Shown: positions 1-64,000 of the stretch, in pieces | Layout of the letters: each line of letters opens with the position of its first letter | Numbering within the stretch: the first letter of the stretch is position 1 | NCBI GenBank assembly: GCA_049968235.1 | Contig: JBMFRC010000006.1 | Coordinates: 32,001-96,000, forward strand | From: Candidatus Hydrogenedens sp. | Lineage (GTDB): Bacteria > Hydrogenedentota > Hydrogenedentia > Hydrogenedentales > Hydrogenedentaceae | Direction of reading: 5' to 3' | Length of the DNA stretch: 64,000 nt | Made by a program: the position numbers and the translations under genes | The notes under the pieces: model-generated | Told to the model about the DNA's origin: nothing | Seen by the model: the letters and a program-made list of their open reading frames with translations, nothing else | Database searches by the model: none

Positions 1-240
1 AATGGTGAAAAAGAAGTTTTTGAACCTATTAAAGTCTGGTTAGATAAACATGAAGCATGTCTTTATAATTCGCCTGATAGTAATGAGAAATCGAAATTGA
101 ACAAAACATTAACTAATAGAAGTCCCATGACACAGGAAGAAAGAAAAACTATCTTATCTGGAAGAGCCTATAAAAAAACAACAAAAAATAATTCTAGTAA
201 AAAAACAAAGGTAAATCCTAAAAGTAAGGAGGATACATAA
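1..240 (+). CDS. 3' end of an upstream gene (partial, product unknown); open frame of 79 codons with a Lys/Thr/Asn-rich tail ending at TAA 238-240
   Basis: Frame 1 is open from base 1 to the stop at 238-240. The AAGGAGG at 226-232 inside it serves as RBS for the next gene. Confidence 0.35.
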   Translation, partial: NGEKEVFEPIKVWLDKHEACLYNSPDSNEKSKLNKTLTNRSPMTQEERKTILSGRAYKKTTKNNSSKKTKVNPKSKEDT

Positions 241-1152
241 ATGCAATATTTTTCTCGAAGAAATTTTTTAACCTCTACAACATTATCTACCCTTTTTCTT
301 TCTCAGTCATTTCATAAAGCACATTCAATAGATAAAACAAACCATAGTGAAACATCTTCTAATAAAATCGTTGTATTTTCAAAATATCTTCAAAATCTTA
401 ATTGGGAAGAACTGGCAATTGCATGTAAGAATTGTGGACTTGATGGAATTGATTTAACGGTTCGAGATGGAGGACATGTATCCCCGGATAAAGTAGAAGA
501 GGATTTACCGAAAGTTGTTGATATTTTCCGCAAAAATAATATGGATGTAATAATGATAACAACTCGTCTTCTTAATGTTAACGAGCCTTATGCGGAACAG
601 ATATTAAAAGCCGCAGGCTCATTAAAAATTCCCTATGCTCGTATTGGTTACCATCAATATAAAAACAAATTAGACATTAAAGAACAAATCTTAACTGTAA
701 AAAAAGACCTACAAGGATTATCTATTCTGGCTGAAAAATACAATGTAATTTTGGGTTATCATAATCATAGTGGATTAAATAATTTTGGAGGACCCATTTG
801 GGACCTTATGGAAGTGTTTCAAGAAATTAATTCACCTTATTTAGGTTCTAATTTTGATATAGGGCATGTTAAAGCAGAAGGATTTGGTGGAGCATGGAAA
901 ACAAACACAATAGCGATGCTTCCATGGATACGTATGGTAGCAGTAAAAGATTTTATAATTGAGAATAATAAAACTGTGTGGGTTCCTTTAGGAAAAGGTT
1001 GTGTCCCTGTAAAAGAAATCCTCGATATTATAGTTAAACAAGGAACATTTAAAGGACCCATATCTGTTCACATGGAATACGATACAAAATCCGAAGCAGA
1101 AAAATTGGATTATATTAAAAATTCAGCACAAATAATTAAAAATATAATTTAA
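241..1152 (+). CDS. Periplasmic sugar phosphate isomerase/epimerase (xylose isomerase-like TIM barrel) with Tat signal
   Basis: N-terminal SRRNFL twin-arginine motif plus hydrophobic stretch. GYHNH and other TIM-barrel isomerase motifs. RBS AAGGAGG 8 nt upstream. Confidence 0.75.
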   Translation: MQYFSRRNFLTSTTLSTLFLSQSFHKAHSIDKTNHSETSSNKIVVFSKYLQNLNWEELAIACKNCGLDGIDLTVRDGGHVSPDKVEEDLPKVVDIFRKNNMDVIMITTRLLNVNEPYAEQILKAAGSLKIPYARIGYHQYKNKLDIKEQILTVKKDLQGLSILAEKYNVILGYHNHSGLNNFGGPIWDLMEVFQEINSPYLGSNFDIGHVKAEGFGGAWKTNTIAMLPWIRMVAVKDFIIENNKTVWVPLGKGCVPVKEILDIIVKQGTFKGPISVHMEYDTKSEAEKLDYIKNSAQIIKNII

Positions 1153-1176
1153 TAAATAAAGAGAAAGGAATGTCCC

Positions 1177-2034
1177 ATGTTTTATTCAGGTATCAGTGAT
1201 GAAGCGGGCAAATCTATTCAAAAACAAATACAAGCTCATAAGGAATTAGGCTGGTCCTACATGGAATTGAGAATGATTGAAGGTGTTAATTTTACACAAG
1301 TTTCAGATGAAATATTCAACCATGTAAAAGATGAATTGGAAAAGAACCAGATGAAGGTTTCATGCTTTGCCAGCGCCATAGCCAATTGGGCTCGTCCTAT
1401 CACATGTGACCCTCAAATTGATATTAATGATTTAAAAACTGCCATACCCCGAATGCACCAACTTAATACAAAGTTTATCCGTGTAATGAGTTATCCCAAT
1501 GACCCCAAAAATCCCATTGATGAAAAAGAATGGAGAGATGAGGCAATCCGCAGAATGAAGGTATTATCAAAAATTGCAGAAGATGGTGGTATTACCCTTG
1601 TTCACGAAAATTGTAGTGGTTGGGGAGGTTTATCTGCTGAAAATAGCAATATTCTACTGGCTGAAGTTAATAGTCCTGCACTTAAAGTAGTGTTTGACAC
1701 AGGAAATCCAGTTACTTATGGGCAAAATGCATGGGAGTATTATCAGAGTGTGAAAAAAGATATAGTTTATGTGCATATAAAAGATGCAAAAAAGATAAAT
1801 GGAGAGGATGTATATTGCCTGTGTGGTGAAGGCGATGGTTATATCCCCGAAATTGTTACAGACTTATTACAATCTGGTTATGATGGCGGTTTTTCTATAG
1901 AACCGCACCTTGCCGCAATTATTCATACAGGGCAACAAGCAGAAAATGAGGAGCAATTATACAATTCATATATCAAATATGGGAAAAAATTAATGGAGAT
2001 TGTTAACATATCTTTAGAAAAATTATCAAAATAA
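1177..2034 (+). CDS. Sugar phosphate isomerase/epimerase (xylose isomerase-like TIM barrel), cytoplasmic paralog
   Basis: HENCSGWGG and HIKD motifs typical of the AP-endonuclease-2/xylose-isomerase-like fold. RBS AAAGGAA upstream. Tandem with the previous paralog. Confidence 0.75.
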   Translation: MFYSGISDEAGKSIQKQIQAHKELGWSYMELRMIEGVNFTQVSDEIFNHVKDELEKNQMKVSCFASAIANWARPITCDPQIDINDLKTAIPRMHQLNTKFIRVMSYPNDPKNPIDEKEWRDEAIRRMKVLSKIAEDGGITLVHENCSGWGGLSAENSNILLAEVNSPALKVVFDTGNPVTYGQNAWEYYQSVKKDIVYVHIKDAKKINGEDVYCLCGEGDGYIPEIVTDLLQSGYDGGFSIEPHLAAIIHTGQQAENEEQLYNSYIKYGKKLMEIVNISLEKLSK

Positions 2035-2069
2035 TTTTTGATATCCATTTCCCATTCAGGAGGTTAGCC

Positions 2070-2213
2070 ATGAAAATGACGAAAATTCGAGAAGCAATAG
2101 CAGGTATATTTGCTATCTTATTTGTTTTAATTATGGCAGGTGTAGGTGCTACGATGGCAGGCTGGAATATTCCAATACTAAGCAATATTATTAAAACAAT
2201 TATAAGCAGGTAA
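2070..2213 (+). CDS. Small hydrophobic membrane peptide (47 aa; MKMTKIREAIAGIFAILFVLIMAGVGATMAGWNIPILSNIIKTIISR)
   Basis: ATG preceded by a perfect AGGAGG 6 nt upstream. Single predicted TM helix. Not in the ORF track because it is under 60 aa. The antisense 60-aa ORF at 2003..2185 is probably spurious. Confidence 0.4.
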   Translation: MKMTKIREAIAGIFAILFVLIMAGVGATMAGWNIPILSNIIKTIISR

Positions 2214-2214
2214 A

Positions 2215-3537
2215 TTACTGTAAACTTTCCCTTGTTAGTTCATAGATAACTAATCCACTCGGGATTTTAGGAAAGAAGTAGGTTGCTTTTTGAGGCATAA
2301 ATTCCCCGTTATCTGCACATTTTTTAATAACTTCCGGGCATATTGGATTAATCAAAAAAGTCATTTCTGCTTTTTCCTTTTCTACCATTTCAATGCAACG
2401 GAAGGGATTTGTTTCATATAACAATTGAGTATTAGGCTCCAATTTCATTATTTCTTCAAAAATAAGTTTATGAAGAATATATACATTTACATCATGTAAA
2501 GCATGGGTACCTTTTTCCTCCGTTACTCGTTTATATCCTTTATCGTTAAGTTCAATCAAGAATCGTCCCCTATTCTTTACTACTAACCCGAAACAATGGA
2601 AATATTTTCGATTATTATTTTCACACTCTTTTTGCTTTTGCATAATATATTCAACGGGATTATTTTCTACCTGTGTTATTTTGAAATATTCATTTAAATA
2701 TTTAAAAAACTGTTCATAATTAATATCTGGGACATTATTTATTACACGATGAGGGGCATAAATTATTAACCCCGGGTCTTCAAAGGCTACAAAACCTGTT
2801 AAAACATATCGATAAGGTTCTATTTCATTTTCTTTATCCACGGATAAATTATTCTTTTTCTCTTCTAAAATCTTTTTTGCTGTCTGGAATCGATGATGCC
2901 CATCCGCAATATACAAAGTTTTATTTTCAAATAAATCTGTTAACTCATCATTCCATTTAGTTTGCCAGAGTTCATTTAGAACGCCATCTATTGTTACAAC
3001 ACTTATATCCGGGTATTTTCCTGCATCTTTAACATATTTTATAAAAAATTGTTGTAGTGCTTTTTCCTTATCGGAAAATATGAAGAAAATAGGACTTAAT
3101 TGAGCATTGGTTGCACTTAGCAAAGCCATCCTATCTTCTACAGGTTTGTTAAATGTTCTTTCATGAGGCAATATTTGAGAATTACCTTCTTGCTCTTCGG
3201 GTATTTTTGTAAGAGCCAATAAGGTAAGTCTTTCCATCTGTATGCCTCGAATGTCCGTAAACCTCTGCCGCAACCAATAAGCACTTACTTCCACCTCACG
3301 AATTAATATATTTTTATTCTGCCATTCCTGAAATAATTCATTAGCTTTTTCATACTTTGTCTTATGTGAATTTTCAACCGGCAAATCTATGTGAACAAAA
3401 TTATACTCACTCCTTTTCGCCAAATCTTCTCTTATTTCAGGAGTTATAATGTCATAAGGAGGTGTTATTACATTACTAAAATCATTTATTTTGTTATCGT
3501 TATATCTTAACGCCCGTAATCCTCTTACTAATGGCAT
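2215..3537 (-). CDS. DUF1015 family protein
   Basis: N-terminus LRALRYN...ITPPYDIITPE matches the conserved DUF1015 N-terminal signature (ALRY ... PPYDVI). Length ~440 aa is typical. Confidence 0.65.
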   Translation of the reverse strand: MPLVRGLRALRYNDNKINDFSNVITPPYDIITPEIREDLAKRSEYNFVHIDLPVENSHKTKYEKANELFQEWQNKNILIREVEVSAYWLRQRFTDIRGIQMERLTLLALTKIPEEQEGNSQILPHERTFNKPVEDRMALLSATNAQLSPIFFIFSDKEKALQQFFIKYVKDAGKYPDISVVTIDGVLNELWQTKWNDELTDLFENKTLYIADGHHRFQTAKKILEEKKNNLSVDKENEIEPYRYVLTGFVAFEDPGLIIYAPHRVINNVPDINYEQFFKYLNEYFKITQVENNPVEYIMQKQKECENNNRKYFHCFGLVVKNRGRFLIELNDKGYKRVTEEKGTHALHDVNVYILHKLIFEEIMKLEPNTQLLYETNPFRCIEMVEKEKAEMTFLINPICPEVIKKCADNGEFMPQKATYFFPKIPSGLVIYELTRESLQ

Positions 3538-3630
3538 AAAAAATCCTCTTTCTTTATTTATTTCATGGGGAATACAAGGTTATTATATTATTCTTTAGTG
3601 ACATTTTTCTAAAAAGAATTTTTTTACTTT

Positions 3631-4008
3631 TCAATTTCTTTCATTTTTTTCTTTTATATATAGATAGGTAGAATTAATGAGCACGCAAACAAATATCGTT
3701 AGAGTAACATAATCTACCAAAACATCATTAAAGTCCTTCCCCGTTATTTTATCAAGTATATATTTTATAAACGAAATGGGTAAATTTTCTTCTCCCAAAA
3801 CTGTTTTTATCTGCCAATGAATATCTGTAAGGAAACAGTATCCAAAGCCATACAACAATCCCAGAAGAAACCACGAAATCGCAATTATAATCACTAAAAT
3901 ATAATGAATTTTTCTTGTTTTCTTAAAAATCCAGCCTGAGATAAAAAATAGTATCAGTCCCACATGTAGTATTGTTAAAAAAATATCAACAATTTTTATC
4001 CAGAACAT
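3631..4008 (-). CDS. Small integral membrane protein, DUF2784-like
   Basis: Three to four TM helices. GFGYCFLTD resembles the GYCPLT motif of DUF2784. Confidence 0.45.
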   Translation of the reverse strand: MFWIKIVDIFLTILHVGLILFFISGWIFKKTRKIHYILVIIIAISWFLLGLLYGFGYCFLTDIHWQIKTVLGEENLPISFIKYILDKITGKDFNDVLVDYVTLTIFVCVLINSTYLYIKEKNERN

Positions 4009-4017
4009 TTATTTCTT

Positions 4018-5412
4018 TCACCTATAATGAGCAATTAATCTCTCTCTAATATTCCCACATGCTCCATTACTCATAAGGACGATAACAGAATTTGATTTAA
4101 CACCAGAAAGCAAATATTTAAATACCTCTTCAAAATTCTCTGCTAATTTGCCTGTTTTCCTCTTATTCTTGATTGAATTTATTAGCTCTTCCTTGTTTAA
4201 TCTTTTCTCAATGGGTATTTTTTCTTCGCGATAAATAGGAGTTAACCATATCTCATCTGCTATTGAGAGCGATTCTGCTATCTCATGCTGAAATATATTA
4301 GTAACGGTAGTATTCGAGCGTGGTTCAAATATTGCCACAAGGTATTTATCGGGATACTTTGCTTTGAGTGCTTTTAATGTTTCTTGTATCGCTGTCGGAT
4401 GATGTGCAAAATCGTCAATATATATTTTATCTTCTACCTCTAAAAATACCTCCTGACGCCTGCGAACACCACGAAACTCCTCTATTCCATCTACAATACT
4501 ATTTACAGGAATACCTATCGTATTAGCCACAGCCACAGCACATAGAATATTTAATGCATTATGTATTCCGAAAAGTTTTGTCCTTAATACACATAATTCT
4601 TTACCTTTATACAAAATATGTAATTTCATCATAGTTTTTTCTAATTCTATTTCAGTTATAACCCGCCACTCCGCATTGTCGGATGTCCCATATAACTGAC
4701 ATGTGGAAAAGCAATGTTGTTTTAGTGTTCGAGCGTGATTGTCGTTACACAATATAACAAACCCTTGGGATGGAACTATTCTTAAAAGTAATTGAAAAGT
4801 TTTTTCTATTTCCTGAAGATTACTATATATATCGCTATGGTCATATTCAAGAGATGTTATGACCAGTATTTGAGGTAAATAATGTAAAAATTTCGCTCGT
4901 TTATCAAAAAATGCAGTGTCGTATTCATCTCCTTCTATTACAAAATAAGAGTTCTCTTTGCCTGAATAAGCCGGTATTTCAAAATTTATTGGGAACCCCC
5001 CTATTAAATACCCGGGGTCATAACCTGCATATTTTAGTAGCCATGCAATTATAGAAGTTGTTGTCGTTTTTCCGTGCGTTCCTGAAACAACAATGGGCTT
5101 TCTCTTGAATAATACATGATGTTTTAGCCACTCGGGTAAACTGTAATATGGCATACCTCTATTTAATATAGTTTCAACTTCTTCATTTCCTCTACTTAGA
5201 ACATTACCTATTATGGCATAATCTGGTTTCCATTCCAGATTTGTAGAATAATATCCTTCATAAACGGGAACATTTAATTTTTCTACAAGGATGGAAGTCG
5301 GCGGATACAGTTGATTATCGCTTCCCTGAATTTCATGACCTAATTGCTTGGCAATATATGCTCCCCCAATCATGGCGGTACCGCCTATACCTGAAAAATG
5401 AATTTTTGCCAT
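4018..5412 (-). CDS. mpl: UDP-N-acetylmuramate:L-alanyl-gamma-D-glutamyl-meso-diaminopimelate ligase (murein peptide ligase)
   Basis: N-terminus HFSGIGGTAMIGGAYIAKQLGHEIQGSDNQLYPPTS matches the Mpl signature (GICGTFMGG...GSD...YPPMS). Mur ligase P-loop GTHGKTTTTS is present. Length is 464 aa. Confidence 0.8.
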   Translation of the reverse strand: MAKIHFSGIGGTAMIGGAYIAKQLGHEIQGSDNQLYPPTSILVEKLNVPVYEGYYSTNLEWKPDYAIIGNVLSRGNEEVETILNRGMPYYSLPEWLKHHVLFKRKPIVVSGTHGKTTTTSIIAWLLKYAGYDPGYLIGGFPINFEIPAYSGKENSYFVIEGDEYDTAFFDKRAKFLHYLPQILVITSLEYDHSDIYSNLQEIEKTFQLLLRIVPSQGFVILCNDNHARTLKQHCFSTCQLYGTSDNAEWRVITEIELEKTMMKLHILYKGKELCVLRTKLFGIHNALNILCAVAVANTIGIPVNSIVDGIEEFRGVRRRQEVFLEVEDKIYIDDFAHHPTAIQETLKALKAKYPDKYLVAIFEPRSNTTVTNIFQHEIAESLSIADEIWLTPIYREEKIPIEKRLNKEELINSIKNKRKTGKLAENFEEVFKYLLSGVKSNSVIVLMSNGACGNIRERLIAHYR

Positions 5413-5500
5413 TTATACAAATACCTCAAAATAGGAATTATAACTTTTGGGTATTAGTATAAATTAACAATTGAAATTACTACCATTAAGAAGGATAAAA

Positions 5501-5683
5501 TTATTTTGATAGGTTGGAGGTTAAATTCGCAGGGTGTGGTTTCAAACCTAAAATACGACGAGACATCTCAAGACATGTTGGACAGTATGTATGTGAAACC
5601 TGAGTATAAATTTTTGTTGTTTGAATCCATTCATTTGTCTCACGATTCAATATCTTTTTACATACACAGCATTGTGTAACCAT
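5501..5683 (-). CDS. Small zinc-ribbon-like protein (60 aa; CCxC...CPxC)
   Basis: Start revised to the internal ATG (MVTQCC...), which has an AAGGAAG RBS 7 nt upstream. The track start at 5761 lacks an RBS. Four Cys are arranged as CCVCKK...(22)...YCPTC. Confidence 0.4.
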   Translation of the reverse strand: MVTQCCVCKKILNRETNEWIQTTKIYTQVSHTYCPTCLEMSRRILGLKPHPANLTSNLSK

Positions 5684-5779
5684 AGTAGACTTCCTTGTCT
5701 TTGTATATTCAATTGTTCCTTCTATATAATGTATCGGCACTATTATGAGAAACTTTAACATTTTTTTAACTGGATTTTT

Positions 5780-6205
5780 ATGGATAAAAATGAATTTTTA
5801 AATTTTGATATATGTAAAGAAGGAGATATTTTTGAACTTCTTATAAGCCTTGCCCGTTATTTACGAAGTCCAGAAGGATGTCCCTGGGATAGAAAACAGA
5901 CTTCTTTAGATTTTGCAAAATATGCTAAAGAAGAGTGTGAAGAATTTATTGAAGCACTTGAAAAAGGAAGTATTGATGAAATAAATGAAGAGTTTGGAGA
6001 TGCCTTATTTATATTACTTGCTTCTGCTGTGGCAGGAGAATTCGAAGGTAAAATGAATTTATTAAAAGCTTTGCAATGTGCTCATAAAAAAATGATAAGG
6101 AGACATGAGCATGTTTTCGGAGATAAAAAAGCAGTTACCGAAGAAGAGGCATGGAACTCATGGCATAAAGTAAAAGAATCTGAAAAGAAAAATAAATCTA
6201 CTTGA
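5780..6205 (+). CDS. MazG-like nucleoside triphosphate pyrophosphohydrolase
   Basis: CPWDRKQT plus an EExxE motif: the classic MazG/all-alpha NTP pyrophosphatase signature. Confidence 0.8.
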   Translation: MDKNEFLNFDICKEGDIFELLISLARYLRSPEGCPWDRKQTSLDFAKYAKEECEEFIEALEKGSIDEINEEFGDALFILLASAVAGEFEGKMNLLKALQCAHKKMIRRHEHVFGDKKAVTEEEAWNSWHKVKESEKKNKST

Positions 6206-6206
6206 T

Positions 6207-7610
6207 TTATTTTTTTAGTTCTGGCAAACTTGCAGCTGCAATAGATTGTCCTACTCTTCTATTTTTTTCGTCCGGCAATTGGACATTAATTTTTTCATTT
6301 ATCTCAGGAAACTCTGTTTTTAATACTTTTAGACATTCTTCTAACATGATAGGACCTCCATTGCCGGAGGTACACCGTCCTAAAATGAGTACATGCTTTA
6401 TATCATAGAAATCATTGTAATGAGCAAGAGTATATCCCAAATAGGTACCCATAGTTTGCCAAATTTTAATAACTTCGGGATTCCCTTTTTCCAATTCTTC
6501 TTGTATTAGTTTCAATTTTTCTGCATCGGTGATATTTTCAGGAATTTTTATGCCTGCTTTCGGAGCAAGACGAAACACACATTGTTGAGAAAAATAATTG
6601 GCACCTACTCCCCTATCTCCTGACCATTCTTCTACGGGAGCATCGGGATTATAATCCACAGGGGCAAAGGCAAGTTCATTTAACCAATCTGTTATATTCC
6701 CTGCAGTGGTAACATAGCCACCCGCTTCACTGGAACCCATAGCAATTCCTAATACAGCATTGTCACCAATAGACATCGAACCTGCCAATGCTGTAACCTC
6801 TCCATCATTAACAACAACCAGCGGTACTCCCAGTTCTTTTGACATACGATTAAACAATTCATGCACCTCACCAAAACGTTCTTTAGGAACCCCTCTAAAT
6901 AATGATGCTATCATGGCACGATTATTGACATATACTCCAGCAGCACTTCCACCGACAGCATCCAATCTCGGCATTTTTGATGCGGCTGTTTTTATGGCTG
7001 TCATTATTTCATTATAGTGATAGTTGGGGTCTGTCTGTTTACGGGGTTCCCATATTGTCTCTTCGCTATATACCACTTCTCCATCTATGACAGCGGATGC
7101 TTTACGGTCAGAAGCACCTAAATCAAATCCGACACGACAACCATCCATGTGCCTACCCAAACGTTGTGATGTCTCGTTTGCATGAGGGACATCATTTTCC
7201 GATTTACATGGAACTATCGTAAATGGATTTTCATACACATCTTCTCCCATAAATTTATAGTCGAAGGCTCTCGCTCCTTGTAAAGAATAAGTTGCCTCTA
7301 AATAACGAATTAATGGTTTTGGAGCATAAACATATACCTTCCATCCTCCTTTTTGCCATAGTAAAAACTTTAATATTCTTTCTATATAATAAAATCCTGA
7401 TTCAAATAAAGGATGTCCTTCTGGAAATACTTCTGTCTCAAAACAAGATATAGAATTGTTTAACCTTTCTAAAGCAATAATAACTTTTACTGCATCTTTT
7501 GTTTCTTTCACTTTCTTTTTAAATTGGTCGTTTACTAATTTTGGTGGAATAAAACCGGGGTCCATAGGAGGAACTATTTGTGGTTTTACTAACATCCAAT
7601 CCAGATTCAT
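6207..7610 (-). CDS. ASKHA-superfamily sugar kinase (ROK/glucokinase-like, no zinc motif) with ~150-aa N-terminal extension
   Basis: Phosphate-1 motif GFDLGASD, VVVNDGEVTALAG, GIAMGSSEAGG, and adenosine motif ILGRCTSGNGG. It lacks the ROK CxCGxxGC motif. GGAGA RBS present. Confidence 0.55.
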   Translation of the reverse strand: MNLDWMLVKPQIVPPMDPGFIPPKLVNDQFKKKVKETKDAVKVIIALERLNNSISCFETEVFPEGHPLFESGFYYIERILKFLLWQKGGWKVYVYAPKPLIRYLEATYSLQGARAFDYKFMGEDVYENPFTIVPCKSENDVPHANETSQRLGRHMDGCRVGFDLGASDRKASAVIDGEVVYSEETIWEPRKQTDPNYHYNEIMTAIKTAASKMPRLDAVGGSAAGVYVNNRAMIASLFRGVPKERFGEVHELFNRMSKELGVPLVVVNDGEVTALAGSMSIGDNAVLGIAMGSSEAGGYVTTAGNITDWLNELAFAPVDYNPDAPVEEWSGDRGVGANYFSQQCVFRLAPKAGIKIPENITDAEKLKLIQEELEKGNPEVIKIWQTMGTYLGYTLAHYNDFYDIKHVLILGRCTSGNGGPIMLEECLKVLKTEFPEINEKINVQLPDEKNRRVGQSIAAASLPELKK

Positions 7611-7638
7611 ATACTTTCTCCTATATCAATATCATTTT

Positions 7639-8610
7639 TTATAGTTGATCGTTCTTTTTTGCACACAAAAGAGCCGAGCCTAATGCTACTGCATCATCAC
7701 CTAATTTTCCTATTTCTAACGATACTTTTTTTCTTAGAAATGGCATGGCATGTTCTTTAATGGCCCGTTGAATTTCTGCTTCGTATATTTTCCCAACTGC
7801 TTCTATCAGTCCCCCACCTAATATAACCAATTCTGGACTCATTACATTTATAAGATTTGCGATACCCACCCCTGTTAAATATGCCGCTTTTCTCACGATA
7901 TCCTCAACTTTTTTCTCTCCATGTTCTATTGCATCTGCAATCACACTACTTCTTATTTTAGAAATATCTGTCCCTACTTTTTCTGCAAGGTATGTTGACT
8001 CACCGCGAAGAATTAGTGCGGAAATTTCCCGTGTTATTGCTATTCTCGATGCCAATGCTTCCAAGCATCCTCTTTTACCACAACCACATAATGGACCATC
8101 TATTTGTAATGTCATATGCCCAACTTCTCCTGCACCACCAGAAGCACCATGAACAATCTTGCGATTCACAATTAGTCCTCCACCAATACCTGTTCCCGGA
8201 AAAACACCCACAACATGTTTTGCTTCTCTATTATTACCTAATAGCCACTCCGCATAAGTTCCTAAATTTACATCATTATCTAATACAACAGGAACGGCAA
8301 AATGTTTTGAAAGAATATCGGCAATAGGAAAATTTTCCCATCCAAGATTTGGTGTATTTATTACAATTCCATTTTTCGGGTCAACAGGTCCAGGGGCTCC
8401 AATTCCTATCCCTACAATTTTAGGATTTCCCGCTTTTTCAATCGATTCTTCTATAGTTTGAATGATTTTATTTTCGGGTTTTGTATCTTTTAACCAACCT
8501 TTTGTTTTTTTACGACATCTTGAGATAATTTCAAATTTGTTATTAACAACAATAGATAGTATTTTTGTACCTCCGACATCCACACCTACAATATATTCAT
8601 CTGATTTCAT
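7639..8610 (-). CDS. ROK family glucokinase
   Basis: GVDVGGTK, LDNDVNLGTYAEW, GTGIGGGLI, and the zinc motif HMTLQIDGPLCGCGKRGCLE. Start set to the ATG (MKSDEYIVGVD) with an AAGGAAA RBS. The track TTG start lies 6 codons upstream. Confidence 0.85.
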   Translation of the reverse strand: MKSDEYIVGVDVGGTKILSIVVNNKFEIISRCRKKTKGWLKDTKPENKIIQTIEESIEKAGNPKIVGIGIGAPGPVDPKNGIVINTPNLGWENFPIADILSKHFAVPVVLDNDVNLGTYAEWLLGNNREAKHVVGVFPGTGIGGGLIVNRKIVHGASGGAGEVGHMTLQIDGPLCGCGKRGCLEALASRIAITREISALILRGESTYLAEKVGTDISKIRSSVIADAIEHGEKKVEDIVRKAAYLTGVGIANLINVMSPELVILGGGLIEAVGKIYEAEIQRAIKEHAMPFLRKKVSLEIGKLGDDAVALGSALLCAKKNDQL

Positions 8611-8682
8611 AAATTTTCCTTTTGACAATTATAGGTTTAAATAATATAGGTTAATTATACAAATTGTGAGAGGTGAAAAATA

Positions 8683-9216
8683 CTATTTTATTTTTACAGA
8701 TTCCGTTAACTTTATTCCATATTCAAATACTTCTTTATTCTGGTCATGGACTTTCCTGGGTAAATTAGAAAATATTGCATTTTGCCAGCATTCATAGGGA
8801 ATATTCATGTAATTACTTAAAGCACCTAAGAGACATATATTAAAATTTTTTTGATTTACAGGCAGATATTTTTCTCCTTTGAGAAGTGATAGTTCCCTAC
8901 TTTCTCCGACAATAAGAGAAATATCTATCACGATCCCATCTGGTTTTAACCGATACAAATTGTTTTCCAATTCGTCAGGATGCATTAAAACAAGAAAATC
9001 TGCCTCTCCATATGGAACCATAGGGCTAAAAACCTTTTTCCCGAAACGCACATCACTGGATACAGAGCCCCCTCGTTGACTCATACCATGTATTTCACTT
9101 TTTCGGACATCATATCCAGCAAGAAACGCTGAATCCGCCAGGATATTTGAAGATAAAATAACTCCAGTTCCACCAATACCTGTTAAGACAATATTAATTA
9201 CTTCCTGTTGCGACAT
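8683..9216 (-). CDS. iorB: Indolepyruvate:ferredoxin oxidoreductase beta subunit (pyruvate/ketoisovalerate oxidoreductase gamma-like)
   Basis: TGIGGTGVILSS and GMSQRGGSV motifs of the POR gamma/IorB family. AGGAG RBS. Lies immediately downstream of iorA. Confidence 0.8.
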   Translation of the reverse strand: MSQQEVINIVLTGIGGTGVILSSNILADSAFLAGYDVRKSEIHGMSQRGGSVSSDVRFGKKVFSPMVPYGEADFLVLMHPDELENNLYRLKPDGIVIDISLIVGESRELSLLKGEKYLPVNQKNFNICLLGALSNYMNIPYECWQNAIFSNLPRKVHDQNKEVFEYGIKLTESVKIK

Positions 9217-10801
9217 TCGATTTTTCTCCTGTTGTCTGTTGTATTTCAGTTTTTTGTTGTTTCTTTCTTAACAAGGCACATGTTTTTCTCATAACAATAA
9301 GATTCGTCTTGTTATTATCAAGAGCTTCTTCCAACGTTTTTTTGAGAACAGAAACACGATCAGTAACAACTACATTTTCCACTCCGATGGCTTTTGCAAT
9401 ATCTTCAATTACTACTTGATTCGTTGGTTCATGATTTAATTTTTTACCCGTGCCTGGATGCTCTTGCATACCTGTCATTGCAGTTGTATTATTGTCAAGG
9501 ACAATAATGATATGTCCTGTTGGAGGTGGATTGTAAACCATTTCCACGACACCGGGCAAACCACTATGGATAAAAGTGCTGTCTCCGATTACACTAACCA
9601 CTTTCTTTGCTTCTTCAGGTGGCAATGAGTGTCTTAAACCAAGCCCAACGGTAATACTGGCACCCATACAAACACACGAGTCCATAGTCTGAAAAGGAGG
9701 CAATACACTTAAAGTATAACAACCGATATCACCTGTAACGATACAGTTCATTTTCCCTAACAAAGTAAAGGTTGCTCTATGTGGACAACCATCACATAAT
9801 CTTGGTGGTCTTTCTCGTTTTATCGGTGGTTCTGGCGAAATATCCCCTTTCAGAATTCGGCGTACCCTATTAACATTCAGTTCTCCAAAACGATACATTT
9901 CTGGCTTTTCTTCCACAGGGATACCATAATATCGACAATTTTCTACTAAAAATGGGTCTCCTTCCTCGATGACTATGCACCTTTTATGTTTTTGCACAAA
10001 ATGACGAACTTTCTCTTCGGGAAATGGATAACACATCCCTATTTTCAAAACAGAAGCATTCGGTTCCGCTTCCAGAACATGGAGATATGAGACACCGGAG
10101 GTTATAATTCCTAACTCTTCAGATTTAATTTCTTCTTTATTAAGTTTACAGATTTCATTCCATTTCTTTATTTGTGCCAATTTTTCTCTTAACTTTCTAT
10201 GTGCCGGTCTTGCATAACCAGGAATCATAACCCTCCCCGGTTTATCTGGATTATATTTAACAGGTAATACGGGGCTGTATTTCTTTTCTTCATATTCCAC
10301 AATAGACATCGAATGACATACTCTTGTAGTGGGTCTGAGTATAACAGGCAACTTCCATTCCTTTGAAAGACGAACTGCTTCAAAAAAGAAATCATAACAT
10401 TCTTGACTATCACATGGTTCCAACATCATTAGCCCTGCAGAACGGGCATAATTGCGGTTATCCTGTTCATTCTGACTGGAATGCATATCAGGGTCATCAG
10501 CAGAGATAATAACAAGAGCACCTTCAACACCTGTATAAGCCACAGTAAATAATGGGTCCGATGCTACATTTAGACCCACATGTTTCATTGTCACCAAAGC
10601 ATGTCCGCCGGCAAAAGCAACGCCAATACCCACTTCGAGAGCTACTTTTTCATTTGGACACCACTGTGCCTTACCACCATACTCTGAAAAATACTCTAAA
10701 ATCTCTGTTGAAGGTGTTCCAGGATAACCCGTCCCCAAAGTAATCCCGGAATGAATCCCTGCTAATGCAATCGCCTCATTTCCAAACATTAATTTTTTCA
10801 T
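9194..10801 (-). CDS. iorA: Indolepyruvate:ferredoxin oxidoreductase alpha subunit (TPP-dependent)
   Basis: N-terminus LMFGNEAIALAG...GYPGTPSTEI, TPP-binding GDIGCY..., and C-terminal CDGCPHR. Start revised to the ATG (MKKLMFG) with a GGGAG RBS; the track TTG start is 7 codons upstream. Confidence 0.85.
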   Translation of the reverse strand: MKKLMFGNEAIALAGIHSGITLGTGYPGTPSTEILEYFSEYGGKAQWCPNEKVALEVGIGVAFAGGHALVTMKHVGLNVASDPLFTVAYTGVEGALVIISADDPDMHSSQNEQDNRNYARSAGLMMLEPCDSQECYDFFFEAVRLSKEWKLPVILRPTTRVCHSMSIVEYEEKKYSPVLPVKYNPDKPGRVMIPGYARPAHRKLREKLAQIKKWNEICKLNKEEIKSEELGIITSGVSYLHVLEAEPNASVLKIGMCYPFPEEKVRHFVQKHKRCIVIEEGDPFLVENCRYYGIPVEEKPEMYRFGELNVNRVRRILKGDISPEPPIKRERPPRLCDGCPHRATFTLLGKMNCIVTGDIGCYTLSVLPPFQTMDSCVCMGASITVGLGLRHSLPPEEAKKVVSVIGDSTFIHSGLPGVVEMVYNPPPTGHIIIVLDNNTTAMTGMQEHPGTGKKLNHEPTNQVVIEDIAKAIGVENVVVTDRVSVLKKTLEEALDNNKTNLIVMRKTCALLRKKQQKTEIQQTTGEKSNVATGSN

Positions 10802-10905
10802 AACACTACTCCCAAAAATCAATTAAAATAACAAATAATACAATAAAGGGGGTATTATAATAATTTCCATTCATATTATTCCATTAGAAATCCATATAAA
10901 TTGTA

Positions 10906-12324
10906 CTACACAACAAATAAGTTCTTTGTCATTCGATAAAGATAAATAGGAACATATCTTATAAGTGATAAAGGTCGGGGATAAATTTTTAGTAATCTGT
11001 AAATTCTATTTGGCCTTAAAAAGAACTGTCTATTTGCTTTTCGCTGGTAATAGAAAAGAACATCATCAGGTAAGTCAGTAAGATTAATTCTCACACCAGC
11101 AAAATCTATGTTCATATAATCAAAATTCTTCAATTTTTCCGGTTTATTTTGTTTAAGCCACTCAAATAATGGTGTTCCTGGGAAAGGTACCACCGTAAAA
11201 AAACTTGCAGTATGTAACATCGAATTTGTTGCAATATCTATTGTCATTTGAAGTTCTTCTTCTGTTTCTGTCGGGAAACCCATCATACAAAAGCCATTAG
11301 CATATACCCCTTTATTGACCATTATTTCTATTCCTTTTATAAATTTTGGAATATCAAGATTTTTACAGGTAAACTTTTGCATTCGTGGTGAACCTGTTTC
11401 TAAAGCAAAAGAAGACATATAAGTTCCTGCGGAGCATAAAGCCTCCGCAATATCTTCTGTAACTAAATCCCCTCTAATCGCATTGGGAAATGTTAATTTA
11501 ATATTTAATCCTTTTTGTCTCACTAATTCAGAAAATTGTATTACCCTCTGTTTGTTAAAATTAAAATTATCATCAAGAAATTCAAATTCATTAACACCAT
11601 ATTTGTGGTTTAACCATTCAATTTCTTCAATAATTCGTTCAGGTGAACAAAATCGTATCTTTTTCCCAAATATAGAATGACACCACATACACTGGTATGG
11701 ACAACCTCTACTAGTAACTAAACACATATACTTTCTTGGAGGTAAAGGGGTCATAGATTGTAAACCCCAGTATTGCTGTATATTAATTAAATCGTATTCA
11801 GGAAACGGAAGTTTATCCAAATCCGGTTCAACTGGTAATAACCCCGGATTTTCTATAACTTCCTCTGTTTCATCTTTCCATATTATCCCTGAAATATTTT
11901 TAAGATTCTTTTTATGTGGATAACTTTCCACGATTTGCTTAAATGCTATTTCACCTTCTCCTGGCACCACTATATCTAAATGCCTGCAGTCTGAAAAAGC
12001 CTGTACCTTTACAGATGAAGCATGTGGACCACCTAAAACAATCCAACAATTAGGAAGTGATTCTTTTATTTTTTCAGCGATTAGGGGTATCAAACCTGCA
12101 AAAACTGTAGATGATGATAAGCCAACAATATCCGGTAAAAACTGATATATTTCTTTTGTTAGTTCTTTAGGTGTATCATTTTTTACTTTTTGATTGATTA
12201 ATTTTATTTCTACATCTTTAATTTCCCTTTTTAAATAGCCTGCAAGATACATAATTCCCATAGGTGGTGTAGCCAATGGATACATCGGTTTCCTATACCC
12301 CAGATTTATCAATACTATCTTCAT
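10906..12324 (-). CDS. Cobalamin (B12)-binding domain radical SAM protein, copy 1
   Basis: N-terminal B12-binding domain. Radical SAM cluster motif SRGCPYQCMWCHS (Cx3Cx2C). The central ~373 residues are identical to the downstream paralog. Confidence 0.85.
   Translation of the reverse strand: MKIVLINLGYRKPMYPLATPPMGIMYLAGYLKREIKDVEIKLINQKVKNDTPKELTKEIYQFLPDIVGLSSSTVFAGLIPLIAEKIKESLPNCWIVLGGPHASSVKVQAFSDCRHLDIVVPGEGEIAFKQIVESYPHKKNLKNISGIIWKDETEEVIENPGLLPVEPDLDKLPFPEYDLINIQQYWGLQSMTPLPPRKYMCLVTSRGCPYQCMWCHSIFGKKIRFCSPERIIEEIEWLNHKYGVNEFEFLDDNFNFNKQRVIQFSELVRQKGLNIKLTFPNAIRGDLVTEDIAEALCSAGTYMSSFALETGSPRMQKFTCKNLDIPKFIKGIEIMVNKGVYANGFCMMGFPTETEEELQMTIDIATNSMLHTASFFTVVPFPGTPLFEWLKQNKPEKLKNFDYMNIDFAGVRINLTDLPDDVLFYYQRKANRQFFLRPNRIYRLLKIYPRPLSLIRYVPIYLYRMTKNLFVV
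11147..12267. repeat. Direct repeat unit 1 (1121 bp), near-identical to 12731..13851 (offset 1584 bp)
   Basis: Direct comparison of the two tracts shows identity apart from rare SNPs (e.g. 11386 T vs 12970 C). The identical embedded antisense ORFs 11483..11680 and 13067..13264 corroborate this. Confidence 0.9.
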
Positions 12325-12489
12325 TTATTCCTCATAAAGTATTCAATATATTTTATAACATTCTAAATAATATATTACTTCCTGAATAATTAAAATTATA
12401 TGCTTTTTTTTATAATAGTTAAGCACCACTATTTAGAATTGCTTCTTTATATAAGGATATGGTTCTAATATTGTATTACACTTTATGAT

Positions 12490-13914
12490 TTATTTTACAA
12501 TAATTCCTTTCAATAATCGCTGTAATAGCATAGGAAAATACATAGTAAGATGTAATGGATGAGGATAAATTTTGATAATTCTATATATTCTATCAGGTTT
12601 AGAGAAAAACTTTATGTATGCTCTCCGTTGATATTTATAAAATACTTCATCTGGAAGGTCTGTTAAATTAACTTTGATACTCCCATATTCTGCATTATTG
12701 TAATTTATATTTTTAACCTTATTCGGGCGATTTTGTTTAAGCCACTCAAATAATGGTGTTCCTGGGAAAGGTACCACCGTAAAAAAACTTGCAGTATGTA
12801 ACATCGAATTTGTTGCAATATCTATTGTCATTTGAAGTTCTTCTTCTGTTTCTGTCGGGAAACCCATCATACAAAAGCCATTAGCATATACCCCTTTATT
12901 GACCATTATTTCTATTCCTTTTATAAATTTTGGAATATCAAGATTTTTACAGGTAAACTTTTGCATTCGCGGTGAACCTGTTTCTAAAGCAAAAGAAGAC
13001 ATATAAGTTCCTGCGGAGCATAAAGCCTCCGCAATATCTTCTGTAACTAAATCCCCTCTAATCGCATTGGGAAATGTTAATTTAATATTTAATCCTTTTT
13101 GTCTCACTAATTCAGAAAATTGTATTACCCTCTGTTTGTTAAAATTAAAATTATCATCAAGAAATTCAAATTCATTAACACCATATTTGTGGTTTAACCA
13201 TTCAATTTCTTCAATAATTCGTTCAGGTGAACAAAATCGTATCTTTTTCCCAAATATAGAATGACACCACATACACTGGTATGGACAACCTCTACTAGTA
13301 ACTAAACACATATACTTTCTTGGAGGTAAAGGGGTCATAGATTGTAAACCCCAGTATTGCTGTATATTAATTAAATCGTATTCAGGAAACGGAAGTTTAT
13401 CCAAATCCGGTTCAACTGGTAATAACCCCGGATTTTCTATAACTTCCTCTGTTTCATCTTTCCATATTATCCCTGAAATATTTTTAAGATTCTTTTTATG
13501 TGGATAACTTTCCACGATTTGCTTAAATGCTATTTCACCTTCTCCTGGCACCACTATATCTAAATGCCTGCAGTCTGAAAAAGCCTGTACCTTTACAGAT
13601 GAAGCATGTGGACCACCTAAAACAATCCAACAATTAGGAAGTGATTCTTTTATTTTTTCAGCGATTAGGGGTATCAAACCTGCAAAAACTGTAGATGATG
13701 ATAAGCCAACAATATCCGGTAAAAACTGATATATTTCTTTTGTTAGTTCTTTAGGTGTATCATTTTTTACTTTTTGATTGATTAATTTTATTTCTACATC
13801 TTTAATTTCCCTTTTTAAATAGCCTGCAAGATACATAATTCCCATAGGTGGAGATATAACGCGATATAGGAAAGAACTCCTTCCCATATTTACTAATATT
13901 ATCCTACTTTTCAT
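12490..13914 (-). CDS. Cobalamin (B12)-binding domain radical SAM protein, copy 2
   Basis: Same motifs as copy 1. The N-terminal ~20 and C-terminal ~80 residues diverge while the core is identical. Confidence 0.85.
   Translation of the reverse strand: MKSRIILVNMGRSSFLYRVISPPMGIMYLAGYLKREIKDVEIKLINQKVKNDTPKELTKEIYQFLPDIVGLSSSTVFAGLIPLIAEKIKESLPNCWIVLGGPHASSVKVQAFSDCRHLDIVVPGEGEIAFKQIVESYPHKKNLKNISGIIWKDETEEVIENPGLLPVEPDLDKLPFPEYDLINIQQYWGLQSMTPLPPRKYMCLVTSRGCPYQCMWCHSIFGKKIRFCSPERIIEEIEWLNHKYGVNEFEFLDDNFNFNKQRVIQFSELVRQKGLNIKLTFPNAIRGDLVTEDIAEALCSAGTYMSSFALETGSPRMQKFTCKNLDIPKFIKGIEIMVNKGVYANGFCMMGFPTETEEELQMTIDIATNSMLHTASFFTVVPFPGTPLFEWLKQNRPNKVKNINYNNAEYGSIKVNLTDLPDEVFYKYQRRAYIKFFSKPDRIYRIIKIYPHPLHLTMYFPMLLQRLLKGIIVK
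12731..13851. repeat. Direct repeat unit 2 (1121 bp), near-identical to 11147..12267
   Basis: See unit 1. Confidence 0.9.
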
Positions 13915-13956
13915 AATAGAAATAATACTCCCTTATATTTTCCTAATTTTTTACCT

Positions 13957-16032
13957 TTACCTATTTAACAATACTTCTAAACTATCTCCTAAAGGGAAAA
14001 GGCAAGATTTATTCAATTTTTTACAATAATTATATATGTAACTTTTACTCCTATATTCTATCAATGGTTTAATAAATTTTTTTAATACCTCTTTTTCTTT
14101 ATATGCTATGGTAAGGTAATGTTCACAATCATCATTTTTTTTATTCATATAACAAATAATAGATTTCAACAAATATATGTCTCCAAATCGAGGATATTTA
14201 CTCAAAAGGTAATCACACATTTTGTCTGCAATATAATAATGTCCATCTTTTATTAATCCTGAAATTGTATAAATATTAATCCACGATAATATAGGCCAGG
14301 TAGCAATATATTTTTGAAGAATATATAGGTTTTCTCTTTTCGCTTTTTCGTTGTTCGAAACAATACCTATTTCATCCAATAATTTATCATAATTAATATT
14401 GTTTGTATTTATAAGGACATCACAGGTATTTTTTCCCACATTCCTAAAATTTTTTGCAACTTGACCTATATATAAATTATATTGACCCGGGTATACTTTC
14501 CAGTATACATCCAAACTATTATTATTAATACACTCTGTCAACTTAGCAATAGGGTCAGAATTATAAATAGCATATAATGTTATTGGCTCAATAACTATCC
14601 ATATCCTATTTTTTTCGTTTTCATTTAATTTTTCTTTTATTTCTTCCATTGCTCCGAATAAAGTAAAAAAAGATTGATATTTCAGGTCATTCCTTTTTAT
14701 ATAAATCTTATTTATATCCCAGAATGTGGTTGTTCTTTGTCCCAGAATAATGTCATTTAACCCTGCATTCGCCTCTATAAACTCCGTTGCATTTTTATAA
14801 TCCGTTCTATTCTTAAATGATATAAAACTAACACATTGTCCTAAATAAACAGACATTAAAAGAATTGCAAGAAAATATGACAGTATTTTAGGATTAAATT
14901 TAAAGATAATCGCAGAAGATATGATATAAATCAATGGTAAGGCATAGTAGTTATACAAAGGATGGAAAACAGGTTTATGGGTAATAACTACAATACTTAA
15001 TAATGATATAACGGGAACAAGTAAAGATAAAGTAATAAAAACTTCTCCCCTATTTTTTATATCCTTATTTTGTTTTATTTTCCATAAAATACTTAAAATA
15101 TAAATAATTGTTGTTATCACAAAAATTCCAAGAATGAAATAATCGAGAACAAATATTTTTCTTACCAATATACTTAAAATAAGGCTATCTATATTCAGGA
15201 TATTTGTCTTCCATGCAGGGATTAATTCCTCAGATATTCCAACACTATCAAAACCGAATAATCTATAAAATAATACTTTTATTTCAGTCCCTCCTCTACT
15301 GTCTATAACATTAAATAAAAATGGAGACATTTTGATATACCAAATTATCCATGGAATAACAGATAAAATGGACAGCACAGACCACAACATTTTTTTTCTT
15401 AGTAACGGTTTTGGAAAACTAAAAAGAAGTACAGGAATTTGGAACAATGGTGTTAGAACATATATCGCATGGAACCATGGCAAAATCAAATTGGAAATGA
15501 AACTAACAAGACACCACTTCCAGTTTTCTTTCTTATGGCTAAAATACATCCACAATCCTGAAAAAGAAAGAATAGCAAAAAATTGAATAAATGCATAACA
15601 TTTCAGTTCTTGATGAAACCATATATTAAAAGGAGATAAACAGAAAAGTAAACAGGCAAGGAAAGATGCTTTTCTTCCTACCAATAATTTTCCAAGAAAA
15701 TAGGTCGTTACAATTGCTAAAACACCAAAGGTTATGGGTAATACCCTCCATAACCAATCGATTTCTGGAAATAAATTTATCCAGTAATACAGAATAAAAG
15801 CAGAGGCAGGGGATATACCATAATCAGGACTATTGATATATAAAAGTCTAAAATAATCAAGTATATTACAAAATTTCGCATTACCAATGACTACATATTC
15901 ATCAAACCAAACCGATTGTTCATTTAATTTATATAAACGAAATATAAAGGAAAGAAAAATTATAACTATAATATATAATAAATCACTTTTAGTAAATTGT
16001 TCTCTGGCATTTTTAGTTTGATTCGTTTGCAT
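13957..16032 (-). CDS. GT-C fold membrane glycosyltransferase (ArnT/PMT_2-like, GT39/GT83-type) with C-terminal soluble TPR-like domain
   Basis: About 11 TM helices. FDEY acidic motif in the first extracytoplasmic loop, as in ArnT/PMT. Soluble C-terminal ~200 aa. Paralog of the next gene. Confidence 0.65.
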   Translation of the reverse strand: MQTNQTKNAREQFTKSDLLYIIVIIFLSFIFRLYKLNEQSVWFDEYVVIGNAKFCNILDYFRLLYINSPDYGISPASAFILYYWINLFPEIDWLWRVLPITFGVLAIVTTYFLGKLLVGRKASFLACLLFCLSPFNIWFHQELKCYAFIQFFAILSFSGLWMYFSHKKENWKWCLVSFISNLILPWFHAIYVLTPLFQIPVLLFSFPKPLLRKKMLWSVLSILSVIPWIIWYIKMSPFLFNVIDSRGGTEIKVLFYRLFGFDSVGISEELIPAWKTNILNIDSLILSILVRKIFVLDYFILGIFVITTIIYILSILWKIKQNKDIKNRGEVFITLSLLVPVISLLSIVVITHKPVFHPLYNYYALPLIYIISSAIIFKFNPKILSYFLAILLMSVYLGQCVSFISFKNRTDYKNATEFIEANAGLNDIILGQRTTTFWDINKIYIKRNDLKYQSFFTLFGAMEEIKEKLNENEKNRIWIVIEPITLYAIYNSDPIAKLTECINNNSLDVYWKVYPGQYNLYIGQVAKNFRNVGKNTCDVLINTNNINYDKLLDEIGIVSNNEKAKRENLYILQKYIATWPILSWINIYTISGLIKDGHYYIADKMCDYLLSKYPRFGDIYLLKSIICYMNKKNDDCEHYLTIAYKEKEVLKKFIKPLIEYRSKSYIYNYCKKLNKSCLFPLGDSLEVLLNR

Positions 16033-16036
16033 ATCA

Positions 16037-18130
16037 TTATCTATTTTTCAAAAGAACAGATAGTATGGATTTATTCAATATATGATAGCCCTTTTGTTCT
16101 AATTCTTGAATGAGCAACACATCCTTATCTCCTATTCCAGAGATATTTCCTCCGTTCCACAAGTTTTTATACATATCCTTAAAAATATAATTATTTCTAA
16201 AAATACCCTCTATTATTTTTCGGGATTCATCTTGTTTGTGTTTAGAAAATAAAATTAATCCTTTTAATAATATTACATGATAGAATTCCGGAGATTTATT
16301 TATAAGATAATCACATATTTTCTCTGCAACATCTATATCTCCATTCTGTATCATCGAATTTATAATTAAAATATAATTATATGAATAAAAAGGTTGCCAA
16401 ATAGCGAAGTATCTTTGAAGTATTTCTTTTCTTCGTTGCTTTTCTATCTCATCGTTAACTTTCATTTGAAACTCTTCTATAAGGTTATCATAATCTATTT
16501 CGCCAAAGGGGCAATTTTGAATCTTTTCTTTATTAATATTTTTGTAAGAGTCCTTCTCTATTCTTAAAACATAGAGGTTAAACTTTCCCGGGAAGTGTTT
16601 TATATTCACATTAAAACCATGAGGAGATAAATTCTTTACTAATATAAATGTTGGATCTTTCTTATAAATCCATGTAATTAATGTTGTTTCCATTAATACC
16701 CATATTGAGTTACTAATCTTTTCTTCCTCCAGTGAAAGTGTGTCAACTACTGTATCAGCAATAGCCTGCAAAGAAAATACAGGATTTAATGAGTAGTCAA
16801 CTCTTTTTTTGTATACCTTCCATGTGTCAAAAACATTGGCTCCTAATTGTAGGTCAAGAACGATATCTCCTTTTTTCACATTCTCTTCCATATATGCTAC
16901 TGCCCTTTTATAATCGGGTCTTAAATTAAAATTTATAAAACCTAAACATTGAAAGGTAAATAAAAAAATAATCATTACTAAAAAAGTGGCTTTAATTAGA
17001 TGTTTATCCCATATAAAAATAGAATACGCAATAATAAGGTATAGAAACGCAAAAGCATGATAGAAATATAAAGGTAGAAAAAATGATTTCCCTGTAATAA
17101 CTCTCAAAGTAAAAAAAGGAAGTATAGAAAAGACAAAAGAATAAAGTAGCAAATACTTTTTTATTTCTCCACACTCTTTTCGCAAATTTGGTATATTTTT
17201 TACCAAATATAAACAGAACACAATAAAAAGAAAAATAGTCGATATAAATAATAAATAGTCAATAAATACCCATTTGTTTAATAAATTATCCCATATTGTG
17301 TTTCTAACTATTTCGACTGTATTTGTTTTCCAATACGGTAATAATTCATTAGAAAGACCAACACAATCAATTCCGAATAAACTTGTCACAATAAATTTTA
17401 TATTTAATGATTCCATTTCAGTAAGAGAAAGATTATATGCAGGTGGTTTTATCCAGAATATCCACAAAATGTAAGGAATTAAAACGGCAATATTTGCTAT
17501 TCCACATAAGATAGTGTCCCTAACTTTATTCTGTCTTGTAAACCATATCAACAAAAAAAACTGTATAAATGGAACTGCAAAATATACAGCATGGAACCAG
17601 GGAAGCAATAAATTAGATAGTGTTCCTATAAAAAACCATTTCTTACTTTTGCCACTACTAATGTAATTTAGAAAGGCAAACCATGATAGTAAAGAAAGGA
17701 ATAGTATAAAAGCATATCCTTTCAGTTCCTGGTGAATATAAATGTTAAATGGTGATAATACCATCAATAACCCTGCAAGAAAGCCAACCTTCCAGTCTTT
17801 TACCCATTTCCCAAGAAAATAAAGAAGTACTATAGACAGAACTCCAAAGCAGATAGGTAAAAGCCTCCATAGCCAGATATTATCCGGAAAAATATGTATC
17901 CAAAAATAATATAGAACTAACCCTCCCGGTGAAATCCCATATTCAGGGACATTTATAAACAGTAATTTAATATTTGTCCACAAATCACATATTTTGATAT
18001 TTGCTATATATACATATTCTTCATGCCATATAGACTGTTCTGTAATACGGTATAATCGCAAAGCAAAAGCAATAAGAATTAGAATAATTAGGAGAAATAT
18101 ATCTCTGTATTTGGAAATGTAATCATTCAA
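16037..18130 (-). CDS. GT-C fold membrane glycosyltransferase (ArnT/PMT_2-like), paralog 2
   Basis: Same architecture (WHEEY loop motif, multi-TM, soluble C-terminal domain). TTG start with GGAG RBS. A 4-nt gap to the downstream paralog suggests co-transcription. Confidence 0.65.
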   Translation of the reverse strand: MNDYISKYRDIFLLIILILIAFALRLYRITEQSIWHEEYVYIANIKICDLWTNIKLLFINVPEYGISPGGLVLYYFWIHIFPDNIWLWRLLPICFGVLSIVLLYFLGKWVKDWKVGFLAGLLMVLSPFNIYIHQELKGYAFILFLSLLSWFAFLNYISSGKSKKWFFIGTLSNLLLPWFHAVYFAVPFIQFFLLIWFTRQNKVRDTILCGIANIAVLIPYILWIFWIKPPAYNLSLTEMESLNIKFIVTSLFGIDCVGLSNELLPYWKTNTVEIVRNTIWDNLLNKWVFIDYLLFISTIFLFIVFCLYLVKNIPNLRKECGEIKKYLLLYSFVFSILPFFTLRVITGKSFFLPLYFYHAFAFLYLIIAYSIFIWDKHLIKATFLVMIIFLFTFQCLGFINFNLRPDYKRAVAYMEENVKKGDIVLDLQLGANVFDTWKVYKKRVDYSLNPVFSLQAIADTVVDTLSLEEEKISNSIWVLMETTLITWIYKKDPTFILVKNLSPHGFNVNIKHFPGKFNLYVLRIEKDSYKNINKEKIQNCPFGEIDYDNLIEEFQMKVNDEIEKQRRKEILQRYFAIWQPFYSYNYILIINSMIQNGDIDVAEKICDYLINKSPEFYHVILLKGLILFSKHKQDESRKIIEGIFRNNYIFKDMYKNLWNGGNISGIGDKDVLLIQELEQKGYHILNKSILSVLLKNR

Positions 18131-18188
18131 TTCAAAAGGACTCCTTTGTAAAAATTTATAGCATATATTGTCAAATTAAATGTATATT

Positions 18189-19463
18189 TTAACCAATTTG
18201 AGCGAGGATTTTTGCCAATCTTCTTTCTGATTGTATGGCTGAACGGACAGTATGATAGTTAATTTTCCACGCATGAGCCATGTAATCCCATAACAGATTA
18301 TTATTTTCATCAAATAAGGGGAACCATTCCCCAACTGCATGATTAATCACATAATCCATAACAAAACGATGTACATTTTCATATGCATCAAAGTATTTTT
18401 CATCACCAAATAATAAATAAGCATCTAACATAGCCACAAGTGTTTCTGCCTGTTGCCAAAATTCTTTATTCCTTTCCCGTGCAGGGCCATCATTAGGTCC
18501 TTCACAATATACACCCCCTTTTTCCCAATCAATTCCGTATTTTAAACAATGGTCAAACATCTTCTTCATTTTTTCTTTATAAGGTTCTACATCTTCTCCA
18601 ATAATATTCAATGTATGATTTAACAACCAACAAAATTCTACATTATGACCGAAACTGGTATTATTTAATGGCCTCCCTTCCGGGTCATCTGCATCACGGT
18701 CAGAACCCCAAACATTTTTAAATATGATAGCCCGTAAAGGTTTCCAGTCAAAACTGAATTGTGCCATCCCTGTTCCATATTCCGGATGAACCATTTTATC
18801 GTAAATTAGTTTAATTACATTTAAGGTGTCCTGCTTATGTTTAAATGCACCTGTTGCTTCATACAAATTTGTAAAGGCTTCCATCAAATGCATGTGGACA
18901 TCAAATGACTTTCTATCACCACCATACACCCCTGGCTTTTTAGGCGTCCAATCTTTCTCAAAAAATTCGCCAAATCCTCCATGTGCAATATCTACAGCCT
19001 GAGCCTTAATTGTTCTCCATGTTTCTTCAGCAAGTTCAAGGGCTTCTTCATCACCTGATGCCATCGCATACTCACTCAAGCAATAAATACCAAAGGATTG
19101 ACCATACATAATTTTACTTGGGTCAACCGGTGTTCCATCTTTTTCCGTTATCCATATCCAGCCTCTATATTGATTATCCCAAAAATGTTTCTTTAAGAAT
19201 TCTACGCCTTGTTCTGCTATTTTCAGGTATTTCCCATCTCCTAAATTGGCTCGATGTGCAGATGAATAAGTATAAATCATCCGTGCCTGACAAATAAGTG
19301 TTTTTTTTGTCTCGCCTGTTGGTCGCCCTTCACGGTCAAGGTATGTTAAAAAGCCACCATATTCTTCATCAACACCATGCGTTTCCCAGAATGGAAGTAG
19401 TTCATTAAATAAGTGGTTTTGCATTTCTTTCAAAAGTTTTTCCACGCGTTCTTTTGTAACCAT
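18189..19463 (-). CDS. N-acylglucosamine 2-epimerase (AGE) family protein (cellobiose 2-epimerase / sugar isomerase-like, alpha6/alpha6 barrel)
   Basis: LPFWETHGVDEEYGGF is the typical AGE-family N-terminal motif. Length 424 aa. AAGGA RBS. Confidence 0.7.
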   Translation of the reverse strand: MVTKERVEKLLKEMQNHLFNELLPFWETHGVDEEYGGFLTYLDREGRPTGETKKTLICQARMIYTYSSAHRANLGDGKYLKIAEQGVEFLKKHFWDNQYRGWIWITEKDGTPVDPSKIMYGQSFGIYCLSEYAMASGDEEALELAEETWRTIKAQAVDIAHGGFGEFFEKDWTPKKPGVYGGDRKSFDVHMHLMEAFTNLYEATGAFKHKQDTLNVIKLIYDKMVHPEYGTGMAQFSFDWKPLRAIIFKNVWGSDRDADDPEGRPLNNTSFGHNVEFCWLLNHTLNIIGEDVEPYKEKMKKMFDHCLKYGIDWEKGGVYCEGPNDGPARERNKEFWQQAETLVAMLDAYLLFGDEKYFDAYENVHRFVMDYVINHAVGEWFPLFDENNNLLWDYMAHAWKINYHTVRSAIQSERRLAKILAQIG

Positions 19464-19667
19464 AGATATATATCCTTCTTTTTATTATTGTTATTTTCAC
19501 TCCTTAAACTTTATTATATTATGAATGTTTAATATAAATCACTTTATTAAAAAGTCTGACGAATTAAACTCATTCTAAAAAATGTATATGAATACCATTT
19601 TCACTTGCAATATTTAACTAAAAATTGATATACTATGTTTCCAATTTAATAGTTTATTACTTACGGT

Positions 19668-19744
19668 GTTCCCGTAGCTCAATTGGATAGAGCGCTTGGC
19701 TACGGACCAAGAGGCTGGGGGTTCAACTCCCTCCGGGAACGCCA
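19668..19744 (+). tRNA. tRNA-Arg (anticodon ACG)
   Basis: Cloverleaf folded by hand: acceptor GTTCCCG/CGGGAAC, D-arm GCTC-AATTGGATA-GAGC, anticodon stem CTTGG/CCAAG with loop CTACGGA (anticodon ACG), T-arm GGGGG-TTCAACT-CCCTC, discriminator G, encoded CCA. Confidence 0.9.
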
Positions 19745-19775
19745 TTTTTCTTTTTAAACAACTTTTGGTAAATTC

Positions 19776-19804
19776 TTGACAATAGTATTAAAATAGTATA
19801 TAAT
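19776..19804 (+). promoter_or_regulatory. Consensus sigma70-type promoter for clpX (TTGACA-17 nt-TATAAT)
   Basis: Exact TTGACA at 19776-19781, a 17-nt spacer, and exact TATAAT at 19799-19804, about 75 nt upstream of the clpX ATG (GGAG RBS at 19870). Confidence 0.5.
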
Positions 19805-19879
19805 TGTTAAACACACAATATAATGTAAACCAAAATACTAAATATGGTATTATATAAGTAATACTTATTGGAGTAGTTT

Positions 19880-21160
19880 ATGAACCATCAAAGAATTAAA
19901 TCAGAAATCCCTACATGTTCTTTTTGTGGTAAGAAACATAATGAAGTGTCTAAACTCATTGCTGGTCCTGATGTTAATATATGTGATGAATGTGTTCGAC
20001 TTTGTGCTGATATAATTCGTGATGACCAAAATCGTAAAAAGCATCGTCGAACAATTAAAATTCCTACACCTCGAGAAATAAAAGAATTTTTAGACCAATA
20101 TGTTATAGGGCAGGAACAATCAAAACGAATTCTCTCTGTAGCCGTCCATAATCATTATAAAAGAATAGCCTATGGTGGTGAGATTCAGGGTATAGAAATT
20201 CAGAAATCAAATGTATTACTTATTGGACCTTCGGGAAGTGGAAAGACATTACTTGCAGAGACATTAGCACGAATGTTAGATGTCCCCTTTGCTATAGTGG
20301 ATGCAACAACATTAACAGAAGCAGGTTATGTGGGTGATGATGTGGAAAATATAATACTCAAACTTTTACAAAATGCGGAATTTGACATTGCTCGTGCTGA
20401 AACTGGGATTGTTTATATTGATGAGATAGATAAAATAGCTCGCAAGAGTGATAGCCCATCAATAACCCGTGATGTATCAGGTGAAGGGGTTCAACAGGCA
20501 CTTCTAAAAATTTTGGAGGGAACCATGTCCAATGTTCCACCTCAAGGGGGCAGAAAACATCCCCAACAAGAATGTATACAGGTAGATACTCGAAATATTT
20601 TATTTATTTGTGGTGGAGCCTTTAATGGTTTAGAAAGAATTATTCAAAAACGCGTGGGTAAGAATATTATCGGTTTCAAAGCAGACATCAAATCGAAAAA
20701 TGAATACAGCATCGGTGAATTGCTTGCTATGGTCAAGCCAGAAGATTTGATTTCTTTTGGTATGATTCCTGAATTTGTGGGTAGAATTCCCATTGTTGCA
20801 ACTCTTCACGAACTTAATATTAGCGATTTAAAGAAAATCCTGGTAGAACCCCGAAATGCTATAACTAAACAATATGAAAAATTATTTGAACTCGAAAATG
20901 TAAAACTTCGCTTTCCGGAGGAAACCATTGAGGCAATTGCTGAGTATGCAATAAAGAAAGAAACAGGAGCTAGAGGATTAAGAAGCATTTTAGAAGAAAT
21001 TATGTTAGATGTGATGTTTGAATTACCCTCACGAAAAGATATACGTGAATGTATCATTACACCCGGCGTTATCACAAAATCTGAGGAACCACTCTTTGTA
21101 TATGAACAAGATAACCGCACTAAAACAGAATCTAAAAATCGTAATTCAGCTACAGCATAA
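19880..21160 (+). CDS. clpX: ATP-dependent Clp protease ATP-binding subunit ClpX
   Basis: N-terminal zinc-binding CSFCGK...CDEC, Walker A GPSGSGKT, and the sensor/pore motifs of ClpX. Confidence 0.95.
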
Positions 21161-21269
21161 ATAACTATCGCATTTTCCTGTATAATACTTTCTCTTCAAT
21201 AATATCTATTTTATCTTTTATGTTATTCTATTTAATTAAATCTTAAAATTATTTAATCTGGTTTAATTT

Positions 21270-23654
21270 ATGGGAAAAAAAAACAAAGTAACAAAAAACT
21301 CTGCGGAAAACCTACTCCCACATCAGGAACTTCCCGTACTTCCATTAACGGACATTGTATTATTTCCTAAAAATACAGTTCCTATTTTAGTATCAAAAGA
21401 TACATCCATCCATGCTATTCAAGAATCGATGCAAACATCAGAAAAGATTTTTTTAGCCTATCAGACATATTCCAAATTTGAAACTAAGGAGCCATCTTAT
21501 TTAGAAATTGGAACCATTGCACAAATTCAACAAGCCCTTATTTTGCCCGATAATACAATTAAAATTGTTATCGATACACAATCCCGTGCAAAAATTATAA
21601 ATTGGATTCAAGAAAAACCTTTCATGAAAGCGGAAGTGCAACCTTTTTCATTAGAATCTATCCATCCTTCTAATAAACGAAATAAAAAATCCTTTAATAC
21701 TTTTAAATCTGTATTGATAAAAGAATTTGAGATTTATGCAACAGAAAATACAAAAATACCTTCAGAAACACTTAAATTAATCCAACAATGTTCCAATTTT
21801 GAAGAAATTATAGATATTATTTGCACATATCTTAACATTCCTGTTTATGATAAGCAGGACTTAATAAAACTTACTCTATTAAAGGATATTTTTTCTACAT
21901 TAATATACATACTTCGGCGTGAAAATTCTAATTACACAAAAGAAAAAAAAGTAATTTCACATATAAAATATTGTTTTGGTGATGATACCAAATCATGGAT
22001 TTTGGATGACTCGGAGGATTCCCCCTTAGATGTGCAAAGTATTTCCGATTATTCATCTGACATAGATGAATTGAAACAACTTATAAAAAAATCCCATTTA
22101 CCTCCTCATGTTCTTGAAAAAGCTAATGCAGAAATAAAACACATGGAAAAAGTTCAGTCTTACAGTCCAGAATATTCAACTATCATGGAATATATTGAAT
22201 GGCTTTGCAATCTTCCATGGAATAAAAGAACAAAAGATAGAATGGACCTGAATCGTGCTAAAAAAATTCTGGACCGAGACCATTACGGTCTGGATAAAGT
22301 CAAAGAACGAATATTGGATTTTCTTGCCATTCGTATCCTTAGTAATAATTTAACCAAAGGCCCTGTCTTATGTCTTGTCGGCCCTCCAGGAGTTGGAAAA
22401 ACTTCATTAGGAAAATCTATCGCTTTGGCCTTAAACCGTAAATTCATTCGTATGTCGTTAGGCGGAATTCGTGATGAAGCAGAAATTCGTGGACATATTC
22501 GCACCTATGTAGCATCCATGCCCGGGAAAATTATTCAAAACATTAAAACAGTTAAAGTGAAAAATCCGGTTTTTGTCCTTGATGAAGTCGATAAAATAGG
22601 AACTGATTTTCGTGGAGATCCCGCATCTGCTTTATTAGAGGTATTAGACCCTGAACAAAATAAATATTTTACCGACCACTATTTAAATGTAGAATTTGAT
22701 TTATCCGAAGTCTTCTTCATAGCCACTGCAAACAACGAATATAATATTCCACATCCATTATTTGACCGTATGGAAGTTATACGAATACCCGGTTATACTC
22801 CAACAGAAAAATATGAAATTGCTCGAAAACATTTGATACCGAGACAAATAAAACTAAGTGGGCTTAAGAAGAATAATATCTCATTTAAATCCGAATCCAT
22901 CAAATATCTGATTACAAAATATACTGAAGAAGCAGGTGTTCGTGAATTAGAAAGACAAATTTCAGGTGTGGTTCGAAAAGTTGCTCGATGGATAGTTACA
23001 AAAGAAAAAAAATATCCAATCATAATTACAAAAAATGAAGTAGAAAATATTTTAGGTTCACCTATCTATTCGCATATTCAGATGACAAAAAACCTTTCAC
23101 CGGGAATGGCTGTGGGAATGGCATGGACCCCCTATGGAGGCACAATCCAAATAATTGAAACAAGTATCATGGAAGGAAAAGGAAAACTTCTCTGCACAGG
23201 ACAATTGGGTTCTGTTATGACAGAGTCGGCTCAGACTGCATTAACATTTATCCGCTCTAATTCATCAATGCTGAATATATCTGCAAACTTTTACAAAGAT
23301 ATGGATATACATATCCACGCCCCGGAGGCTTCTATACCTAAAGATGGGCCTTCCGCTGGTATCACCATTGCAGTTTCTTTATTATCTGCATTACTAAAAC
23401 GACCCATACCCGAAGGAATTGCAATGACAGGTGAAATTACCCTGACGGGTAGAGTCCTACCCGTTGGGGGTATTCGTGAAAAACTTCTTTGTGCTTATAT
23501 GGCAGGCATAAAAAACATCATCCTTCCTAAAGATAATGAAAAAGAATTAAAAGAAATCTCAGAAGAAATAAAAGAACATTTACATTTTCATTTTGTTGAA
23601 AATATAACACAAGTTTTCGATATTGTTTTTCCCGATATAGAGAAAAAGAAATAA
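21270..23654 (+). CDS. lon: ATP-dependent Lon protease
   Basis: Lon N-domain, AAA+ GPPGVGKTS, and the proteolytic Ser motif PKDGPSAGIT. Confidence 0.95.
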   Translation: MGKKNKVTKNSAENLLPHQELPVLPLTDIVLFPKNTVPILVSKDTSIHAIQESMQTSEKIFLAYQTYSKFETKEPSYLEIGTIAQIQQALILPDNTIKIVIDTQSRAKIINWIQEKPFMKAEVQPFSLESIHPSNKRNKKSFNTFKSVLIKEFEIYATENTKIPSETLKLIQQCSNFEEIIDIICTYLNIPVYDKQDLIKLTLLKDIFSTLIYILRRENSNYTKEKKVISHIKYCFGDDTKSWILDDSEDSPLDVQSISDYSSDIDELKQLIKKSHLPPHVLEKANAEIKHMEKVQSYSPEYSTIMEYIEWLCNLPWNKRTKDRMDLNRAKKILDRDHYGLDKVKERILDFLAIRILSNNLTKGPVLCLVGPPGVGKTSLGKSIALALNRKFIRMSLGGIRDEAEIRGHIRTYVASMPGKIIQNIKTVKVKNPVFVLDEVDKIGTDFRGDPASALLEVLDPEQNKYFTDHYLNVEFDLSEVFFIATANNEYNIPHPLFDRMEVIRIPGYTPTEKYEIARKHLIPRQIKLSGLKKNNISFKSESIKYLITKYTEEAGVRELERQISGVVRKVARWIVTKEKKYPIIITKNEVENILGSPIYSHIQMTKNLSPGMAVGMAWTPYGGTIQIIETSIMEGKGKLLCTGQLGSVMTESAQTALTFIRSNSSMLNISANFYKDMDIHIHAPEASIPKDGPSAGITIAVSLLSALLKRPIPEGIAMTGEITLTGRVLPVGGIREKLLCAYMAGIKNIILPKDNEKELKEISEEIKEHLHFHFVENITQVFDIVFPDIEKKK

Positions 23655-23708
23655 ATTCCTTATTTACCCTTATATCGTTACCTTTTTTATGGATATAAAG
23701 TAAAAAAT

Positions 23709-23717
23709 TGGTATAAT
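23709..23717 (+). promoter_or_regulatory. Extended -10 promoter element (TGgTATAAT) upstream of leuS
   Basis: TG at 23709-23710 and TATAAT at 23712-23717. An AGGAGG RBS lies 8 nt before the leuS ATG. Confidence 0.3.
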
Positions 23718-23772
23718 TTATTACTCTTTTAATTTTCCGAATCAAACAAATCCATAAGGAGGTCTTTTTTAT

Positions 23773-26301
23773 ATGTCAAACGGACTGTATAATCACAATG
23801 AAATTGAGAAAAAATGGCAAAAATATTGGATAGATAATAAAACATTTAAATCTGTTATAGACACATCTAAACCCAAATATTATGTTTTAGATATGTTTCC
23901 TTATCCCAGTGGTGATGGTCTACATGTAGGACATCCTGAAGGCTATACCGCTACAGATATAGTAGCACGATATAAAAGAATGAAAGGATTTAATGTGTTG
24001 CATCCTATGGGTTGGGATGCATTCGGCTTACCTGCAGAAAGACATGCAGTCCGCACAGGTGAACATCCCGCAGTTGTAACGAAAAAAAACTGTGATACAT
24101 TCCGAAGACAAATTCAAGCACTTGGGCTTTCCTATGATTGGGACCGTGAAATCAATACTACTGACCCTTCTTACTATAAATGGACACAATGGATATTTAC
24201 CGTGCTATTTGAACGGGGACTTGCCTATGAAACAGAAGCACCTGTCAACTGGTGTCCTGCTCTGGGAACGGTTTTAGCCAACGAAGAGGTCAAAGATGGT
24301 AAGTATGTTGAAACAGGGGACCCCGTAGAAAAAAGAATGATGCGTCAATGGATGTTAAAAATTACTGCTTACGCGGAAAGATTATTAGAAGACCTTAATG
24401 AGTTAGACTGGCCTCCGGGCATAATAGCCATGCAAAGAGAATGGATTGGTAAAAGTGAAGGGGCTGATGTAGATTTTGGAATTGATGGAACTGATATGAA
24501 ATTTACTGTATTTACCACACGCCCTGATACCCTTTTTGGTGCCACCTATTGCGTATTAGCCCCGGAACATCCTTTCGTATTACAAATAACAAAACCTGAG
24601 CATATGGATAATGTAAAACGATATATTGAACAAACCACAAGAAAAAGTACTCAGGAACGCATGAAGGATGAAAAGGAAAAAACAGGTGTTTTTACCGGAG
24701 CCTATGCTATTAATCCTGTAAATAACGCTAAAATACCTATCTGGATTGCTGATTATGTTTTAGCTGAATATGGCTATGGTGCAATCATGGCTGTACCTGC
24801 CCATGACACACGTGACTACGAATTTGCAAAAAAATATAACCTTCCTATTATAGAGGTAGTCTCCGGTGGAGATATTTCAAAGGAAGCCTATACAGGAGAT
24901 GGTACTCTGGTCAATTCGCCAATAATCAATGGACTTACAGTCCCTGAAGCAAAGAAAAAAATCACAAAATGGTTAGAAGAAAAAGGTTTGGGTAAAGCAA
25001 CGGTAAATTACAAACTTCGTGATTGGCTTTTCTCCCGACAGAGATATTGGGGCGAACCTTTCCCCATTATTCGCTTATCTGATGGCACTATTAAAGTGGT
25101 TCCCTTAAAAGATTTACCTGTCCTTTTGCCTGAATTGGATAACTATAAACCTACAGAAACTGGAGAACCTCCCCTTGCCCGGGCTAAAGACTGGGTTCAG
25201 ACGGTTGACCCCGAAACAGGTCAACCCGCAACACGAGAAACAAATACCATGCCTCAATGGGCAGGTTCTTGTTGGTATTTCTTGAGATTTGTTGACCCTC
25301 AAAATGATAAAGAAGCATGGTCAAAAGAAGCAGAACGATATTGGATGCCTGTTGACCTATACATCGGTGGGGCAGAACATGCGGTCTTACACCTTCTCTA
25401 TTCAAGGTTCTGGCATAAAGTCCTGTATGACGCAGGCTATGTTTCCACCAAAGAACCCTTCAAAAAACTGTTCAATCAAGGAATGATTCTTGCATATTCT
25501 TATCAGGATAAAAATGGAAAATACTATTATCCCCATCAGGTCGAGCAAAAAGAAGGACAATGGTTTATTAAAGGCACAGATATTCCTGTGGAAACGAAAA
25601 TCGAAAAAATGAGCAAATCCCGCTACAATGTGGTCAATCCTGATGAAGTTATCGAAAAATACGGGGCAGATGCCATGCGTATGTACGAAATGTTTATGGG
25701 ACCTCTGGATAGAGATAAGCCATGGACAGATGAAGGAATACAAGGTGTTTATAGATTTCTACGAAGAATCTGGTCTCTTTTTATTGACGAAAATGGCTCT
25801 CTTTCCACAAGATTTGTATATTCCGGTGGTAACCCCAGTTTAGAAAAGGAACTCCATAAAACGATTAAATCCGTTTCCGAAGATATTGAAAATTTACAGT
25901 TTAATACTGCTATCGCCAAAATGATGGAATTTGTGAACTTCGCAAATAAGGTAGAAAAAATTGATAAGCATATCGGTGAAAAATTCATACTGATTTTATC
26001 TCCATTTGCCCCCCATATCGCTGAAGAAATCTGGCAAAAGTTAGGACATAATCAAACATTAGCATACGAACCCTGGCCAGAATATGACAAAGACCTTATT
26101 AAAGAAGATGCCATAGAGATACCTATTCAGGTTAATGGGAAATTAAGAGGAAAAATTACAATATCTATCAATTCAAAAACCGAAGAAATTCTGGAACAAG
26201 CACGAAAAGAAGAAAAAATACTTCCTCACATTTCGGGAAAACAAATTGTTAAAGAGATATATGTTCCCGGAAAGTTAATAAACTTTGTTGTAAAAGGATA
26301 G
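23773..26301 (+). CDS. leuS: Leucyl-tRNA synthetase
   Basis: HVGHPEGY (HIGH-class motif), KMSKS, and the CP1 editing domain. Length 842 aa. Confidence 0.95.
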
Positions 26302-26318
26302 TTAAGGAAAATATCACT

Positions 26319-27758
26319 GTGTCATTTTCCTCAAAAAAAACTACTGTTCTTATTATAACTTATTATGTTATTTCTTTTTTTTGTATTTTCCCCTTGTTCG
26401 GAGAAAATATTCCATGTTCGGATATATACAATGTCAAAGAACTTGGTGCCAGGGGTGATGGGATTACTGATGATACAGAGACTATCCAGAAGGCTCTAAA
26501 TATTGCTGGTGAAAAAAAAGGAGGCATAGTTTTTCTTCCTATAGGTTCTTATCTTATAAAAGGAAACCTAATTGTCCCAGAAAATGTAACACTTGAAGGA
26601 ATATGGCGTTCTCCATTTCGCGGTGAATCATCTAAAGCAGGTAGTGTTTTGCTTGCAGTTTCAGGCAAATGCGAAACAGATGGAATTCCCTTGATTCGTG
26701 TTAATACAAGTTCAACATTAAAAGGATTTGCAGTTTTTTACCCTGAACAAACAAGAACAGACCCTCCTATTCCCTATCCGTGGACAATTCAATGCAATGG
26801 TCCAGCAGATGATGTCTCATTGATAGACTTAACACTTATTAATCCCTATAAAGCCATAGACTTTGGAACATTTCCCGCAGGTAGACACAAAATAAAAAAT
26901 ATACATGCATATCCATTATATCGTGGGCTGTATATCAATCAGTGTTATGATGTCGGCAGAATTGAAGATATTCACTTTTGGCCCTTCTGGGATTTAAATC
27001 CCAATAGTCCTCTCTGGAAATTTACTCAAAGAGAAGGTATTGCTTTTATCATAGGAAAAACTGATGGTGAAATGGGACATAACCTTTTCAGTATCTTTTA
27101 TTCTATTGGTATGCAATTCATTGCAGGACCTATATATGATGAAAATAAAAATGTAATAAAAAATCTACCAGGCAGTGGAACTTATACACATTGTTATATG
27201 GATATTACACCTTGTGCGGTAAAAGTGGATAGTGCAATGGAAAATGCAGGCATTACCTTTCTAAACTCATCTTTTATGGCTAAAGTTGTAGTAAGTCCTT
27301 CCAATCGGGGTCCTGTAAAATTTGTCGGTTGCGGTTTCTGGGGAACTAAAGATTCCGATTATCAGGTTTTAACAGAAGGACAGGGAAGTGTTACCCTCGA
27401 TGCCTGTCATTTTAGTGGTTGGGACCGTATCTCAAAAGGGCTTCCATGTATCAACGCTAATAATAGATATTTAATCATATCAAATTGTGAGTTTATCGGT
27501 ACTTCTATAGAGAATTCCATCATCCAATTAGGACCTCGTCTTCGTTCCGGAATTATCACTTCCAATATAAGTCACGGAAGTTTTGAAATAACAAACAACA
27601 CATTAAAATCCGCTCAAATTATCATTAAAGATAATTTAGCAACACCTAAAACAAACTTCGTTTTAGATTGGACACTAGTAGGTCCTTTTCCAAATTCACA
27701 AATAATACATCAACAGATACAGAAATTTCTCGAGAAGGATTTAATAAAGACTTTTTAG
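26319..27758 (+). CDS. Right-handed beta-helix protein (Pectate_lyase_3 / glycoside hydrolase-like) with N-terminal signal anchor. The C-terminal part is probably continued in the next ORF via a -1 frameshift.
   Basis: GARGDGITDDTETIQKAL is the hallmark N-terminal motif of the pectate-lyase-3/GH55/GH28-type beta-helix. GTG start with AAGGA RBS, 17 nt after leuS. It ends with WTLVGPFPN, which begins a jelly-roll domain. Confidence 0.6.
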   Translation: MSFSSKKTTVLIITYYVISFFCIFPLFGENIPCSDIYNVKELGARGDGITDDTETIQKALNIAGEKKGGIVFLPIGSYLIKGNLIVPENVTLEGIWRSPFRGESSKAGSVLLAVSGKCETDGIPLIRVNTSSTLKGFAVFYPEQTRTDPPIPYPWTIQCNGPADDVSLIDLTLINPYKAIDFGTFPAGRHKIKNIHAYPLYRGLYINQCYDVGRIEDIHFWPFWDLNPNSPLWKFTQREGIAFIIGKTDGEMGHNLFSIFYSIGMQFIAGPIYDENKNVIKNLPGSGTYTHCYMDITPCAVKVDSAMENAGITFLNSSFMAKVVVSPSNRGPVKFVGCGFWGTKDSDYQVLTEGQGSVTLDACHFSGWDRISKGLPCINANNRYLIISNCEFIGTSIENSIIQLGPRLRSGIITSNISHGSFEITNNTLKSAQIIIKDNLATPKTNFVLDWTLVGPFPNSQIIHQQIQKFLEKDLIKTF

Positions 27759-28216
27759 AAATTATAGGAGGAGAAACAAAAACAGAGTTGCTGTCAAATA
27801 AAGATATAAAAAAACTTAAAGAAATATATAAAGATATAAAAATTGTTAATTATAATTCCTTACATACAAAGTCTGTAAAGATTAAACTTCATGAAATATT
27901 TGGTATGGAACCCGCTACCGCTTATGCCATTACTTATATTTATTCAAAAGAGAAACAAAATGTATTGCTCGAATTAGGGATGAATGATGGCGGAAAAGTT
28001 TTCTTAAATGGAAAAGAGGTTTATTCAAGATTTTCAAGAGACGGGATGACTTGTGAACCTGGCACCGATACTTTTACATCTGAATTAATGAAAGATTATA
28101 ATACTCTCCTTCTGAAAATCGCAAATTCAGGTGGAAAGTGGGAATTTATGGTAGAAATATATCCCGATATAAAAGAAGACATATCAATTACAACACAAAA
28201 ACCGATAAATAATTAA
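27668..28216 (+). CDS. Galactose-binding-like jelly-roll domain ORF (WxVxGPF...GSDDG-VWLNG-type domain); likely the C-terminal portion of the preceding gene, in the -1 frame
   Basis: GFNKDFLE, AYAITYIYS, LELGMNDGGKVFLNGKEVY and LLLKIANSGGKWEF match the common jelly-roll domain that starts with W-x-V-x-GPF. That start motif sits in frame 0 at the end of the previous ORF. No RBS; TTG start only. Upstream stops in this frame at 27626, 27632 and 27647. Confidence 0.5.
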   Translation: MDTSRSFSKFTNNTSTDTEISREGFNKDFLEIIGGETKTELLSNKDIKKLKEIYKDIKIVNYNSLHTKSVKIKLHEIFGMEPATAYAITYIYSKEKQNVLLELGMNDGGKVFLNGKEVYSRFSRDGMTCEPGTDTFTSELMKDYNTLLLKIANSGGKWEFMVEIYPDIKEDISITTQKPINN

Positions 28217-28244
28217 TTATAAACATAAATATATACAAATAATT

Positions 28245-29717
28245 ATGCTGTTCAACTCTGTTCATTTTGCTATATTTTTTCCCATAGTAGTTACTTTATA
28301 TTTTTTATTGCCTCATAAATTCCGTTGGCTTTTACTACTTATTGCCAGTTATTACTTCTATATGGCATGGATACCTATTTATGTTCTACTTTTACTTGCT
28401 TCAACAATTGTGGATTATATTAGTGGATTGTTATTTGAAAAAACAAAGATAGAATATAAACGCAAATTAATTCTAATTTTTAGCCTTTTAATAAATTTGG
28501 GGATACTTTTTACTTTCAAATATTACAATTTTTTTATGGATAGCGTCGAAAAACTATCTATTTATCTAAATATCCCTATAAATATTCATTACTCTTCCCT
28601 TCTATTACCCATTGGCATTTCTTTCTATACATTTCAAACTTTAGCATATACCATTGATGTATATCGTCGTAAAATAAAACCAGAAAAACATTTCGGCATT
28701 TTCGCTCTCTATGTTACCTTCTTCCCGCAATTAGTGGCTGGTCCCATTGAGAGAGCAGATACATTAATTCCTCAACTTAAACAATATCATAATTTTGATA
28801 CAAAACGAGTCACTGATGGATTAAAACTTATGGCATGGGGACTTTTCAAAAAAGTCGTTGTTGCAGACCGGTTAGGGATGATGTCCGCTTATGTTTTTGC
28901 AAATCCCCAATCACATGATGGGATGGGGCTTCTCTTTGCTATGGTTTTTTCCAGTTGGCAAATATATTGTGATTTTTCGGGCTATTCTGACATTGCAGTA
29001 GGTTCTGCAAAAGTATTAGGAATTAATTTAATACAAAATTTTGAACGACCTTATTTTTCCCGTTCCTTCCCTGAATTATGGAGAAGATGGCATATTTCGC
29101 TCATGAATTGGTTTCGAGATTATGTTTTCTACCCTCTGGGAGGCAGTCGTTATGGTGTCCTCAATACATGCAGGAATTTAATTATCGTTTTTACATTAAG
29201 CGGTGTATGGCACGGTGCAAATTGGACCTATATATTCTGGGGTTTCCTGATGGGACTATGTCTGGTCATATCTCTCCTGACCCGTGATATACGGAAAATT
29301 ATTGTTGAAAAAATTGGCTTAACGCATTTCCCTAAAATCCATCAGGGAATACAAATGTTAATAACCTACTCCATTTTCTTATTCTTTGGTGTTCCATTCC
29401 GATCAGAAAAAATAGGCGATGTATTTTATATATGGTCGCACCTATTAACAGGTTGGACACATCCTACTCATGGATTGGATTTTGATGATTTTGTCGTAAG
29501 TTTAGGTATGCCAACAGAACAGGAGTTCCATGTAGCAATAATATCTCTCTTATTTTTGATAATAGTAGAAGCATTTCAAGCATATGGAATCTCTTTACGA
29601 GAAAAACTTGAACAGCGGAATATAGCAATACGATGGGCTTGCTACTATATTTTTCTTTTTTTAATTGCATTTTATGGTGTATGGAACAGTTCACCTTTTA
29701 TTTATTTCCAATTTTAA
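28245..29717 (+). CDS. MBOAT family membrane-bound O-acyltransferase (AlgI/DltB-like)
   Basis: N-terminus MLFNSVHFAIFFP... is AlgI/DltB-like. The conserved His region WRRWHISLMNWFRDYVFYPLGG is present. About 10 TM helices. Confidence 0.85.
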   Translation: MLFNSVHFAIFFPIVVTLYFLLPHKFRWLLLLIASYYFYMAWIPIYVLLLLASTIVDYISGLLFEKTKIEYKRKLILIFSLLINLGILFTFKYYNFFMDSVEKLSIYLNIPINIHYSSLLLPIGISFYTFQTLAYTIDVYRRKIKPEKHFGIFALYVTFFPQLVAGPIERADTLIPQLKQYHNFDTKRVTDGLKLMAWGLFKKVVVADRLGMMSAYVFANPQSHDGMGLLFAMVFSSWQIYCDFSGYSDIAVGSAKVLGINLIQNFERPYFSRSFPELWRRWHISLMNWFRDYVFYPLGGSRYGVLNTCRNLIIVFTLSGVWHGANWTYIFWGFLMGLCLVISLLTRDIRKIIVEKIGLTHFPKIHQGIQMLITYSIFLFFGVPFRSEKIGDVFYIWSHLLTGWTHPTHGLDFDDFVVSLGMPTEQEFHVAIISLLFLIIVEAFQAYGISLREKLEQRNIAIRWACYYIFLFLIAFYGVWNSSPFIYFQF

Positions 29718-29726
29718 GGGATACTT

Positions 29727-30803
29727 ATGAATACGTTTAAATATAAAGAATTACTTCCCATTATTCTTTTAATTCCCTTCTTCCTGTTTTTTATTTCTGT
29801 TAATATTTTAATTGACCCTTCCGGACTTCTGAGGAAAAGTCAGGAAAAACAAATAGCACAATGGCTCAATGATGGCTATGGTGTCATAAATGCAATCAAT
29901 GTAGATTACCGTAAAATTGTTAAAGAACGAATCAGATTAATGGAAACAATGCCGGATATTATAGTCATGGGGTCAAGCCGTGCCATGATTATTGATTCAT
30001 CCTTTTTCCCCAATCGACATCTTTTGAATTGTAGTCTTCCTTCTGCAAATTTAGAAGATATTATTGCAAATTATCAGGTACTTTACGAAGCCAATAAACT
30101 GCCTGCAAAACTTATTTTATGTCCCGATCTACATTACTTTAATGCTTATGCAAAAAGTAATTTTCATCTCTTTCAAGAGTTCGATAACGCTATGGAACGT
30201 ATGGAAATAGTTCAAAATACCACATTAAAAGATTTTATTATAAAATGGATAGACCCAAGATATTTTCAGATACTTTCCCCGGGGTATTTTCAAGAATCTA
30301 TTCGATTCCTCCCTGCATGGGTAGTGGGTAAAATTCCTCGCCCCCAACCTATTGAACATTATGAAACAGAAGAAAAAGTCATCCGTCCCGATGGGAGTAT
30401 CATCTACGAATCCTCCCGACGTCAAAAAACACTTCAGGAAATCGAATTTAAAGCAGAACGGTATGCCTTCAAACATCCCGAAGGATTAATCAATTACAGA
30501 AATTTAGACCCAACTCGAAAACAAATTTTTGAAGAGTTTTTAAAGATGGTAAAGAAAGATAGCATTGAAATAGAAGTGATTCTTATTCCTATTCATCCTC
30601 GCTCCTATGAGATTCTTACTCAAAATAAAATATATAAAATCATCATTGATGTGGAAAAATATATGAGAACGGTATTTCATTCCTTAGGCATTCCTGCTTA
30701 TGGTAGTTTCGACGCCACAAAATGCGGGTGTTATTCAATAGATTTTTATGATGCAGTACACGCAAAGCCTGAAGCCATTAAAAGAATTTTGTCCTTTTCA
30801 TAA
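29727..30803 (+). CDS. MBOAT-partner periplasmic protein (DltD/AlgJ-like, SGNH-type fold)
   Basis: N-terminal signal anchor. The early GSSR motif (VMGSSRAMI) and C-terminal YDAVHAKPEA are consistent with DltD-like partners encoded directly after the MBOAT. The 10-nt gap implies an operon. Confidence 0.5.
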   Translation: MNTFKYKELLPIILLIPFFLFFISVNILIDPSGLLRKSQEKQIAQWLNDGYGVINAINVDYRKIVKERIRLMETMPDIIVMGSSRAMIIDSSFFPNRHLLNCSLPSANLEDIIANYQVLYEANKLPAKLILCPDLHYFNAYAKSNFHLFQEFDNAMERMEIVQNTTLKDFIIKWIDPRYFQILSPGYFQESIRFLPAWVVGKIPRPQPIEHYETEEKVIRPDGSIIYESSRRQKTLQEIEFKAERYAFKHPEGLINYRNLDPTRKQIFEEFLKMVKKDSIEIEVILIPIHPRSYEILTQNKIYKIIIDVEKYMRTVFHSLGIPAYGSFDATKCGCYSIDFYDAVHAKPEAIKRILSFS

Positions 30804-30859
30804 AGTAACAACAAGTAATTTTTCTAAAACTGTCTTTTACTTGATTTATGATTGAAAAA

Positions 30860-31663
30860 TTAATTTGAGGTTTCTTCCAATATTTTTAGCAATTCATCAT
30901 GGATATACCCATTTGTTGCAATAATTCCATCATTTTTTGAGAACAAATGTATAGGTGTCCCGTCTTTTTGTGTTATTTTTCCATGTGCTTCTTCTAAAAT
31001 CAATTTACCGGCTAAAAAATCCCACGGTTGTAGTGAAGCATGAACATAAGCGTCAGCAATTCCCATAGCGACCTGTATTATTGCCAATATCGCAGAACCA
31101 ATACAGCGGACCTGCCCAAAGTGAAGTAATGGATTTATAAAAAAAGGCAGTCTTTCTTTCCTTGATGATTTTCTACCAAAATCTAATAGAACACATGATT
31201 CGTCTAATTCTTTTTTGGTAGATACTTCTATTCTTTGTCCATTACGCCATGCACCCTTCCCCTTTTTAGCAATAAATACATCTCCTGTAATAGGCACTAA
31301 TACACCAGAACAAACTAATTCACCCTTATCCGCAAAAGCAATGGCAACTGCAAATGCAGGAAAATAACTCCTTACAAAATTTGCCGTTCCATCAATAGGG
31401 TCAATAATCCATACACGCCCGTTGTAAGTATCGTTATATTGCGAAAATCCTGCTTCTTCACCAATGATGAGGTCTTGATGGAAGAAATTCTTTATTTTTT
31501 TTATAAAAGAACTCTGGACAAAAAGGTCTACTTCGGTTAAGAAGTCTGTTGCATCCCTTTTTGTGGAGATAGTTAACTCATCTTTTCTTTTATAACTATC
31601 TACAATATAAGGTGTTATTTCATCAAAAAACTCTTTTATAGCTTCTATTTCTGTTTTCTTCAT
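30860..31663 (-). CDS. suhB: Inositol monophosphatase family protein (SuhB-like)
   Basis: WIIDPIDGTANF and IGSAIL... IMPase motifs. Confidence 0.85.
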   Translation of the reverse strand: MKKTEIEAIKEFFDEITPYIVDSYKRKDELTISTKRDATDFLTEVDLFVQSSFIKKIKNFFHQDLIIGEEAGFSQYNDTYNGRVWIIDPIDGTANFVRSYFPAFAVAIAFADKGELVCSGVLVPITGDVFIAKKGKGAWRNGQRIEVSTKKELDESCVLLDFGRKSSRKERLPFFINPLLHFGQVRCIGSAILAIIQVAMGIADAYVHASLQPWDFLAGKLILEEAHGKITQKDGTPIHLFSKNDGIIATNGYIHDELLKILEETSN

Positions 31664-31733
31664 AAAAGCATCTTTTAGGCTTATTTATACAAAAAAATGA
31701 TTGTGAACTTTCAGAAATTAGTATTTCTTTTAA

Positions 31734-32201
31734 TTAATCAGGTAAATATCCTTCGGGGTTTTTTGTGAGTATTGCCCAGGAGGCTTTGTCTACCCATTCA
31801 TATAATTTTTCTATTGTTAAACTTAAAGTATACCATACAGGCACAAATTCTAATGTTATTTGACCATGAAGATTATACCGGAATTGTGAGTAGTTCCATA
31901 TATTTAAGCCAAGAATTTTATGGAATATGAGTCCGGAAAAATATTCCACAATAAAAATTATCAGCATGTAAACAAACGCCCTAACAGGGAAAGGGATACC
32001 TATGGCTTTCAGTGGATTTCTTAACCATGGGGTTAATATTCCTATCAAACCGTAATCAAATATCATCCAGAGAGATGTATGTCCTCTTAAATTTACATTG
32101 TCATGAAAAATCAAGCCATCAATACTTGACATAAACACTTCTAAAACTAAACCAAATAAAGCAAAGATAATAAAGCGAACAAGTGCTTTATGATAATTCA
32201 T
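31734..32201 (-). CDS. Small polytopic membrane protein (possibly CmpB/PF06541-like)
   Basis: Four predicted TM helices. The GHTSLWMIFDYG motif resembles the putative ABC-transporter type IV family. Weak assignment. Confidence 0.4.
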   Translation of the reverse strand: MNYHKALVRFIIFALFGLVLEVFMSSIDGLIFHDNVNLRGHTSLWMIFDYGLIGILTPWLRNPLKAIGIPFPVRAFVYMLIIFIVEYFSGLIFHKILGLNIWNYSQFRYNLHGQITLEFVPVWYTLSLTIEKLYEWVDKASWAILTKNPEGYLPD

Positions 32202-32283
32202 AATAATACCTTTTCATCGAATTTTTATTAGGAAAGATTACGAAGGATATTATTTTGTAGACTTGATTAATCAAAAAAATGTT

Positions 32284-33720
32284 TCATTTTTTTCTAAGAA
32301 ATGGTAACTCGAACCCAAAAATACTTCCTTTTCCGGGCTGACTTTTTACAAAGACCTTACCTCCATGACTTTCGATAACCTGACGAACAATATATAAGCC
32401 TAAACCGGAACCTGTAGAATCAACCCCTTCCATTTTCTGTTGTTTTAATCGCACAAATTCTTTGAACAATTTTGGAATGTCTTCTTGTGATATGCCAATT
32501 CCATTATCTTCGACTTCAACCCGTACATAAGATAAATAAGTATATGAGCGAATAGTAATTGTACCATTCTGGGGTGTATATTTAATGGCATTGGTTAGAA
32601 AATTCAGAATAGCCTCTCGAATTAATCTCTGGATACCCAAAACGAATATCTTTTTTTCTGGTAGTTCCAATTTAATCTCATGTCTCTTGCTTGCTATTAA
32701 ATCCTGGTTTTCTTCAAGAATTTTTTCGATAAGGCTATTCAGTTCAAACTCTTTTGCTTCTCTTAACAGGTCAGCATTCTCCATTACGGAAAGATTTTCT
32801 AAGTCGTGCAAAAAAGATACCAATTCATCAATTCTCGTTAGTGAGCGTTGAACCCAGGATTGTTGTGTTTCGTTTAATTCACCTCCGTATCCATAAAGCA
32901 AATTTTGTAAATGCATGGCTATTGCAGAAATAGGGGCTCGTAAATTATGCAAGGCTATTTGCAAAAATCCTTTTCTTTGGTCACATAACCTTTCTAAATC
33001 CTTATTTATTCTTACAATTTGCCTTTGTCCTTCTCTGAGAAAATACATTAAGTGGGTCGTTAGTGATGCGGTTAAGAAGAATAATAAGCCTTGAACAACA
33101 GCCACTGTTATGATATATATTCCTGTAGGTGGGTTATCTGTTGGAACTGCCCCTATGGGATACATTTGAGGAATCCATTGAAGCCAACTAACAATTGCTA
33201 ATGTTAGAAAGAGTAGATAACCGTATATTGTATAAGTAAATGCAATTAAAGGGCTGAATAAAATACTTGCGATAATTACATGGAAAATAAAAAATGTCTG
33301 AAAAGGTGAATACACACCTCCTACCAACCATATTGCAATTGTTAAAAGTAAAAAGTCAGTAGCAATTGATAAATGTAAAATAAAAACAAGTAAAAACCGA
33401 TACTTTCGTGATTTTTCTTTCTTTTTCCTTGCGGGGAATGCAATTGCAAAGTTTAATAAATTTGCTAAAAATAGGATAATTGCTAACAGAATTAAAGCAT
33501 AGTGATTTAATTCATGAATTCCTAATATGTACTTTGCAAAAAGCGAACCTGCAACAATAAGAAAAGAAACAAAGAAACGGACAATGGTAAAGTCATAAAG
33601 TTGGTCTTCTAATCGAAGGCTATGTAAAAAAACAGGGAATGAACCTTCTTCATCCCTCAGAAAAAAACGAATTATTTTAGACAATAATGACTGGGAATAT
33701 TTACCTGAAGAGCCTGACAT
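32284..33720 (-). CDS. Membrane-bound sensor histidine kinase
   Basis: Multi-TM N-terminal half. H-box LHNLRAPISAI. HATPase_c motifs DNGIGIS and GSGLGLYIVRQVIESHGG. Confidence 0.8.
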   Translation of the reverse strand: MSGSSGKYSQSLLSKIIRFFLRDEEGSFPVFLHSLRLEDQLYDFTIVRFFVSFLIVAGSLFAKYILGIHELNHYALILLAIILFLANLLNFAIAFPARKKKEKSRKYRFLLVFILHLSIATDFLLLTIAIWLVGGVYSPFQTFFIFHVIIASILFSPLIAFTYTIYGYLLFLTLAIVSWLQWIPQMYPIGAVPTDNPPTGIYIITVAVVQGLLFFLTASLTTHLMYFLREGQRQIVRINKDLERLCDQRKGFLQIALHNLRAPISAIAMHLQNLLYGYGGELNETQQSWVQRSLTRIDELVSFLHDLENLSVMENADLLREAKEFELNSLIEKILEENQDLIASKRHEIKLELPEKKIFVLGIQRLIREAILNFLTNAIKYTPQNGTITIRSYTYLSYVRVEVEDNGIGISQEDIPKLFKEFVRLKQQKMEGVDSTGSGLGLYIVRQVIESHGGKVFVKSQPGKGSIFGFELPFLRKK

Positions 33721-33762
33721 TTTTCCCCTTCAGAATGTTTCATTTTTCTAAATCTATTGTAT

Positions 33763-33799
33763 AAAAAAAAACAGAGCAACTCTCCTTTTTTTTTTTTTT
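33763..33799 (-). terminator. Candidate weak intrinsic terminator / A9-stem-T14 tract between the REC gene and the kinase gene
   Basis: The minus strand reads A14-GGAGAGTTGCTCTG-T9. This is a 4-bp stem (AGAG/CTCT, loop TTG) followed by a U-run, directly after the REC stop. The stem is short, so this is low confidence. Confidence 0.25.
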
Positions 33800-33818
33800 A
33801 TTAAACAGACTTTCCTTA

Positions 33819-34196
33819 TTATGCTACACCTAATTTTGCTTTCAAAGTAGAAATCAAAACCTTCGGGTCAACAGGTTTCTGGAATATACCAGCCAGTCCT
33901 AATTCGCGAGCATCAATGTTATAGCGAACCGCATCACCTGCGGAACTTAACATATACATAGGTCCGGGATATTTATCTCCCTTTAATTTTATAGCAACCT
34001 GACTTCCGGAATCTACATTTTCCATCATTAGATCTATAATAACTGCATCAGGTTGTATTCTCTGAACTGCTTTTAATCCTTCTTCTCCGTTAGCCGCCTC
34101 TCCAACAACAAATCCGGCGGATTCTAACATAACTCTCAGTGCAGAGCGAATATCTGGGTCATCATCAATAATAAGAATAACTTTTTTTTGTTCCAT
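33819..34196 (-). CDS. Single-domain response regulator (CheY-like receiver)
   Basis: KVILIIDDDPD, DAVIIDLMM and a conserved Lys region. No output domain (125 aa). Confidence 0.8.
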   Translation of the reverse strand: MEQKKVILIIDDDPDIRSALRVMLESAGFVVGEAANGEEGLKAVQRIQPDAVIIDLMMENVDSGSQVAIKLKGDKYPGPMYMLSSAGDAVRYNIDARELGLAGIFQKPVDPKVLISTLKAKLGVA

Positions 34197-34677
34197 GTTC
34201 CCTTCTCCTTTGTTGATTTAATATGTTATTTAAAAATTGCCATGCTAATTCAAGATTATTTTTTGCCTCTTCAGTAATCCCTTCACCGATTGTAAAATCA
34301 TAACCTCTGATACCTAATATCCACGATTCTGGAGCAGAACCGAAATATTCATCACAAATAGCAATTACCGATTCTGCATTTACAGAATGTGTCGAAAAGG
34401 TTATATTTTTTGAAGGGAATACTCTTTTTAAGTAAAAAGGTTCATCACCTTCTTTCGATGCATCTACAAATAATACTTTATCATAATTTACCAGTTCAGC
34501 ACCTAATTCAATATTTAACTGGTAATCAGCATCTGTATTAACATTATCATGGTTCATCTGTTTAACACGTTGGACAAATAAAGGTCCCAACGCATCATCA
34601 TGACGCTCCGGATTTCCATATCCGAAGATGAGTATTTTTTCATCCTCTAATAAGTTCATGAACGAGTTTACCTTCAT
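34165..34677 (-). CDS. hoxW: [NiFe]-hydrogenase maturation endopeptidase (HoxW/HyaD family)
   Basis: ILIFGYGNPERHDDALGP is the hydrogenase maturation protease motif. Directly downstream of the large subunit gene. The start may be M7 (34659). Confidence 0.8.
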   Translation of the reverse strand: MKVNSFMNLLEDEKILIFGYGNPERHDDALGPLFVQRVKQMNHDNVNTDADYQLNIELGAELVNYDKVLFVDASKEGDEPFYLKRVFPSKNITFSTHSVNAESVIAICDEYFGSAPESWILGIRGYDFTIGEGITEEAKNNLELAWQFLNNILNQQRRREHGTKKSYSYY

Positions 34678-36085
34678 GGTTCATTATTTGTATTTGTAAG
34701 GGCATCTGTCCTAATGCATGGGTTGCACAACTCAAACATGGGTCATAAGCACGGATACCAACCTCAATAGTGTTTAATAACCCTTCCGTTATTTCAGATT
34801 TTCCTTGCAAATAATCTTTTGCCAGGACATTTACAACCTGATTCATAGGTTCATTATTATTGGTTGTAGATACGATTAGGTTTGCAAGAACAATCTGGTC
34901 GTTATCATTAATTTCATAATGATGGAACAAAGTTCCACGAGGGGCTTCTATCCACGCGACACCACGTTTCTGTTTTGTTCCCTGAGTAATTAGATTTGTC
35001 CCCTGTAAATCAGGGTCGTTTAACAAATCTTTTATCTTCTCAGCGGAATGCAACATTTCGATTAATCGTGCCCAGTGATATGCCATAGAAGCATTTATAG
35101 GCTTTCCACCTGTTAATGACATTAATTCCTGTCTTTCTTTCTCGGCTAATGGAGTATCAATAAAATCACAATTATTGATACGAGCCAGAGGTCCCACCCG
35201 ATACCATCCTTTTTCTTTTCCTAAGGAACGAATGAACGGGAACTTCATATAACTCCACGGACGAACTTCCTCTGCAATGTAATCAAGATAATCTTCGGGC
35301 TTGACCATATCGAAGATTATCTTTCCATCTGCTGTTTTAGCCCTTAATAAACCATCGTACAGGTCAAGACAACCATCTTTTCGGACAATGCTTAAATGAT
35401 TGGAATCAAAATAACCAAATTTAAGGAAAAAGTCTAATTTCTCTTTTACTATTTTTTTACATAATTCAACGGACTCTACAGACCATTTTATGATGGTATC
35501 AATATCCTTCAGGAAAACATCTCTTTCTTCAATAGATAGGTTTTTATTAATACCACCGGGAATAGCACCTGTCCCATGGACTTTTTTCCCAGCAGTGGCT
35601 TTAATAATTTCCTGACCATATTTTCTCAATAAAACAGCCTTCTTTGCTGTTTCCGGGTCTGCTTTTATCACCCCAATTACATTTCTTTGTTCAACCGGTG
35701 CATCAAATCCGAATAATAAATCGGGAGAACAAAGATAGAAAAAGTGTAGTGCGTGGGACTGTAAGGTTTGTCCATAGTGCATAAGTCTTCTCATCTTTTC
35801 TCCGGTAGGAGTTAATGTTTTTGCTCCTACAATAACATCGGTTGCTTTTGCAGCACAGAGGTGATGACTTACAGGACAAATTCCACATAGTCTTTGAACA
35901 ATGGTTGGGGCTTCCCAATAAAACCGTCCCTGAACAAATCGTTCAAAGCCACGAAACTCTATAATATGGAAACGGGTTTGTTGCACATTCCCTTTCTCAT
36001 CTAAGAGGATAGTAACTTTCCCGTGTCCTTCTACCCGTGTAACGGGGTTTATTACAATTTTTCTTCCTGTTGTTTTTGTACTCAT
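34640..36085 (-). CDS. hoxH: [NiFe]-hydrogenase large (catalytic) subunit, bidirectional/NAD-linked type (group 3d)
   Basis: N-terminal RVEGHG, the N-terminal Ni-binding RLCGICPVSH, and the C-terminal DPCLSCATH (Ni-Fe ligating Cys pairs). Confidence 0.9.
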   Translation of the reverse strand: MSTKTTGRKIVINPVTRVEGHGKVTILLDEKGNVQQTRFHIIEFRGFERFVQGRFYWEAPTIVQRLCGICPVSHHLCAAKATDVIVGAKTLTPTGEKMRRLMHYGQTLQSHALHFFYLCSPDLLFGFDAPVEQRNVIGVIKADPETAKKAVLLRKYGQEIIKATAGKKVHGTGAIPGGINKNLSIEERDVFLKDIDTIIKWSVESVELCKKIVKEKLDFFLKFGYFDSNHLSIVRKDGCLDLYDGLLRAKTADGKIIFDMVKPEDYLDYIAEEVRPWSYMKFPFIRSLGKEKGWYRVGPLARINNCDFIDTPLAEKERQELMSLTGGKPINASMAYHWARLIEMLHSAEKIKDLLNDPDLQGTNLITQGTKQKRGVAWIEAPRGTLFHHYEINDNDQIVLANLIVSTTNNNEPMNQVVNVLAKDYLQGKSEITEGLLNTIEVGIRAYDPCLSCATHALGQMPLQIQIMNHEGKLVHELIRG

Positions 36086-36103
36086 AGATACTGCCTCCTG
36101 AAA

Positions 36104-36652
36104 TTAGTCGTATTTTATAAGTTCATAATCAAGACTTAACGGTTCTCCTTTTAATAAGGCAACCAATGCGTTCCAAATCGTATCTGCGGAAGGTGGGCAA
36201 CCGGGCAGGAAATAATCAATTTTCACTACCTCATGACAGGGATATACCTTGTCTAATAAAACGGGAATATCCGGGTCATTGGGGATAACCCCTGTATTTT
36301 CACTTTTTACAGTGGGACCATTCAGATATGCCTCTTCCAGACATTCCTTTAATGGAACTAAATTCCTCATGGAGGGAACTCCTCCTGTCAAAGCACAGGC
36401 ACCGATGGCAACAAGAATCTTACAATGTTTTCTAAATTCCATCAGTATCTCTGCATTTTCATCATTACTGATACCACCTTCAATAATCCCAATATCTACA
36501 GGTTTTGTAAAATTTTTTATATCATTTATAGGTGACTTGTTAAATTCCACCAATTCAACAAGGTCTAAAATACGCTCATCAATGTCCAAAATAGACATAT
36601 GGCATCCAAAACATCCCGTAAAATGGGCTGTTGCTACAACAGGTTTACTCAT
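36104..36652 (-). CDS. hoxY: [NiFe]-hydrogenase small subunit (NuoB-like), HoxY
   Basis: FTGCFGCHMS plus GCPP cysteines for the proximal 4Fe-4S cluster. Length 182 aa is typical for group 3 small subunits. Confidence 0.85.
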   Translation of the reverse strand: MSKPVVATAHFTGCFGCHMSILDIDERILDLVELVEFNKSPINDIKNFTKPVDIGIIEGGISNDENAEILMEFRKHCKILVAIGACALTGGVPSMRNLVPLKECLEEAYLNGPTVKSENTGVIPNDPDIPVLLDKVYPCHEVVKIDYFLPGCPPSADTIWNALVALLKGEPLSLDYELIKYD

Positions 36653-36671
36653 AACTCCATTCCTTTCCTGT

Positions 36672-37388
36672 TTATAATTTCACTTTTTTTGTTTCTATTT
36701 CTGAACCAATCGGCTTCTTGTCGTAAGGTCTCTTTCCAACAGGTGTTAAATACCCTTGCCTCTTCACTACAAGGCACCCCGTAGGACAAACAGACATTGC
36801 TTTATCATCTTTTGTCAAATTGGTATCTTTCAATCCATCGTTGGAGTTTACCGAAATTCGCATGTTAATTCCTCGATTTTCAAAACCAAACACATTTTTC
36901 TTGTCCAGATGTATAGATGCTCTTACACAACGACCACATAAAACACAGCGATTCCTATCTAAATAGACATCGGGATGAGTTGCATCGAGTTCTTTTTGAG
37001 CATATAAATAAGGCATCTGTGGAGTTAATAATCCGAGACGATATGCTAAAGCCTGTAATTCACATTTTCCAGCAACCTCACATGAAGGACAGAAATGATT
37101 CCCTTCCACGAATAACATTTCAATAATGTTCCTGCGGAAACCATTCAATTCTTCCGTATTATTTTCTACAACAATCCCTTCAGCAACAGGATATGTACAG
37201 GAATTAACAGGTCTTCCATTTACTTTTACTGTGCAAACTCGACAATGACCACCCGGAGGAAGGTCTTTAAGATAGCACAATCTCGGAATATATATCCCTG
37301 CATCATCTGCAGCTTGAATTATCGTTTTATCCGGAGCAGATTTTACTTCAACTCCATCAATTGTAAAAGTAACTACATTTGTACTCAT
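36672..37388 (-). CDS. hoxU: Hydrogenase diaphorase iron-sulfur subunit HoxU (NuoG N-terminal-like, 2Fe-2S + 4Fe-4S)
   Basis: The NuoG-like N-terminus (TFTIDGVEV...IPRLCYL...CRVCTVKV) and multiple CxxCxxC ferredoxin motifs. Confidence 0.85.
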   Translation of the reverse strand: MSTNVVTFTIDGVEVKSAPDKTIIQAADDAGIYIPRLCYLKDLPPGGHCRVCTVKVNGRPVNSCTYPVAEGIVVENNTEELNGFRRNIIEMLFVEGNHFCPSCEVAGKCELQALAYRLGLLTPQMPYLYAQKELDATHPDVYLDRNRCVLCGRCVRASIHLDKKNVFGFENRGINMRISVNSNDGLKDTNLTKDDKAMSVCPTGCLVVKRQGYLTPVGKRPYDKKPIGSEIETKKVKL

Positions 37389-39160
37389 TATTTTACTCCT
37401 TCCATTGTTCTTCCACTTGCTTCTATACCAATTTTCATAGCTTTTTGCAAATCAAAGGTTAATAATTTACCATCTTCTTCTTTGATTCTTTCTGCATATA
37501 AATCTGCAAAATCATAAATAGTTGTTAATACAGGATTTGCAGATGTTTGCCCTAGTCCACAACGACTCATGGATTTTACCGTTTGCGCTATTCTCCGCAA
37601 TTCAGCAAGGCTTTGGGCAGTGCCTTTACCATCCAGTATCTGTCTAAATTTCTTTTCAAGTAGTGTGGTTCCAGCCCTACATGGGACACACCAACCACAA
37701 GATTCTTCGATAAAAAACTCTATAAACTGATGCATACACTCTAATAAATCTCTATTTTTACCAAAAATCATGATAGAACCACCGGTTGGAAGGTCCTCAA
37801 ATGAAATTCGTCTACCAAAATCCTTGGGGGCTACACACTTTCCAGAAGCACCGCCTACTTGAACTGCCTGTGTATCTTTGGCACCTACCAGTTCTAACAG
37901 ATTCTCTATTGTTATTCCATACTCAACCTCATATACTCCTGGATGCTCACAATCACCGGAAACACTTAACATTTTTGTTCCTGTTGAGTCTTTTGTTCCA
38001 ATCTTCGCAAACCATTCTCCGCCCTTTTCTAATATACGAGCAGCACAACATAGCGTTTCCACGTTATTTACAGATGTGGGTTCGCTTTTATATCCTTTCT
38101 GAACAGGGAACGGTGGTCTATCGCGAGGAGCGCCTCTTTTCCCTTCTGCCGACTCAATAAGTGCAGATTCTTCACCACACACATAAGCACCTGCACCCAA
38201 TTGAATTCGAATATCAAAACTAAAATCTTCTCTACCACAAATATGTTCACCTAATAAACCCAAATGTCTTCTTTTTGCTAAAACCTTTTCAAGATTATCT
38301 AATAAATAAGCATATTCTCCACGAAGATACATTATACCTTCTTTAGCACCGATGGCATACCCTGCAATAGTCATGCCTTCAAAAACCAGGTCAGGATACT
38401 CTGTCAATATAACGCGGTCTTTAAATGTTCCGGGTTCCCCTTCATCTGCATTACATATAAGATAACGAATGGGTGATTTTTGCTTTCTACAAAAATCCCA
38501 CTTCATTGCTGTAGGAAAGCCGGCTCCTCCTCTTCCACGAAGCCTTGACTTATTTATTTCTGCAATAACATCTTCAGGTTTCATATTTAACGCATTTCGG
38601 ATTGCCTGTCCGTTCTCTAATGGGGCACATATAACTTCCCCTTCTTTTTTCAAATTCAACAAAACTCGTGCTTGTGGCAAATCAGAAATATCCTTACCTG
38701 CTTTAATATCACTTATAATTTTAGGAACATCCGCAGGTTTAAGATTTGTAAACGGTATATTGTTTATTAGTGCACCTGGAGCCTGGTCACTTAGACCGAT
38801 ACATGAGGTATGAAGCAAAGTAAACAAGTTATCCTTTGTAGTTTCACCAAAGGATATACCTAATTCCTTTTCAAAGGCTTTCCCTACTTCATCAGCCCCT
38901 TTCATTCTTTCTATAACTGCATTAGCAAGTCTTATTACATTCTTCCCAAGAGGTTTTCTTGGTAAAAAAGAATAAAAACTGACCATATCCCGAACCTGTA
39001 CCATAGGCATGTTCAGGACCTCTGCAACATGTGCGGCCATCTCATCCGAAATATAGCCGAATTCTTTAACAATATCGTGGGCTATATTCATCAGATAACC
39101 GCAGTCATTGCCATATTTATTGGCAATGTTTTTGATTTGTTCTCGGTAATGGTGGGTCAT
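37388..39160 (-). CDS. hoxF: Hydrogenase diaphorase NAD(H)/FMN-binding subunit HoxF (NuoF-like) with an N-terminal NuoE-like domain
   Basis: GRGGAGFPTAMKW (NuoF FMN/NADH site), C-terminal ESCGWCVPCR (4Fe-4S), and an N-terminal thioredoxin-like NuoE-type domain with only part of the Cys set (SCIGLSDQAPGALIN). Strong GGAG...GGAAG RBS. Confidence 0.9.
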   Translation of the reverse strand: MTHHYREQIKNIANKYGNDCGYLMNIAHDIVKEFGYISDEMAAHVAEVLNMPMVQVRDMVSFYSFLPRKPLGKNVIRLANAVIERMKGADEVGKAFEKELGISFGETTKDNLFTLLHTSCIGLSDQAPGALINNIPFTNLKPADVPKIISDIKAGKDISDLPQARVLLNLKKEGEVICAPLENGQAIRNALNMKPEDVIAEINKSRLRGRGGAGFPTAMKWDFCRKQKSPIRYLICNADEGEPGTFKDRVILTEYPDLVFEGMTIAGYAIGAKEGIMYLRGEYAYLLDNLEKVLAKRRHLGLLGEHICGREDFSFDIRIQLGAGAYVCGEESALIESAEGKRGAPRDRPPFPVQKGYKSEPTSVNNVETLCCAARILEKGGEWFAKIGTKDSTGTKMLSVSGDCEHPGVYEVEYGITIENLLELVGAKDTQAVQVGGASGKCVAPKDFGRRISFEDLPTGGSIMIFGKNRDLLECMHQFIEFFIEESCGWCVPCRAGTTLLEKKFRQILDGKGTAQSLAELRRIAQTVKSMSRCGLGQTSANPVLTTIYDFADLYAERIKEEDGKLLTFDLQKAMKIGIEASGRTMEGVK

Positions 39161-39363
39161 AACTTCCTTACTCCTACAAAAATTTGACTTACTTATTAAC
39201 TTACCGTTAGGTAAACAACTATATTACTATATCATATTTATCACTATATTTCAATATTGTTCGACATTATTTCAAATATTTTGCAAAAATTGCTAAACTA
39301 TGTTTTTATACGCATAAATTGAGGCTATTTTGTTGCTTCGTTCATTTTATTATCAAAAATTTG

Positions 39364-39391
39364 GTATTACTATTTAATATATTAGTAATAC
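39364..39391. promoter_or_regulatory. Perfect 9-bp inverted repeat GTATTACTA-N10-TAGTAATAC in the 385-bp divergent hoxF/ybaB intergenic region (candidate operator)
   Basis: The two arms are exact reverse complements, seen directly at 39364-39372 and 39383-39391 with an AT-only spacer. Confidence 0.3.
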
Positions 39392-39545
39392 TATTATTGT
39401 TATTGCACTACACCCGCAAAAATATTTAACTTGTATTTATTCTTAAAAAAATTTCTTTTTTACTTTTCTATTTATTACTTTGATTTTTTTGTCTTTTTTC
39501 TTGTAGAATTAAGGCTTAATTCAAAAGAGGAAAGTTAGAGTAAAA

Positions 39546-39884
39546 ATGTTCAATTTTAAAGACATTTCACAGTTAGGTGGTCTCTTAAAAGAGGCTATGC
39601 AAGTTAAACAAAAGATTGAGACTTTAAAAGAAGAATTAGCCAAAGAAATTATTGAAGGCGAATCCGGTGGAGGCATGGTTAAAATTCAAATGAATGGAAA
39701 ATTTGAGGTTCTGAATATATCTATATCTGATGAGGTATTTTCAGAAGGTATGGCGGATAAGTCATTATTAGAAGCACTTATTTTATCCGCTTTTAATGTT
39801 GCTTCCGAAAAAGTCCGTTTGCTTGCAAAAGAGAAAATGAAAGAAATATCAGGTGGTATTGAAATATCAGGATTGATGGATTAG
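39546..39884 (+). CDS. ybaB: Nucleoid-associated protein YbaB/EbfC
   Basis: Length 112 aa. The conserved MQ..Q....L..E and GGG...V..NG segments of the YbaB family. Confidence 0.85.
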   Translation: MFNFKDISQLGGLLKEAMQVKQKIETLKEELAKEIIEGESGGGMVKIQMNGKFEVLNISISDEVFSEGMADKSLLEALILSAFNVASEKVRLLAKEKMKEISGGIEISGLMD

Positions 39885-40831
39885 TGAGAATACTCTTTTT
39901 TGGAACACCCGAAATTGCAATCCCATCATTACAGAAACTCCATAACCATTTTTTTGTTGTTGGGGTTGTCTGTCAACCGGATAAACCAAGTGGGAGGCAT
40001 CTTCGCATTACTCCACCGCCTATTAAAGTAGAAGCTGAAAAATTGGGTATACCCGTTTTTCAACCTGAAAAAGTTAATGATCCTATATATTTACAGCATT
40101 TTAAGAATTTACAACCTGATATTGGCGTTGTTGTGGCTTATGGTAGATTTTTAAAAGAAGAATTACTATCATTGCCCAAATCAGGATATTTTCTTAATTT
40201 ACATCCCAGCCTTCTTCCGCGATGGAGAGGACCTTCCCCCATACAAACTGCGATACTTGAAGGTGATACGGAAACGGGGGTAACAATTATGAAAATTTCT
40301 ATGGAAATGGATGCCGGAGATATTTTGTTGCAAAAATCTACATCTATTGATATTAATGAAACCGCAGAAGAACTTACTCATAGGTTATCCATAATGGGTG
40401 CGGATTTGTTAATACAATCTATCCATTTAATTGCAGAAAATAAAGCGGTATTTACCCCTCAGGACCATTCAAAGGCAACTTATTGTCATCTCATTGAAAA
40501 AAAACACGGTATTATACATTGGGAGTTACCGGCGTTGACAATACATAATTGCGTTCGTGGCTGCCTCCCCTGGCCCGTGGCTTTTACAAAATTTAAAGGT
40601 GAAATTATACGGATATATAAAACCGAATTAATATCTGGAAGTCAAAATTATAATGATGTAAAATCGGGCACCGTAGTAGAAATAAAAAAAGATAAATGTA
40701 TTGTAAAAACAGGAAAAGGATTGATAGGCATTTGTGTGCTTCAAGCACCAAACAGAAAACCCTTAACTTTTCGTGAATATATAAATGGCAAACCTATATG
40801 TATAGGTGATATTTTTGAGGATGCGTTGTAA
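39884..40831 (+). CDS. fmt: Methionyl-tRNA formyltransferase
   Basis: MRILFFGTPE N-terminus, formyltransferase core, and C-terminal domain. Length 315 aa. Confidence 0.9.
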   Translation: MRILFFGTPEIAIPSLQKLHNHFFVVGVVCQPDKPSGRHLRITPPPIKVEAEKLGIPVFQPEKVNDPIYLQHFKNLQPDIGVVVAYGRFLKEELLSLPKSGYFLNLHPSLLPRWRGPSPIQTAILEGDTETGVTIMKISMEMDAGDILLQKSTSIDINETAEELTHRLSIMGADLLIQSIHLIAENKAVFTPQDHSKATYCHLIEKKHGIIHWELPALTIHNCVRGCLPWPVAFTKFKGEIIRIYKTELISGSQNYNDVKSGTVVEIKKDKCIVKTGKGLIGICVLQAPNRKPLTFREYINGKPICIGDIFEDAL

Positions 40832-40832
40832 A

Positions 40833-42164
40833 ATGGCTAATGTAGATATTGTCCGTGCTGCTGTAATAAATACTTTATTACGATGGGAGGATGGGAAATT
40901 ACCTATTGACGAATGTATATCAAGGACGCTTCGTCGCAAAACATATAGCACACGTGGGCGTCGTTTTTTTGCATATTTAGTATATGGTACGATTCGTAAT
41001 CTGGATTTACTTGACCACATTATTTCCCAATATTTCAAAAATTCTCTCGATGAACTTCCACGACCTATACTTTATATTTTAAGAATTGCCGTTTTTCAGA
41101 TTTATTTTTGTGATATTGTTACAACACCGGCAGCGGTTCACACCTCAGTGGACCTTGCACGCACCTTTGGACATGCTGGTTTAGCCCGTATGGTAAATGC
41201 AGTGCTTCGGAAACTTCCCGATAATTTTGATGAGATTCCTATTCCATCAAAGGAAGAAGACCTTTTTGGTTATTTATCTATTCGTTATTCTATTCCCAAA
41301 TGGATTTTACAAGAATTTGCACAGAGATTTGGAGAGGAACAACTTGAAGATTTTGCTTTATCCGTTTCTGAAATTCCTTTCCTCTCTATACGAACCAATA
41401 CGATGTTAACAAATCGTGAAGAATTGAAAAAAAGATTAAAAAAGATTGGGATTGAAGCACAACCCGTAACACCGATTCCGGAAGAATTATCTTTAAATTC
41501 TACTTATCTTCTAACGGATTGTCCTTTGATGCGTCAGGGTTTATATACAATACAAGACCCTGCTTCCATGCTTAGTGTCCATGCACTAAATCCCCAGGCG
41601 GATGACATAATTTTGGATATTTGTTCTGCTCCAGGAACAAAAACAACCCATATTGCCGAATTCACACGCAATCAATCAAAAATATTCTCAATTGAAATCC
41701 ATCCGGGAAGAATACAGCGAATCTATGAAAATATTCATCGATTAAAATGTGAAAATATATTCCCTATTTGTTCAAGTGGTACCTATCTCCCCTTTCCGGA
41801 TGAGACCTTTGATAGAATTTTGGTAGATGCTCCATGTTCCGGATTAGGGACTTTACGAAGGAATCCAGACATTAAATATAACATTAAACAGGAATCTTTG
41901 CAAAGATTATCAAAATTGCAAAAGGCTATTCTCACAGAAGCATGTAGAGTTTGTAAAAAAAATGGTGTAATTGTATATTCTGTGTGTACCTTTACAACAG
42001 ACGAAACCTTAAATGTAGTGAATGAATTTATTGAAGAAAAAAAATTAATTCCTATAAATGCACCGGAGTTACTTGACCCGTGGAAAATTCAGACAGGACA
42101 GTATCAAACAATTCCAAAAAATCTCTGGGACGGCTTCTTCTTGACGGTATTTCAAAAGCCATAG
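40833..42164 (+). CDS. rsmB: 16S rRNA (cytosine967-C5)-methyltransferase RsmB (Sun)
   Basis: NusB-like N-terminal domain, the SAM-binding motif DICSAPGTKT, and the catalytic VDAPCSGLGTLRRNPD. Start set to the ATG (MANVD) 2 nt after the fmt stop; the track start overlaps fmt by 26 nt. Confidence 0.85.
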   Translation: MANVDIVRAAVINTLLRWEDGKLPIDECISRTLRRKTYSTRGRRFFAYLVYGTIRNLDLLDHIISQYFKNSLDELPRPILYILRIAVFQIYFCDIVTTPAAVHTSVDLARTFGHAGLARMVNAVLRKLPDNFDEIPIPSKEEDLFGYLSIRYSIPKWILQEFAQRFGEEQLEDFALSVSEIPFLSIRTNTMLTNREELKKRLKKIGIEAQPVTPIPEELSLNSTYLLTDCPLMRQGLYTIQDPASMLSVHALNPQADDIILDICSAPGTKTTHIAEFTRNQSKIFSIEIHPGRIQRIYENIHRLKCENIFPICSSGTYLPFPDETFDRILVDAPCSGLGTLRRNPDIKYNIKQESLQRLSKLQKAILTEACRVCKKNGVIVYSVCTFTTDETLNVVNEFIEEKKLIPINAPELLDPWKIQTGQYQTIPKNLWDGFFLTVFQKP

Positions 42165-43204
42165 TTAACACAGTTCTATTTTTCTTTAATCTTTTTCTGT
42201 GGTTAATTCAATGGTCGTTGGCACTACTTGTCTTTATAGCGGTTATGGCAGGTTCAGGGTATTATATATACACACAAGCTCTAAGTGGTGGAAAGTATAT
42301 CATCGTTCCTAAAATTACCGATATGCCGGTTATGGAAGCATCGAAAAAACTTTTTGAAGTAGGATTGGAATTAGGTCCTTATATACCAGTTACACACGAT
42401 ACAATACCCAAATACTATGTTATTAGCCAAAAACCGGAACCTGGGAAAGTTGTTCGATTAGGTAGAAAAGTATTTCCCGTAGTAAGTGCTGGTCCACCTA
42501 ATGAAAAAGTCCCTGATTTAAGAGGCAAAACCCTTGACGAGGCTCAAAAATTAATTGAATATAATAGTAGATTTAAATTAGGAAACATTGCACGAATTAA
42601 TCGTGATGAACCAGCAGAAACAGTTATTTCTCAGGACCCTCCACCCGACACAGAAGCGACGCAGGGAACATTTATAAATTTACTTATAAGTGCAGGAACA
42701 CAAACGGAAACAATAATAATGCCTAATATTGTAGGGAAAAACATACAGGAAGTAGAAGAACTGTTAAAACCTTATGATATCAAATTAGTCCCCAATATAG
42801 TTGATTCCCCCAGTTCCCCGGAAAATATCGTAATAGAACAGGACCCACCTGCGGATACACCTATTGTCCGTGGACAAATGGTAGTTTATACCATTAAATC
42901 CACAGGAACCGCTCCCCTACCGGATGCGCGTTATCAAACTGAAGTTACTTATACTATGAATGATGATTGGGCTGTAAAAGAAGTTCGTGTTGAACTGGTG
43001 GACCGACATGGAAATCGCGAAATTTTATGGCAGAAACCACGATTATATGATACACTTTCACAAATTCGATATGTTCGAGGAACACCGTTAAATATCAAGG
43101 TTACTTATGTAAGTAAAGCAATGGTGGAAATATTTGTTGATGAAGTTAAAGTAGCATCTTTTGAATTAGAAGGAGGAAATCCTCCAAAATTGTTGCAACC
43201 TTAA
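42080..43204 (+). CDS. Stand-alone PASTA-domain membrane protein (three PASTA repeats plus a C-terminal beta domain; no kinase or PBP domain)
   Basis: N-terminal TM helix, then three repeats of the PASTA pattern (VPKITDMPVMEASKKL..., VPDLRGKTLDEAQKLI..., MPNIVGKNIQEVEELL...). The start is uncertain; the ORF overlaps the rsmB 3' end by 85 nt. Confidence 0.6.
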   Translation: MENSDRTVSNNSKKSLGRLLLDGISKAIVNTVLFFFNLFLWLIQWSLALLVFIAVMAGSGYYIYTQALSGGKYIIVPKITDMPVMEASKKLFEVGLELGPYIPVTHDTIPKYYVISQKPEPGKVVRLGRKVFPVVSAGPPNEKVPDLRGKTLDEAQKLIEYNSRFKLGNIARINRDEPAETVISQDPPPDTEATQGTFINLLISAGTQTETIIMPNIVGKNIQEVEELLKPYDIKLVPNIVDSPSSPENIVIEQDPPADTPIVRGQMVVYTIKSTGTAPLPDARYQTEVTYTMNDDWAVKEVRVELVDRHGNREILWQKPRLYDTLSQIRYVRGTPLNIKVTYVSKAMVEIFVDEVKVASFELEGGNPPKLLQP

Positions 43205-43240
43205 ATGATTGGTAAGATTTAAATTCAGGAGTTATGTAAG

Positions 43241-43906
43241 ATGCTCAATAGAGATAGAAATATCAAGATTTCCCCATCTATCTTATCTTGTGATTTTAGT
43301 AAGATGGGAGAAGAAATTACACAATTAATTGAAGCAGGTGCGGATTATATCCATTTTGATGTAATGGATGGACATTTTGTTCCTAATATTACAATAGGAC
43401 CGCCCATAATTGCTTCCTTGCGAAGATACTGTTCTGTACCAATGGATGTTCATCTTATGATAGATAATCCGGAAGAATATGTTGATTCTTTTGCTGATGC
43501 AGGTGCGGATATAATAACCGTTCATGTTGAAGCAACAAATCATCCTCATCGTTTAATACAACACATTAAAGATATTGGATGTCAGGCGGGCATTGTATTA
43601 AATCCTTCTACTCCCGAAAGTCGTATTGAGTTTTTAGTCGAAGATATAGATATGGTTCTTGTAATGACCGTAAATCCGGGGTTTGGAGGTCAGAAGTTTA
43701 TTCCGGATATGCTTCGTAAAATTAAAGCCATTCGTGCAATGATAGGAGAACGCGATTTAGAAGTAGATGGTGGAATTGATGAAAAAACAGCACCGGAGGT
43801 CATCAAAGCAGGAGCAAATGTTCTCGTCGCAGGTTCCTATGTTTTCAATAATTCCTCTTATAAAGCGTCCATTAAAAAATTAAAAGAAAGTATAAATTTT
43901 ACTTGA
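43241..43906 (+). CDS. rpe: Ribulose-phosphate 3-epimerase
   Basis: [10 protein letters not shown]...[12 protein letters not shown] and the other Rpe motifs. AGGAG RBS. Confidence 0.9.
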
Positions 43907-43979
43907 CTTTAAACTTTTATTAGTGTATATTATATTTAGAGTTTTTAGTGAAAAATAAACTAAAAAAAGGGTAAATTTT

Positions 43980-45140
43980 ATGAGAAGATTTTTCTTAATA
44001 GCTGTAACAATAATCATCACAAGTTTTCTATTCGGCTGTCCTTACAATGGTGTAATCAAAGATGGTGTTGTAATTGTTGACCAGTTACCTGGTGTAACCG
44101 TTTCTTCCGTTTCACCAGACCAGATTGTCTTAAATTCACAAGGGTCAGTTCCTGTAACAACGGGAGACATTATAATTGGTCAATATGGTGATACGGGTTA
44201 CCTTCGTAAGGTTACCGCAGTAGGACAAAAAGGTACAGAGGTTGTTGCTGTAACTGAGCCTGCTTCTTTAGAAGATGCCATTCAAGAAGGTATGTTGATG
44301 ACCAGTGTTAAGTTTGATGTAAATGATTATGTAAAAGCAGGTGTTTTACCCAAAGATGCAAAAGCGACTATAGTAAATTTTAGTGGGAAAGAAATTTATC
44401 GTGGAAATGGCATACGAATCACTGTAGACAAGGGTATATTGGATTGCACTCCACAGGTTGCAATTGTAGCAGACTATAAAGATTTTAAATTGAGGAAATT
44501 TGACTTAACAACAACGGGAACTATTACGCTTACTTTAGACCTTAAAATTGCTCTGGATAATGGAACACCAATCTCTCAGGAATGGGATATTATTCCACCA
44601 ATAATTCATCCTTTTGCGGCAAGTATTGGACCTGTTCCTGTTTACGGTCGCGTAACATTACGTTTCCCATTTGGATTATATGGACAGATGACTGGTGATA
44701 CAAGTGTGAAATCTGGTTTTGATATAAAAGATAATTTCACATTGAAGGCAGTATATGATACAGGCAGTTGGGATGGGTCAAAAGCAGATTTATTTAATTT
44801 CACTTTTGATGGACATCCACTTACATGGAATATTGATATAGGTGGTACTGCTCAAGCATATATTAAAGCCATAGTTGAGTTAACTCTCTATGAATCAGCA
44901 GAAGCAGTAATATTTGCTAAGCCGTATATCACATCGAATATCCATGTATTTCCTTCTCCTGCAAGTATCGAGATTATTGGCGGTGTGGATGCAGGTGCGT
45001 ATGCAGGTTTAAGTGTATTGGGACATAATATAATTGGCAAGAGTTTCTACTGGAATGGTCCCAGTAAGTTATTATATAGAGGTGTTCAGGACTATTCTGA
45101 CCCATTACCTTGGACAAGTGGTTCTATAGATTTGTGGTAA
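43980..45140 (+). CDS. Hypothetical lipoprotein (function unknown)
   Basis: Signal peptide with a lipobox (SFLFGC). No recognisable catalytic motifs. Followed by a strong terminator. Confidence 0.5.
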   Translation: MRRFFLIAVTIIITSFLFGCPYNGVIKDGVVIVDQLPGVTVSSVSPDQIVLNSQGSVPVTTGDIIIGQYGDTGYLRKVTAVGQKGTEVVAVTEPASLEDAIQEGMLMTSVKFDVNDYVKAGVLPKDAKATIVNFSGKEIYRGNGIRITVDKGILDCTPQVAIVADYKDFKLRKFDLTTTGTITLTLDLKIALDNGTPISQEWDIIPPIIHPFAASIGPVPVYGRVTLRFPFGLYGQMTGDTSVKSGFDIKDNFTLKAVYDTGSWDGSKADLFNFTFDGHPLTWNIDIGGTAQAYIKAIVELTLYESAEAVIFAKPYITSNIHVFPSPASIEIIGGVDAGAYAGLSVLGHNIIGKSFYWNGPSKLLYRGVQDYSDPLPWTSGSIDLW

Positions 45141-45160
45141 ATCAAAATTGAAAATTTTAA

Positions 45161-45200
45161 AAATGTGACTTGAACAAAGGGTTCAGGTCACATTTTTTAT
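45161..45200 (+). terminator. Strong rho-independent terminator after the lipoprotein gene
   Basis: A 15-bp stem (AAATGTGACTTGAAC / GTTCAGGTCACATTT, one G-U pair), a 5-nt loop AAAGG, then TTTTTTATT. It overlaps the TTG start the ORF track gives the next gene. Confidence 0.6.
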
Positions 45201-45226
45201 TATTGAATAGATTGTTGTTTGTGGCT

Positions 45227-46333
45227 ATGCCGTGTAAAAAAATCTTTTGTATATTTATTTTTTCTATCCTATTTTTTCGCTTCTCTTTTTCAGCACAAGG
45301 ACAATATCATTCTTCTGATTATTTGGAACCCCATTTTGTTATTCAATTACCTGAATTACTCCGTTTGGTGCAAATTTATAATTTTGGTTCTTATCATTGC
45401 GACAGTTCATCCGAAGACGGTTACGCACTTGGAAATGGTGATACATCCTGCAAACCTCATAGTTCGGATTATAATCCACAGGATTGGACTATATCTTTTC
45501 AAGAGGTATTACGATTGGCTCAATTTTACAAATCCAGCTCGTATCATATTGATTTATCAGGAGAAGATGGCTTTCAGCCGGGGAATGAAACTGAACCTGT
45601 TCCGGGAACAGAAAAAACTTTTTTAGGGATTCCTTTCGTTTGGATTCCTTCGGGGTCCTTTTACATGGGAACAACAAAAAGTTCAACGGAATTAGTTCAA
45701 TTATATGGCGGAAGTTCCTCTTTATATAGTTCTGAATATCCACAACATTTGGTTGCTATCTCTAACGGTTTTTGGATGAGCCAGACTGAAATTACACAAA
45801 AACAATGGACAGATATAATGGGATACAATCCATCAAATAATATAGGTGCCAATCTCCCTGTAGAAAATTTATCGTGGAATGAATGCCAGAAATTTATTGA
45901 AAAACTTAATAAATTAGGAAATGGGATATTTCGTTTGCCTACTGAAGCCGAATGGGAATATGCGTGTCGTGCAGGTTCTAATTCTGAATTTTGTTTCGGT
46001 GATGATGCAGAACAATTAGACAATTACGGATGGCATTTTTATAATAGTAACTATCAAACACATCCTGTAAAACAAAAATTACCCAATGTATGGGGATTAT
46101 ATGATATGCATGGAAATGTATGGGAATGGTGTCAGGACTGGTATGATACTGAGTATTATCAATACTCCCCTACTCTTGACCCTACTGGACCTGCAACAGG
46201 TAAATATAAAGTTTTACGAGGAGGCACATGTTTACGGACATCTGCCCGTTGTAGGTCTGCTTTTCGTTCATGGAATATACCCGATTTAACTATGGCTGAC
46301 CAAGGATTTAGAATATGCAGAATTTCCGATTAA
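45227..46333 (+). CDS. Secreted FGE-sulfatase (SUMF1/formylglycine-generating enzyme) domain protein with two N-terminal ~47-aa repeats
   Basis: C-terminal FGE-fold motifs (GNVWEWCQDWY, RGGTCLRTSARCRSAFR). A signal peptide from the ATG (MPCKKIFCIFIFSILFF...SFSAQG). The start was moved from the track TTG at 45170, which lies inside the terminator hairpin. The N-terminal repeats are shared with the next gene. Confidence 0.7.
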   Translation: MPCKKIFCIFIFSILFFRFSFSAQGQYHSSDYLEPHFVIQLPELLRLVQIYNFGSYHCDSSSEDGYALGNGDTSCKPHSSDYNPQDWTISFQEVLRLAQFYKSSSYHIDLSGEDGFQPGNETEPVPGTEKTFLGIPFVWIPSGSFYMGTTKSSTELVQLYGGSSSLYSSEYPQHLVAISNGFWMSQTEITQKQWTDIMGYNPSNNIGANLPVENLSWNECQKFIEKLNKLGNGIFRLPTEAEWEYACRAGSNSEFCFGDDAEQLDNYGWHFYNSNYQTHPVKQKLPNVWGLYDMHGNVWEWCQDWYDTEYYQYSPTLDPTGPATGKYKVLRGGTCLRTSARCRSAFRSWNIPDLTMADQGFRICRISD

Positions 46334-49300
46334 TATTCATTTTTCTATCTGGAGTATTTCTTTTTCACACATCCTCTTCTGGACATAATATAGGTATCTC
46401 TTCCTTATATTTTGAACCCAACCATAATCGTTTTGTTTCCGATGTGTTTTATTTTTCCATAGGAAATACTGTTTCTGTAGCATGTTATCAAAATGCTCTT
46501 GTGTTTTTTACATACAATTCTCAAGAATATTACAGAGTCGTTTTTCCTAAAGGTAAGCCTAAAGAAATTACAGGCAATATCCCTCTTCCATCATATTCAA
46601 CATATTTCTATGGGACGAATTCTACTCCTGCAATAGCAGTCCATTATAAAGCAGTTATATATAAAGAAATATTTCCGGGTATCGACTTATATTTATATGA
46701 AAAAGGAGGTAATTTTAAGTTCGATTTTATCGTTCATCCCGATTCAAAACCCGATGCGATTAGTATTAATTTTGAAACTCTCGATATACATAAGCAAAAG
46801 TGGATTTCTAAGAATCCTGAAATTGATGAAAACATTATTCGAATTGTCCACGATAATGTAAAACTAGATTTTTATGCCCCTTGTGCCTTTCAATGGATAA
46901 ATGGAATATCCCACAAAATACCTATTCGTTTATCGTATGACAATGGGGTGAAATTTTATATTCCTGAATCCTCATACAATCCCAATTATCCATTGCTTAT
47001 TGACCCTACTTTGTTGGCGGGCACATATTTGGGAGGGAATAATACCGACAAGATTATTGATGTAAAAACAGATACTGCAGGTAGCATCTATTTAGTTGGT
47101 GAAACAAAATCGCTTAATTTTCCTACCAGTGCTGGTTCTCTTCAAACAAACTATTCTGGTGGAGATATAACAGGAGATATATTTATTGCAAAATTAAATC
47201 CTCTTGCCAATTATCCCCTCTTTTCCACATTTTTGGGTGGTTCCGGGGATGATAGTGCCACAGCAATTAGAATTGATGAGCAAAGAAATATATATATAAC
47301 AGGGATAACTTCTTCTTCGGATTTTCCTACAACGACAAATGCCTATCAAACAACAAAAGCAGGTGGAAGAGATGCTTTTATTACAAAAATCAATTCAGAT
47401 GCTACCGAATTAATCTATAGTTCTTACATAGGAGGCAGTGGTGATGAAAGCATAATGGATTTCACTTTTCTTCCCGATAATAATATTGTTCTAACAGGCT
47501 GGACACAATCATCGGATTTTCCCATAACCGGAAGTTCTTCATTAAATTCTATGTTTAGCGGTGGAGGACTGGACGGATTTTTGTTTAAATGTAATTCATC
47601 ATTTCAACCTATATGGAGTGGTTTTATAGGAACAGCCGGTATAGATGTTTGTAAAACAATAGTAAATTTTGGTGGTGATATTATTTTAAGTGGATACACA
47701 TCCTCAATGAATTTTCCAACTACGCAGGGCGTATTTCAGATTTCTTATGGAGGTGGAAATTACGATTCATTTATAATGAAACTATCAGGTAATAATGCAT
47801 CTACAATATCTTCTTCTTATTTTGGGGGAAGTCTAATTGACCTATGTCAGGCTTTGATTTGTGATAGTTATGGAAACATATACATCACAGGAGAGACATC
47901 TTCCACCAACTTTCCAGTTAGTATCACATCGTTTCAGATTGGATATGGTGGTGGAGAAAGAGATGCTTTTGTTAGTAAACTATCTCCCAATTTAGACCAG
48001 ATAATTTTCAGTACTTATTTAGGAGGAAGTAAGACAGAATCAGGGCTCGGAATCGAATTGGACACATTATCACGAGTATATGTTGTTGGTTATACATATT
48101 CAGGAGATTTCCCTGTAATACCTGGGACATTACAACCTTTATATGGTGGTAATCAGGATGCATTTTTTGCATGCTTGAACCCTAATGGAAATACATTACA
48201 ATATAGTACTTTTTATGGAGGTAAAGGAGAAGAAAAAGCAAGGTCTGTCTATATTTCTAATTCCAATGTAATGTATACAGTAGGAGAAACTGCATCCAAT
48301 CTACTACCTATAACATCAGGGACTTTCCAGACAAGTTTTGGAGGAGGAACACTCGATGGTTTTCTCGCCTGTATTGATGTATCACCTCCTACAAATGAGG
48401 GAGAAGGACAAATAGAAGGGAATATTGAAGGAACCCCAGAAGGTTCGTTAGAAGGTGAAGGTTTAAGGGTATGGACAATAGCACCTGTGGAACGGGTTGT
48501 AACAGAAGGAGCAACAACTACTTTCATTATTGGTGTATCCGGTTATGTGGGAACTGTAAATTATCAATGGCAATTTAAGAGTATCATTGGAGAAGAATAT
48601 ATTCCTATTTTTAACAGCAATAGTCCTATGTTAACGTTGCGTAATATTCAATTTTCATCTTCTGGCTATTATCGATGTAGGGTAAGTGATTCTTTAGGGA
48701 CAGTATTCTCTTCTCCTTTCAAATTAACAGTTCTACAAAGTTTAGAAGGCTCAACAGAGGGGTTATTAGAAGGAAATATAGAAGGTATTATTGAAGGAAG
48801 TGCAGAAGGAACTACAGAAGGTTTATTAGAGGGAGTAGAAGAAGGGATACTAGAAGGCATTTCAGAAGGTTCAAATGAAGGGATTCTTCTTGAAGGTGAG
48901 GGTATAATAGAAGAAGGTCTAATGGAAGGTGAAGGTGCTTATTATCCCTGTGGTTTTGAGATAAATGGAAATGAAACTCATAGTCTCTTAAAAGATAAGG
49001 CTCAAAATCTTTATTATATTTATGTGCCTAATGAAGGGACATTAAACGACCTTATTGTTAATATTTCACTAACCCATGATAATTTACAGCAGATATTAAT
49101 TCAAATTGTATCCCCCTATGGAACAGAAGTTTTTCTACTGATTTATCCAGCACAAGGCGGAACTTCACTACAAAATACAAACTTTGACGATAATGCGGAA
49201 ATAAGTATAAGTGATGGAGTTAGTCCTTTTACAGGTAGTTACAAACCTGTGGGATATCTGGGAGTTTTACGAGGAGAAAATTTACAAGGTACATGGATGT

Positions 49301-49698
49301 TGAGAATTGTGGATTCCGAGACAGGTAGTAGAGGTTATCTTGAATCATGGAAATTGTTATTCAATACATATGCCTGTTCTGAAGAAGGAAATCCTGAAGA
49401 AGGTGAAATTGTAATGTATCATTCAGCAGATACCGATAAGAATCATTCTTTTTCCCTTGTTGAAGTGTTGCGGGTAATACAAATCTTCAATTTTGGTAGT
49501 TATCACTGTGATATTAATGGAGAGGATGGATATGGATTGGGTATAGGAGATCAGAATTGCAATCGCCATAGTTCTGATTATACAGGACCCTATTGGTCCA
49601 TTACTTTCCCCGAACTTTTGCGTTTAATACAGTTATTTAATATAGGTGGGTATGTATCCTGTTCAGATACAGAAGACGGTTTTTGTCCTATTCAATAG
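46315..49698 (+). CDS. Large secreted protein (1127 aa): DUF-like N-terminal domain, about 7 SBBP beta-propeller repeats, two (xxEG)n linkers flanking an Ig-like domain, a proprotein-convertase P-domain, and two C-terminal ~47-aa repeats
   Basis: Signal peptide. Repeated 'GG.g.D.a.aI..D..GNIYvtG.T.S.dFP.t.ga.q..ygGg.DaF' units characteristic of SBBP (PF06739). The P-domain-like segment NDLIVNISLTHDNLQQILIQIVSPYGTEV...GTWMLRIVDSETGSRGYLESWKLLF. A C-terminal repeat module homologous to the N-terminus of the upstream gene. Confidence 0.75.
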   Translation: MQNFRLIFIFLSGVFLFHTSSSGHNIGISSLYFEPNHNRFVSDVFYFSIGNTVSVACYQNALVFFTYNSQEYYRVVFPKGKPKEITGNIPLPSYSTYFYGTNSTPAIAVHYKAVIYKEIFPGIDLYLYEKGGNFKFDFIVHPDSKPDAISINFETLDIHKQKWISKNPEIDENIIRIVHDNVKLDFYAPCAFQWINGISHKIPIRLSYDNGVKFYIPESSYNPNYPLLIDPTLLAGTYLGGNNTDKIIDVKTDTAGSIYLVGETKSLNFPTSAGSLQTNYSGGDITGDIFIAKLNPLANYPLFSTFLGGSGDDSATAIRIDEQRNIYITGITSSSDFPTTTNAYQTTKAGGRDAFITKINSDATELIYSSYIGGSGDESIMDFTFLPDNNIVLTGWTQSSDFPITGSSSLNSMFSGGGLDGFLFKCNSSFQPIWSGFIGTAGIDVCKTIVNFGGDIILSGYTSSMNFPTTQGVFQISYGGGNYDSFIMKLSGNNASTISSSYFGGSLIDLCQALICDSYGNIYITGETSSTNFPVSITSFQIGYGGGERDAFVSKLSPNLDQIIFSTYLGGSKTESGLGIELDTLSRVYVVGYTYSGDFPVIPGTLQPLYGGNQDAFFACLNPNGNTLQYSTFYGGKGEEKARSVYISNSNVMYTVGETASNLLPITSGTFQTSFGGGTLDGFLACIDVSPPTNEGEGQIEGNIEGTPEGSLEGEGLRVWTIAPVERVVTEGATTTFIIGVSGYVGTVNYQWQFKSIIGEEYIPIFNSNSPMLTLRNIQFSSSGYYRCRVSDSLGTVFSSPFKLTVLQSLEGSTEGLLEGNIEGIIEGSAEGTTEGLLEGVEEGILEGISEGSNEGILLEGEGIIEEGLMEGEGAYYPCGFEINGNETHSLLKDKAQNLYYIYVPNEGTLNDLIVNISLTHDNLQQILIQIVSPYGTEVFLLIYPAQGGTSLQNTNFDDNAEISISDGVSPFTGSYKPVGYLGVLRGENLQGTWMLRIVDSETGSRGYLESWKLLFNTYACSEEGNPEEGEIVMYHSADTDKNHSFSLVEVLRVIQIFNFGSYHCDINGEDGYGLGIGDQNCNRHSSDYTGPYWSITFPELLRLIQLFNIGGYVSCSDTEDGFCPIQ

Positions 49699-49701
49699 CA
49701 A

Positions 49702-50556
49702 TTAGGATATTTCTGAAAAACCTATCTCTAACAAATTCGTAGCCACACGAAAACGCTCTGATGATTTTTCTGCCCCTAAAACTACAGCTATAACCCGTGA
49801 TTTATTTCTTCGTGCTGTTGCTACGATGCAGTGACCTGCCAATTTCGTATACCCTGTTTTTAGTCCATCACAACCTACAAAAGTGGTGAGTAAATCATTT
49901 GTATTACTCCTTTCTATATTCTCATCCTGTATAATAAATTTCTTTTTAGATGTCCATGAAAGTAATACAGGCAACTTACAACATTCTAAAGCAAGATTAG
50001 CAAGGTCTTTTGCTGTTGTCCTATCTAAATCCCCTCCACTTTTAATGGGATACCCATTTACAGTAAAGTATTTCGTATTTTTCATCTCTAACTTTTTTGC
50101 CATCGAATTCATATCTTCTATACATTTACTTTCTGAACCCCATAAATATTCAGCAACTGTTACTGCGGATGTATTCGATGAGATAATAGCGATTGCATCC
50201 ATTAAATAACCTAATTTATATCTTTTGTCTGTTGAGAATATAATATCCGAATTGTTTTTGGGGAATATGGTTCTCTTTGGAACAACTTCATCTTCTAATT
50301 TTACTTCTTTCTTTATAATTTTTAATGCAACCAGATACATAAGCATCAATTTAACTAAACTTGCTGGAGGACAAATTGCATTTGCATCATCTTCAATTAT
50401 TATCTTCCTATTGTACGCATCAACACATATTTTTTTGATAGTTCTGTTAGGTTTTACTATTGGCGTAAATTTTGTTTTTCTTTTTGTTGCAACTGCAAAT
50501 AATAAGGATTGAAAAACGAAACTTCTCCGGTTAATTTTATTATTTTCTGCATGCAT
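49702..50556 (-). CDS. dacA: D-alanyl-D-alanine carboxypeptidase (peptidase S11, PBP5/DacA family)
   Basis: The three class-A low-MW PBP motifs: PASLVKLM (SxxK), ISSNTSA (SxN) and LKTGYT (KTG). Confidence 0.85.
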   Translation of the reverse strand: MHAENNKINRRSFVFQSLLFAVATKRKTKFTPIVKPNRTIKKICVDAYNRKIIIEDDANAICPPASLVKLMLMYLVALKIIKKEVKLEDEVVPKRTIFPKNNSDIIFSTDKRYKLGYLMDAIAIISSNTSAVTVAEYLWGSESKCIEDMNSMAKKLEMKNTKYFTVNGYPIKSGGDLDRTTAKDLANLALECCKLPVLLSWTSKKKFIIQDENIERSNTNDLLTTFVGCDGLKTGYTKLAGHCIVATARRNKSRVIAVVLGAEKSSERFRVATNLLEIGFSEIS

Positions 50557-50574
50557 GTATTCTATCTCTCTAAT

Positions 50575-53331
50575 TTAATATTGCATTATTTTCTTTTGGA
50601 GATGTAAAATATTCATTAAATCATCAAAAAGGAAAGGTTTTTTTATTATATCAACATCAGGACCTATTTCGCCTATTGTATCTTTTAATTGATTGTTTGA
50701 GATTAAAAATATTTTATTCTTTCCCTCCCCCAACTTCTCTAATTTCTCGAAATCTTCTTCCTCCATATAATCAGCATCTATTACAATATTTATTGGCGAG
50801 AATCTCAATATTGAAGAAAGAACATTCTCAAAACTATCTGTAATTAAACATGGAATTTTATAGTGATTCATCATTAAGCCTAAAAACTCACGAAAAGTGC
50901 TTTCAGGCTCAAAGATTATAACAACTTTTTCCATGTCTTTATCTTTTCTATCACTATCTATTATCTTCTTAACCTCCCCCCCCTGTTTGACATTATCAAT
51001 TAATCTTAACAGGTAATCCGCAGGGAAAGGCTTTTTAATAAATAGAATATTTTCCGAATAATTTTTTAAATAGGATTTTGATATATTGATATTTTCATCA
51101 ATTATTAACAGTATAGTTGCAGTATCGGTTAAATGATGTTCTTCTATTATACTTAGCAAGGAGAGAATATTTTCAAACTCTTTTTCATAAGTATTTATAA
51201 GAAGGATTTCAGGTTCCAAATCATTTACAAATCGAATTGATTCGTATATATTCTTTGCCCATAGAATATCCCCTTTATCCTTTCCGAGTATTTTCTGAAA
51301 GATATCAAATAATACGGTTTCATTATCGACGATTAGAATCTTTTCTATATTACTTTTTTGTTCTATCTTCTTTTTTTCTCCATCATAAAATATACAATTA
51401 GGCAAAATTACTGTAAATTTACTACCTTCTCCAAGCACACTTTCAACAGTAATTTTTCCATTATGACTCTCAACAATACCCTTTGCAATAGCCAGCCCAA
51501 TACCTGTCCCTTCATATTTTCTTGTAGGAGAACTATCTACCTGGAAAAATTTCTCGAATATTTTTTCTTTATATTCCGGTGGAATTCCGATACCTGTATC
51601 TGCAACTGAGAGTTCCAAAAAGCCTTCATTATCTATAGATATATCTATTTCTATTCTCCCTCCTGTATTAGTAAATTTAACGGCGTTATTAAGTAATATG
51701 CCTAACACTTGACTGATTTTCTCTTTATCTGCCCATATATATATGTTCTCATTTTCATATTTTTCAATAAGATTTATTTGTTTGGCAAGAATTTTAGGGT
51801 TATTAAAAGATGTATTTTCTTTTACCAGTTCTTTTACAGAAAATAGTTTTTTCTTTATTTGTAATCCTTTTATTTCTATTCTGCTAAACTCTATCATCTC
51901 ATTCACCATACGTAATAATCGTTCTACATTTCTTAGCATAACTTCCATAGCATTTTTTTGCTGTTCTGTCAGGGTACCCAATGTGTTTGATAAAAACATT
52001 TCTATATAGCCTTGTATTGTGCTTATGGGGGTTCTTAATTCATGACTTACATTGGATAAAAAGGCATCTTTATTTTTTCCATACTGTCTCAATTCCTCAT
52101 TAAGTTTCTCTAATTGAATTGTTCTTTCTTCCAGTTCATTCTGCATTTTCTTCTGCTGGCTTAAATCGGAAATTACCAGTGAATATCGTATCTCTTTCAA
52201 GTCTTCATTAGGTATAACAGAAACAGAAACGAGGGTAGGAACCTCTTTTTCATCGGACCTTATAAACATGATTTCCCGCCGTTTTTCTATATCTACCATT
52301 TCTAATAAGGGAAGCAATCGTATTACCTCAGCACTTTCTAAAAATTCGTAAATATAATGTCCCAGAACTTGTTCTTCTTCTCTACCTATCATCTTACAAA
52401 AACATTCATTCACCATTACGATTTTATGTTGTATGTCTATAAGCAGAAACCCTTCGTTCATGGTCATGATTAATTTTTTTAGATTTTCTTCTGACTCACG
52501 CAATTTTCTTGTCTGTTCTTCAACTTTTGTTTTTAACTCGTCGGCATGTTTCTGCACCTTCGCAGAGAGGACTTTAAGTTCAGTAATATCTTTTACAGTT
52601 GCAAGAGTTGCTTTATGTTTCCCTTTTTTATCAAATATAGGTGTTCCATGGATCCATAAGTATTTTTTTTGATTGTTTACTTCCAATTCGACCTCATATT
52701 CGCCGCTAATTCCATAACTTCGTGTTAGCCAGTTTTGTTCCACTGCACTTATATTATAAAGACGCACCATATTTGCTACAGTGGAACCTATGATTTCATT
52801 CTTTGTAATGGCTATAAATCTACAAAATTGTTCATTTACATCAACAATGATACCATCTGGATTTGTTAAAACATAACCTTCTGAAATATGGTCGGCGAGG
52901 GTCTTAAATCGCTCCGCTAACTCATCAATATTCTCTTCACGCCGAATAAGAATAATCACAAAGGATAAAATACCTAAAAGGAAACTCCCTAACCCTATGA
53001 GTTCAGAAAATCGGCGTATCTCATCAGGTAAATTGTCATACCAATAGGGATTTAAGGATGTTTTGGATATTATCCAAATACCTGAAGTAAATAGAAGTAT
53101 AATGCCACCTATAAGTATGGATTTTTCTCTTCTTGAAAACTTATATTTATTCAACATCGTAATCGTTATAAAAGAGGGTAAAGCAATAGAAAGTAAAGCG
53201 GTAATAAATCTTGTATTTGATGTATTCATTATTTCCTGAGAAATAAACAATCCCCCAAAACCAAAGATAAAAGGTATAAATAGGGAAATAATTTTTCCCT
53301 GAGATTTACTTAATTTCAAAAATTCCTTCAT
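50575..53331 (-). CDS. Large sensor histidine kinase (N-terminal TM region, PAS domains, HisKA, HATPase_c, two C-terminal degenerate receiver-like domains)
   Basis: H-box LSNVSHELRTPIST. ATPase motifs VADTGIGIPPEY and GTGIGLAIAKGIVESHNG. Two C-terminal ~120-aa CheY-like segments (KILIVDNE..., VVIIFEPE...) lack the canonical acidic pocket. Confidence 0.8.
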   Translation of the reverse strand: MKEFLKLSKSQGKIISLFIPFIFGFGGLFISQEIMNTSNTRFITALLSIALPSFITITMLNKYKFSRREKSILIGGIILLFTSGIWIISKTSLNPYWYDNLPDEIRRFSELIGLGSFLLGILSFVIILIRREENIDELAERFKTLADHISEGYVLTNPDGIIVDVNEQFCRFIAITKNEIIGSTVANMVRLYNISAVEQNWLTRSYGISGEYEVELEVNNQKKYLWIHGTPIFDKKGKHKATLATVKDITELKVLSAKVQKHADELKTKVEEQTRKLRESEENLKKLIMTMNEGFLLIDIQHKIVMVNECFCKMIGREEEQVLGHYIYEFLESAEVIRLLPLLEMVDIEKRREIMFIRSDEKEVPTLVSVSVIPNEDLKEIRYSLVISDLSQQKKMQNELEERTIQLEKLNEELRQYGKNKDAFLSNVSHELRTPISTIQGYIEMFLSNTLGTLTEQQKNAMEVMLRNVERLLRMVNEMIEFSRIEIKGLQIKKKLFSVKELVKENTSFNNPKILAKQINLIEKYENENIYIWADKEKISQVLGILLNNAVKFTNTGGRIEIDISIDNEGFLELSVADTGIGIPPEYKEKIFEKFFQVDSSPTRKYEGTGIGLAIAKGIVESHNGKITVESVLGEGSKFTVILPNCIFYDGEKKKIEQKSNIEKILIVDNETVLFDIFQKILGKDKGDILWAKNIYESIRFVNDLEPEILLINTYEKEFENILSLLSIIEEHHLTDTATILLIIDENINISKSYLKNYSENILFIKKPFPADYLLRLIDNVKQGGEVKKIIDSDRKDKDMEKVVIIFEPESTFREFLGLMMNHYKIPCLITDSFENVLSSILRFSPINIVIDADYMEEEDFEKLEKLGEGKNKIFLISNNQLKDTIGEIGPDVDIIKKPFLFDDLMNILHLQKKIMQY

Positions 53332-53807
53332 TTTGTATCCTCGACTAATTTCATTTTATCTCTTATGGTATCTTTTACCAGTTTGTCGCACCGTTCATTT
53401 TGGGAATGCTGATTATGTCCTTTTATCCACTCCCAGGTAACATCATGCTTTTCAACTAATTGAATCAACTCATTCCATAAATCAATATTTTTGACTGTTC
53501 CGGATTTTGTTTTCCATCCTTTCTTTACCCAACTTTTTAACCATTCTGACATCCCCTTTTTTAAATACTCCGAATCCGTATAAATAATAACTTTACATTT
53601 CTTTTTTAATGCTTTTAATCCTTCTATTGCCGCTTTTAATTCCATACGATTATTTGTTGTGTCTTCTTCATATCCGGTTAATATCTTTTCTTTATCTCCA
53701 TAAGTTAATATAACTGCCCATGCACCTTTTCCCGGATTGGGAATACATCCACCATCGGTATATATTTTTACTAAAGGAATGTCTGTTTTATTTTCTACCT
53801 CATCCAT
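53328..53807 (-). CDS. rnhA: Ribonuclease HI
   Basis: IYTDGGC...GAWAVIL, NNRMEL and TDSEYL: the catalytic DEDD residues of RNase HI. Overlaps the kinase start by 4 nt (ATGA). Confidence 0.9.
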   Translation of the reverse strand: MDEVENKTDIPLVKIYTDGGCIPNPGKGAWAVILTYGDKEKILTGYEEDTTNNRMELKAAIEGLKALKKKCKVIIYTDSEYLKKGMSEWLKSWVKKGWKTKSGTVKNIDLWNELIQLVEKHDVTWEWIKGHNQHSQNERCDKLVKDTIRDKMKLVEDTK

Positions 53808-53808
53808 A

Positions 53809-54342
53809 TTAATTTCCTGCTATTTCTTCTATCCACCTATTATTCCGATGTTTTTTAGCCAATTCTTTTGGTGTCATACCTTCGTTATTTCGTTCTTCCA
53901 TCGGAATTCCAATTGTTTTTAAGTATTTTCCGACATTGACTGTTCCAAAAATAGCCGATGTATGTAAAGGAGAATCTCCGAAATTGTCTTTTATCTGAGT
54001 ATCACTTCCATGCGTAATCAACCAGCGAGCAGGCCCCTTTAAATCCCACATAGCACATACATGTAAAGGGGTCATACCGGTAATATCCTTTTCATCAAGT
54101 TTTGCTCCATATATATACAATAGGTCTAATATATCTTTACTTCCGCTACACACAGCATAATGTAACATTGTTTTGCCTAAATAATCTTTGCTATTAATAA
54201 TTGCGGGATTTTTCAACAACTGTTTTTCTAAATTGACCACATCCCCTTTTGCAGCGAGGTCAAAACATGATGGATTACAGCCTGTTATAATTAAAGGGAG
54301 TAGATATATAAAATTCTTTATTTTTCTATATAATTTCACCAT
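53809..54342 (-). CDS. Ankyrin-repeat lipoprotein
   Basis: Lipobox LITGC. At least three ankyrin repeats (G.TPLH..A..G). Confidence 0.75.
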   Translation of the reverse strand: MVKLYRKIKNFIYLLPLIITGCNPSCFDLAAKGDVVNLEKQLLKNPAIINSKDYLGKTMLHYAVCSGSKDILDLLYIYGAKLDEKDITGMTPLHVCAMWDLKGPARWLITHGSDTQIKDNFGDSPLHTSAIFGTVNVGKYLKTIGIPMEERNNEGMTPKELAKKHRNNRWIEEIAGN

Positions 54343-54416
54343 CTTTTATATATTTTAATCTCTATTTGTATATTATAATACTATTATAAATAATCGGTCA
54401 TGATAAGGAATAATCC

Positions 54417-55241
54417 ATGTCCAAAAGGTACCCCGCAGTAAGTGGACAATTTTATCCCAATAATCCATCAACGCTATTAGCACAGGTAAGTATTTATATT
54501 GAACAATCCGGTGTATCTCCATCTCCAGACCGTGTATTATCAATTATTGCACCTCATGCTGGGTATATGTATTCGGGACTAACCGCAGGTTTTGCATTTG
54601 CAAGAATTCGGGGACAAAAAATAAGTCGAATAATTTTAGTGGGTAGGTCTCACCGTTATACTTTTGACGGTCTGGCTCTTTGTGAATACGAATCTTTTTT
54701 AACTCCTGTAGGAGAATTCCCTATTGATACTACATTTAATCTTTCCCTTATGAAGCACCTCCCTTGTTGTGTAAATAGTGCACATATTTATGAGCATTGC
54801 CTTGAAGTTATGTTGCCTTTCCTCTATGGAAGTATTGGCACTATTCCAATCGTTCCTATTTTACTTGGTAAAGAACCTTCTCAGAGACATTTAGAATATG
54901 GGAAAATAATTGCTTCTTTATCTCAAAACGGAGACTTAGTCATAGCATCTACAGATTTATCTCACTATCTACCTGAAAAAGAGGCAAATCAGATAGATAC
55001 AAATACAATTCATGCTATTTTAGATAAGGATGTAGAAAAAATTATTCAGGGGATAGAAATGGGAACATGTTCGATGTGTGGTGCATCCGCTGTCATTTTA
55101 GCAATGGGTTTTTCTTCTTTTTTTGGCAATTATGATGTTCATTTATTAAACTATACAACCAGTGGAAAAACTTCTGGTGATTATAGTTCCGTTGTTGGTT
55201 ATGCTTCTTTAAGTTTTGAACTAAAAGAAGTAAACATGTAA
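54417..55241 (+). CDS. Memo1/AmmeMemoRadiSam system protein B family
   Basis: The N-terminal RYPAVSGQFYP motif and His-rich dioxygenase-like metal site typical of Memo-like proteins. Confidence 0.75.
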   Translation: MSKRYPAVSGQFYPNNPSTLLAQVSIYIEQSGVSPSPDRVLSIIAPHAGYMYSGLTAGFAFARIRGQKISRIILVGRSHRYTFDGLALCEYESFLTPVGEFPIDTTFNLSLMKHLPCCVNSAHIYEHCLEVMLPFLYGSIGTIPIVPILLGKEPSQRHLEYGKIIASLSQNGDLVIASTDLSHYLPEKEANQIDTNTIHAILDKDVEKIIQGIEMGTCSMCGASAVILAMGFSSFFGNYDVHLLNYTTSGKTSGDYSSVVGYASLSFELKEVNM

Positions 55242-55293
55242 AATAAGATATCTTTCAAAATCTGGCAACGCATCGAAAAACAGGATTTTTCAA

Positions 55294-56397
55294 ATGGCAG
55301 GTATTCTTATTCAAGATATTTGTAGTATTTTAGAAGAATGGGCACCTAAAGAATTAGCATACCCTGAAGATTCTGTAGGTTTGGTTTTAGGATCAAATGA
55401 TTGGAATACCAGTAATGTTATTGTCTGTCTAACAATTACAGACCCGATTGTTCAAGAGGCTATACAAAAGAAAGTAAAACTGATTATTTCCCATCATCCT
55501 TTATTCTATCAGCCACTACGAAAAATAGTCCACGGGAATCCTTATCAAAAAAGGATAGCCAAATTAATAACGAATGAGATTGCATGTTATACATGTCATA
55601 CCAATCTGGATGTCGCAGAAAAGGGATTAAATTACATATTAGCAAAAAAATTAGACCTTTCTAATATCTCCGGATTGCTTCCTATTGAACATGTTAAACT
55701 ATATAAATTAGTTACATTTGTTCCCAAAAACCATCTTGAAAAAGTTAGAAGTGCGGTATGTGATAGTGGTGCAGGAATTATTGGTGAATACGCATATTGC
55801 TCTTTCAGCACATCTGGAACGGGAACTTTTCTGCCTTCAGAAAAAGCGAATCCTTTTCTCGGTAAAGTAGGAAAAATGAATGAAGAAAAGGAGGAACGAT
55901 TTGAAGTTATCGTTTCCTCTGAGGTTCTGGATAGAACAATTGATGCATTACTATCCGCACATCCTTATGAAGAAGTTGCTTACGATGTTTATCCTTTACA
56001 CAATAAGAACTGTAAAATTTCATTAGGAGTAAAAGGGACATTAGATAAATCGGTATCTCTTGATACCTTCTCTAATATGGTAAAAGAAAAATTAAATCTT
56101 CCTTCAATAAGGATAGTTGGAAACCCAGATAAAAAAGTGAAAAACATTGCTGTCCTTGGAGGTAATGGTGGTGGAGAAATAATAAACATCCCCGATAACA
56201 TAGATGTCTTAATTACTGGAGATGTCAAATATCATCAGGCATTGGAAGCGGAAGACCGTGGATTGGCGGTAATCGATGCAGGACATTTTGGAACAGAATA
56301 TCCTATTGTTGAAGGAATTGCTAATTATCTAAATCGAAAACTGCCTCTACTTGAGATAATTATTCCCATAGAAAAAGAACCTTTCTGGTATAAATAA
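55294..56397 (+). CDS. Nif3-family dinuclear metal center protein (YqfO/YbgI-like, long form with inserted PII-like domain)
   Basis: The N- and C-terminal NIF3 halves (ISHHPLFY... and GDVKYHQALEA...GHFGTE). Length 367 aa, consistent with an inserted domain. Confidence 0.8.
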   Translation: MAGILIQDICSILEEWAPKELAYPEDSVGLVLGSNDWNTSNVIVCLTITDPIVQEAIQKKVKLIISHHPLFYQPLRKIVHGNPYQKRIAKLITNEIACYTCHTNLDVAEKGLNYILAKKLDLSNISGLLPIEHVKLYKLVTFVPKNHLEKVRSAVCDSGAGIIGEYAYCSFSTSGTGTFLPSEKANPFLGKVGKMNEEKEERFEVIVSSEVLDRTIDALLSAHPYEEVAYDVYPLHNKNCKISLGVKGTLDKSVSLDTFSNMVKEKLNLPSIRIVGNPDKKVKNIAVLGGNGGGEIINIPDNIDVLITGDVKYHQALEAEDRGLAVIDAGHFGTEYPIVEGIANYLNRKLPLLEIIIPIEKEPFWYK

Positions 56398-56413
56398 AAA
56401 GAGAGGATTAAAG

Positions 56414-57859
56414 ATGCGAATATTGTATTTAACTTCTGAACTGGCTCCTTTAATATCAACTGGAGGACTAGCAGAAGTTGCTTATGCTTTACCTAAATCG
56501 CTTAAGAAAAATAATATAGATATTCGTGTTGGATTACCTAAATACAAGCATTTAAAAATTTCGGAAAATTGTGTTTCATCTTTACCCTGTTTATTGGATA
56601 GTTCAAAAAATGCCTATCAGTCCATACTTTGGGAAACTATTGTTCCCCAAACAGATATTCCTTTATATTTGATTGAACATGAGGAACTTTTTGGAAGAGA
56701 CTATGTATATGGTTCAGGAGATTGGGAATATGAGGATAATCCACGTAGGTTTTCTTTCTTCTGTAAAGCCATACTTGATGCTATAGAACGAATCCAATGG
56801 AAACCGGATATTATTCATTGTAATGACTGGGCAACATCTGCCATTTTACCTTTTTTATTAATCCAACATGAACATAACTTCTTCTGGCATAATACATATA
56901 CTTTACTCACAATCCATAATCTCGCTTTTCAGGGTAGATATCCAGGCTCTCGTTATCCCTCTACAGGTTTACCCATTGAATTTTTTAATTCCAATTGTTT
57001 TGAATATCATGGTGATATGAATTTACTTAAAGGAGGAATTCTTCTTGCAGATAAAATAAATACAGTAAGCCCAACTTATGCCATTGAGATACAAACATTA
57101 GAGTATGGTTTTGGATTAGACAATGTATTAAGGTTCCGTTCCAATGACCTTTCTGGCATTCTTAATGGGGTTGATTACTCCATATGGAGTTCACATAATG
57201 ATAGAAATATAGAAGTCAATTATGATTGTGATTCGATAGCAAATAAAGAAATCTGTAAATCATCTTTACGAAAGAAAATTAATTTCCCTGAACAAAATGT
57301 CCCTTTAATCGGAATTACCAGTCGTCTTTATTGGCAGAAGGGTATAGATATACTCATCCAATCTTTGCCTGAGTTGATAAAACTTGACTTACAAATGGTT
57401 ATCCTTGGCACAGGAGACCCTAAATATGAAACACAACTTAAAGAAATTGCTTCCTGCTATCCGGATAAAATAAGAACCATAATTAGTTATGATACCGAAC
57501 TATCACATCAAATTATAGCGGGTAGTGATTTTATTCTTATGCCTTCTCGATACGAACCATGTGGATTAACGCAATTATATGCCTTCGCATACGGAACTAT
57601 TCCCATTGTTCGGAAGGTAGGTGGGTTAGCGGATTCTGTAACGAACATAACACCTGAAAATATTCGAAAAAAACGTGCAACAGGGATAACTTTTAGACCT
57701 CTGACTTCTAAAAGTATTATTAGAAGCATAAGAAATGCAATTGATTTATTTCATAATAAAGATATATTTTATGATATAAGAATCAATGCTATGAAACAAG
57801 ATTTTTCATGGGATAAACAAGCAAAATTATATATAAAATTGTATGAAAGCCTCTTGTGA
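56414..57859 (+). CDS. glgA: Glycogen/starch synthase (ADP-glucose type, GT5)
   Basis: The MRILYLTSELAPLISTGGLAEV N-terminal KTGGL motif and the GT-B C-terminal domain. Length 481 aa. Confidence 0.85.
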   Translation: MRILYLTSELAPLISTGGLAEVAYALPKSLKKNNIDIRVGLPKYKHLKISENCVSSLPCLLDSSKNAYQSILWETIVPQTDIPLYLIEHEELFGRDYVYGSGDWEYEDNPRRFSFFCKAILDAIERIQWKPDIIHCNDWATSAILPFLLIQHEHNFFWHNTYTLLTIHNLAFQGRYPGSRYPSTGLPIEFFNSNCFEYHGDMNLLKGGILLADKINTVSPTYAIEIQTLEYGFGLDNVLRFRSNDLSGILNGVDYSIWSSHNDRNIEVNYDCDSIANKEICKSSLRKKINFPEQNVPLIGITSRLYWQKGIDILIQSLPELIKLDLQMVILGTGDPKYETQLKEIASCYPDKIRTIISYDTELSHQIIAGSDFILMPSRYEPCGLTQLYAFAYGTIPIVRKVGGLADSVTNITPENIRKKRATGITFRPLTSKSIIRSIRNAIDLFHNKDIFYDIRINAMKQDFSWDKQAKLYIKLYESLL

Positions 57860-58352
57860 TAATAATAGTTCCGATGCCCTGTTAATCCTACAAACCTCTT
57901 CTCCAGCACAAACAGAGGAATTGGGGCGTATTTTCGGAAAATGCCTGCAACCGGATGCCAAAGTAGCACTTATTGGAGATTTAGCAACAGGAAAAACTTG
58001 CTTCGTTAAGGGAATCGTAAAAGAAATATGTGGAGATTGCTGGGTACATAGTCCAACTTTTACAATAATTAATCAATACGGAAATCCTCCCCAGGTTCTT
58101 CACCTTGATTGTTATCGGATTCAGGATGAAAGGGAAATCATTGATATTGGTTCTGAAGAATGGTTAAGTGATAATGTAATCTGTCTGATAGAATGGGCAG
58201 ATAGGATTATAAGTATTATTCCCTCCAATACTACCTTTCTGTATTTTTACCATATAGAAAATGATAAACGAAGAATTGAAATATTCAACTTAAATTCCAA
58301 TGTTTTTAATACACTGACGGAGAAATTACCCGGTCATTTCTTAAAAACATAG
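57843..58352 (+). CDS. tsaE: tRNA threonylcarbamoyladenosine biosynthesis ATPase TsaE (YjeE)
   Basis: P-loop GDLATGKT and the SPTFTIINQY motif. Overlaps the glgA end by 17 nt. Confidence 0.8.
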   Translation: MKASCDNNSSDALLILQTSSPAQTEELGRIFGKCLQPDAKVALIGDLATGKTCFVKGIVKEICGDCWVHSPTFTIINQYGNPPQVLHLDCYRIQDEREIIDIGSEEWLSDNVICLIEWADRIISIIPSNTTFLYFYHIENDKRRIEIFNLNSNVFNTLTEKLPGHFLKT

Positions 58353-58361
58353 AGTACTATT

Positions 58362-59033
58362 TCATTTAGTTTTTTGTTCTTTCTGAAGAGGTTGTACAGA
58401 AAGTTTTACGGGAATAGAGGCTCCTGAAGATACGATAATTTCGATAGCCTGTTCCATCGTAATGGGACATTTATATATTTTTTCAGCAGGGTAAAATTGT
58501 AATATTCCCACACTTATATTAGGAGTAGTAGGGATAAAAACCCGATAGTATTCTTTTTTATTAGGAAGTTTAATTTTTCCTAACAAAAGTCCCATTGTAT
58601 AAATTTTATCATGTGTGAAGGGGACAATTACGATATAACGCGTGTGATTGGATGAAAACTGTTCTATAAAACTTACTGTCATCTGTTTTGCAGAATTGTA
58701 TATGGTTTTAACTATAGGAATTTTTTTGATAATTTTTTCAAAAAGAGATAAAATCTGGCGGATTAGGAAGAAACTTGATAAAAGCCCAACCAGATAGACA
58801 AAGATAACAATTAATATAACGGATATAGGAGCAATTAAATAATTCGGATATTCTGGAAACCATTGGGTCACATAAGGTGTTATACGTCCTACTGTAAAGT
58901 AATAGATAAATCTCAAAATCAAAAATGTTAATCCTAAAGGGACAACTGTCAATATACCTGCAAAGAAATATCTTCTTACTCTTCCCCAGATTTTAGACAT
59001 TTTCTTTTCCGTATTTTTCTTTTCAATCTGCAT
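58362..59033 (-). CDS. DUF502 family membrane protein, paralog 1
   Basis: Two N-terminal TM helices with the conserved P.G.T motif (VVPLGLTF), then a soluble beta-rich domain. Confidence 0.55.
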   Translation of the reverse strand: MQIEKKNTEKKMSKIWGRVRRYFFAGILTVVPLGLTFLILRFIYYFTVGRITPYVTQWFPEYPNYLIAPISVILIVIFVYLVGLLSSFFLIRQILSLFEKIIKKIPIVKTIYNSAKQMTVSFIEQFSSNHTRYIVIVPFTHDKIYTMGLLLGKIKLPNKKEYYRVFIPTTPNISVGILQFYPAEKIYKCPITMEQAIEIIVSSGASIPVKLSVQPLQKEQKTK

Positions 59034-59736
59034 GTTTTTTCTCTATTTTTTGTAACTCTTGCTGCATATAGGAGTCTGCTTTTAACACCTCGGGTGTAAC
59101 AACTCCACCTGACAAAATCATTGTTACAATTTCATCCATTGGAATCTCCATTTCATCTCCTACGCTATCTTGAGGAACTAATTCAAAATATCCGCTTGTA
59201 GGATTAGGTGTAGTCGGAACAAAAACTGTTTTAAAAGAACCCAGTCCTTCAATCTCCACACTATTTGTAACTAAAGCAATACTTCTAACTCCGGGAAAGG
59301 GGAAATCAATAAATATTGCTGGACCTGATTTCTGTTTTTCTTCTTTCGCTTTTGTAAATACAGATACAATTTGTTTTGTAGCATTATATATGGTTTTTAT
59401 AAAAGGTATCCGTTCTAAAATACTTTCAAATAAGTAAAAAAGCCTACTCCCAACGTAGATATTTGTTATAACCCCTAAAAATAAAATCCCCAGTATTATC
59501 AATATTAAAGAAATAGCGGGGACAAAATAATCAGGCACCGTATAGAATATTTTTTTCGTAAGTGGTCCTAATTTATTATGTAACAATAAATAAAGTAATT
59601 GTATTACATAGAAGGTTACCCCGACAGGTATGATAACGATTAACCCTGTGAATATTCGATTAATTATGGAAGTTTTTATCGCTCTAAATAATCGTTTTAG
59701 CAGGATAATTAATCTTAATTTTAAGGAAGGATGCAT
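59023..59736 (-). CDS. DUF502 family membrane protein, paralog 2
   Basis: Same architecture (IIPVGVTFYVI). Overlaps the downstream paralog by 11 nt. Confidence 0.55.
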   Translation of the reverse strand: MHPSLKLRLIILLKRLFRAIKTSIINRIFTGLIVIIPVGVTFYVIQLLYLLLHNKLGPLTKKIFYTVPDYFVPAISLILIILGILFLGVITNIYVGSRLFYLFESILERIPFIKTIYNATKQIVSVFTKAKEEKQKSGPAIFIDFPFPGVRSIALVTNSVEIEGLGSFKTVFVPTTPNPTSGYFELVPQDSVGDEMEIPMDEIVTMILSGGVVTPEVLKADSYMQQELQKIEKKHAD

Positions 59737-59744
59737 ATAAAATA

Positions 59745-60008
59745 CTAAGATATATGATTCTTTTCTATTTCTATTCCATCGCCAATTCTTAAATAAGGCA
59801 AGTCATTAATAATGGGATATACAATTTTTTTATCTTCCCTTATCAATCCCCCGTCTAAATTTTCATTCACCGGGTCCCCATCTCTATTTACTACCTTACC
59901 CTGTTGAATAGCTTTGTTAATTTTCTTTAATAATTCATCATCAACCAGTTGTAACGGTTGTTTTGTTTCAGGACATACTAATATATTGAGTAATTCCTGT
60001 GAAATCAT
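59745..60008 (-). CDS. Trm112-like / UPF0434 (YcaR) small protein
   Basis: The N-terminal LLNILVCPETKQPL motif and a C-terminal beta-hairpin segment. Confidence 0.65.
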   Translation of the reverse strand: MISQELLNILVCPETKQPLQLVDDELLKKINKAIQQGKVVNRDGDPVNENLDGGLIREDKKIVYPIINDLPYLRIGDGIEIEKNHIS

Positions 60009-60032
60009 AAAGGTTCTCCTAAAACTCAGAAA

Positions 60033-60224
60033 TTATGAGTTCTCTTCTTTTTTCTTCTCTTCTAAACTTTCTTTCTTTTCCTCTTCTCCCCCTTTGACTG
60101 CATCCTTAAATTCTGCAATGGCTGTTCCTAAAGAACGACCTAATCCTGCAATCTTATTTCCACCAAATAAAACGAGGACTATAATAAGGATTATAAATAA
60201 TTCACCCATTCCTGGTGTCCACAT
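60033..60224 (-). CDS. tatA: Twin-arginine translocase subunit TatA/E
   Basis: GELFIILIIVLVLFGGNKIAGLGRSLGTAIAEFKDAVKG: TM helix, conserved Phe-Gly hinge, and amphipathic helix. Start set to the ATG (MWTPG) with an AAAGGAA RBS; the track start lies further upstream. Confidence 0.85.
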   Translation of the reverse strand: MWTPGMGELFIILIIVLVLFGGNKIAGLGRSLGTAIAEFKDAVKGGEEEKKESLEEKKKEENS

Positions 60225-60460
60225 ATATTGTTCCTTTCTAAATAAGGTTATTTTTCGATTCAAACTACAAACATTTAATTATATTATACTCTTCAATCAC
60301 ATTTGGTTTCTAATTGTAACGCTTCGTCCTAATTTCATGTATACACCAAAATATATAGTTGAGAAATATGTCTGTAAAAAGAGATAATATATTATAAGTT
60401 TTTGAATATAGTTATATCCTTTTAAGAACCCCAAAAGATACATTATAGGAGTGCTTTTTT

Positions 60461-62182
60461 ATGTCCGATGGTCCATATATGAATAATGAAGAAAATAAAG
60501 AATGCTGTGGTAGAGATTTTATACATCAAATTATTGATGAAGATTTAAAGAGTGGAAGATACACGGGTGTAGTAACGCGTTTTCCACCGGAACCCAATGG
60601 GTATCTACATATCGGACATGCGAAATCTATATGTTTAAATTTCGGTCTTGCGGAAGAATATAAAGGAAGATGTCATCTTCGATACGATGATACAAATCCA
60701 TTAAAAGAAGAGCAAGAATATATTGATGCGATTCGTGAAGATGTAAAATGGTTGGGCTTTGACTGGGGAAAACATGAATATTATGCCTCTGATTATTTTG
60801 AACAACTTTATGAATGGGCTATTGATTTAATTAAAAAAGGTAAAGCCTATGTTTGTGATTTATCATCGGAGGAAGTGAGGGCATATCGGGGAACATTAAC
60901 AGAACCTGGTAAAGAAAGTCCATATCGCAATAGGTCCATAGAGGAAAATTTAGATCTTTTCCAGAGAATGAGAGCAGGCGAATTCCCCGATGGTTCGCGA
61001 ACACTTCGTGCAAAAATTGATATGGCTTCACCTAATTTAAACATGCGTGACCCGATAATGTATCGTATTATACGAGCAACTCATCCACGAACAGGTGATA
61101 AATGGTGTATTTATCCCATGTATGATTTTGCTCATGGTCAATCCGATTCTATTGAAGGTATAACGCATTCTATCTGTACATTGGAATTTGAAGACCACCG
61201 TCCTTTATATGACTGGTTTATAAAAGAAATTGGGATATATGCTCCTCGACAGATTGAATTTGCTCGATTAAACCTAACATATACAGTTATGAGTAAAAGG
61301 AGACTTCTTGAACTTGTTCGTGAGGGATATGTTCGTGGTTGGGATGACCCAAGAATGCCTACCATATCCGGATTGAGAAGAAGAGGTTATACCCCTGAAT
61401 CTATTCGTCAATTTTGCAAATTAATTGGTGTAGCCAAAGCAGATAATACCGTAGATATAGCCTTACTTGAATATTGTATTCGTGAGGATTTAAATAAGAA
61501 AGCCAATAGATATATGGCGGTTCTAAATCCTCTAAAAGTAGTCATTGAAAACTATCCTGATGACCTTACTGAAGAAATGGATGCAGTAAATAATCCGGAA
61601 GACCCCTCTGCTGGAACAAGAAAAGTTCCATTTTCAAAGGTAATATACATTGAACAAGATGATTTTATGGAAAATCCACATCCAAAATTCTATCGACTAT
61701 CACCCGGAAAAGAAGTTCGGTTAAGATATGCTTACTTTATAAAATGCACAGATGTAATAAAAGATGAAAAGGGTAATATTATTGAATTGCGTTGCACATA
61801 TGACCCGAATACGAAAGGTGGAAACGCACCGGATGGCAGGAAAGTAAAGGCAACTTTACATTGGGTATCTGCCCGACATGCTTTTGACGCAGAAATCCGT
61901 TTATATGATTATCTTTTCCTGAAACCCGACCCCAGTGATGTCCCTGAAGGTTGCGATTGGAGAAGCAATATAAATCCAAATTCATTATTAGTGTTATCAA
62001 ACTGCAAATTAGAACCTGAATTAAAAAATCTCAGGACAGGCGAAAAGGTTCAATTTGAACGGCAGGGGTATTTCTGTGTTGACCCCGATTCAAACCCTGA
62101 AAAAATGGTATTTAATCGAACGGTAACTCTTAAAGATGAATGGGCAAAAATCAAATCCAGATTGAATTCGTCTTCGAAATAG
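60461..62182 (+). CDS. glnS: Glutaminyl-tRNA synthetase
   Basis: [41 protein letters not shown] is almost identical to the GlnRS class I core. VMSKR present. A GlnRS-type anticodon-binding beta-barrel follows. Confidence 0.95.
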
Positions 62183-62323
62183 TCTTATAGAAATAATTTT
62201 AAGGGTGATTCCATTAAAATTTTTTGTGATTTTTTACATTAATTTCATGCATAATTATTATAATACTGTTTTTCAGTGGTAGGTATAAATATATAAAAAA
62301 AACAATTAGGGAATTAAAATAAG

Positions 62324-64000
62324 ATGGGTAAATACAAGAATATGGTTGCACAATTATTATTCATTCTTTCAATTACTTTAACATCTTATTGCTTTTCACA
62401 GGATAATTTGAAAAATACTTCTTATTTAGAAAATTATTTTTTCCATTCTGAACAGAACAACCATTATTTTGCTTTTTCAAAAAATCAATACTTTGAAATT
62501 ACACCGGGTAGTCTAAAAATATGGATATGGAATCCTATAAAAAATGCCTTTTGTGAACCTGTAGAAATTTGTTTTCTTAACAATGAGAGTAATGCTGTCC
62601 TGGGAAGTGAAAAATCTGATGTAACATACAGTTATTATTCAGGAAATAATCCGGATAATTGGATACATAATAATTTTGCCTATAAGAAATTATGTATTCC
62701 CAACATTTACAAAGGAATTGACCTTGAATTTTACTTTAATAATCATGAGTTAGAGTTTGATTTCATCATTAACTCTCAAACAGATACTAATCAAATCCTT
62801 TGGAGAATCTGTGGGAATAATGTTGAATCACATATTGAAAACAATCAATTAGTTATTACAAATAACGAAGGCTATACATACACTTTTAGCATTCCAGAAA
62901 TATACAAATCCGCAATTAAAAATCCTGCGAGTATTCTTTCACATAATGTTTCTTTTTTAGATTTAGATGGGAATACATACCAAATCTATGTTGATATTCA
63001 TGATAGAAATTCCGAATTGCTTATAGACCCAATACTTACATTATCAACATATATAATTTTTCCGTCATCCAACTGGCCTTCTTCGCTATTTACCAAAATG
63101 TGTTTAGACTACTATAACAATATTGAGGATATTGCTTTAATAGGGGGAGCCATTGAATTTCCCGGTTCTTCTGGAACGGATGTATCAGGATTTTTATGTA
63201 AATTATCCCCACAATTAGGGAAAACACATCATATTGTTTTTATAAATGGAATGGGTGAAGATTATATAAATTTCGTTACTCATTTTATAAATATGATGAA
63301 TGAATTTATCGTTATAGGTGGGAAAACAAATTCTCTTAACTTTCCGACTGTTAACCCAGTCCAACCTTTAAATAGCATTCTGAACAGAAATGGAACATCT
63401 GGTGAATTTGATGGTTTTCTTATGATGTTTGACAAAGACCTAAGGATAACTTTTTCTACTTTTGTCGGTGGGAGTGGATATGACTCTATTGAAGATATTA
63501 ACATTAACACCAATAATTTATTTTTTGCAGGGAATACAAATTCTACTGATTTACCTCTGGTAAATTCTTCATTAAAAACTCAAAAAGGACTACTTGCAGA
63601 TGGTTTCTGGGGTATACTGAAACTTACGGACCCATTGGAGTGTCGATATATAACAAAATTAGGCATAGATGGCATTGAAATCAAGGATATTGAATCATAT
63701 TCAACAATTATATATCTTTGTGGAAATACAAGCGTAGGTTTACCGTATTTTAACCCAATAGTCCCGGAAACACCTGTTCAAGGGCAGGACATCTTTATTC
63801 AAACTTATTCATATTCTGAAGGCACAACAATCCCTGATATTAGTTTATTATCTTCTTTATTCTTAGGCGGTTCGGATAATGATATATTGGAAAAATCTAT
63901 TCTTCTGAATACAAATACCCTTTGTTTGGCAGGGAATACATATTCAAATGATTTGCCAGAACCTGTCATTTCGACAATACCTGAAAAAATACCTGAAAAA
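62324..64000 (+). CDS. Secreted SBBP beta-propeller-repeat protein, paralog of the 46315..49698 gene (5' partial; runs off the window end)
   Basis: Frame is open from the ATG at 62324 to base 64000 (559 codons). Signal peptide. The N-terminal domain is homologous to the large-protein N-terminus (DLEFYFNNHELEFDFII vs DLYLYEKGGNFKFDFIV). SBBP-like repeats follow (GG.g.D...NT.S.dLP). Confidence 0.7.
   Translation, partial: MGKYKNMVAQLLFILSITLTSYCFSQDNLKNTSYLENYFFHSEQNNHYFAFSKNQYFEITPGSLKIWIWNPIKNAFCEPVEICFLNNESNAVLGSEKSDVTYSYYSGNNPDNWIHNNFAYKKLCIPNIYKGIDLEFYFNNHELEFDFIINSQTDTNQILWRICGNNVESHIENNQLVITNNEGYTYTFSIPEIYKSAIKNPASILSHNVSFLDLDGNTYQIYVDIHDRNSELLIDPILTLSTYIIFPSSNWPSSLFTKMCLDYYNNIEDIALIGGAIEFPGSSGTDVSGFLCKLSPQLGKTHHIVFINGMGEDYINFVTHFINMMNEFIVIGGKTNSLNFPTVNPVQPLNSILNRNGTSGEFDGFLMMFDKDLRITFSTFVGGSGYDSIEDININTNNLFFAGNTNSTDLPLVNSSLKTQKGLLADGFWGILKLTDPLECRYITKLGIDGIEIKDIESYSTIIYLCGNTSVGLPYFNPIVPETPVQGQDIFIQTYSYSEGTTIPDISLLSSLFLGGSDNDILEKSILLNTNTLCLAGNTYSNDLPEPVISTIPEKIPEK

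What the first reader, a model, noticed from the sequence alone, without database searches (positions are those of the whole stretch)
11147..13851. Two tandem B12-binding radical SAM genes share a 1121-bp near-identical DNA core with divergent ends
Tracts 11147..12267 and 12731..13851 (offset 1584 bp) match except for rare SNPs, e.g. 11386 vs 12970. The encoded proteins are identical over ~373 residues. Their N-terminal ~20 and C-terminal ~80 residues differ substantially. Either a very recent duplication has already diversified at the termini, or ongoing gene conversion homogenises only the catalytic core while the ends (substrate recognition or partner docking?) are kept distinct. The same pattern could also be an assembly collapse artefact, so it needs read-level validation.
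Basis: seen in the sequence. Interest (0 to 1): 0.6.

Follow-up and report, generated by a model that had tools for sequence, protein, structure and literature searches.

The report
Gene conversion between tandem radical-SAM paralogues
Two neighbouring, anciently duplicated cobalamin-type radical SAM enzyme genes in an uncultured Hydrogenedens bacterium share an identical 1.1-kb middle because one copy's middle was recently pasted over the other's: a clean but ordinary case of gene conversion, not a new duplication.

Summary
Window 11146-12267 and 12730-13851 (offset 1584) are identical over 1122 bp except for one synonymous SNP. The proteins (A, 472 aa; B, 474 aa; minus strand) are identical over 374 residues. 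They differ in the first 19/21 residues and the last 79.

Related genomes settle the history. Three related Hydrogenedens lineages carry the same tandem pair, but there the copies are only 66-71% identical along the whole gene. In the window, both cores are of the downstream (A) type. B's two ends are orthologous to the upstream (B) type of the sister species. So a single recent A-to-B gene conversion overwrote both cofactor domains of B. Core dS is 0.004, against 0.43 for the species split.

The tract runs from the first to just past the last patch of appreciable homology between the paralogues. Its ends therefore need no selective explanation.

A recent duplication is refuted. Ongoing concerted evolution is not supported. 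An assembly artefact is unlikely but not excluded without reads. Two sister-strain MAGs show a single B-5'/A-3' hybrid gene, either a collapse or a true deletion between the new repeats.

The enzymes belong to an uncharacterised class-B radical SAM subfamily, usually next to GT-C (PMT_2-like) membrane glycosyltransferases.

The parts
10906..12324 (-). Gene A (472 aa): downstream, conserved 'A-type' cobalamin-domain radical SAM gene. It is the donor of the converted tract.
   Evidence: ORF. PF02310 and PF04055 hits. A-type along its whole length at paralogue-diagnostic sites: 0u/9d at the 5' end, 6u/53d in the core, 3u/19d at the 3' end. 90% aa identity to the L003 downstream copy. Identical to NCBI protein MGC8738152.1.
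12490..13914 (-). Gene B (474 aa): upstream paralogue, now a chimera of B-type ends and an A-type core. It is the recipient.
   Evidence: ORF intact. Diagnostic sites are 7u/0d at the 5' end, 6u/53d in the core and 21u/1d at the 3' end; Fisher p = 5e-16. Identical to NCBI protein MGC8738153.1.
11146..12267 (-). Donor copy of the 1122-bp tract (codons 20-393 of A). It covers the B12-binding Rossmann domain and the whole radical SAM barrel, including the CPYQCMWC cluster motif.
   Evidence: identity block; AF2 domain layout; C208, C212 and C215 invariant.
12730..13851 (-). Recipient copy of the tract in B (codons 22-395 of B).
   Evidence: About 90% identical to the L003 downstream copy but only about 72% to the L003 upstream copy, which is its positional orthologue.
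13852..13914 (-). B's own 5' end (21 codons), B-type. The 5' junction lies in the CCACCTATGGG (PPMG) patch.
   Evidence: The last B-type diagnostic codon is TCT; the next bases, CCA CCT ATG GGA, are shared with A.
12490..12729 (-). B's own 3' end (79 codons plus stop), B-type. It encodes a loop and a three-helix C-terminal subdomain.
   Evidence: 84% aa identity to L003up against 48% to A. dN/dS 0.12 against L003up. Family-invariant residues retained. Helices 420-465 in the model of A.
12325..12489 (-). 165-bp B-A intergenic spacer. With B's 3' end and A's first 19 codons it forms the 463-bp unique segment 'Y' between the repeats. It contains a promoter-like site (-35 TTAACT / -10 TATAAT, 12422..12395).
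   Evidence: Alignable with the sister-species spacer (71-77% identity). The promoter is a consensus match only.
11386..11386 (-). The only difference between the two tracts (paired with 12970): A has the ancestral CCA, B has the derived CCG (Pro). This is a post-conversion mutation in B.
13957..18130 (-). Two paralogous membrane proteins of about 690 aa (GT-C / PMT_2-like) directly upstream in the same operon (13957-16032 and 16037-18130). They are likely functional partners of the radical SAM enzymes.
   Evidence: Weak PMT_2 hits. 36% identical to each other. Homologues next to family members in other phyla score above the PMT_2 cut-off. Adjacency holds for 22 of 31 family genes.

Best explanation
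A and B are an old tandem pair of cobalamin-domain (class B) radical SAM genes. They sit in an operon with two GT-C-type membrane glycosyltransferase-like genes. The duplication predates the split of at least four Hydrogenedens lineages, and the paralogues had diverged to about 70% DNA identity.

In the lineage of this window, one recent non-reciprocal recombination event (interlocus gene conversion) copied about 1.12 kb from the downstream gene A into the upstream gene B. This replaced roughly 300 nucleotide and 100 amino-acid differences at a stroke. It gave B the B12-binding domain and radical SAM barrel of A. B kept its own first 21 codons and its last 79 codons (the C-terminal helical subdomain).

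The tract starts at the first short identity patch between the paralogues (PPMG codons). It ends just after the last ones (end of the barrel, EWLKQN codons). Beyond those points the copies were too diverged to pair. The likely mechanism, which is inferred and not shown, is gap repair, synthesis-dependent strand annealing or template switching anchored on those patches. Two successive unequal crossovers at the same patches would give the same product.

One synonymous mutation has since arisen in B. The event created a 1.1-kb perfect direct repeat. That repeat makes the locus prone to RecA-mediated deletion, and to collapse in short-read assemblies. The expected product is a single gene with B's 5' end and A's 3' end, and this is what two sister-strain MAGs show.

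The enzymatic role is inferred only. It is probably a cobalamin/radical SAM modification (likely C-methylation) of a glycan or lipid-linked sugar handled by the adjacent GT-C proteins.
For: Shown:
- 1122 bp are identical but for one synonymous SNP.
- The tandem pair is present in L003-L006, L032 and L009, with 66-71% identity throughout, longest exact runs of 18-23 nt and no homogenised tract.
- The more distant L010 has a single copy in the same synteny.
- In the window, both cores are 90% aa identical to the L003 downstream copy and 73% to the L003 upstream copy. B's C-terminus is 84% identical to L003up and 48-49% to A-type copies.
- Diagnostic sites in B are 7u/0d, then 6u/53d, then 21u/1d. 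A is d-type throughout. Fisher p = 5e-16, and 1e-32 with L003 alone.
- Core dS between A and B is 0.004, against 0.43 for A versus its L003 orthologue. Paralogue pS is 0.64-0.80.
- The tract begins exactly at the first run of 11 nt or more shared by the L003 pair. It ends after the last such runs (17-18 nt).
- The chimeric 5' junction (B 5' end joined to an A-type core) is also present in two other assemblies, L001 and L002.
- Both ORFs are intact and family-invariant residues are retained.
- The tract covers both cofactor domains of a confident AF2 model (pLDDT 94.5).
Against: - The two-copy form is seen in one assembly only. The 15-billion-protein collection holds A and B once each, on one 171,865-bp contig.
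- Two JGI-metagenome scans for junction sequences found nothing.
- Two sister-strain MAGs show only one hybrid gene.
- No reads were available.
- Recombination between sequences diverged by about 28%, with shared runs of at most about 20 nt, is expected to be very rare. Recombination rates fall exponentially with divergence (PMC12046097).
- The first codon after the tract is odd. B has CGC, the A-type state in L003dn and L009dn, while A has AAA.
Confidence: 0.85

Rival explanations
1. Very recent tandem duplication of one gene, followed by rapid divergence of only the terminal codons.
For: Near-identity of the cores.
Against: B's termini are not new. They are orthologous to the upstream paralogue of L003, L032 and L009 (C-terminus 84%, 65% and similar aa identity). 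They evolve under purifying selection (dN/dS 0.12, dS 0.67 against L003up). Terminal divergence between A and B is saturated at synonymous sites (pS 0.75) while the core has dS 0.004. The 463-bp spacer is alignable with the sister species.
Confidence: 0.01
2. Ongoing concerted evolution: repeated gene conversion keeps the catalytic core homogeneous in this family, while selection keeps the ends (substrate or partner recognition) distinct.
For: Conversion did occur. The unconverted C-terminal subdomain is under purifying selection as a distinct B-type module. Paralogue cores are somewhat more alike than the ends in every lineage (73% vs 49-57% aa).
Against: None of the eight other tandem or nearby pairs (L003, L032, L009, L014, L016, L020, L021, L027) has a tract; longest exact runs are 17-32 nt. 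Core synonymous sites between paralogues are near saturation in the sister lineages. The tract ends coincide with the limits of usable homology, which explains them without selection. The upstream copy carries a frameshift allele in two assemblies of the sister species, so it is not under strict constraint.
Confidence: 0.07
3. Assembly artefact: the true genome has either one hybrid gene (as in L001/L002) or a divergent B core. The second identical core would then have been created by mis-assembly, gap filling or polishing.
For: The source is a metagenome-assembled genome. The two-copy form occurs in one assembly only. Two sister MAGs carry one copy. There is no independent junction match in JGI metagenomes.
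Against: Assemblers collapse repeats rather than invent them. The segment Y (B-type 3' end, spacer, A-type 5' end) is real DNA, orthologous to the sister species, and it must be flanked by a core on each side. A false core-to-Y join would need overlap, but the shared patch there is only 18 nt, below usual k-mer sizes. No divergent B-type core exists in the window. The two copies differ by a phased SNP with the ancestral state in A. The chimeric 5' junction recurs in two other assemblies. The assembler-behaviour argument rests on general knowledge, not on a test.
Confidence: 0.06
4. Same end product by a different route: two successive unequal homeologous crossovers instead of one conversion event. 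First a triplication intermediate (B, an A/B chimera, A) forms by crossover at the EWLKQN patch. Then the B core plus Y is deleted by crossover at the PPMG patch.
For: It needs the same two junctions as conversion. Unequal exchange at this locus may be seen in L001/L002.
Against: It requires two rare homeologous events and a transient three-copy state for which there is no trace. It cannot be distinguished from conversion using the present sequence.
Confidence: 0.1

Closest known systems
Interlocus gene conversion between bacterial paralogues, e.g. tufA/tufB in Salmonella (own knowledge) and PE_PGRS27/28 and PPE18/19 in Mycobacterium tuberculosis (PMC12046097)
   Same: Non-reciprocal copying of a tract from a source gene into a paralogous target gives a mosaic target with two exact copies of the tract in one genome and one in unconverted relatives. 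The diagnostic logic is the same as in PMC12046097. The donor is unchanged.
   Different: The known bacterial cases involve close paralogues. PMC12046097 states that all MTBC examples involve closely related genes. Here donor and recipient were about 28% diverged, with shared runs of at most about 20 nt. The tract spans almost the whole alignable part of the gene. Recurrence is not seen in eight other pairs.
Cassette-type gene conversion in antigenic variation (Neisseria pilE/pilS, Borrelia vlsE; own knowledge)
   Same: Conversion of a divergent segment anchored on short conserved flanking patches. It sits next to a hypervariable, probably surface-related gene block.
   Different: There are no silent cassette archive, no repeated switching and no dedicated recombination signals. 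The target is a cytoplasmic-type cofactor enzyme, and the variable parts (the ends) are what is not converted.
Cobalamin-dependent (class B) radical SAM enzymes with solved structures: MgmA, AprD4, OxsB, CysS, TsrM, TokK
   Same: N-terminal Rossmann-like B12-binding domain, a CxxxCxxC radical SAM barrel and a C-terminal subdomain. Foldseek E-values are 1e-19 to 1e-21 with TM 0.64-0.73. Sequence hits have E-values of 1e-13 to 6e-05.
   Different: Sequence identity is only 17-21%. No NCBIfam equivalog is reached (best are ApyD 164/750, BchE 142/481, HpnJ 121/578 bits). The substrate is unknown. The conserved neighbour is a GT-C/PMT_2-like membrane protein, which is not the context of any of these enzymes.
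Repeat-mediated deletion or short-read collapse of tandem duplicates
   Same: The single hybrid gene in L001/L002 (B 5' end, core, A 3' end; exactly 1584 bp shorter) is the product expected from recombination between, or collapse of, the two 1122-bp repeats.
   Different: Which of the two it is cannot be decided without reads.

Membership tests
Interlocus (ectopic) gene conversion | Within a tract, paralogues in one genome are more alike than each is to its orthologue; outside the tract, orthology is retained. | tested here: met
   Core: A vs B is 100% aa identical, while B vs its positional orthologue L003up is 73%. C-terminus: B vs L003up is 84%, while B vs A is 48%. Diagnostic sites give Fisher p = 5e-16.
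Interlocus (ectopic) gene conversion | Non-reciprocal: the donor keeps its own sequence and direction can be assigned. | tested here: met
   A is A-type along its whole length, and both cores are A-type. One codion-level oddity remains at the 3' edge: codon 394 is AAA in A and CGC in B.
Interlocus (ectopic) gene conversion | Unconverted relatives carry the tract once (source only). | tested here: met
   The L003, L032 and L009 pairs show no shared tract; longest exact runs are 18-23 nt.
Interlocus (ectopic) gene conversion | Both copies physically present in one molecule (not an assembly product). | not testable with these tools
   No reads were available. Indirect arguments only.
Concerted evolution (recurrent homogenisation) | Independent or repeated homogenisation of the paralogues in several lineages. 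| tested here: not met
   Eight other pairs lack any tract. Paralogue synonymous sites are saturated in the sister lineages.
Class B (cobalamin-binding-domain) radical SAM enzymes | N-terminal B12-binding domain plus a radical SAM domain with a CxxxCxxC motif. | tested here: met
   PF02310 scores 53 bits (cut-off 32) and PF04055 scores 65 bits (cut-off 29.5). C208, C212 and C215 are invariant in 68 homologues.
Class B (cobalamin-binding-domain) radical SAM enzymes | Fold shared with solved members. | tested here: met
   AF2 model with pLDDT 94.5. The top PDB matches are MgmA, AprD4, OxsB, CysS, TsrM and TokK.
Class B (cobalamin-binding-domain) radical SAM enzymes | Actual cobalamin binding and methyl-transfer chemistry. 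| not testable with these tools
   AprD4, a close structural neighbour, is a B12-domain enzyme that is a dehydratase (title of 6fd2). The chemistry therefore cannot be read from the fold.
BchE (anaerobic Mg-protoporphyrin IX monomethyl ester cyclase), the name JGI gives to several homologues | Score at or above the TIGR02026 cut-off. | tested here: not met
   141.9 bits (A) and 139.1 bits (B) against a cut-off of 481.35. There is no photosynthesis context.
RiPP-maturing radical SAM (ApyD, rSAM_ocin_1) | Score at or above the family cut-off, with a precursor peptide gene nearby. | tested here: not met
   ApyD scores 164-165 bits against 750; TIGR03975 scores 76.5 against 282. The 165-bp B-A spacer holds no plausible peptide ORF.

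The most novel reading that the evidence does not exclude
The chimera may be a natural domain swap that the cell tolerates because the two cofactor domains are interchangeable. On this reading, the first beta-strand and the C-terminal three-helix subdomain form the specificity or docking module that pairs each radical SAM enzyme with its own fast-evolving GT-C membrane glycosyltransferase. The radical SAM plus GT-C pair, conserved from Hydrogenedentota to Planctomycetota, would then be an undescribed envelope-glycan (or lipid-linked sugar) modification system. Its diversification would proceed by cassette replacement of the GT-C genes and by recombination among the radical SAM genes.
Probability: 0.12. 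Interest if true: 0.6.

Novelty: new member of a known kind. Interest (0 to 1): 0.33.

Why it matters
The finding has four uses.

- It is a clean, well-polarised example of gene conversion in an uncultured bacterium. Donor, recipient, both junctions and relative age are all defined. The paralogues were far more diverged (about 28%) than in the usual bacterial cases.
- It is a warning for annotation, phylogeny and selection tests on this radical SAM family. B would be misplaced as an A-type gene, and ~100 amino-acid changes arrived in a single event.
- It shows how MAG assemblies of one strain can disagree. One has two genes and the others have one hybrid, exactly where a fresh repeat has arisen.
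- The chimera, the unconverted sister-species pair and the conserved GT-C neighbour give a ready-made experiment. It would test which parts of these uncharacterised enzymes carry specificity.

None of this changes current understanding of recombination or of radical SAM enzymology.

Tried and rejected
- Exact look-ups of A, B and P0121 in the contig index found nothing on record. The source was instead identified through cluster membership.
- Two JGI-metagenome scans were run, one for the core/B-3' junction and one for the B-5'/core junction. Both gave 0 hits, so there is no independent assembly of this strain there.
- Literature searches for Hydrogenedens plus radical SAM, for radical SAM plus PMT_2, and for the source study of the MAGs gave nothing relevant.
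- A RiPP reading (top NCBIfam hit ApyD) was rejected. Scores are far below the cut-off and the spacer holds no precursor ORF.
- A BchE reading (JGI names of homologues) was rejected on score and context.
- Mobile-element and other repeat explanations were rejected. There is no other repeat in the window, no significant inverted repeats and no relevant Rfam hits.
- Intrinsic terminators in the spacer were sought. The only terminator-like hits lie inside the duplicated core on the opposite strand.
- The GT-C proteins have no sequence relative in the PDB.
- I considered that the one-copy hybrid might be ancestral to the two-copy form. This was rejected because segment Y cannot be regenerated from a hybrid and is alignable with the sister species.
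Full report

Comparing the window with itself at an offset of 1584 bases shows that 11147..12267 equals 12731..13851 with a single mismatch (11386 T / 12970 C). Identity actually begins one base earlier, so the tract is 1122 bp (11146-12267 and 12730-13851). Outside it, identity at this offset drops at once to roughly 55-65% on the 3' coding side and to 27-42% on the 5' side and in intergenic DNA. This is the only long repeat in the 64-kb window.

Both genes are on the minus strand. A is 10906-12324 (472 aa, downstream). B is 12490-13914 (474 aa, upstream). Each carries a B12-binding domain (PF02310) and a radical SAM domain (PF04055) above Pfam's cut-offs. The proteins are identical over 374 residues (A 20-393). 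The first 19/21 residues are 26% identical and the last 79 are 48% identical. The SNP is synonymous, Pro CCA in A and CCG in B. Relatives show that A keeps the ancestral base.

**Source and setting**

A and B are identical to NCBI proteins MGC8738152.1 and MGC8738153.1. These lie next to each other on a 171,865-bp contig of a 'Candidatus Hydrogenedens sp.' MAG.

The minus-strand gene row runs as follows:
- an AGE-family 2-epimerase (18189-19463);
- two paralogous membrane proteins of about 690 aa with weak PMT_2 (GT-C glycosyltransferase) matches (16037-18130 and 13957-16032);
- B, then A;
- indolepyruvate oxidoreductase IorA and IorB;
- a ROK kinase;
- a 467-aa protein.

tRNA-Arg and clpX lie beyond the epimerase on the other strand.

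**What relatives show**

A sister species (L003-L006, several independent assemblies) has the same synteny and the same tandem pair (475 and 472 aa). So do L032 (GCA_900175155.1) and Ca. Hydrogenedens terephthalaticus (L009). A more distant relative (L010) has one copy between the two GT-C genes and iorA.

In all three two-copy relatives, the copies are 66-71% identical in DNA along the whole gene. Their longest exact runs are 18-23 nt, and no homogenised stretch is present. Synonymous differences between the paralogues are near saturation (pS 0.64-0.80). The duplication is therefore old.

**Polarity of the event**

In the window, both cores resemble the downstream (A-type) gene of L003 (90% aa). 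They do not resemble the upstream (B-type) gene (73%). B's C-terminal 79 residues are 84% identical to the L003 upstream gene but only 48-49% to A-type genes.

I used sites that distinguish upstream from downstream copies in both L003 and L032. At those sites:

| Gene | 5' end | Core | 3' end |
|---|---|---|---|
| B | 7 up / 0 down | 6 up / 53 down | 21 up / 1 down |
| A | 0 up / 9 down | 6 up / 53 down | 3 up / 19 down |

A is thus downstream-type throughout. Fisher's test of core against ends in B gives p = 5e-16, and 1e-32 with L003 alone. B is a chimera and A was the donor.

Core dS between A and B is 0.004. For A against its L003 orthologue it is 0.43. The event therefore dates to about 1% of the time since the species split.

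**Junctions**

The 5' junction lies in CCA CCT ATG GGA (the PPMG motif). The 3' junction follows GAG TGG CTT AAA CAA AAT (EWLKQN).

Taking the L003 pair as a proxy for the pre-conversion state, the tract begins at the first shared run of 11 nt or more in the gene. It ends just after the last such runs, patches of 17-18 nt. No shared run of that length exists further out. The ends are therefore explained by where pairing was possible, and selection for distinct termini need not be invoked.

How a 1.1-kb tract was copied across about 28% divergence is inferred, not shown. Candidates are gap repair, synthesis-dependent strand annealing or template switching anchored on those patches. Two successive unequal crossovers at the same patches would give the same product. 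Recombination frequency is known to fall exponentially with divergence, and the bacterial examples described involve close paralogues (PMC12046097, read). In that one respect this event is unusual.

One detail is unexplained. In the first codon after the tract, B has CGC, which is the A-type state in L003 and L009. A itself has AAA.

**Structure**

An AlphaFold2 model of A, built on 68 homologues, is confident (pLDDT 94.5, pTM 0.92). It shows:
- a Rossmann-like domain (about 1-145);
- a radical SAM barrel (about 200-393) with the invariant C208/C212/C215 motif;
- a loop (394-419);
- three C-terminal helices (420-465).

The converted tract (residues 20-393) is thus both cofactor domains in full. 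What B retains of its own is the first beta-strand region and the C-terminal subdomain.

The best PDB fold matches are MgmA, AprD4, OxsB, CysS, TsrM and TokK, at 17-21% identity. No NCBIfam equivalog is reached. ApyD, BchE, HpnJ and the others all fall far below their cut-offs. The JGI name 'BchE' attached to homologues is therefore not supported.

**Is B a working gene?**

Across species, the B-type gene evolves under purifying selection. Core dN/dS is about 0.10-0.15, though dS is saturated, so this is approximate. For the C-terminus of window B against L003up, dN/dS is 0.12 with dS 0.67. Window B keeps the family-invariant C-terminal residues.

On the other hand, two independent ENA assemblies of the sister species (L007, L033) share a 1-bp deletion (TATAATTAT to TATATTAT) that frameshifts the B-type gene. 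The upstream copy is therefore dispensable in at least some populations. Whether the window's chimera is adaptive, neutral or mildly harmful cannot be told. The event is too recent for selection to have left a trace.

**The one-copy form**

Two other MAGs from the same NCBI accession series carry a single 474-aa gene on 7.7-kb and 7.0-kb contigs (L001 from GCA_049969095.1 and L002 from GCA_049971155.1). This gene has B's 5' end, the core and A's 3' end. The two contigs are identical to the window apart from the missing 1584 bp and two shared SNPs in iorA (window 9813 and 9455).

This is the product expected either from recombination between the two new repeats or from an assembler skipping the loop. 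The 463-bp segment Y would fall below the usual contig-length cut-offs. Reads are needed to decide.

The one-copy form cannot be ancestral to the two-copy form. Y, which consists of the B-type 3' end, the spacer and the A-type 5' end, aligns with the sister species (71-85% identity) and could not be regenerated from a hybrid.

**Artefact check for the two-copy form**

The points against an artefact are these:
- Collapse removes copies and does not add them.
- Y is genuine orthologous DNA that must have a core on each side.
- The patch shared at the core/Y junction is 18 nt, shorter than usual assembly k-mers. This rests on general knowledge of assemblers.
- No divergent B-type core exists in the window.
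- The copies differ by one phased SNP.
- The chimeric 5' junction recurs in two other assemblies.

The points for an artefact are these:
- Only one assembly shows two copies.
- The JGI scans found no further instance.

I put the artefact at about 6%.

**Wider context, noticed while working**

Between the window and L003, the epimerase, ClpX and IorA are 92-97% identical in protein. The two GT-C proteins are only 57% identical. GC content also dips to 27-29% over the GT-C genes. This looks like a replaceable cassette.

L003 additionally has a 6-kb insertion between A and iorA. It carries a third GT-C gene, a distant B12/radical SAM gene (524 aa) and a sulfatase-family gene.

Across 24 loci from Hydrogenedentota and Planctomycetota, 22 of 31 genes of this radical SAM family sit next to a GT-C gene on the same strand. 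This is by a crude ORF call that undercounts in high-GC loci. Nine of ten such neighbours tested match PMT_2, seven of them above its cut-off. I found no paper on this pairing.

The suggestion that the enzymes modify a glycan or lipid-linked sugar handled by the GT-C proteins is an inference from this adjacency. It also draws on the epimerase and sugar-kinase neighbours.

**Verdict**

'Ongoing' conversion and selection-bounded ends are unsupported. The artefact is unlikely but untested at read level.

This is a new instance of a well-known process in an uncharacterised subfamily of a known enzyme class. It is of modest interest. Its main points are the high donor-recipient divergence, the natural domain-swap chimera it produced, and the disagreement it causes between MAG assemblies.

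Noticed in passing
window 13957-18130 (compare L003 2157-6363): The two GT-C/PMT_2-like membrane protein genes are hypervariable. They are 57% aa identical between the window and the sister species, while the flanking epimerase, ClpX and IorA are 92-97% identical. GC content dips to 27-29% here. This looks like cassette replacement, as in surface-glycan loci.
   Followed up: partly
L011-L029 and window 10906-18130: Genes of this radical SAM subfamily are usually adjacent, on the same strand, to a PMT_2/GT-C membrane protein of about 650-750 aa. This holds in both Hydrogenedentota and Planctomycetota (22 of 31 genes; 9 of 10 neighbours tested hit PMT_2). No literature on this pairing was found.
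   Followed up: partly
L003 9521-15384 (corresponds to window 10823-10905): The sister species has a 6-kb insertion between gene A and iorA, on the opposite strand. It carries a third GT-C (698 aa, with TPR hints), a distant B12/radical SAM gene (524 aa, 29% identical to A) and a sulfatase-family protein (672 aa). It is absent from the window, L009 and L010.
   Followed up: partly
L007 about 335 and L033 about 4075 (nt ~236 of the upstream radical SAM gene): Two independent ENA assemblies of the sister species share a 1-bp deletion (TATAATTAT to TATATTAT) that frameshifts the B-type paralogue. The gene is intact in L003-L006.
   Followed up: yes
L001 2539-3963; L002 587-2011: Two sister-strain MAGs (two shared SNPs against the window, at window 9813 and 9455) carry one hybrid gene (B 5' end, core, A 3' end), exactly 1584 bp shorter than the window locus. 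This is either assembly collapse or a real deletion between the new repeats.
   Followed up: partly
window 11143-11145 and 12727-12729: In the first codon after the identical tract, B has CGC, the A-type state in L003 and L009, whereas A has AAA. A three-base difference at the tract edge does not fit a simple one-way copy followed by a single SNP.
   Followed up: no
window 19668-19744: tRNA-Arg(ACG) lies on the plus strand between the divergently oriented epimerase operon and clpX. It is the only RNA gene found in the window.
   Followed up: no
homologues P0041, P0052, P0073 and others: JGI names several homologues 'anaerobic magnesium-protoporphyrin IX monomethyl ester cyclase' (BchE) or 'YgiQ'. 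The window proteins score 139-142 bits against the BchE model's 481-bit cut-off, so these names are probably over-annotations.
   Followed up: partly
window 6207-7610: The 467-aa protein at the end of the operon has only a sub-threshold ROK-like match (20.7 bits against 22.9). It is conserved in synteny in L009 and L010 (84-92% aa). Its function is unknown.
   Followed up: no

What the first reader, a model, noticed from the sequence alone, without database searches (positions are those of the whole stretch)
10906..19463. Candidate undescribed glycan/lipid modification locus: 2x cobalamin radical SAM + 2x GT-C (ArnT/PMT-like) glycosyltransferases + AGE-family epimerase
Five consecutive minus-strand genes with tiny intergenic gaps (4 to 165 nt). 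Two class-B-like (B12-binding) radical SAM enzymes are typically C-methylases or other radical tailoring enzymes. Two paralogous 690-aa GT-C membrane glycosyltransferases carry C-terminal TPR-like domains; these are polyprenyl-phosphate-sugar dependent and act on the outer face of the membrane. An N-acylglucosamine 2-epimerase-like isomerase sits upstream. No RiPP precursor ORF was found in the gaps. This combination does not match a well-described pathway such as Arn lipid A modification, protein O-mannosylation or hopanoid methylation. It may be a new surface glycoconjugate or lipid tailoring system.
Basis: partly seen in the sequence, partly recalled or inferred. Interest (0 to 1): 0.6.

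Follow-up and report, generated by a model that had tools for sequence, protein, structure and literature searches.

The report
Coupled radical-SAM and GT-C glycosyltransferase pairs
Two B12-type radical SAM enzymes and two membrane (GT-C) glycosyltransferases in this Candidatus Hydrogenedens genome belong to an undescribed gene pairing found in several bacterial phyla, which probably makes an unknown cell-envelope sugar modification; the neighbouring epimerase is an ordinary mannose/glucose epimerase and probably not part of it.

Summary
In detail: five minus-strand genes sit at the stated coordinates, with gaps of 4-165 nt.

- **rSAMs:** both carry B12-binding and radical-SAM domains. No curated subfamily model comes near its cut-off.
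- **GT-Cs:** both miss Pfam's PMT_2 cut-off. A confident AlphaFold model nevertheless matches only GT-C enzymes (ArnT, STT3/PglB, DPY19, PMT, Aft/Emb).

The main result is comparative: the rSAM family is repeatedly adjacent to GT-C membrane proteins.
- The pairing occurs in Phycisphaerae, Nitrospirales, Desulfosudaceae, Lentisphaerae, Calditrichaeota and Aegiribacteria, in unrelated flanking contexts.
- Phycisphaerae-type loci alternate rSAM, GT-C, rSAM, GT-C, with 4-17 nt stop/start overlaps.
- rSAM and GT-C types co-diverge, and their copy numbers usually match.
- Polytopic neighbours are enriched only around close rSAM relatives (p about 1e-5).

The AGE gene is about 55% identical to the characterised Runella mannose 2-epimerase and accompanies the pair only in Hydrogenedentota.

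The two rSAM genes share a 1,122-nt core with one mismatch, so the upstream copy is a gene-conversion chimera.

Best mechanism (inferred): the cytoplasmic rSAM tailors a lipid-linked sugar, and its cognate GT-C transfers it outside the membrane. I found no published description. The biochemical function is unknown.

The parts
10906..12324 (-). rSAM-A: B12-binding-domain radical SAM protein (472 aa), the downstream 'A-type' paralogue
   Evidence: PF02310 and PF04055 above cut-off. The Cx3Cx2C motif (C210/C214/C217 in rSAM-B numbering) is invariant in the family alignment. No NCBIfam model reaches its cut-off; the best is ApyD at 164 of 750 bits. The C-terminus is 77-87% identical to A-type orthologues.
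12490..13914 (-). rSAM-B: B12-binding-domain radical SAM protein (474 aa), a chimera with B-type N- and C-termini and an A-type core
   Evidence: Same domain hits as rSAM-A. AF2 model pLDDT 92.8. Nearest solved folds are MgmA, AprD4, OxsB, TsrM, CysS and TokK, with TM 0.63-0.74. The core is 77-90% identical to A-type orthologues but 68-73% to B-type; the C-terminus is 84% identical to the B-type P0028.
11146..12267 (-). Near-identical repeat, copy 1 (core of rSAM-A)
   Evidence: 1,122 nt with a single mismatch to 12730-13851, while the flanking coding sequence is about 60-75% identical.
12730..13851 (-). Near-identical repeat, copy 2 (core of rSAM-B), the gene-conversion tract
   Evidence: P0021, from an NCBI MAG of the same species, is B N-terminus + core + A C-terminus, i.e. 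the two copies collapsed across this repeat.
13957..16032 (-). GTC-1: GT-C-fold membrane glycosyltransferase (691 aa) with a transmembrane domain (about 15-404), an alpha/beta domain (412-527) and a helical repeat (548-690)
   Evidence: AF2 pLDDT 86.8. The top 42 Foldseek PDB hits are all GT-C enzymes. The FDEY motif in the first loop has D44 nearly invariant and E45 invariant. PMT_2 scores only 19.7 bits, below cut-off.
16037..18130 (-). GTC-2: paralogous GT-C-fold membrane protein (697 aa, TTG start), with HEEY in place of FDEY
   Evidence: 36% identity to GTC-1 over 641 aa, E 3e-123. PMT_2 scores 21.7 bits, below cut-off. It aligns over its full length in A2.
18189..19463 (-). AGE-superfamily epimerase, a probable D-mannose/D-glucose 2-epimerase. 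It is a lineage-specific neighbour and probably not part of the module.
   Evidence: PF07221 at 178 bits. Full-length match of 469 bits (E 1.9e-139) to PDB 8H1K-8H1N, identified as Runella slithyformis mannose/glucose 2-epimerase in Table S1 of PMC13363691. The GHN and NYH histidine motifs are conserved in the alignment. It is absent next to the pair outside Hydrogenedentota.

Best explanation
The unit is a cognate pair made of a cytoplasmic B12-domain radical SAM enzyme and a polytopic GT-C glycosyltransferase. It is present here as two pairs arranged GTC-2, GTC-1, rSAM-B, rSAM-A.

**Proposed mechanism**
1. The rSAM sits at the inner face of the membrane, held by a conserved basic and aromatic C-terminal tail and/or by docking on its GT-C.
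2. It performs a radical tailoring step on a lipid-anchored (polyprenyl-phosphate-linked) sugar. C-methylation is the most likely step; dehydration or rearrangement is possible.
3. After flipping, the cognate GT-C uses its first-loop Asp/Glu motif to transfer that sugar to an acceptor outside the cytoplasmic membrane.
4. The acceptor is probably a protein or envelope polymer, held by the C-terminal alpha/beta and helical-repeat domains.

**Shown versus inferred**
- Shown: domain and fold identities, cross-phylum adjacency, overlapping reading frames, co-divergence, copy-number parity.
- Inferred: membrane docking, substrate, chemistry, donor and acceptor.

The AGE gene is a mannose/glucose 2-epimerase neighbour. 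At most it feeds or salvages mannose.
For: **Adjacency across lineages in unrelated contexts**
- Phycisphaerae L005: rSAM, PMT_2, PMT_2.
- L087 and L088: alternating rSAM, PMT_2, rSAM, PMT_2.
- L101 and L103.
- L089: PMT_2+TPR.
- L009 Desulfosudaceae: PMT_2+TPR and Dpy19+TPR. L010 Nitrospirales, L014 Lentisphaerae, L016 Calditrichaeota and L022 Aegiribacteria also carry GT-C neighbours.

**Translational coupling.** The rSAM stop overlaps the GT-C start by 4-17 nt in L005, L087, L088 and L103.

**Specific enrichment.**
- Around close rSAM relatives, large polytopic proteins make up 22% and 15% of genes at distances 1 and 2, against 1 of 110 genes at distance 5 or more. Fisher p = 1.3e-5.
- 12 of 18 such loci have one within two genes, against 9 of 62 loci with distant B12-rSAMs (p = 4e-5).

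**Co-divergence.** rSAM types 1, 2 and 3 each sit upstream of GT-C types 1, 2 and 3. rSAM types are 64-66% identical to each other; GT-C types about 40%.

**Copy-number parity in Hydrogenedentota.** 2:2 in the window, L001, L002 and L004, and 3:3 in L091.

**Reciprocal scan.** Every GT-C-anchored metagenome locus long enough to show it has rSAMs next door.

**Support for a lipid-linked donor route**
- An ArnC-like GT2 (213 bits) lies between the GT-C-like genes and the rSAMs in L014.
- An AglJ/PpgS-like GT2, a nucleotidyltransferase and a 4,6-dehydratase-like gene sit beside the rSAMs in L006.
- A distant B12-rSAM paralogue is fused to an MprF-type LPG_synthase_TM lipid-flippase-like domain in L056.

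**rSAM tail.** The last 55 residues carry net charge +3 to +12 and 8-11 aromatics across the family. Helix 440-449 has the highest hydrophobic moment in the protein.

**The paralogues differ only at their termini.** In the window the catalytic cores are identical, which suggests the same chemistry with different docking.

**Precedents (from my own knowledge, not tested here).** ArnD acts on Und-P-Ara4FN before ArnT. DprE1/E2 act on decaprenyl-P-ribose before the Emb/Aft GT-Cs. HpnJ and MoeK5 are B12-rSAMs proposed to act on lipid-anchored sugars.
Against: - There is no experimental datum for any family member.
- The rSAM fold neighbours span methylases, a diol dehydratase (AprD4, which uses no cobalamin) and protein-modifying MgmA, so the chemistry is open.
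- No GT2 polyprenyl-phosphate sugar synthase or flippase lies in the 64-kb window.
- 4 of 13 sampled orthologue loci outside the Hydrogenedentota synteny show no GT-C in view: L007, L008, L100 and L102.
- The GT-C partners are very diverse. The Hydrogenedentota and Phycisphaerae profiles align only over about 200 residues, at hhalign probability 47%.
- The L006 membrane+TPR partners match no Pfam family.
- Five of the positive loci are one Phycisphaerae-like lineage and are not independent.
- My ORF calling and Kyte-Doolittle TM counting are crude.
- L005 and L101 keep GT-C type 2 without its rSAM.
Confidence: 0.4

Rival explanations
1. Maturase model. Each rSAM post-translationally modifies its own cognate GT-C, for example by methylating a residue on a cytoplasmic loop. 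This would resemble MgmA or Mmp10 acting on methyl-coenzyme M reductase, or the activases of glycyl-radical enzymes.
For: - One-to-one pairing, overlapping reading frames, co-divergence and copy-number parity are what maturase-target pairs show.
- The best structural neighbour is MgmA, a protein-modifying enzyme.
- The window paralogues have identical cores and different termini, which fits partner-specific docking.
Against: - The rSAMs stay about 50% identical between phyla, while their GT-C partners are barely alignable and fall in different Pfam families (PMT_2, Dpy19, TMEM260-like, DUF2142). That is hard to reconcile with a conserved target site.
- L005 and L101 keep GT-C type 2 without rSAM type 2.
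- GT2 and sugar-nucleotide genes, and the flippase-domain fusion, point to lipid-linked substrates.
Confidence: 0.2
2. Acceptor-tailoring model. The rSAM modifies the acceptor in the cytoplasm. The acceptor could be a protein or peptide encoded elsewhere, or a membrane lipid whose tail or head group is methylated or cross-linked. The GT-C then glycosylates that acceptor on the outer face.
For: - TPR or helical-repeat domains on many partner GT-Cs resemble protein-directed GT-Cs such as TMTC, TMEM260 and TfpW.
- The best NCBIfam similarities include the RiPP enzyme ApyD and the lipid-directed HpnJ and HpnR.
- An rSAM-SPASM protein accompanies the rSAM in L089, L100 and L102.
Against: - There is no conserved third gene or precursor ORF in the module or in the window's gaps.
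- This model does not explain why each rSAM needs its own GT-C, or why their reading frames overlap.
Confidence: 0.2
3. The AGE epimerase supplies an epimerised sugar that the rSAMs tailor and the GT-Cs transfer.
For: - AGE is adjacent to a GT-C in every Hydrogenedentota locus, even after the inversion in L004.
- There is a weak mannose theme. AGE is a mannose 2-epimerase homologue, GH113 (the beta-mannanase family, from my own knowledge) lies near the Phycisphaerae modules, and PMT_2 is named for mannosyltransferases.
Against: - AGE is absent from the module in all other lineages.
- Within Hydrogenedentota the whole region, including ClpX, Lon, LeuRS, IOR and ROK, is syntenic, so adjacency is uninformative.
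- The homologue acts on free monosaccharides and needs no partner (refs cited).
Confidence: 0.1
4. There is no functional link. The genes are neighbours by inherited synteny, and the duplicated rSAM is an assembly artefact.
For: - The region lies in a 13-gene same-strand run of mostly housekeeping genes.
- Promoter and terminator scans are at chance level.
- A 1.1-kb near-identical repeat is a classic source of assembly error.
Against: - Cross-phylum adjacency in unrelated contexts, overlapping frames, enrichment at p about 1e-5 and co-divergence.
- Relatives have two distinct rSAM paralogues at the same positions.
- The one mismatch and the distinct termini argue for two real copies.
Confidence: 0.05

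Closest known systems
Arn lipid A modification route (ArnC GT2, ArnD deformylase on Und-P-Ara4FN, ArnE/F flippase, ArnT GT-C)
   Same: ArnT is the best structural match to GTC-1 (5f15, E 1.8e-7). The logic is the same: make a polyprenyl-phosphate sugar, tailor it while lipid-linked, flip it, and transfer it with a GT-C. An ArnC-like GT2 sits in the L014 version of the module.
   Different: No ArnA, B, C, D, E or F homologues are in the window. The tailoring enzyme would be a radical SAM protein. The GT-C carries extra alpha/beta and helical-repeat domains. The acceptor is unknown. Sequence identity to ArnT is 9-11%.
Eukaryotic TMTC1-4 and TMEM260, and bacterial TfpW (GT-C + TPR protein O-glycosyltransferases)
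   Same: The architecture matches: an N-terminal GT-C membrane domain followed by C-terminal helical or TPR repeats. Partner GT-Cs in L009, L089 and L101 have true Pfam TPRs, and L015 gives a weak TMEM260-like hit.
   Different: The window proteins have no Pfam TPR hit. None of these known systems has a radical SAM partner.
Class B (cobalamin-dependent) radical SAM enzymes with solved structures: MgmA, TokK, TsrM, CysS, OxsB and AprD4
   Same: They share a two-domain fold, a Rossmann-like B12 domain and a radical SAM barrel, with TM 0.63-0.74 and E down to 6e-21. Pfam domains are above cut-off.
   Different: Identity is only 16-20%. Substrates and chemistry differ among these enzymes. None is encoded with a GT-C. 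No NCBIfam equivalog cut-off is approached.
HpnJ (hopanoid cyclitol-ether formation) and MoeK5 (moenomycin), B12-rSAMs proposed to act on lipid-anchored sugars (from my own knowledge)
   Same: They are B12-rSAMs working on a sugar attached to a membrane lipid. The HpnJ model aligns over nearly the full length (122 bits), and the size is similar (about 472 aa).
   Different: The score is far below the HpnJ cut-off of 577 bits. There are no hopanoid or moenomycin genes nearby, and those pathways use no GT-C.
Runella slithyformis D-mannose 2-epimerase (PDB 8H1K-8H1N), for the AGE gene only
   Same: A full-length match of 469 bits at about 55% identity, with both catalytic-histidine motifs conserved.
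   Different: Activity was not tested here. The genomic context, next to GT-C genes, is specific to Hydrogenedentota.

Membership tests
Radical SAM superfamily, B12-binding-domain (class B) subgroup | Cx3Cx2C cluster motif in a radical SAM barrel (PF04055) | tested here: met
   PF04055 scores 65 bits against a 29.5 cut-off. C210, C214 and C217 are invariant in 24 sequences. The barrel fold matches.
Radical SAM superfamily, B12-binding-domain (class B) subgroup | N-terminal Rossmann-like B12-binding domain (PF02310) | tested here: met
   PF02310 scores 53 bits against a 32.1 cut-off. The full-length fold matches cobalamin-bound TsrM, TokK, OxsB and CysS.
Radical SAM superfamily, B12-binding-domain (class B) subgroup | Actual cobalamin binding and methyl-transfer chemistry | not testable with these tools
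   AprD4, the second-best fold hit, has the same domain but is a diol dehydratase. The fold does not decide the chemistry.
Any characterised B12-rSAM equivalog (ApyD, BchE, Sden_1168, HpnJ, PhpK, KedN5, HpnR, MgmA-type, ladderane-associated) | Score at or above the NCBIfam curated cut-off | tested here: not met
   The best scores are 165/750 (ApyD), 142/481 (BchE), 139/575 (Sden_1168), 122/578 (HpnJ) and 79/360 (ladderane-associated).
GT-C glycosyltransferase fold class | Polytopic N-terminal domain with the GT-C fold | tested here: met
   AF2 pLDDT 86.8. Foldseek ranks 1-42 are all GT-C enzymes at probability 0.97-1.00, and ranks 1-28 have E <= 1e-3.
GT-C glycosyltransferase fold class | Acidic catalytic motif in the first extracytoplasmic loop | tested here: met
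   FDEY in GTC-1, with D44 at least 90% conserved and E45 invariant, and HEEY in GTC-2. The motif aligns with LDEN in the Phycisphaerae partners. Its position on the outer face is inferred from the family.
GT-C glycosyltransferase fold class | Use of a polyprenyl-phosphate-linked sugar donor | not testable with these tools
   Inferred from the fold class only.
Pfam PMT_2 (PF13231; GT39/GT83-like) | Score at or above the gathering threshold of 26.1 bits | tested here: not met
   The window proteins score 19.7 and 21.7 bits. Partner GT-Cs elsewhere do pass: L005 at 41.9 and 59.9, L016 at 50.1, L089 at 40.5.
Arn lipid A aminoarabinose system | ArnA/B/C/D/E/F genes accompanying the ArnT-like GT-C | tested here: not met
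   None is among the annotated window genes. There is no GT2 homologue in the window.
Protein O-mannosyltransferases (PMT1/2/4 type) | MIR domain in a luminal loop and a PF02366 match | tested here: not met
   The window proteins give no PF02366 or MIR hit. PMT structures match only about 260 aligned columns.
TMTC-like GT-C + TPR | C-terminal tetratricopeptide repeats | tested here: inconclusive
   The model has a helical repeat at 548-690, with a weak structural TPR match (E 0.09) and no Pfam TPR hit. Partners in other phyla have clear TPRs.
RiPP biosynthetic cluster | Precursor peptide gene next to the rSAM | tested here: not met
   The gaps hold only 15-28 aa AT-rich pseudo-ORFs. There is no conserved small gene in the module across loci.
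AGE superfamily / D-mannose 2-epimerase | Full-length homology to a characterised member, with both catalytic histidines | tested here: met
   469 bits over residues 3-420 to 8H1K. The GHN and NYH motifs are conserved. The entry's identity comes from PMC13363691 Table S1. The assignment of these motifs as catalytic is from my own knowledge of the superfamily.

The most novel reading that the evidence does not exclude
B12-domain radical SAM enzymes form obligate, cognate complexes with GT-C glycosyltransferases. They carry out radical chemistry on a lipid-linked sugar, or on the transferase itself. The product would be a previously unseen class of envelope glycan or glycoprotein modification, such as C-methyl-branched or deoxygenated sugars installed from the periplasmic side, used widely by uncultivated anaerobic phyla.
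Probability: 0.4. Interest if true: 0.8.

Novelty: new variant of a known kind. Interest (0 to 1): 0.62.

Why it matters
GT-C enzymes build or decorate most extracytoplasmic glycoconjugates, including N-, O- and C-glycoproteins, lipid A, arabinogalactan and LPS. From my own knowledge, none is known to depend on a radical SAM partner. Class B radical SAM enzymes are the main route to alkylating unactivated carbons, yet most of them have no assigned substrate.

A conserved, translationally coupled pairing gives both orphan families a concrete hypothesis, namely that they act on the same lipid-linked molecule. It also gives a tractable experiment: co-express one pair. The module occurs in Hydrogenedentota, Planctomycetota, Nitrospirota, Desulfobacterota and other mostly uncultured anaerobes, whose envelope chemistry is essentially unknown.

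The gene-conversion chimera is a natural domain swap. It points to the last ~80 residues of the rSAM as the partner- or substrate-specificity element.

Tried and rejected
- **Curated subfamily assignment.** NCBIfam places neither the rSAMs nor the GT-Cs in a curated family; everything is far below cut-off.
- **PDB sequence search.** The rSAM gave only remote hits. The GT-C gave nothing meaningful.
- **Direct comparison of GT-C partners.** BLASTP of the window GT-Cs against the Phycisphaerae partners found no significant similarity. Profile-profile comparison gave only a weak match over the N-terminal 200 residues. The partners are therefore not one orthologous GT-C family.
- **Synteny within Hydrogenedentota.** Rejected as evidence, because the housekeeping flanks are equally conserved.
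- **Operon signals.** Promoter and terminator scans were at chance level.
- **RNA elements.** Rfam found only a tRNA-Arg and no cobalamin riboswitch.
- **Donor-pathway genes in the window.** phmmer found no GT2, and Pfam annotation of 20 further ORFs found only unrelated genes.
- **L006 membrane+TPR partners.** Their N-terminal domains hit no Pfam family, so I did not count them as verified GT-C.
- **Unannotated neighbours.** The L102 673-aa protein is a secreted Pro-rich protein, and the L100 445-aa protein is not polytopic.
- **Taxonomy of distant GT-C relatives.** The cluster look-up returned no names.
- **Literature.** Four searches found no paper linking radical SAM enzymes with GT-C or TPR glycosyltransferases. 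The library lacks most subscription journals, so absence is not proof.
- **Long rSAM relatives as fusions.** L018 and L023 showed no extra Pfam domain; at least part of their extra N-terminal length may be an artefact of my ORF calling. L025 has a weak HAD-like N-terminus. Only L056 is an informative fusion.

Full report
**1. Observation**

The five minus-strand ORFs are at the stated coordinates, with gaps of 165, 42, 4 and 58 nt. They lie within a longer same-strand run (6207-19463). That run continues downstream into indolepyruvate:ferredoxin oxidoreductase alpha and beta, a ROK kinase and a conserved 467-aa protein of unknown function. Upstream, on the other strand, are tRNA-Arg, ClpX, Lon and LeuRS. 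Homologue names place the organism in Candidatus Hydrogenedens; P0002 is a 100%-identical fragment from an NCBI MAG.

**2. The parts**

*rSAMs.*
- Both carry PF02310 and PF04055 above cut-off.
- The Cx3Cx2C motif is invariant in the family alignment.
- The AF2 model (pLDDT 92.8) matches cobalamin-type rSAM structures best: MgmA, AprD4, OxsB, TsrM, CysS and TokK, with TM 0.63-0.74.
- No NCBIfam equivalog comes near its cut-off. The family is uncharacterised, and the fold neighbours cover several chemistries.

*GT-Cs.*
- Both fall below Pfam's PMT_2 threshold.
- The AF2 model of GTC-1 (pLDDT 86.8, pTM 0.88) retrieves only GT-C enzymes in its first 42 PDB hits, with ArnT best.
- A first-loop acidic motif (FDEY in GTC-1, HEEY in GTC-2) is conserved.
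- After the membrane domain come an alpha/beta domain and a helical repeat. The 'TPR-like' label is only weakly supported for the window proteins.
- An exhaustive profile search finds 707 cluster representatives at E <= 1e-30. Many match over the full length, so this GT-C subfamily is not rare.

*AGE.* The protein matches PDB 8H1K-8H1N over its full length (469 bits). Table S1 of PMC13363691 identifies those entries as Runella slithyformis mannose/glucose 2-epimerase (primary references listed).

**3. Is the adjacency meaningful?**

Inside Hydrogenedentota the whole region is syntenic, housekeeping flanks included, so conservation there proves little. The informative comparisons are the distant ones.

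- **Phycisphaerae.** A 51%-identical rSAM is followed by two PMT_2 genes in an unrelated context (L005). Related loci alternate rSAM, PMT_2, rSAM, PMT_2, and each rSAM stop overlaps the next GT-C start by 14-17 nt (L087, L088). L101 and L103 add more pairs; the L103 pair overlaps by 4 nt.
- **Other lineages.** GT-C-type neighbours above Pfam cut-off (PMT_2, Dpy19, DUF2142), often with TPRs, flank rSAM relatives in several lineages. These are Desulfosudaceae (L009), Nitrospirales (L010), Lentisphaerae (L014), Calditrichaeota (L016), Aegiribacteria (L022) and L089. The L010 GT-C also hits the Hydrogenedentota GT-C profile at 179 bits.
- **Weaker cases.** Sub-threshold or unclassifiable polytopic partners occur in L006, L012, L015, L019 and L023.
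- **Enrichment.** In my ORF and TM analysis of the scan loci, large polytopic proteins are 22% and 15% of genes at distances 1 and 2 from close rSAM relatives, against 1 of 110 at distance 5 or more (p = 1.3e-5). Around distant B12-rSAMs there is no enrichment (3-8% throughout).
- **Tally.** Among 13 orthologue loci (at least 42% identity) outside the Hydrogenedentota synteny, 9 carry the partner. Five of the nine are one Phycisphaerae-like lineage.
- **Co-divergence and copy number.** rSAM and GT-C types co-diverge. Copy numbers match in every Hydrogenedentota locus, at 2:2 or 3:3, but not in all Phycisphaerae-type loci (L005 1:2, L088 3:2). L001 and L098 show the interleaved order GT-C, rSAM, GT-C, rSAM.

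I conclude with high confidence (about 0.85) that the rSAM and the GT-C form a functional two-gene module, duplicated here. AGE is absent from the module everywhere else.

**4. Mechanism**

The following is inference. Overlapping reading frames and co-divergence suggest that the two proteins work on the same entity at the membrane, probably as a complex.

Evidence that the entity is a lipid-linked sugar:
- An ArnC-like GT2 and sugar-nucleotide genes lie inside the L014 and L006 versions of the module.
- A distant paralogue is fused to an MprF-type flippase-like domain (L056).
- The rSAM tail is conserved, strongly basic and aromatic-rich.
- There are precedents for tailoring lipid-linked sugars before GT-C transfer, such as ArnD and DprE1/E2 (from my own knowledge).

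The main rival is that the rSAM matures its own GT-C. The one-to-one genetics fit that rival well, but the extreme diversity of partners argues against it. Acceptor-tailoring models remain open. The chemistry (methylation or something else), the donor and the acceptor are unknown.

**5. The duplicated rSAM**

- The two genes share a 1,122-nt core with one mismatch, while their 5' 57 nt and 3' ~240 nt are diverged.
- Relatives have distinct A-type and B-type paralogues that are 67-69% identical in the core. In the window both cores are A-type, while rSAM-B keeps B-type termini. So an A-to-B gene conversion spared the termini.
- P0021 from an NCBI MAG is the collapsed form: B N-terminus, core, A C-terminus. 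The repeat therefore disrupts assemblies or recombines in the population.

The spared C-terminal helices are the likeliest specificity element.

**6. Novelty and caveats**

Both superfamilies are well known. The pairing is not described in the searchable literature. I class it as a new variant of lipid-linked-sugar/GT-C envelope modification systems.

Caveats:
- There is no experiment behind any of this.
- The locus sample came from pattern scans and is biased.
- Taxon labels are the record titles.
- My gene calls and TM counts are simple heuristics.

Noticed in passing
window 11146-12267 and 12730-13851: A 1,122-nt direct repeat with a single mismatch forms the cores of the two rSAM genes. 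rSAM-B is a gene-conversion chimera with an A-type core and B-type termini. P0021, from an NCBI MAG of the same species, is the collapsed single-gene form.
   Followed up: yes
L056:11368-13761: In a Patescibacteria MAG, a distant B12-rSAM paralogue is fused to an MprF-type LPG_synthase_TM (lipid-flippase-like) membrane domain. This is a Rosetta-stone hint that this branch of B12-rSAMs works on membrane lipids or lipid-linked substrates.
   Followed up: partly
L089:9395-10408, L100:8675-9673, L102:431-1426: A small (331-337 aa) radical SAM/SPASM protein recurs next to the B12-rSAM orthologue in three loci. It may be an accessory enzyme, but it is absent from the window.
   Followed up: partly
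L004:6301-8331: In a divergent Hydrogenedentota locus, a 676-aa sulfatase-superfamily protein with weak EptA-like similarity sits between two B12-rSAMs, next to the GT-C. This locus uses different rSAM subtypes (514 and 523 aa) that are only about 26-28% identical to the window's.
   Followed up: partly
L010:2491-3783, L005:16621-17946, L088:14477-15790: GDSL/SGNH-type hydrolases of 430-441 aa lie near the rSAM/GT-C module in Nitrospirales and Phycisphaerae-type loci. They may be glycan O-acyl esterases or transferases. The window has no homologue.
   Followed up: partly
L073 and L083 (Bacteroidales), L058 (Caldilineales), L050 (Omnitrophota): These loci hold clusters of two to eight distant B12-rSAM paralogues together with 10-12-TM proteins of 600-770 aa. 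The rSAM plus large-membrane-protein theme may extend beyond the family studied here.
   Followed up: no
window 6207-7610: A 467-aa protein with no Pfam family (only a sub-threshold ROK-like stretch) is conserved at this position, downstream of the ROK kinase, in all Hydrogenedentota relatives.
   Followed up: no
window 26319-30803: A pectate-lyase-like protein, an MBOAT O-acyltransferase (28245-29717) and an unannotated 358-aa protein lie together. This may be a separate polysaccharide O-acylation unit.
   Followed up: no
window 34165-39160: A NiFe-hydrogenase large subunit lies with NuoF-like and NuoG-like Fe-S/flavin subunits, resembling a bidirectional hydrogenase module. This fits the genus name.
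   Followed up: no
window 45170-49698: An FGE-sulfatase-domain protein is followed by a 1,127-aa protein with DUF7948, SBBP beta-propeller repeats, Ig and P-domain modules, probably a large surface or secreted protein.
   Followed up: no
L005:4567-5724, L087:4630-5745: GH113 and GHL10 glycoside-hydrolase-like genes lie near the Phycisphaerae-type modules. Together with the mannose 2-epimerase in Hydrogenedentota this gives a weak mannose theme, which may be coincidence.
   Followed up: no

What the first reader, a model, noticed from the sequence alone, without database searches (positions are those of the whole stretch)
45305..45589. Tandem ~47-aa repeat module shared between an FGE-domain protein (N-terminal) and the adjacent 1127-aa SBBP/P-domain protein (C-terminal, 49417..49695)
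Both proteins carry two copies of a motif of the form HS(S/A)DY..x..W.I.F.E(L/V)LR(L/V)(I/A)Q.(F/Y)N.G.Y(H/V).C(D/S)...EDG(Y/F). Examples are YHSSDYLEPHFVIQLPELLRLVQIYNFGSYHCDSSSEDGY in the first and MYHSADTDKNHSFSLVEVLRVIQIFNFGSYHCDINGEDGY in the second. The module directly follows the signal peptide in the FGE-domain protein but forms the extreme C-terminus of the giant protein. I do not recognise it as dockerin, PEP-CTERM, T9SS CTD or LPXTG. A shared terminal module in two adjacent secreted proteins suggests a common anchoring, sorting or mutual docking function. An enzyme (FGE fold) may thereby be paired with a large adhesin-like scaffold. A lipoprotein of unknown function (43980..45140) lies directly upstream.
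Basis: seen in the sequence. Interest (0 to 1): 0.65.

Follow-up and report, generated by a model that had tools for sequence, protein, structure and literature searches.

The report
Dockerin-like calcium-loop docking tag, Hydrogenedentota
The repeat shared by the two neighbouring secreted proteins is real and belongs to a very large, unnamed family of about 95-residue extracellular tags, found mostly in Hydrogenedentota bacteria, which most resemble the dockerin tags that clip enzymes onto cell-surface scaffolds.

Summary
The FGE-fold protein carries the double repeat directly after its signal peptide (45305..45604). The 1127-aa protein carries it at its extreme C-terminus (49417..49695).

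It is not local duplication noise. Orthologues in Ca. Hydrogenedens terephthalaticus keep both copies. An exhaustive profile search finds 2,990 cluster representatives, and genome scans find at least 589 copies, mostly in Hydrogenedentota MAGs and many per genome. Pfam and NCBIfam have no model for it, and the searched literature does not mention it.

- **Structure:** each repeat is an EF-hand-type loop, a helix and a β-hairpin (AF2 pLDDT 96). Paired cysteine loss indicates one disulfide per repeat.
- **Distribution:** mostly C-terminal, sometimes N-terminal, internal or tandem, on about 90 different cargo families.
- **Cohesin link:** it is fused to genuine cohesin domains in 12 proteins. Cohesin proteins without the module end in membrane anchors. 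In a related cohesin protein from another organism, a canonical dockerin occupies the same slot.

Best reading (about 0.5): a new dockerin-like, Ca2+-dependent docking tag. The partner is unproven. The upstream lipoprotein is not supported as that partner, but it is linked to the FGE domain by a gene fusion in another organism.

The parts
45227..46333 (+). Gene for the secreted FGE-sulfatase-fold protein: signal peptide, module, short linker, FGE-fold domain. The mechanical ORF starts at TTG 45170; ATG 45227 (MPCKKIF...) is the likelier start.
   Evidence: ORF. Pfam PF03781 166 bits at aa 156-383. The TTG at 45170 lies inside a 17-bp-stem hairpin at 45159..45197. The orthologue alignment begins at aa 42.
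45227..45298 (+). Predicted signal peptide of the FGE-fold protein (MPCKKIFCIFIFSILFFRFSFSAQ).
   Evidence: Read from the sequence. Other N-terminal-module proteins show the same A-x-A-Q|x-H-S-A-D junction.
45305..45454 (+). Module repeat F1 (YHSSDYLEPHFVIQLPELLRLVQIYNFGSYHCDSSSEDGYALGNGDTSCK): a 13-residue loop variant, a helix, a hairpin and the Cys pair.
45455..45604 (+). Module repeat F2 (PHSSDYNPQDWTISFQEVLRLAQFYKSSSYHIDLSGEDGFQPG...). It has the consensus 13-residue loop DYNPQDW and lacks the second Cys pair (D...Q), as is typical of non-C-terminal copies.
46315..49698 (+). Gene for the 1127-aa secreted protein: signal peptide, DUF7948, SBBP beta-propeller, Ig, P-domain, acidic linker, module. 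Its start overlaps the FGE gene's stop by 19 nt.
   Evidence: ORF. Pfam. Orthologues are 84% and 70% identical in L001 and L002.
49417..49563 (+). Module repeat B1 (YHSADTDKNHSFSLVEVLRVIQIFNFGSYHCDINGEDGYGLGIGDQNCN). Its 12-residue loop D-T-D-K-N-H-S-F-S-L-V-E has EF-hand spacing (positions 1 D, 3 D, 5 N, 9 S, 12 E).
   Evidence: Model pLDDT 96.
49564..49695 (+). Module repeat B2 (RHSSDYTGPYWSITFPELLRLIQLFNIGGYVSCSDTEDGFCPIQ*). It has a 13-residue loop variant and the second Cys pair, and it ends at the stop codon.
43980..45140 (+). Conserved upstream lipoprotein (386 aa, all-beta). It is context only, with no evidence that it is the module's receptor. It is linked to the FGE domain by a fusion protein in another organism.
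45159..45197 (+). Hairpin with a 17-bp stem followed by a T-rich tail, between the lipoprotein gene and the FGE gene. It is terminator- or attenuator-like.
   Evidence: This is a consensus scan only; function was not tested.

Best explanation
The shared repeat is one instance, in each protein, of a large and so far unannotated extracytoplasmic domain family of about 95 aa. Its consensus is HSADxNxDxxIsLSELLRVIQFYNsGGYHC..gtEDGYaPG.Gd.sC.PHSSDYNPQDWxIsLSELLRLIQFYNsGGYh.Cp.gEDGFCPG. The family is characteristic of Hydrogenedentota.

Each half is an EF-hand-derived loop plus exiting helix, an 'F-hand' as in dockerins, followed by a short beta-hairpin that is usually closed by a disulfide.

The most likely function is that of a portable, Ca2+-dependent docking tag analogous to a dockerin. 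After Sec export the tag folds, binds Ca2+ and attaches very diverse secreted cargo to cohesin-bearing adaptor proteins and membrane-anchored proteins on the cell envelope. In this window the cargo is an FGE-fold domain and a beta-propeller/Ig/P-domain protein.

**Shown:** the family exists and is large; its position and cargo diversity; the confident fold; the EF-hand-type loops in most members; the paired cysteines; and the fusion to genuine cohesins.

**Inferred:** Ca2+ binding, cohesin binding and a cell-surface location.
For: 1. **Family size and conservation.** The exhaustive search gives 2,990 hits at E<=1e-3 and 1,206 at E<=1e-30 among 1.84 billion representatives. Genome contigs hold at least 589 confirmed copies, many per MAG. 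Orthologous loci L001 and L002 keep both copies.
2. **Portability.** Among representatives, 129 copies are C-terminal, 13 N-terminal and 21 internal, and some proteins carry 2-4 copies. In 80 loci, 106 ORFs carry the module. There are 90 Pfam cargo families among 75 proteins. An (E-G)n or acidic linker precedes 119 of 223 C-terminal copies.
4. **Ca2+ loops.** Over 344 instances, loop 1 has position 1 D 93%, position 3 N/D 84%, position 5 D/N 90%, position 8 I 81%, position 9 S/N/D 82% and position 12 E 99%. Of 37 members, 23 hit EF-hand_6, 18 hit EF-hand_5 (best E 1.3e-6) and 6 hit Dockerin_1 weakly.
5. **Extracytoplasmic location.** Host proteins have signal peptides. The two cysteines of repeat 2 are both present in 262 instances, both absent in 78 and single in 4 (Fisher p = 1.4e-72).
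6. **Cohesin link.** A cohesin-like domain occurs in 14 sampled proteins, 12 of which carry the module. These include small proteins built as signal peptide, cohesin, module. Pfam Cohesin scores are 51.2, 37.4, 28.7 and 27.7 bits against a cutoff of 24.1. The domain profile hits solved cellulosomal cohesins over their full length at E 1.5e-12.
7. **Anchored cohesins.** The two cohesin proteins that lack the module both end in a TM helix with a basic tail.
8. **Positional substitution.** In L081, a protein whose cohesin is 43% identical carries a canonical Dockerin_1 (31.6 bits) exactly where the Hydrogenedentota proteins carry the module.
9. **Few competing dockerins.** A local dockerin HMM found no canonical dockerin among 506 sampled ORFs.
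Against: - The beta-hairpins and disulfides have no counterpart in dockerins. Position 12 is Glu, as in EF-hands, not Asp.
- Loop 2 is a 13-residue variant of unknown metal-binding competence.
- The window's own loops are degenerate. Only B1 keeps canonical spacing, and none of the window copies hits a Pfam EF-hand model.
- No binding partner has been demonstrated. Cohesins appear in only about 5% of the module proteins examined, so cohesin could simply be one more cargo.
- At least one neighbouring protein (L010 4017-5468) has a sub-threshold canonical dockerin (15.6 bits) that could be the cohesins' true partner.
- The helix residues are nearly invariant across the family (E 99%, R 97-99%, Q 95%, N 93%). 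Cellulosomal dockerins instead diversify their recognition residues.
- The positional-substitution argument rests on a single locus.
- The sampled loci were selected because they contain the module, so co-occurrence counts are biased.
Confidence: 0.5

Rival explanations
1. The module is a Ca2+-dependent anchor that binds a conserved non-protein envelope or matrix component, such as LPS or another glycan, an S-layer glycan or an exopolymer, rather than a cohesin. It would work like SLH or cell-wall-binding repeats and hold secreted proteins on the cell or in a biofilm matrix.
For: The exposed helix motif E-L-L-R-x-I-Q-F-Y-N and the E-D-G-[YF] motif are nearly invariant across thousands of members. 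That suits one universal ligand better than diversified protein partners. Tandem arrays of 2-4 modules exist (P0121, P0122, P0129), as in cell-wall-binding repeats. Cohesins are found in only a minority of module proteins. No recurrent partner gene lies next to module genes.
Against: The closest fold is a protein-protein docking module. The module is fused to genuine cohesins, and the cohesins without it are membrane-anchored. A canonical dockerin occupies the same slot in L081. The module shows no similarity to any known carbohydrate-binding or SLH family.
Confidence: 0.2
2. Modules bind one another, homotypically or heterotypically. Tagged proteins, including the adjacent FGE-fold and giant proteins, would then dock to each other or form a Ca2+-bridged network.
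For: Module genes are often adjacent (L007, L008, L022, L026, L044 with three in a row, L065, L069, L073, L080). There are two structural subtypes, with and without the second disulfide. The subtype correlates with position: 84% of C-terminal copies have the disulfide against 27% of the others (p = 9e-16). The window pair has one of each subtype. EF-hand pairs are known to dimerise (general knowledge).
Against: Each module already contains two paired EF-hand-like halves packed into one compact, confidently predicted domain, so there is no obvious unpaired half. With dozens of tagged proteins per genome, pairing could not be specific to neighbouring genes. There is no direct evidence for it.
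Confidence: 0.1
3. The module has no partner. It is a Ca2+-triggered folding or stabilising cap or solubility element that helps large secreted proteins fold once outside the low-Ca2+ cytoplasm, as RTX repeats do.
For: It has EF-hand-type loops. It has disulfides that can form only after export. It is attached to very diverse, often very large, repeat-rich proteins.
Against: A folding aid would not be expected to keep near-invariant surface motifs across unrelated cargo. It would not be expected to sit behind long flexible (E-G)n linkers that uncouple it from the cargo fold. It would also not be expected to make up small proteins consisting of little more than a cohesin and the tag.
Confidence: 0.1
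4. The module is a lineage-specific sorting or secretion signal that is recognised and perhaps removed by dedicated export machinery, analogous to the T9SS C-terminal domain.
For: It is strongly biased to the extreme C-terminus: 129 of 163 copies end within 25 residues of the stop, usually within a few residues. It is lineage-restricted and has dozens of substrates per genome.
Against: About 20% of copies are N-terminal, internal or tandem. It has no TM segment or basic tail, so it is not PEP-CTERM or LPXTG-like. It is a small alpha/beta fold, not a beta-sandwich. It matches no NCBIfam sorting-domain model. FGE-fold cargo always carries it N-terminally, directly after a normal Sec signal peptide.
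Confidence: 0.05

Closest known systems
Type I dockerin (Pfam PF00404), e.g. C. thermocellum CelS/Xyn10B and C. cellulolyticum Cel5A dockerins (PDB 2vn5_B, 2ccl_B, 4dh2_D, 3ul4_B)
   Same: It is a duplicated module with two EF-hand-like Ca2+-loop plus helix units; this definition of a dockerin is taken from PMC12484212. It is small and portable, mostly C-terminal but sometimes N-terminal, internal or doubled, and it sits behind flexible linkers on many unrelated secreted proteins. Dockerin is the best structural match. The module occurs in the same polypeptides as genuine cohesins. A canonical dockerin fills the same slot in a related cohesin protein.
   Different: The module is about 95 aa, against about 60-70 aa for a dockerin. 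Each half carries an extra beta-hairpin with a conserved disulfide and an E-D-G-[YF] motif. Loop position 12 is Glu rather than Asp, and the second loop has 13 residues. Invariant His and Trp residues are present. There is no Pfam hit or profile-profile similarity beyond the loop. The helix surface is nearly invariant rather than diversified for specificity. Cohesin binding has not been demonstrated.
Canonical EF-hand (Pfam PF13405, PF13202, PF00036, PF13499)
   Same: Loop 1 of most family members is a textbook 12-residue D-x-[ND]-x-[DN]-x-x-I-[SND]-x-x-E loop followed by an exiting helix. The two units pair within one domain.
   Different: The model has no entering helix, so this is an F-hand rather than a helix-loop-helix. 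The module is extracytoplasmic and disulfide-stapled. The window's four copies do not reach any EF-hand model. Position 6 is Gly in only about 20% of instances.
T9SS C-terminal domain and PEP-CTERM/LPXTG-type sorting signals
   Same: All are lineage-typical tags found at the extreme C-terminus of many secreted proteins in a genome.
   Different: The module is not strictly C-terminal, has no TM helix or basic tail, is not a beta-sandwich and has no model match.

Membership tests
Dockerin type I (PF00404) | Sequence match to the family model above the gathering threshold | tested here: not met
   The window modules have no hit at E<=1. Only 6 of 37 family members give weak hits, best E 0.019.
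Dockerin type I (PF00404) | Profile-profile similarity to authentic dockerins across the domain | tested here: not met
   hhalign of A2 against CelS and CelD dockerins gives probability 5% and aligns only 18 columns, the Ca2+ loop. The dockerin profile had only 2 sequences, so this is a weak test.
Dockerin type I (PF00404) | Two duplicated EF-hand-like Ca2+-loop plus helix segments in one small domain (PMC12484212) | tested here: met
   The AF2 model shows loop 1-13 / helix 14-26 and loop 50-63 / helix 64-76.
Dockerin type I (PF00404) | Three-dimensional similarity to solved dockerins | tested here: inconclusive
Dockerin type I (PF00404) | Ca2+-dependent binding to a cohesin | not testable with these tools
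   Only indirect evidence is available: fusion to genuine cohesins, TM-anchored cohesins without the module and a canonical dockerin in the equivalent slot in L081.
EF-hand (PF13405/PF13202/PF00036) | 12-residue loop with ligands at positions 1, 3, 5, 9 and a bidentate Glu at position 12 | tested here: met
   This holds for loop 1 of the family, and 23 of 37 members hit EF-hand_6. Among the window copies only B1 (DTDKNHSFSLVE) keeps the spacing, and none reaches a Pfam model.
EF-hand (PF13405/PF13202/PF00036) | Helix-loop-helix with an entering helix | tested here: not met
   The model has no helix before either loop.
EF-hand (PF13405/PF13202/PF00036) | Ca2+ binding | not testable with these tools
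   No coordinates or metal modelling were available. This needs ITC or DSF with Ca2+ and EDTA.
T9SS C-terminal domain | Strictly C-terminal beta-sandwich of about 70-100 aa | tested here: not met
   34 of 163 copies are N-terminal or internal. The fold is helix plus hairpin, not a beta-sandwich. There is no NCBIfam match.
PEP-CTERM / LPXTG / other TM-type sorting signals | Short motif followed by a TM helix and basic tail at the extreme C-terminus | tested here: not met
   The module ends ...EDGFCPIQ* with no hydrophobic stretch. There is no NCBIfam match.
Cohesin (PF00963), tested for the upstream lipoprotein as candidate receptor | Cohesin sequence model or jelly-roll fold match | tested here: not met

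The most novel reading that the evidence does not exclude
Hydrogenedentota, a phylum known almost only from metagenomes, run a phylum-wide, non-cellulosomal cohesin-dockerin-type surface-assembly system built on a previously unrecognised, disulfide-stapled dockerin class. Dozens of adhesins and enzymes per cell would be clipped onto membrane-anchored cohesin proteins and adaptor cohesin proteins. Two tag subtypes, with and without the second disulfide, could give two tiers of specificity, like type I and type II dockerins.
Probability: 0.35. Interest if true: 0.75.

Novelty: new variant of a known kind. Interest (0 to 1): 0.6.

Why it matters
If the reading is right, one unannotated 95-residue tag explains how a poorly understood, uncultured phylum organises much of its secreted and surface proteome. 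A model for the family would immediately annotate thousands of 'hypothetical' proteins and flag them as surface-displayed. It would extend the cohesin-dockerin principle to a new structural class with built-in disulfides, well outside cellulose degradation. It would also offer a new orthogonal, Ca2+-switchable, oxidation-stabilised docking pair for designer scaffolds. A practical point follows too: the highly conserved coding sequence is repeated dozens of times per genome, and many database hits for the family are partial proteins.

Tried and rejected
2. **A recurrent partner gene next to module genes.** All-against-all clustering of 506 ORFs, with the module masked, gave only Gfo/Idh/MocA-type oxidoreductases and histidine kinases.
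3. **A large-database search with the cohesin-like region.** It returned no hits, probably because of the word-index limit. Metagenome scans with cohesin alignments failed for lack of conserved columns. A single-sequence scan gave only 2 loci.
4. **Sequence homology to dockerins.** hhalign was negative. The PDB profile search gave only EF-hand proteins at E about 1.
5. **Local duplication or gene conversion as the origin of the shared repeat.** The paralogous copies are about 50% identical, whereas the orthologous copies are 80-90% identical.
6. **Sorting-signal families (T9SS CTD, PEP-CTERM, LPXTG).** Rejected on position, fold and the lack of any model match.
7. **Checking whether MAGs labelled 'uncultured Nitrospirales' are really Hydrogenedentota.** The one shared conserved gene is 61% identical to the window's copy, which is not diagnostic.
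8. **Geometry checks of the metal sites and disulfides.** These were not possible because model coordinates are not exposed.
Full report
**1. The observation**

The region holds three co-directional genes set among housekeeping genes (rsmB, a PASTA protein and rpe upstream; a D-Ala-D-Ala carboxypeptidase and a histidine kinase downstream on the other strand).
- A lipoprotein at 43980..45140.
- A 387-aa ORF at 45170..46333 with a C-terminal FGE-sulfatase domain (PF03781, 166 bits).
- An overlapping 1127-aa ORF at 46315..49698 with DUF7948, four SBBP beta-propeller repeats, an Ig domain and a proprotein-convertase P-domain.

The four repeat copies lie at 45305..45454, 45455..45604, 49417..49563 and 49564..49695. 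The two double modules are 51% identical. No other copy exists in the window's six frames. A hairpin with a 17-bp stem at 45159..45197 covers the mechanical TTG start, so ATG 45227 (MPCKKIF...) is the likelier start of the FGE gene. In the FGE protein the module begins two residues after the predicted cleavage site (SFSAQ|GQ). In the giant protein it ends at the stop codon.

**2. It is not local noise**

The window is 85% identical at the DNA level, and collinear, with a contig of Ca. Hydrogenedens terephthalaticus (L001). It is 76% identical with a second MAG (L002). Both keep the lipoprotein, FGE and giant-protein order, and both keep both modules. Orthologous proteins are 80-94% identical, whereas the two paralogous modules are only about 50% identical. 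The two copies are therefore old and maintained.

**3. A very large, unnamed family**

- A profile of the two window modules retrieved 157 proteins, with E-values down to 1.6e-45. Many are partial proteins from Hydrogenedentes MAGs.
- An exhaustive HMM search of 1.84 billion representatives with a 37-sequence alignment (A2) gave 2,990 hits at E<=1e-3, 2,496 at E<=1e-10 and 1,206 at E<=1e-30.
Among the best 80 loci, 36 are labelled Hydrogenedentota, Hydrogenedentes or Hydrogenedens. Another 39 come from MAGs labelled 'uncultured Nitrospirales', a label I could not verify. Single MAGs contribute 13-15 of the 80 loci.
- A few members come from other lineages, for example P0023 from Paceibacterota.
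- Neither Pfam nor NCBIfam has a model for the family. The searched literature on Hydrogenedentota and on cohesin-dockerin systems does not mention it.

**4. Anatomy**

AlphaFold2 with the family alignment gives a very confident model (pLDDT 96.2, pTM 0.85). Each repeat is an N-terminal loop, a 13-residue helix and a beta-hairpin.

Loop 1, over 344 non-identical instances, is a textbook EF-hand loop:

| Loop 1 position | Residue(s) | Frequency |
|---|---|---|
| 1 | D | 93% |
| 3 | N/D | 84% |
| 5 | D/N | 90% |
| 8 | I | 81% |
| 9 | S/N/D | 82% |
| 12 | E | 99% |

Loop 2 is a conserved 13-residue variant, D-Y-N-P-Q-D-W-x-I-x-L-S-E. Both helices carry the near-invariant motif E-L-L-R-x-I-Q-F-[FY]-N, and both hairpins end in E-D-G-[YF]. 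In line with this, 23 of 37 members hit EF-hand_6, 18 hit EF-hand_5 (best E 1.3e-6) and 6 hit Dockerin_1 weakly. The window's own copies are too divergent to hit any of these models.

The cysteines behave as two pairs.
- The repeat-1 pair is present together in 337 instances, absent together in 2 and single in 5.
- The repeat-2 pair is present together in 262, absent together in 78 and single in only 4 (Fisher p = 1.4e-72).

This is the signature of one disulfide per repeat and fits an extracytoplasmic domain. The second pair depends on position: 84% of C-terminal copies have it, against 27% of N-terminal or internal copies (p = 9e-16, not corrected for relatedness). The window shows exactly this split. 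The giant protein's copy has the pair and the FGE copy lacks it.

**5. Closest known fold**

A profile-profile comparison with two authentic type-I dockerins, whose sequences were recovered from the PDB, aligned only the 18-column Ca2+ loop at probability 5%.

So dockerin is the nearest known architecture: two EF-hand-like loop-helix units, as defined in PMC12484212. The module is nevertheless not a sequence member of that family, and it carries extra disulfide-closed hairpins.

**6. Distribution on proteins**

- Among 144 representatives, 129 copies are C-terminal, 13 N-terminal and 21 internal. Some proteins have 2-4 copies, and a few small proteins combine modules with a C-terminal TM anchor.
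- In the 80 loci, 106 ORFs carry the module, and adjacent module genes are common.
- Cargo is extremely diverse, with 90 Pfam families in 75 proteins. These include Ig-like, LRR, beta-helix, Kelch, PKD, CHRD, PASTA and P-domain families.
- About half of C-terminal copies follow an (E-G)n or acidic linker.
- N-terminal copies start right at an A-x-A-Q| cleavage site.
- Whenever the cargo is an FGE-sulfatase domain, the module precedes it and the FGE domain is C-terminal (window, L001, L002, L063, L074, L016).

This pattern rules out a strictly C-terminal sorting signal. It matches the behaviour of a portable docking or anchoring module. It also means that the adjacency of the two window genes is not in itself evidence that they dock to each other.

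**7. The cohesin link**

One N-terminal-module protein (L015) has a Pfam Cohesin domain directly after the module. An iterated local search found this domain in 14 sampled proteins, 12 of which also carry the module. Among them is a recurrent class of proteins of about 260-290 aa built as signal peptide, cohesin, module.

Pfam Cohesin scores reach 51.2, 37.4, 28.7 and 27.7 bits against a cutoff of 24.1. The domain profile hits solved cellulosomal cohesins over their full length (1g1k_A at E 1.5e-12, 2vn5_A at 1.7e-12, and nine more). These are therefore genuine cohesins.

The two cohesin proteins that lack the module (L010 6093-7421 and L027) both end in a TM helix with a basic tail, which makes them look like anchoring scaffoldins. 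In L010, three genes lie in a row:
- a protein with a sub-threshold canonical dockerin (15.6 bits);
- the protein built as signal peptide, cohesin, module;
- the TM-anchored cohesin protein.

In an unrelated GC-rich metagenome contig (L081), a protein whose cohesin is 43% identical has the architecture VWA, Cohesin, Dockerin_1 (31.6 bits). Its canonical dockerin sits in exactly the slot that the module occupies in the Hydrogenedentota proteins. A simple dockerin HMM found no canonical dockerin among the 506 sampled ORFs.

Together these results make 'functional analogue of a dockerin' the best-supported mechanism. Several caveats apply:
- the sample is biased towards module loci;
- cohesins occur in only about 5% of the module proteins examined;
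- the substitution argument rests on one locus;
- binding has not been tested.

**8. The lipoprotein**

However, P0274 fuses a lipoprotein-like region (29% identity over 217 aa) to an FGE-sulfatase domain that is 35.5% identical to the window's. This Rosetta-stone link suggests that the lipoprotein and the FGE-fold protein work together.

The FGE-fold domain's closest solved relative is the Treponema denticola surface protein TvpA (2y3c, E 4.7e-32), ahead of true formylglycine-generating enzymes and PorK. Calling it an 'enzyme' is therefore unproven.

**9. Verdict**

It is a new, very large domain family that is best described as a disulfide-stapled, EF-hand-derived, dockerin-like docking tag.
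- I put about 0.5 on Ca2+-dependent docking to cohesin-bearing scaffold or anchor proteins.
- I put about 0.2 on anchoring to a conserved non-protein envelope or matrix ligand.
- Smaller weights go to module-module association, a folding cap and a sorting signal.

In terms of novelty it is a new variant of a known kind.

Noticed in passing
window 45159..45197: A hairpin with a 17-bp stem and a T-rich tail lies between the lipoprotein stop (45140) and ATG 45227. It covers the TTG at 45170 that the mechanical ORF call uses as the start. The FGE gene probably starts at 45227, and the lipoprotein may be a separate transcription unit or subject to attenuation.
   Followed up: partly
P0274 (525 aa) compared with window 43980..45140 and 45605..46330: This protein fuses a lipoprotein-like region to an FGE-sulfatase domain. 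It links the two adjacent window genes functionally. It has no module.
   Followed up: partly
window 62318..64000 (+): A paralogue of the giant protein (DUF7948, 87 bits) is truncated by the end of the window and lies just after the GlnRS gene. Its C-terminus, and therefore any module, lies outside the window.
   Followed up: partly
window 46315..46333: The giant protein's ATG lies 19 nt upstream of the FGE gene's stop. The overlap suggests co-transcription and possibly translational coupling.
   Followed up: no
family-wide (344 instances); window 45455..45604 compared with 49564..49695: There are two module subtypes. The second disulfide is present in 84% of C-terminal copies but only 27% of N-terminal or internal copies. 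It is also missing in 4 of 7 cohesin-linked C-terminal copies, against 42 of 288 others (p = 0.013). This hints at two specificity classes. The statistics are not corrected for phylogeny.
   Followed up: partly
L010 4017..7421 (+): A three-gene cluster: a protein with a sub-threshold canonical dockerin; a protein built as signal peptide, cohesin, module (282 aa); and a protein built as signal peptide, cohesin, Pro/Ala-rich linker, C-terminal TM helix and RRR tail. It looks like a minimal set of cargo, adaptor and anchor.
   Followed up: partly
L010 415..2793 (-): A 793-aa secreted protein made of many canonical EF-hand pairs (EF-hand_7, 129 bits) separated by (E-G)n linkers, with the module at its C-terminus. 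It is a tagged extracellular Ca2+-binding protein.
   Followed up: no
P0127, P0129, P0122: Small proteins carry 2-3 tandem modules plus an N- or C-terminal TM helix and Asp-rich or Cys-rich spacers. Separately, P0023 is labelled Paceibacterota. The module is therefore not strictly confined to Hydrogenedentota, and it can itself be membrane-anchored.
   Followed up: no
one search hit list; L003, L011, L012, L016, L023 and others: A large share of the database hits are partial proteins of 70-170 aa, and several of the loci fetched here are short contigs. I suspect the highly conserved module-coding sequence, repeated dozens of times per genome, fragments short-read assemblies. I did not test this.
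   Followed up: no
record titles (L004, L006, L008 and others): 39 of the 80 best loci come from TPA MAGs titled 'uncultured Nitrospirales bacterium'. Their module-rich gene content looks like that of the Hydrogenedentota MAGs, so the taxonomic labels may be wrong. The one shared conserved gene (61% identity to the window's copy) did not settle this.
   Followed up: partly
window 45605..46330: The FGE-fold domain's closest solved relative is the T. denticola surface protein TvpA (2y3c), not a true formylglycine-generating enzyme. PorK/GldK also match. Whether the catalytic Cys pair of true FGEs is present was not examined rigorously.
   Followed up: partly
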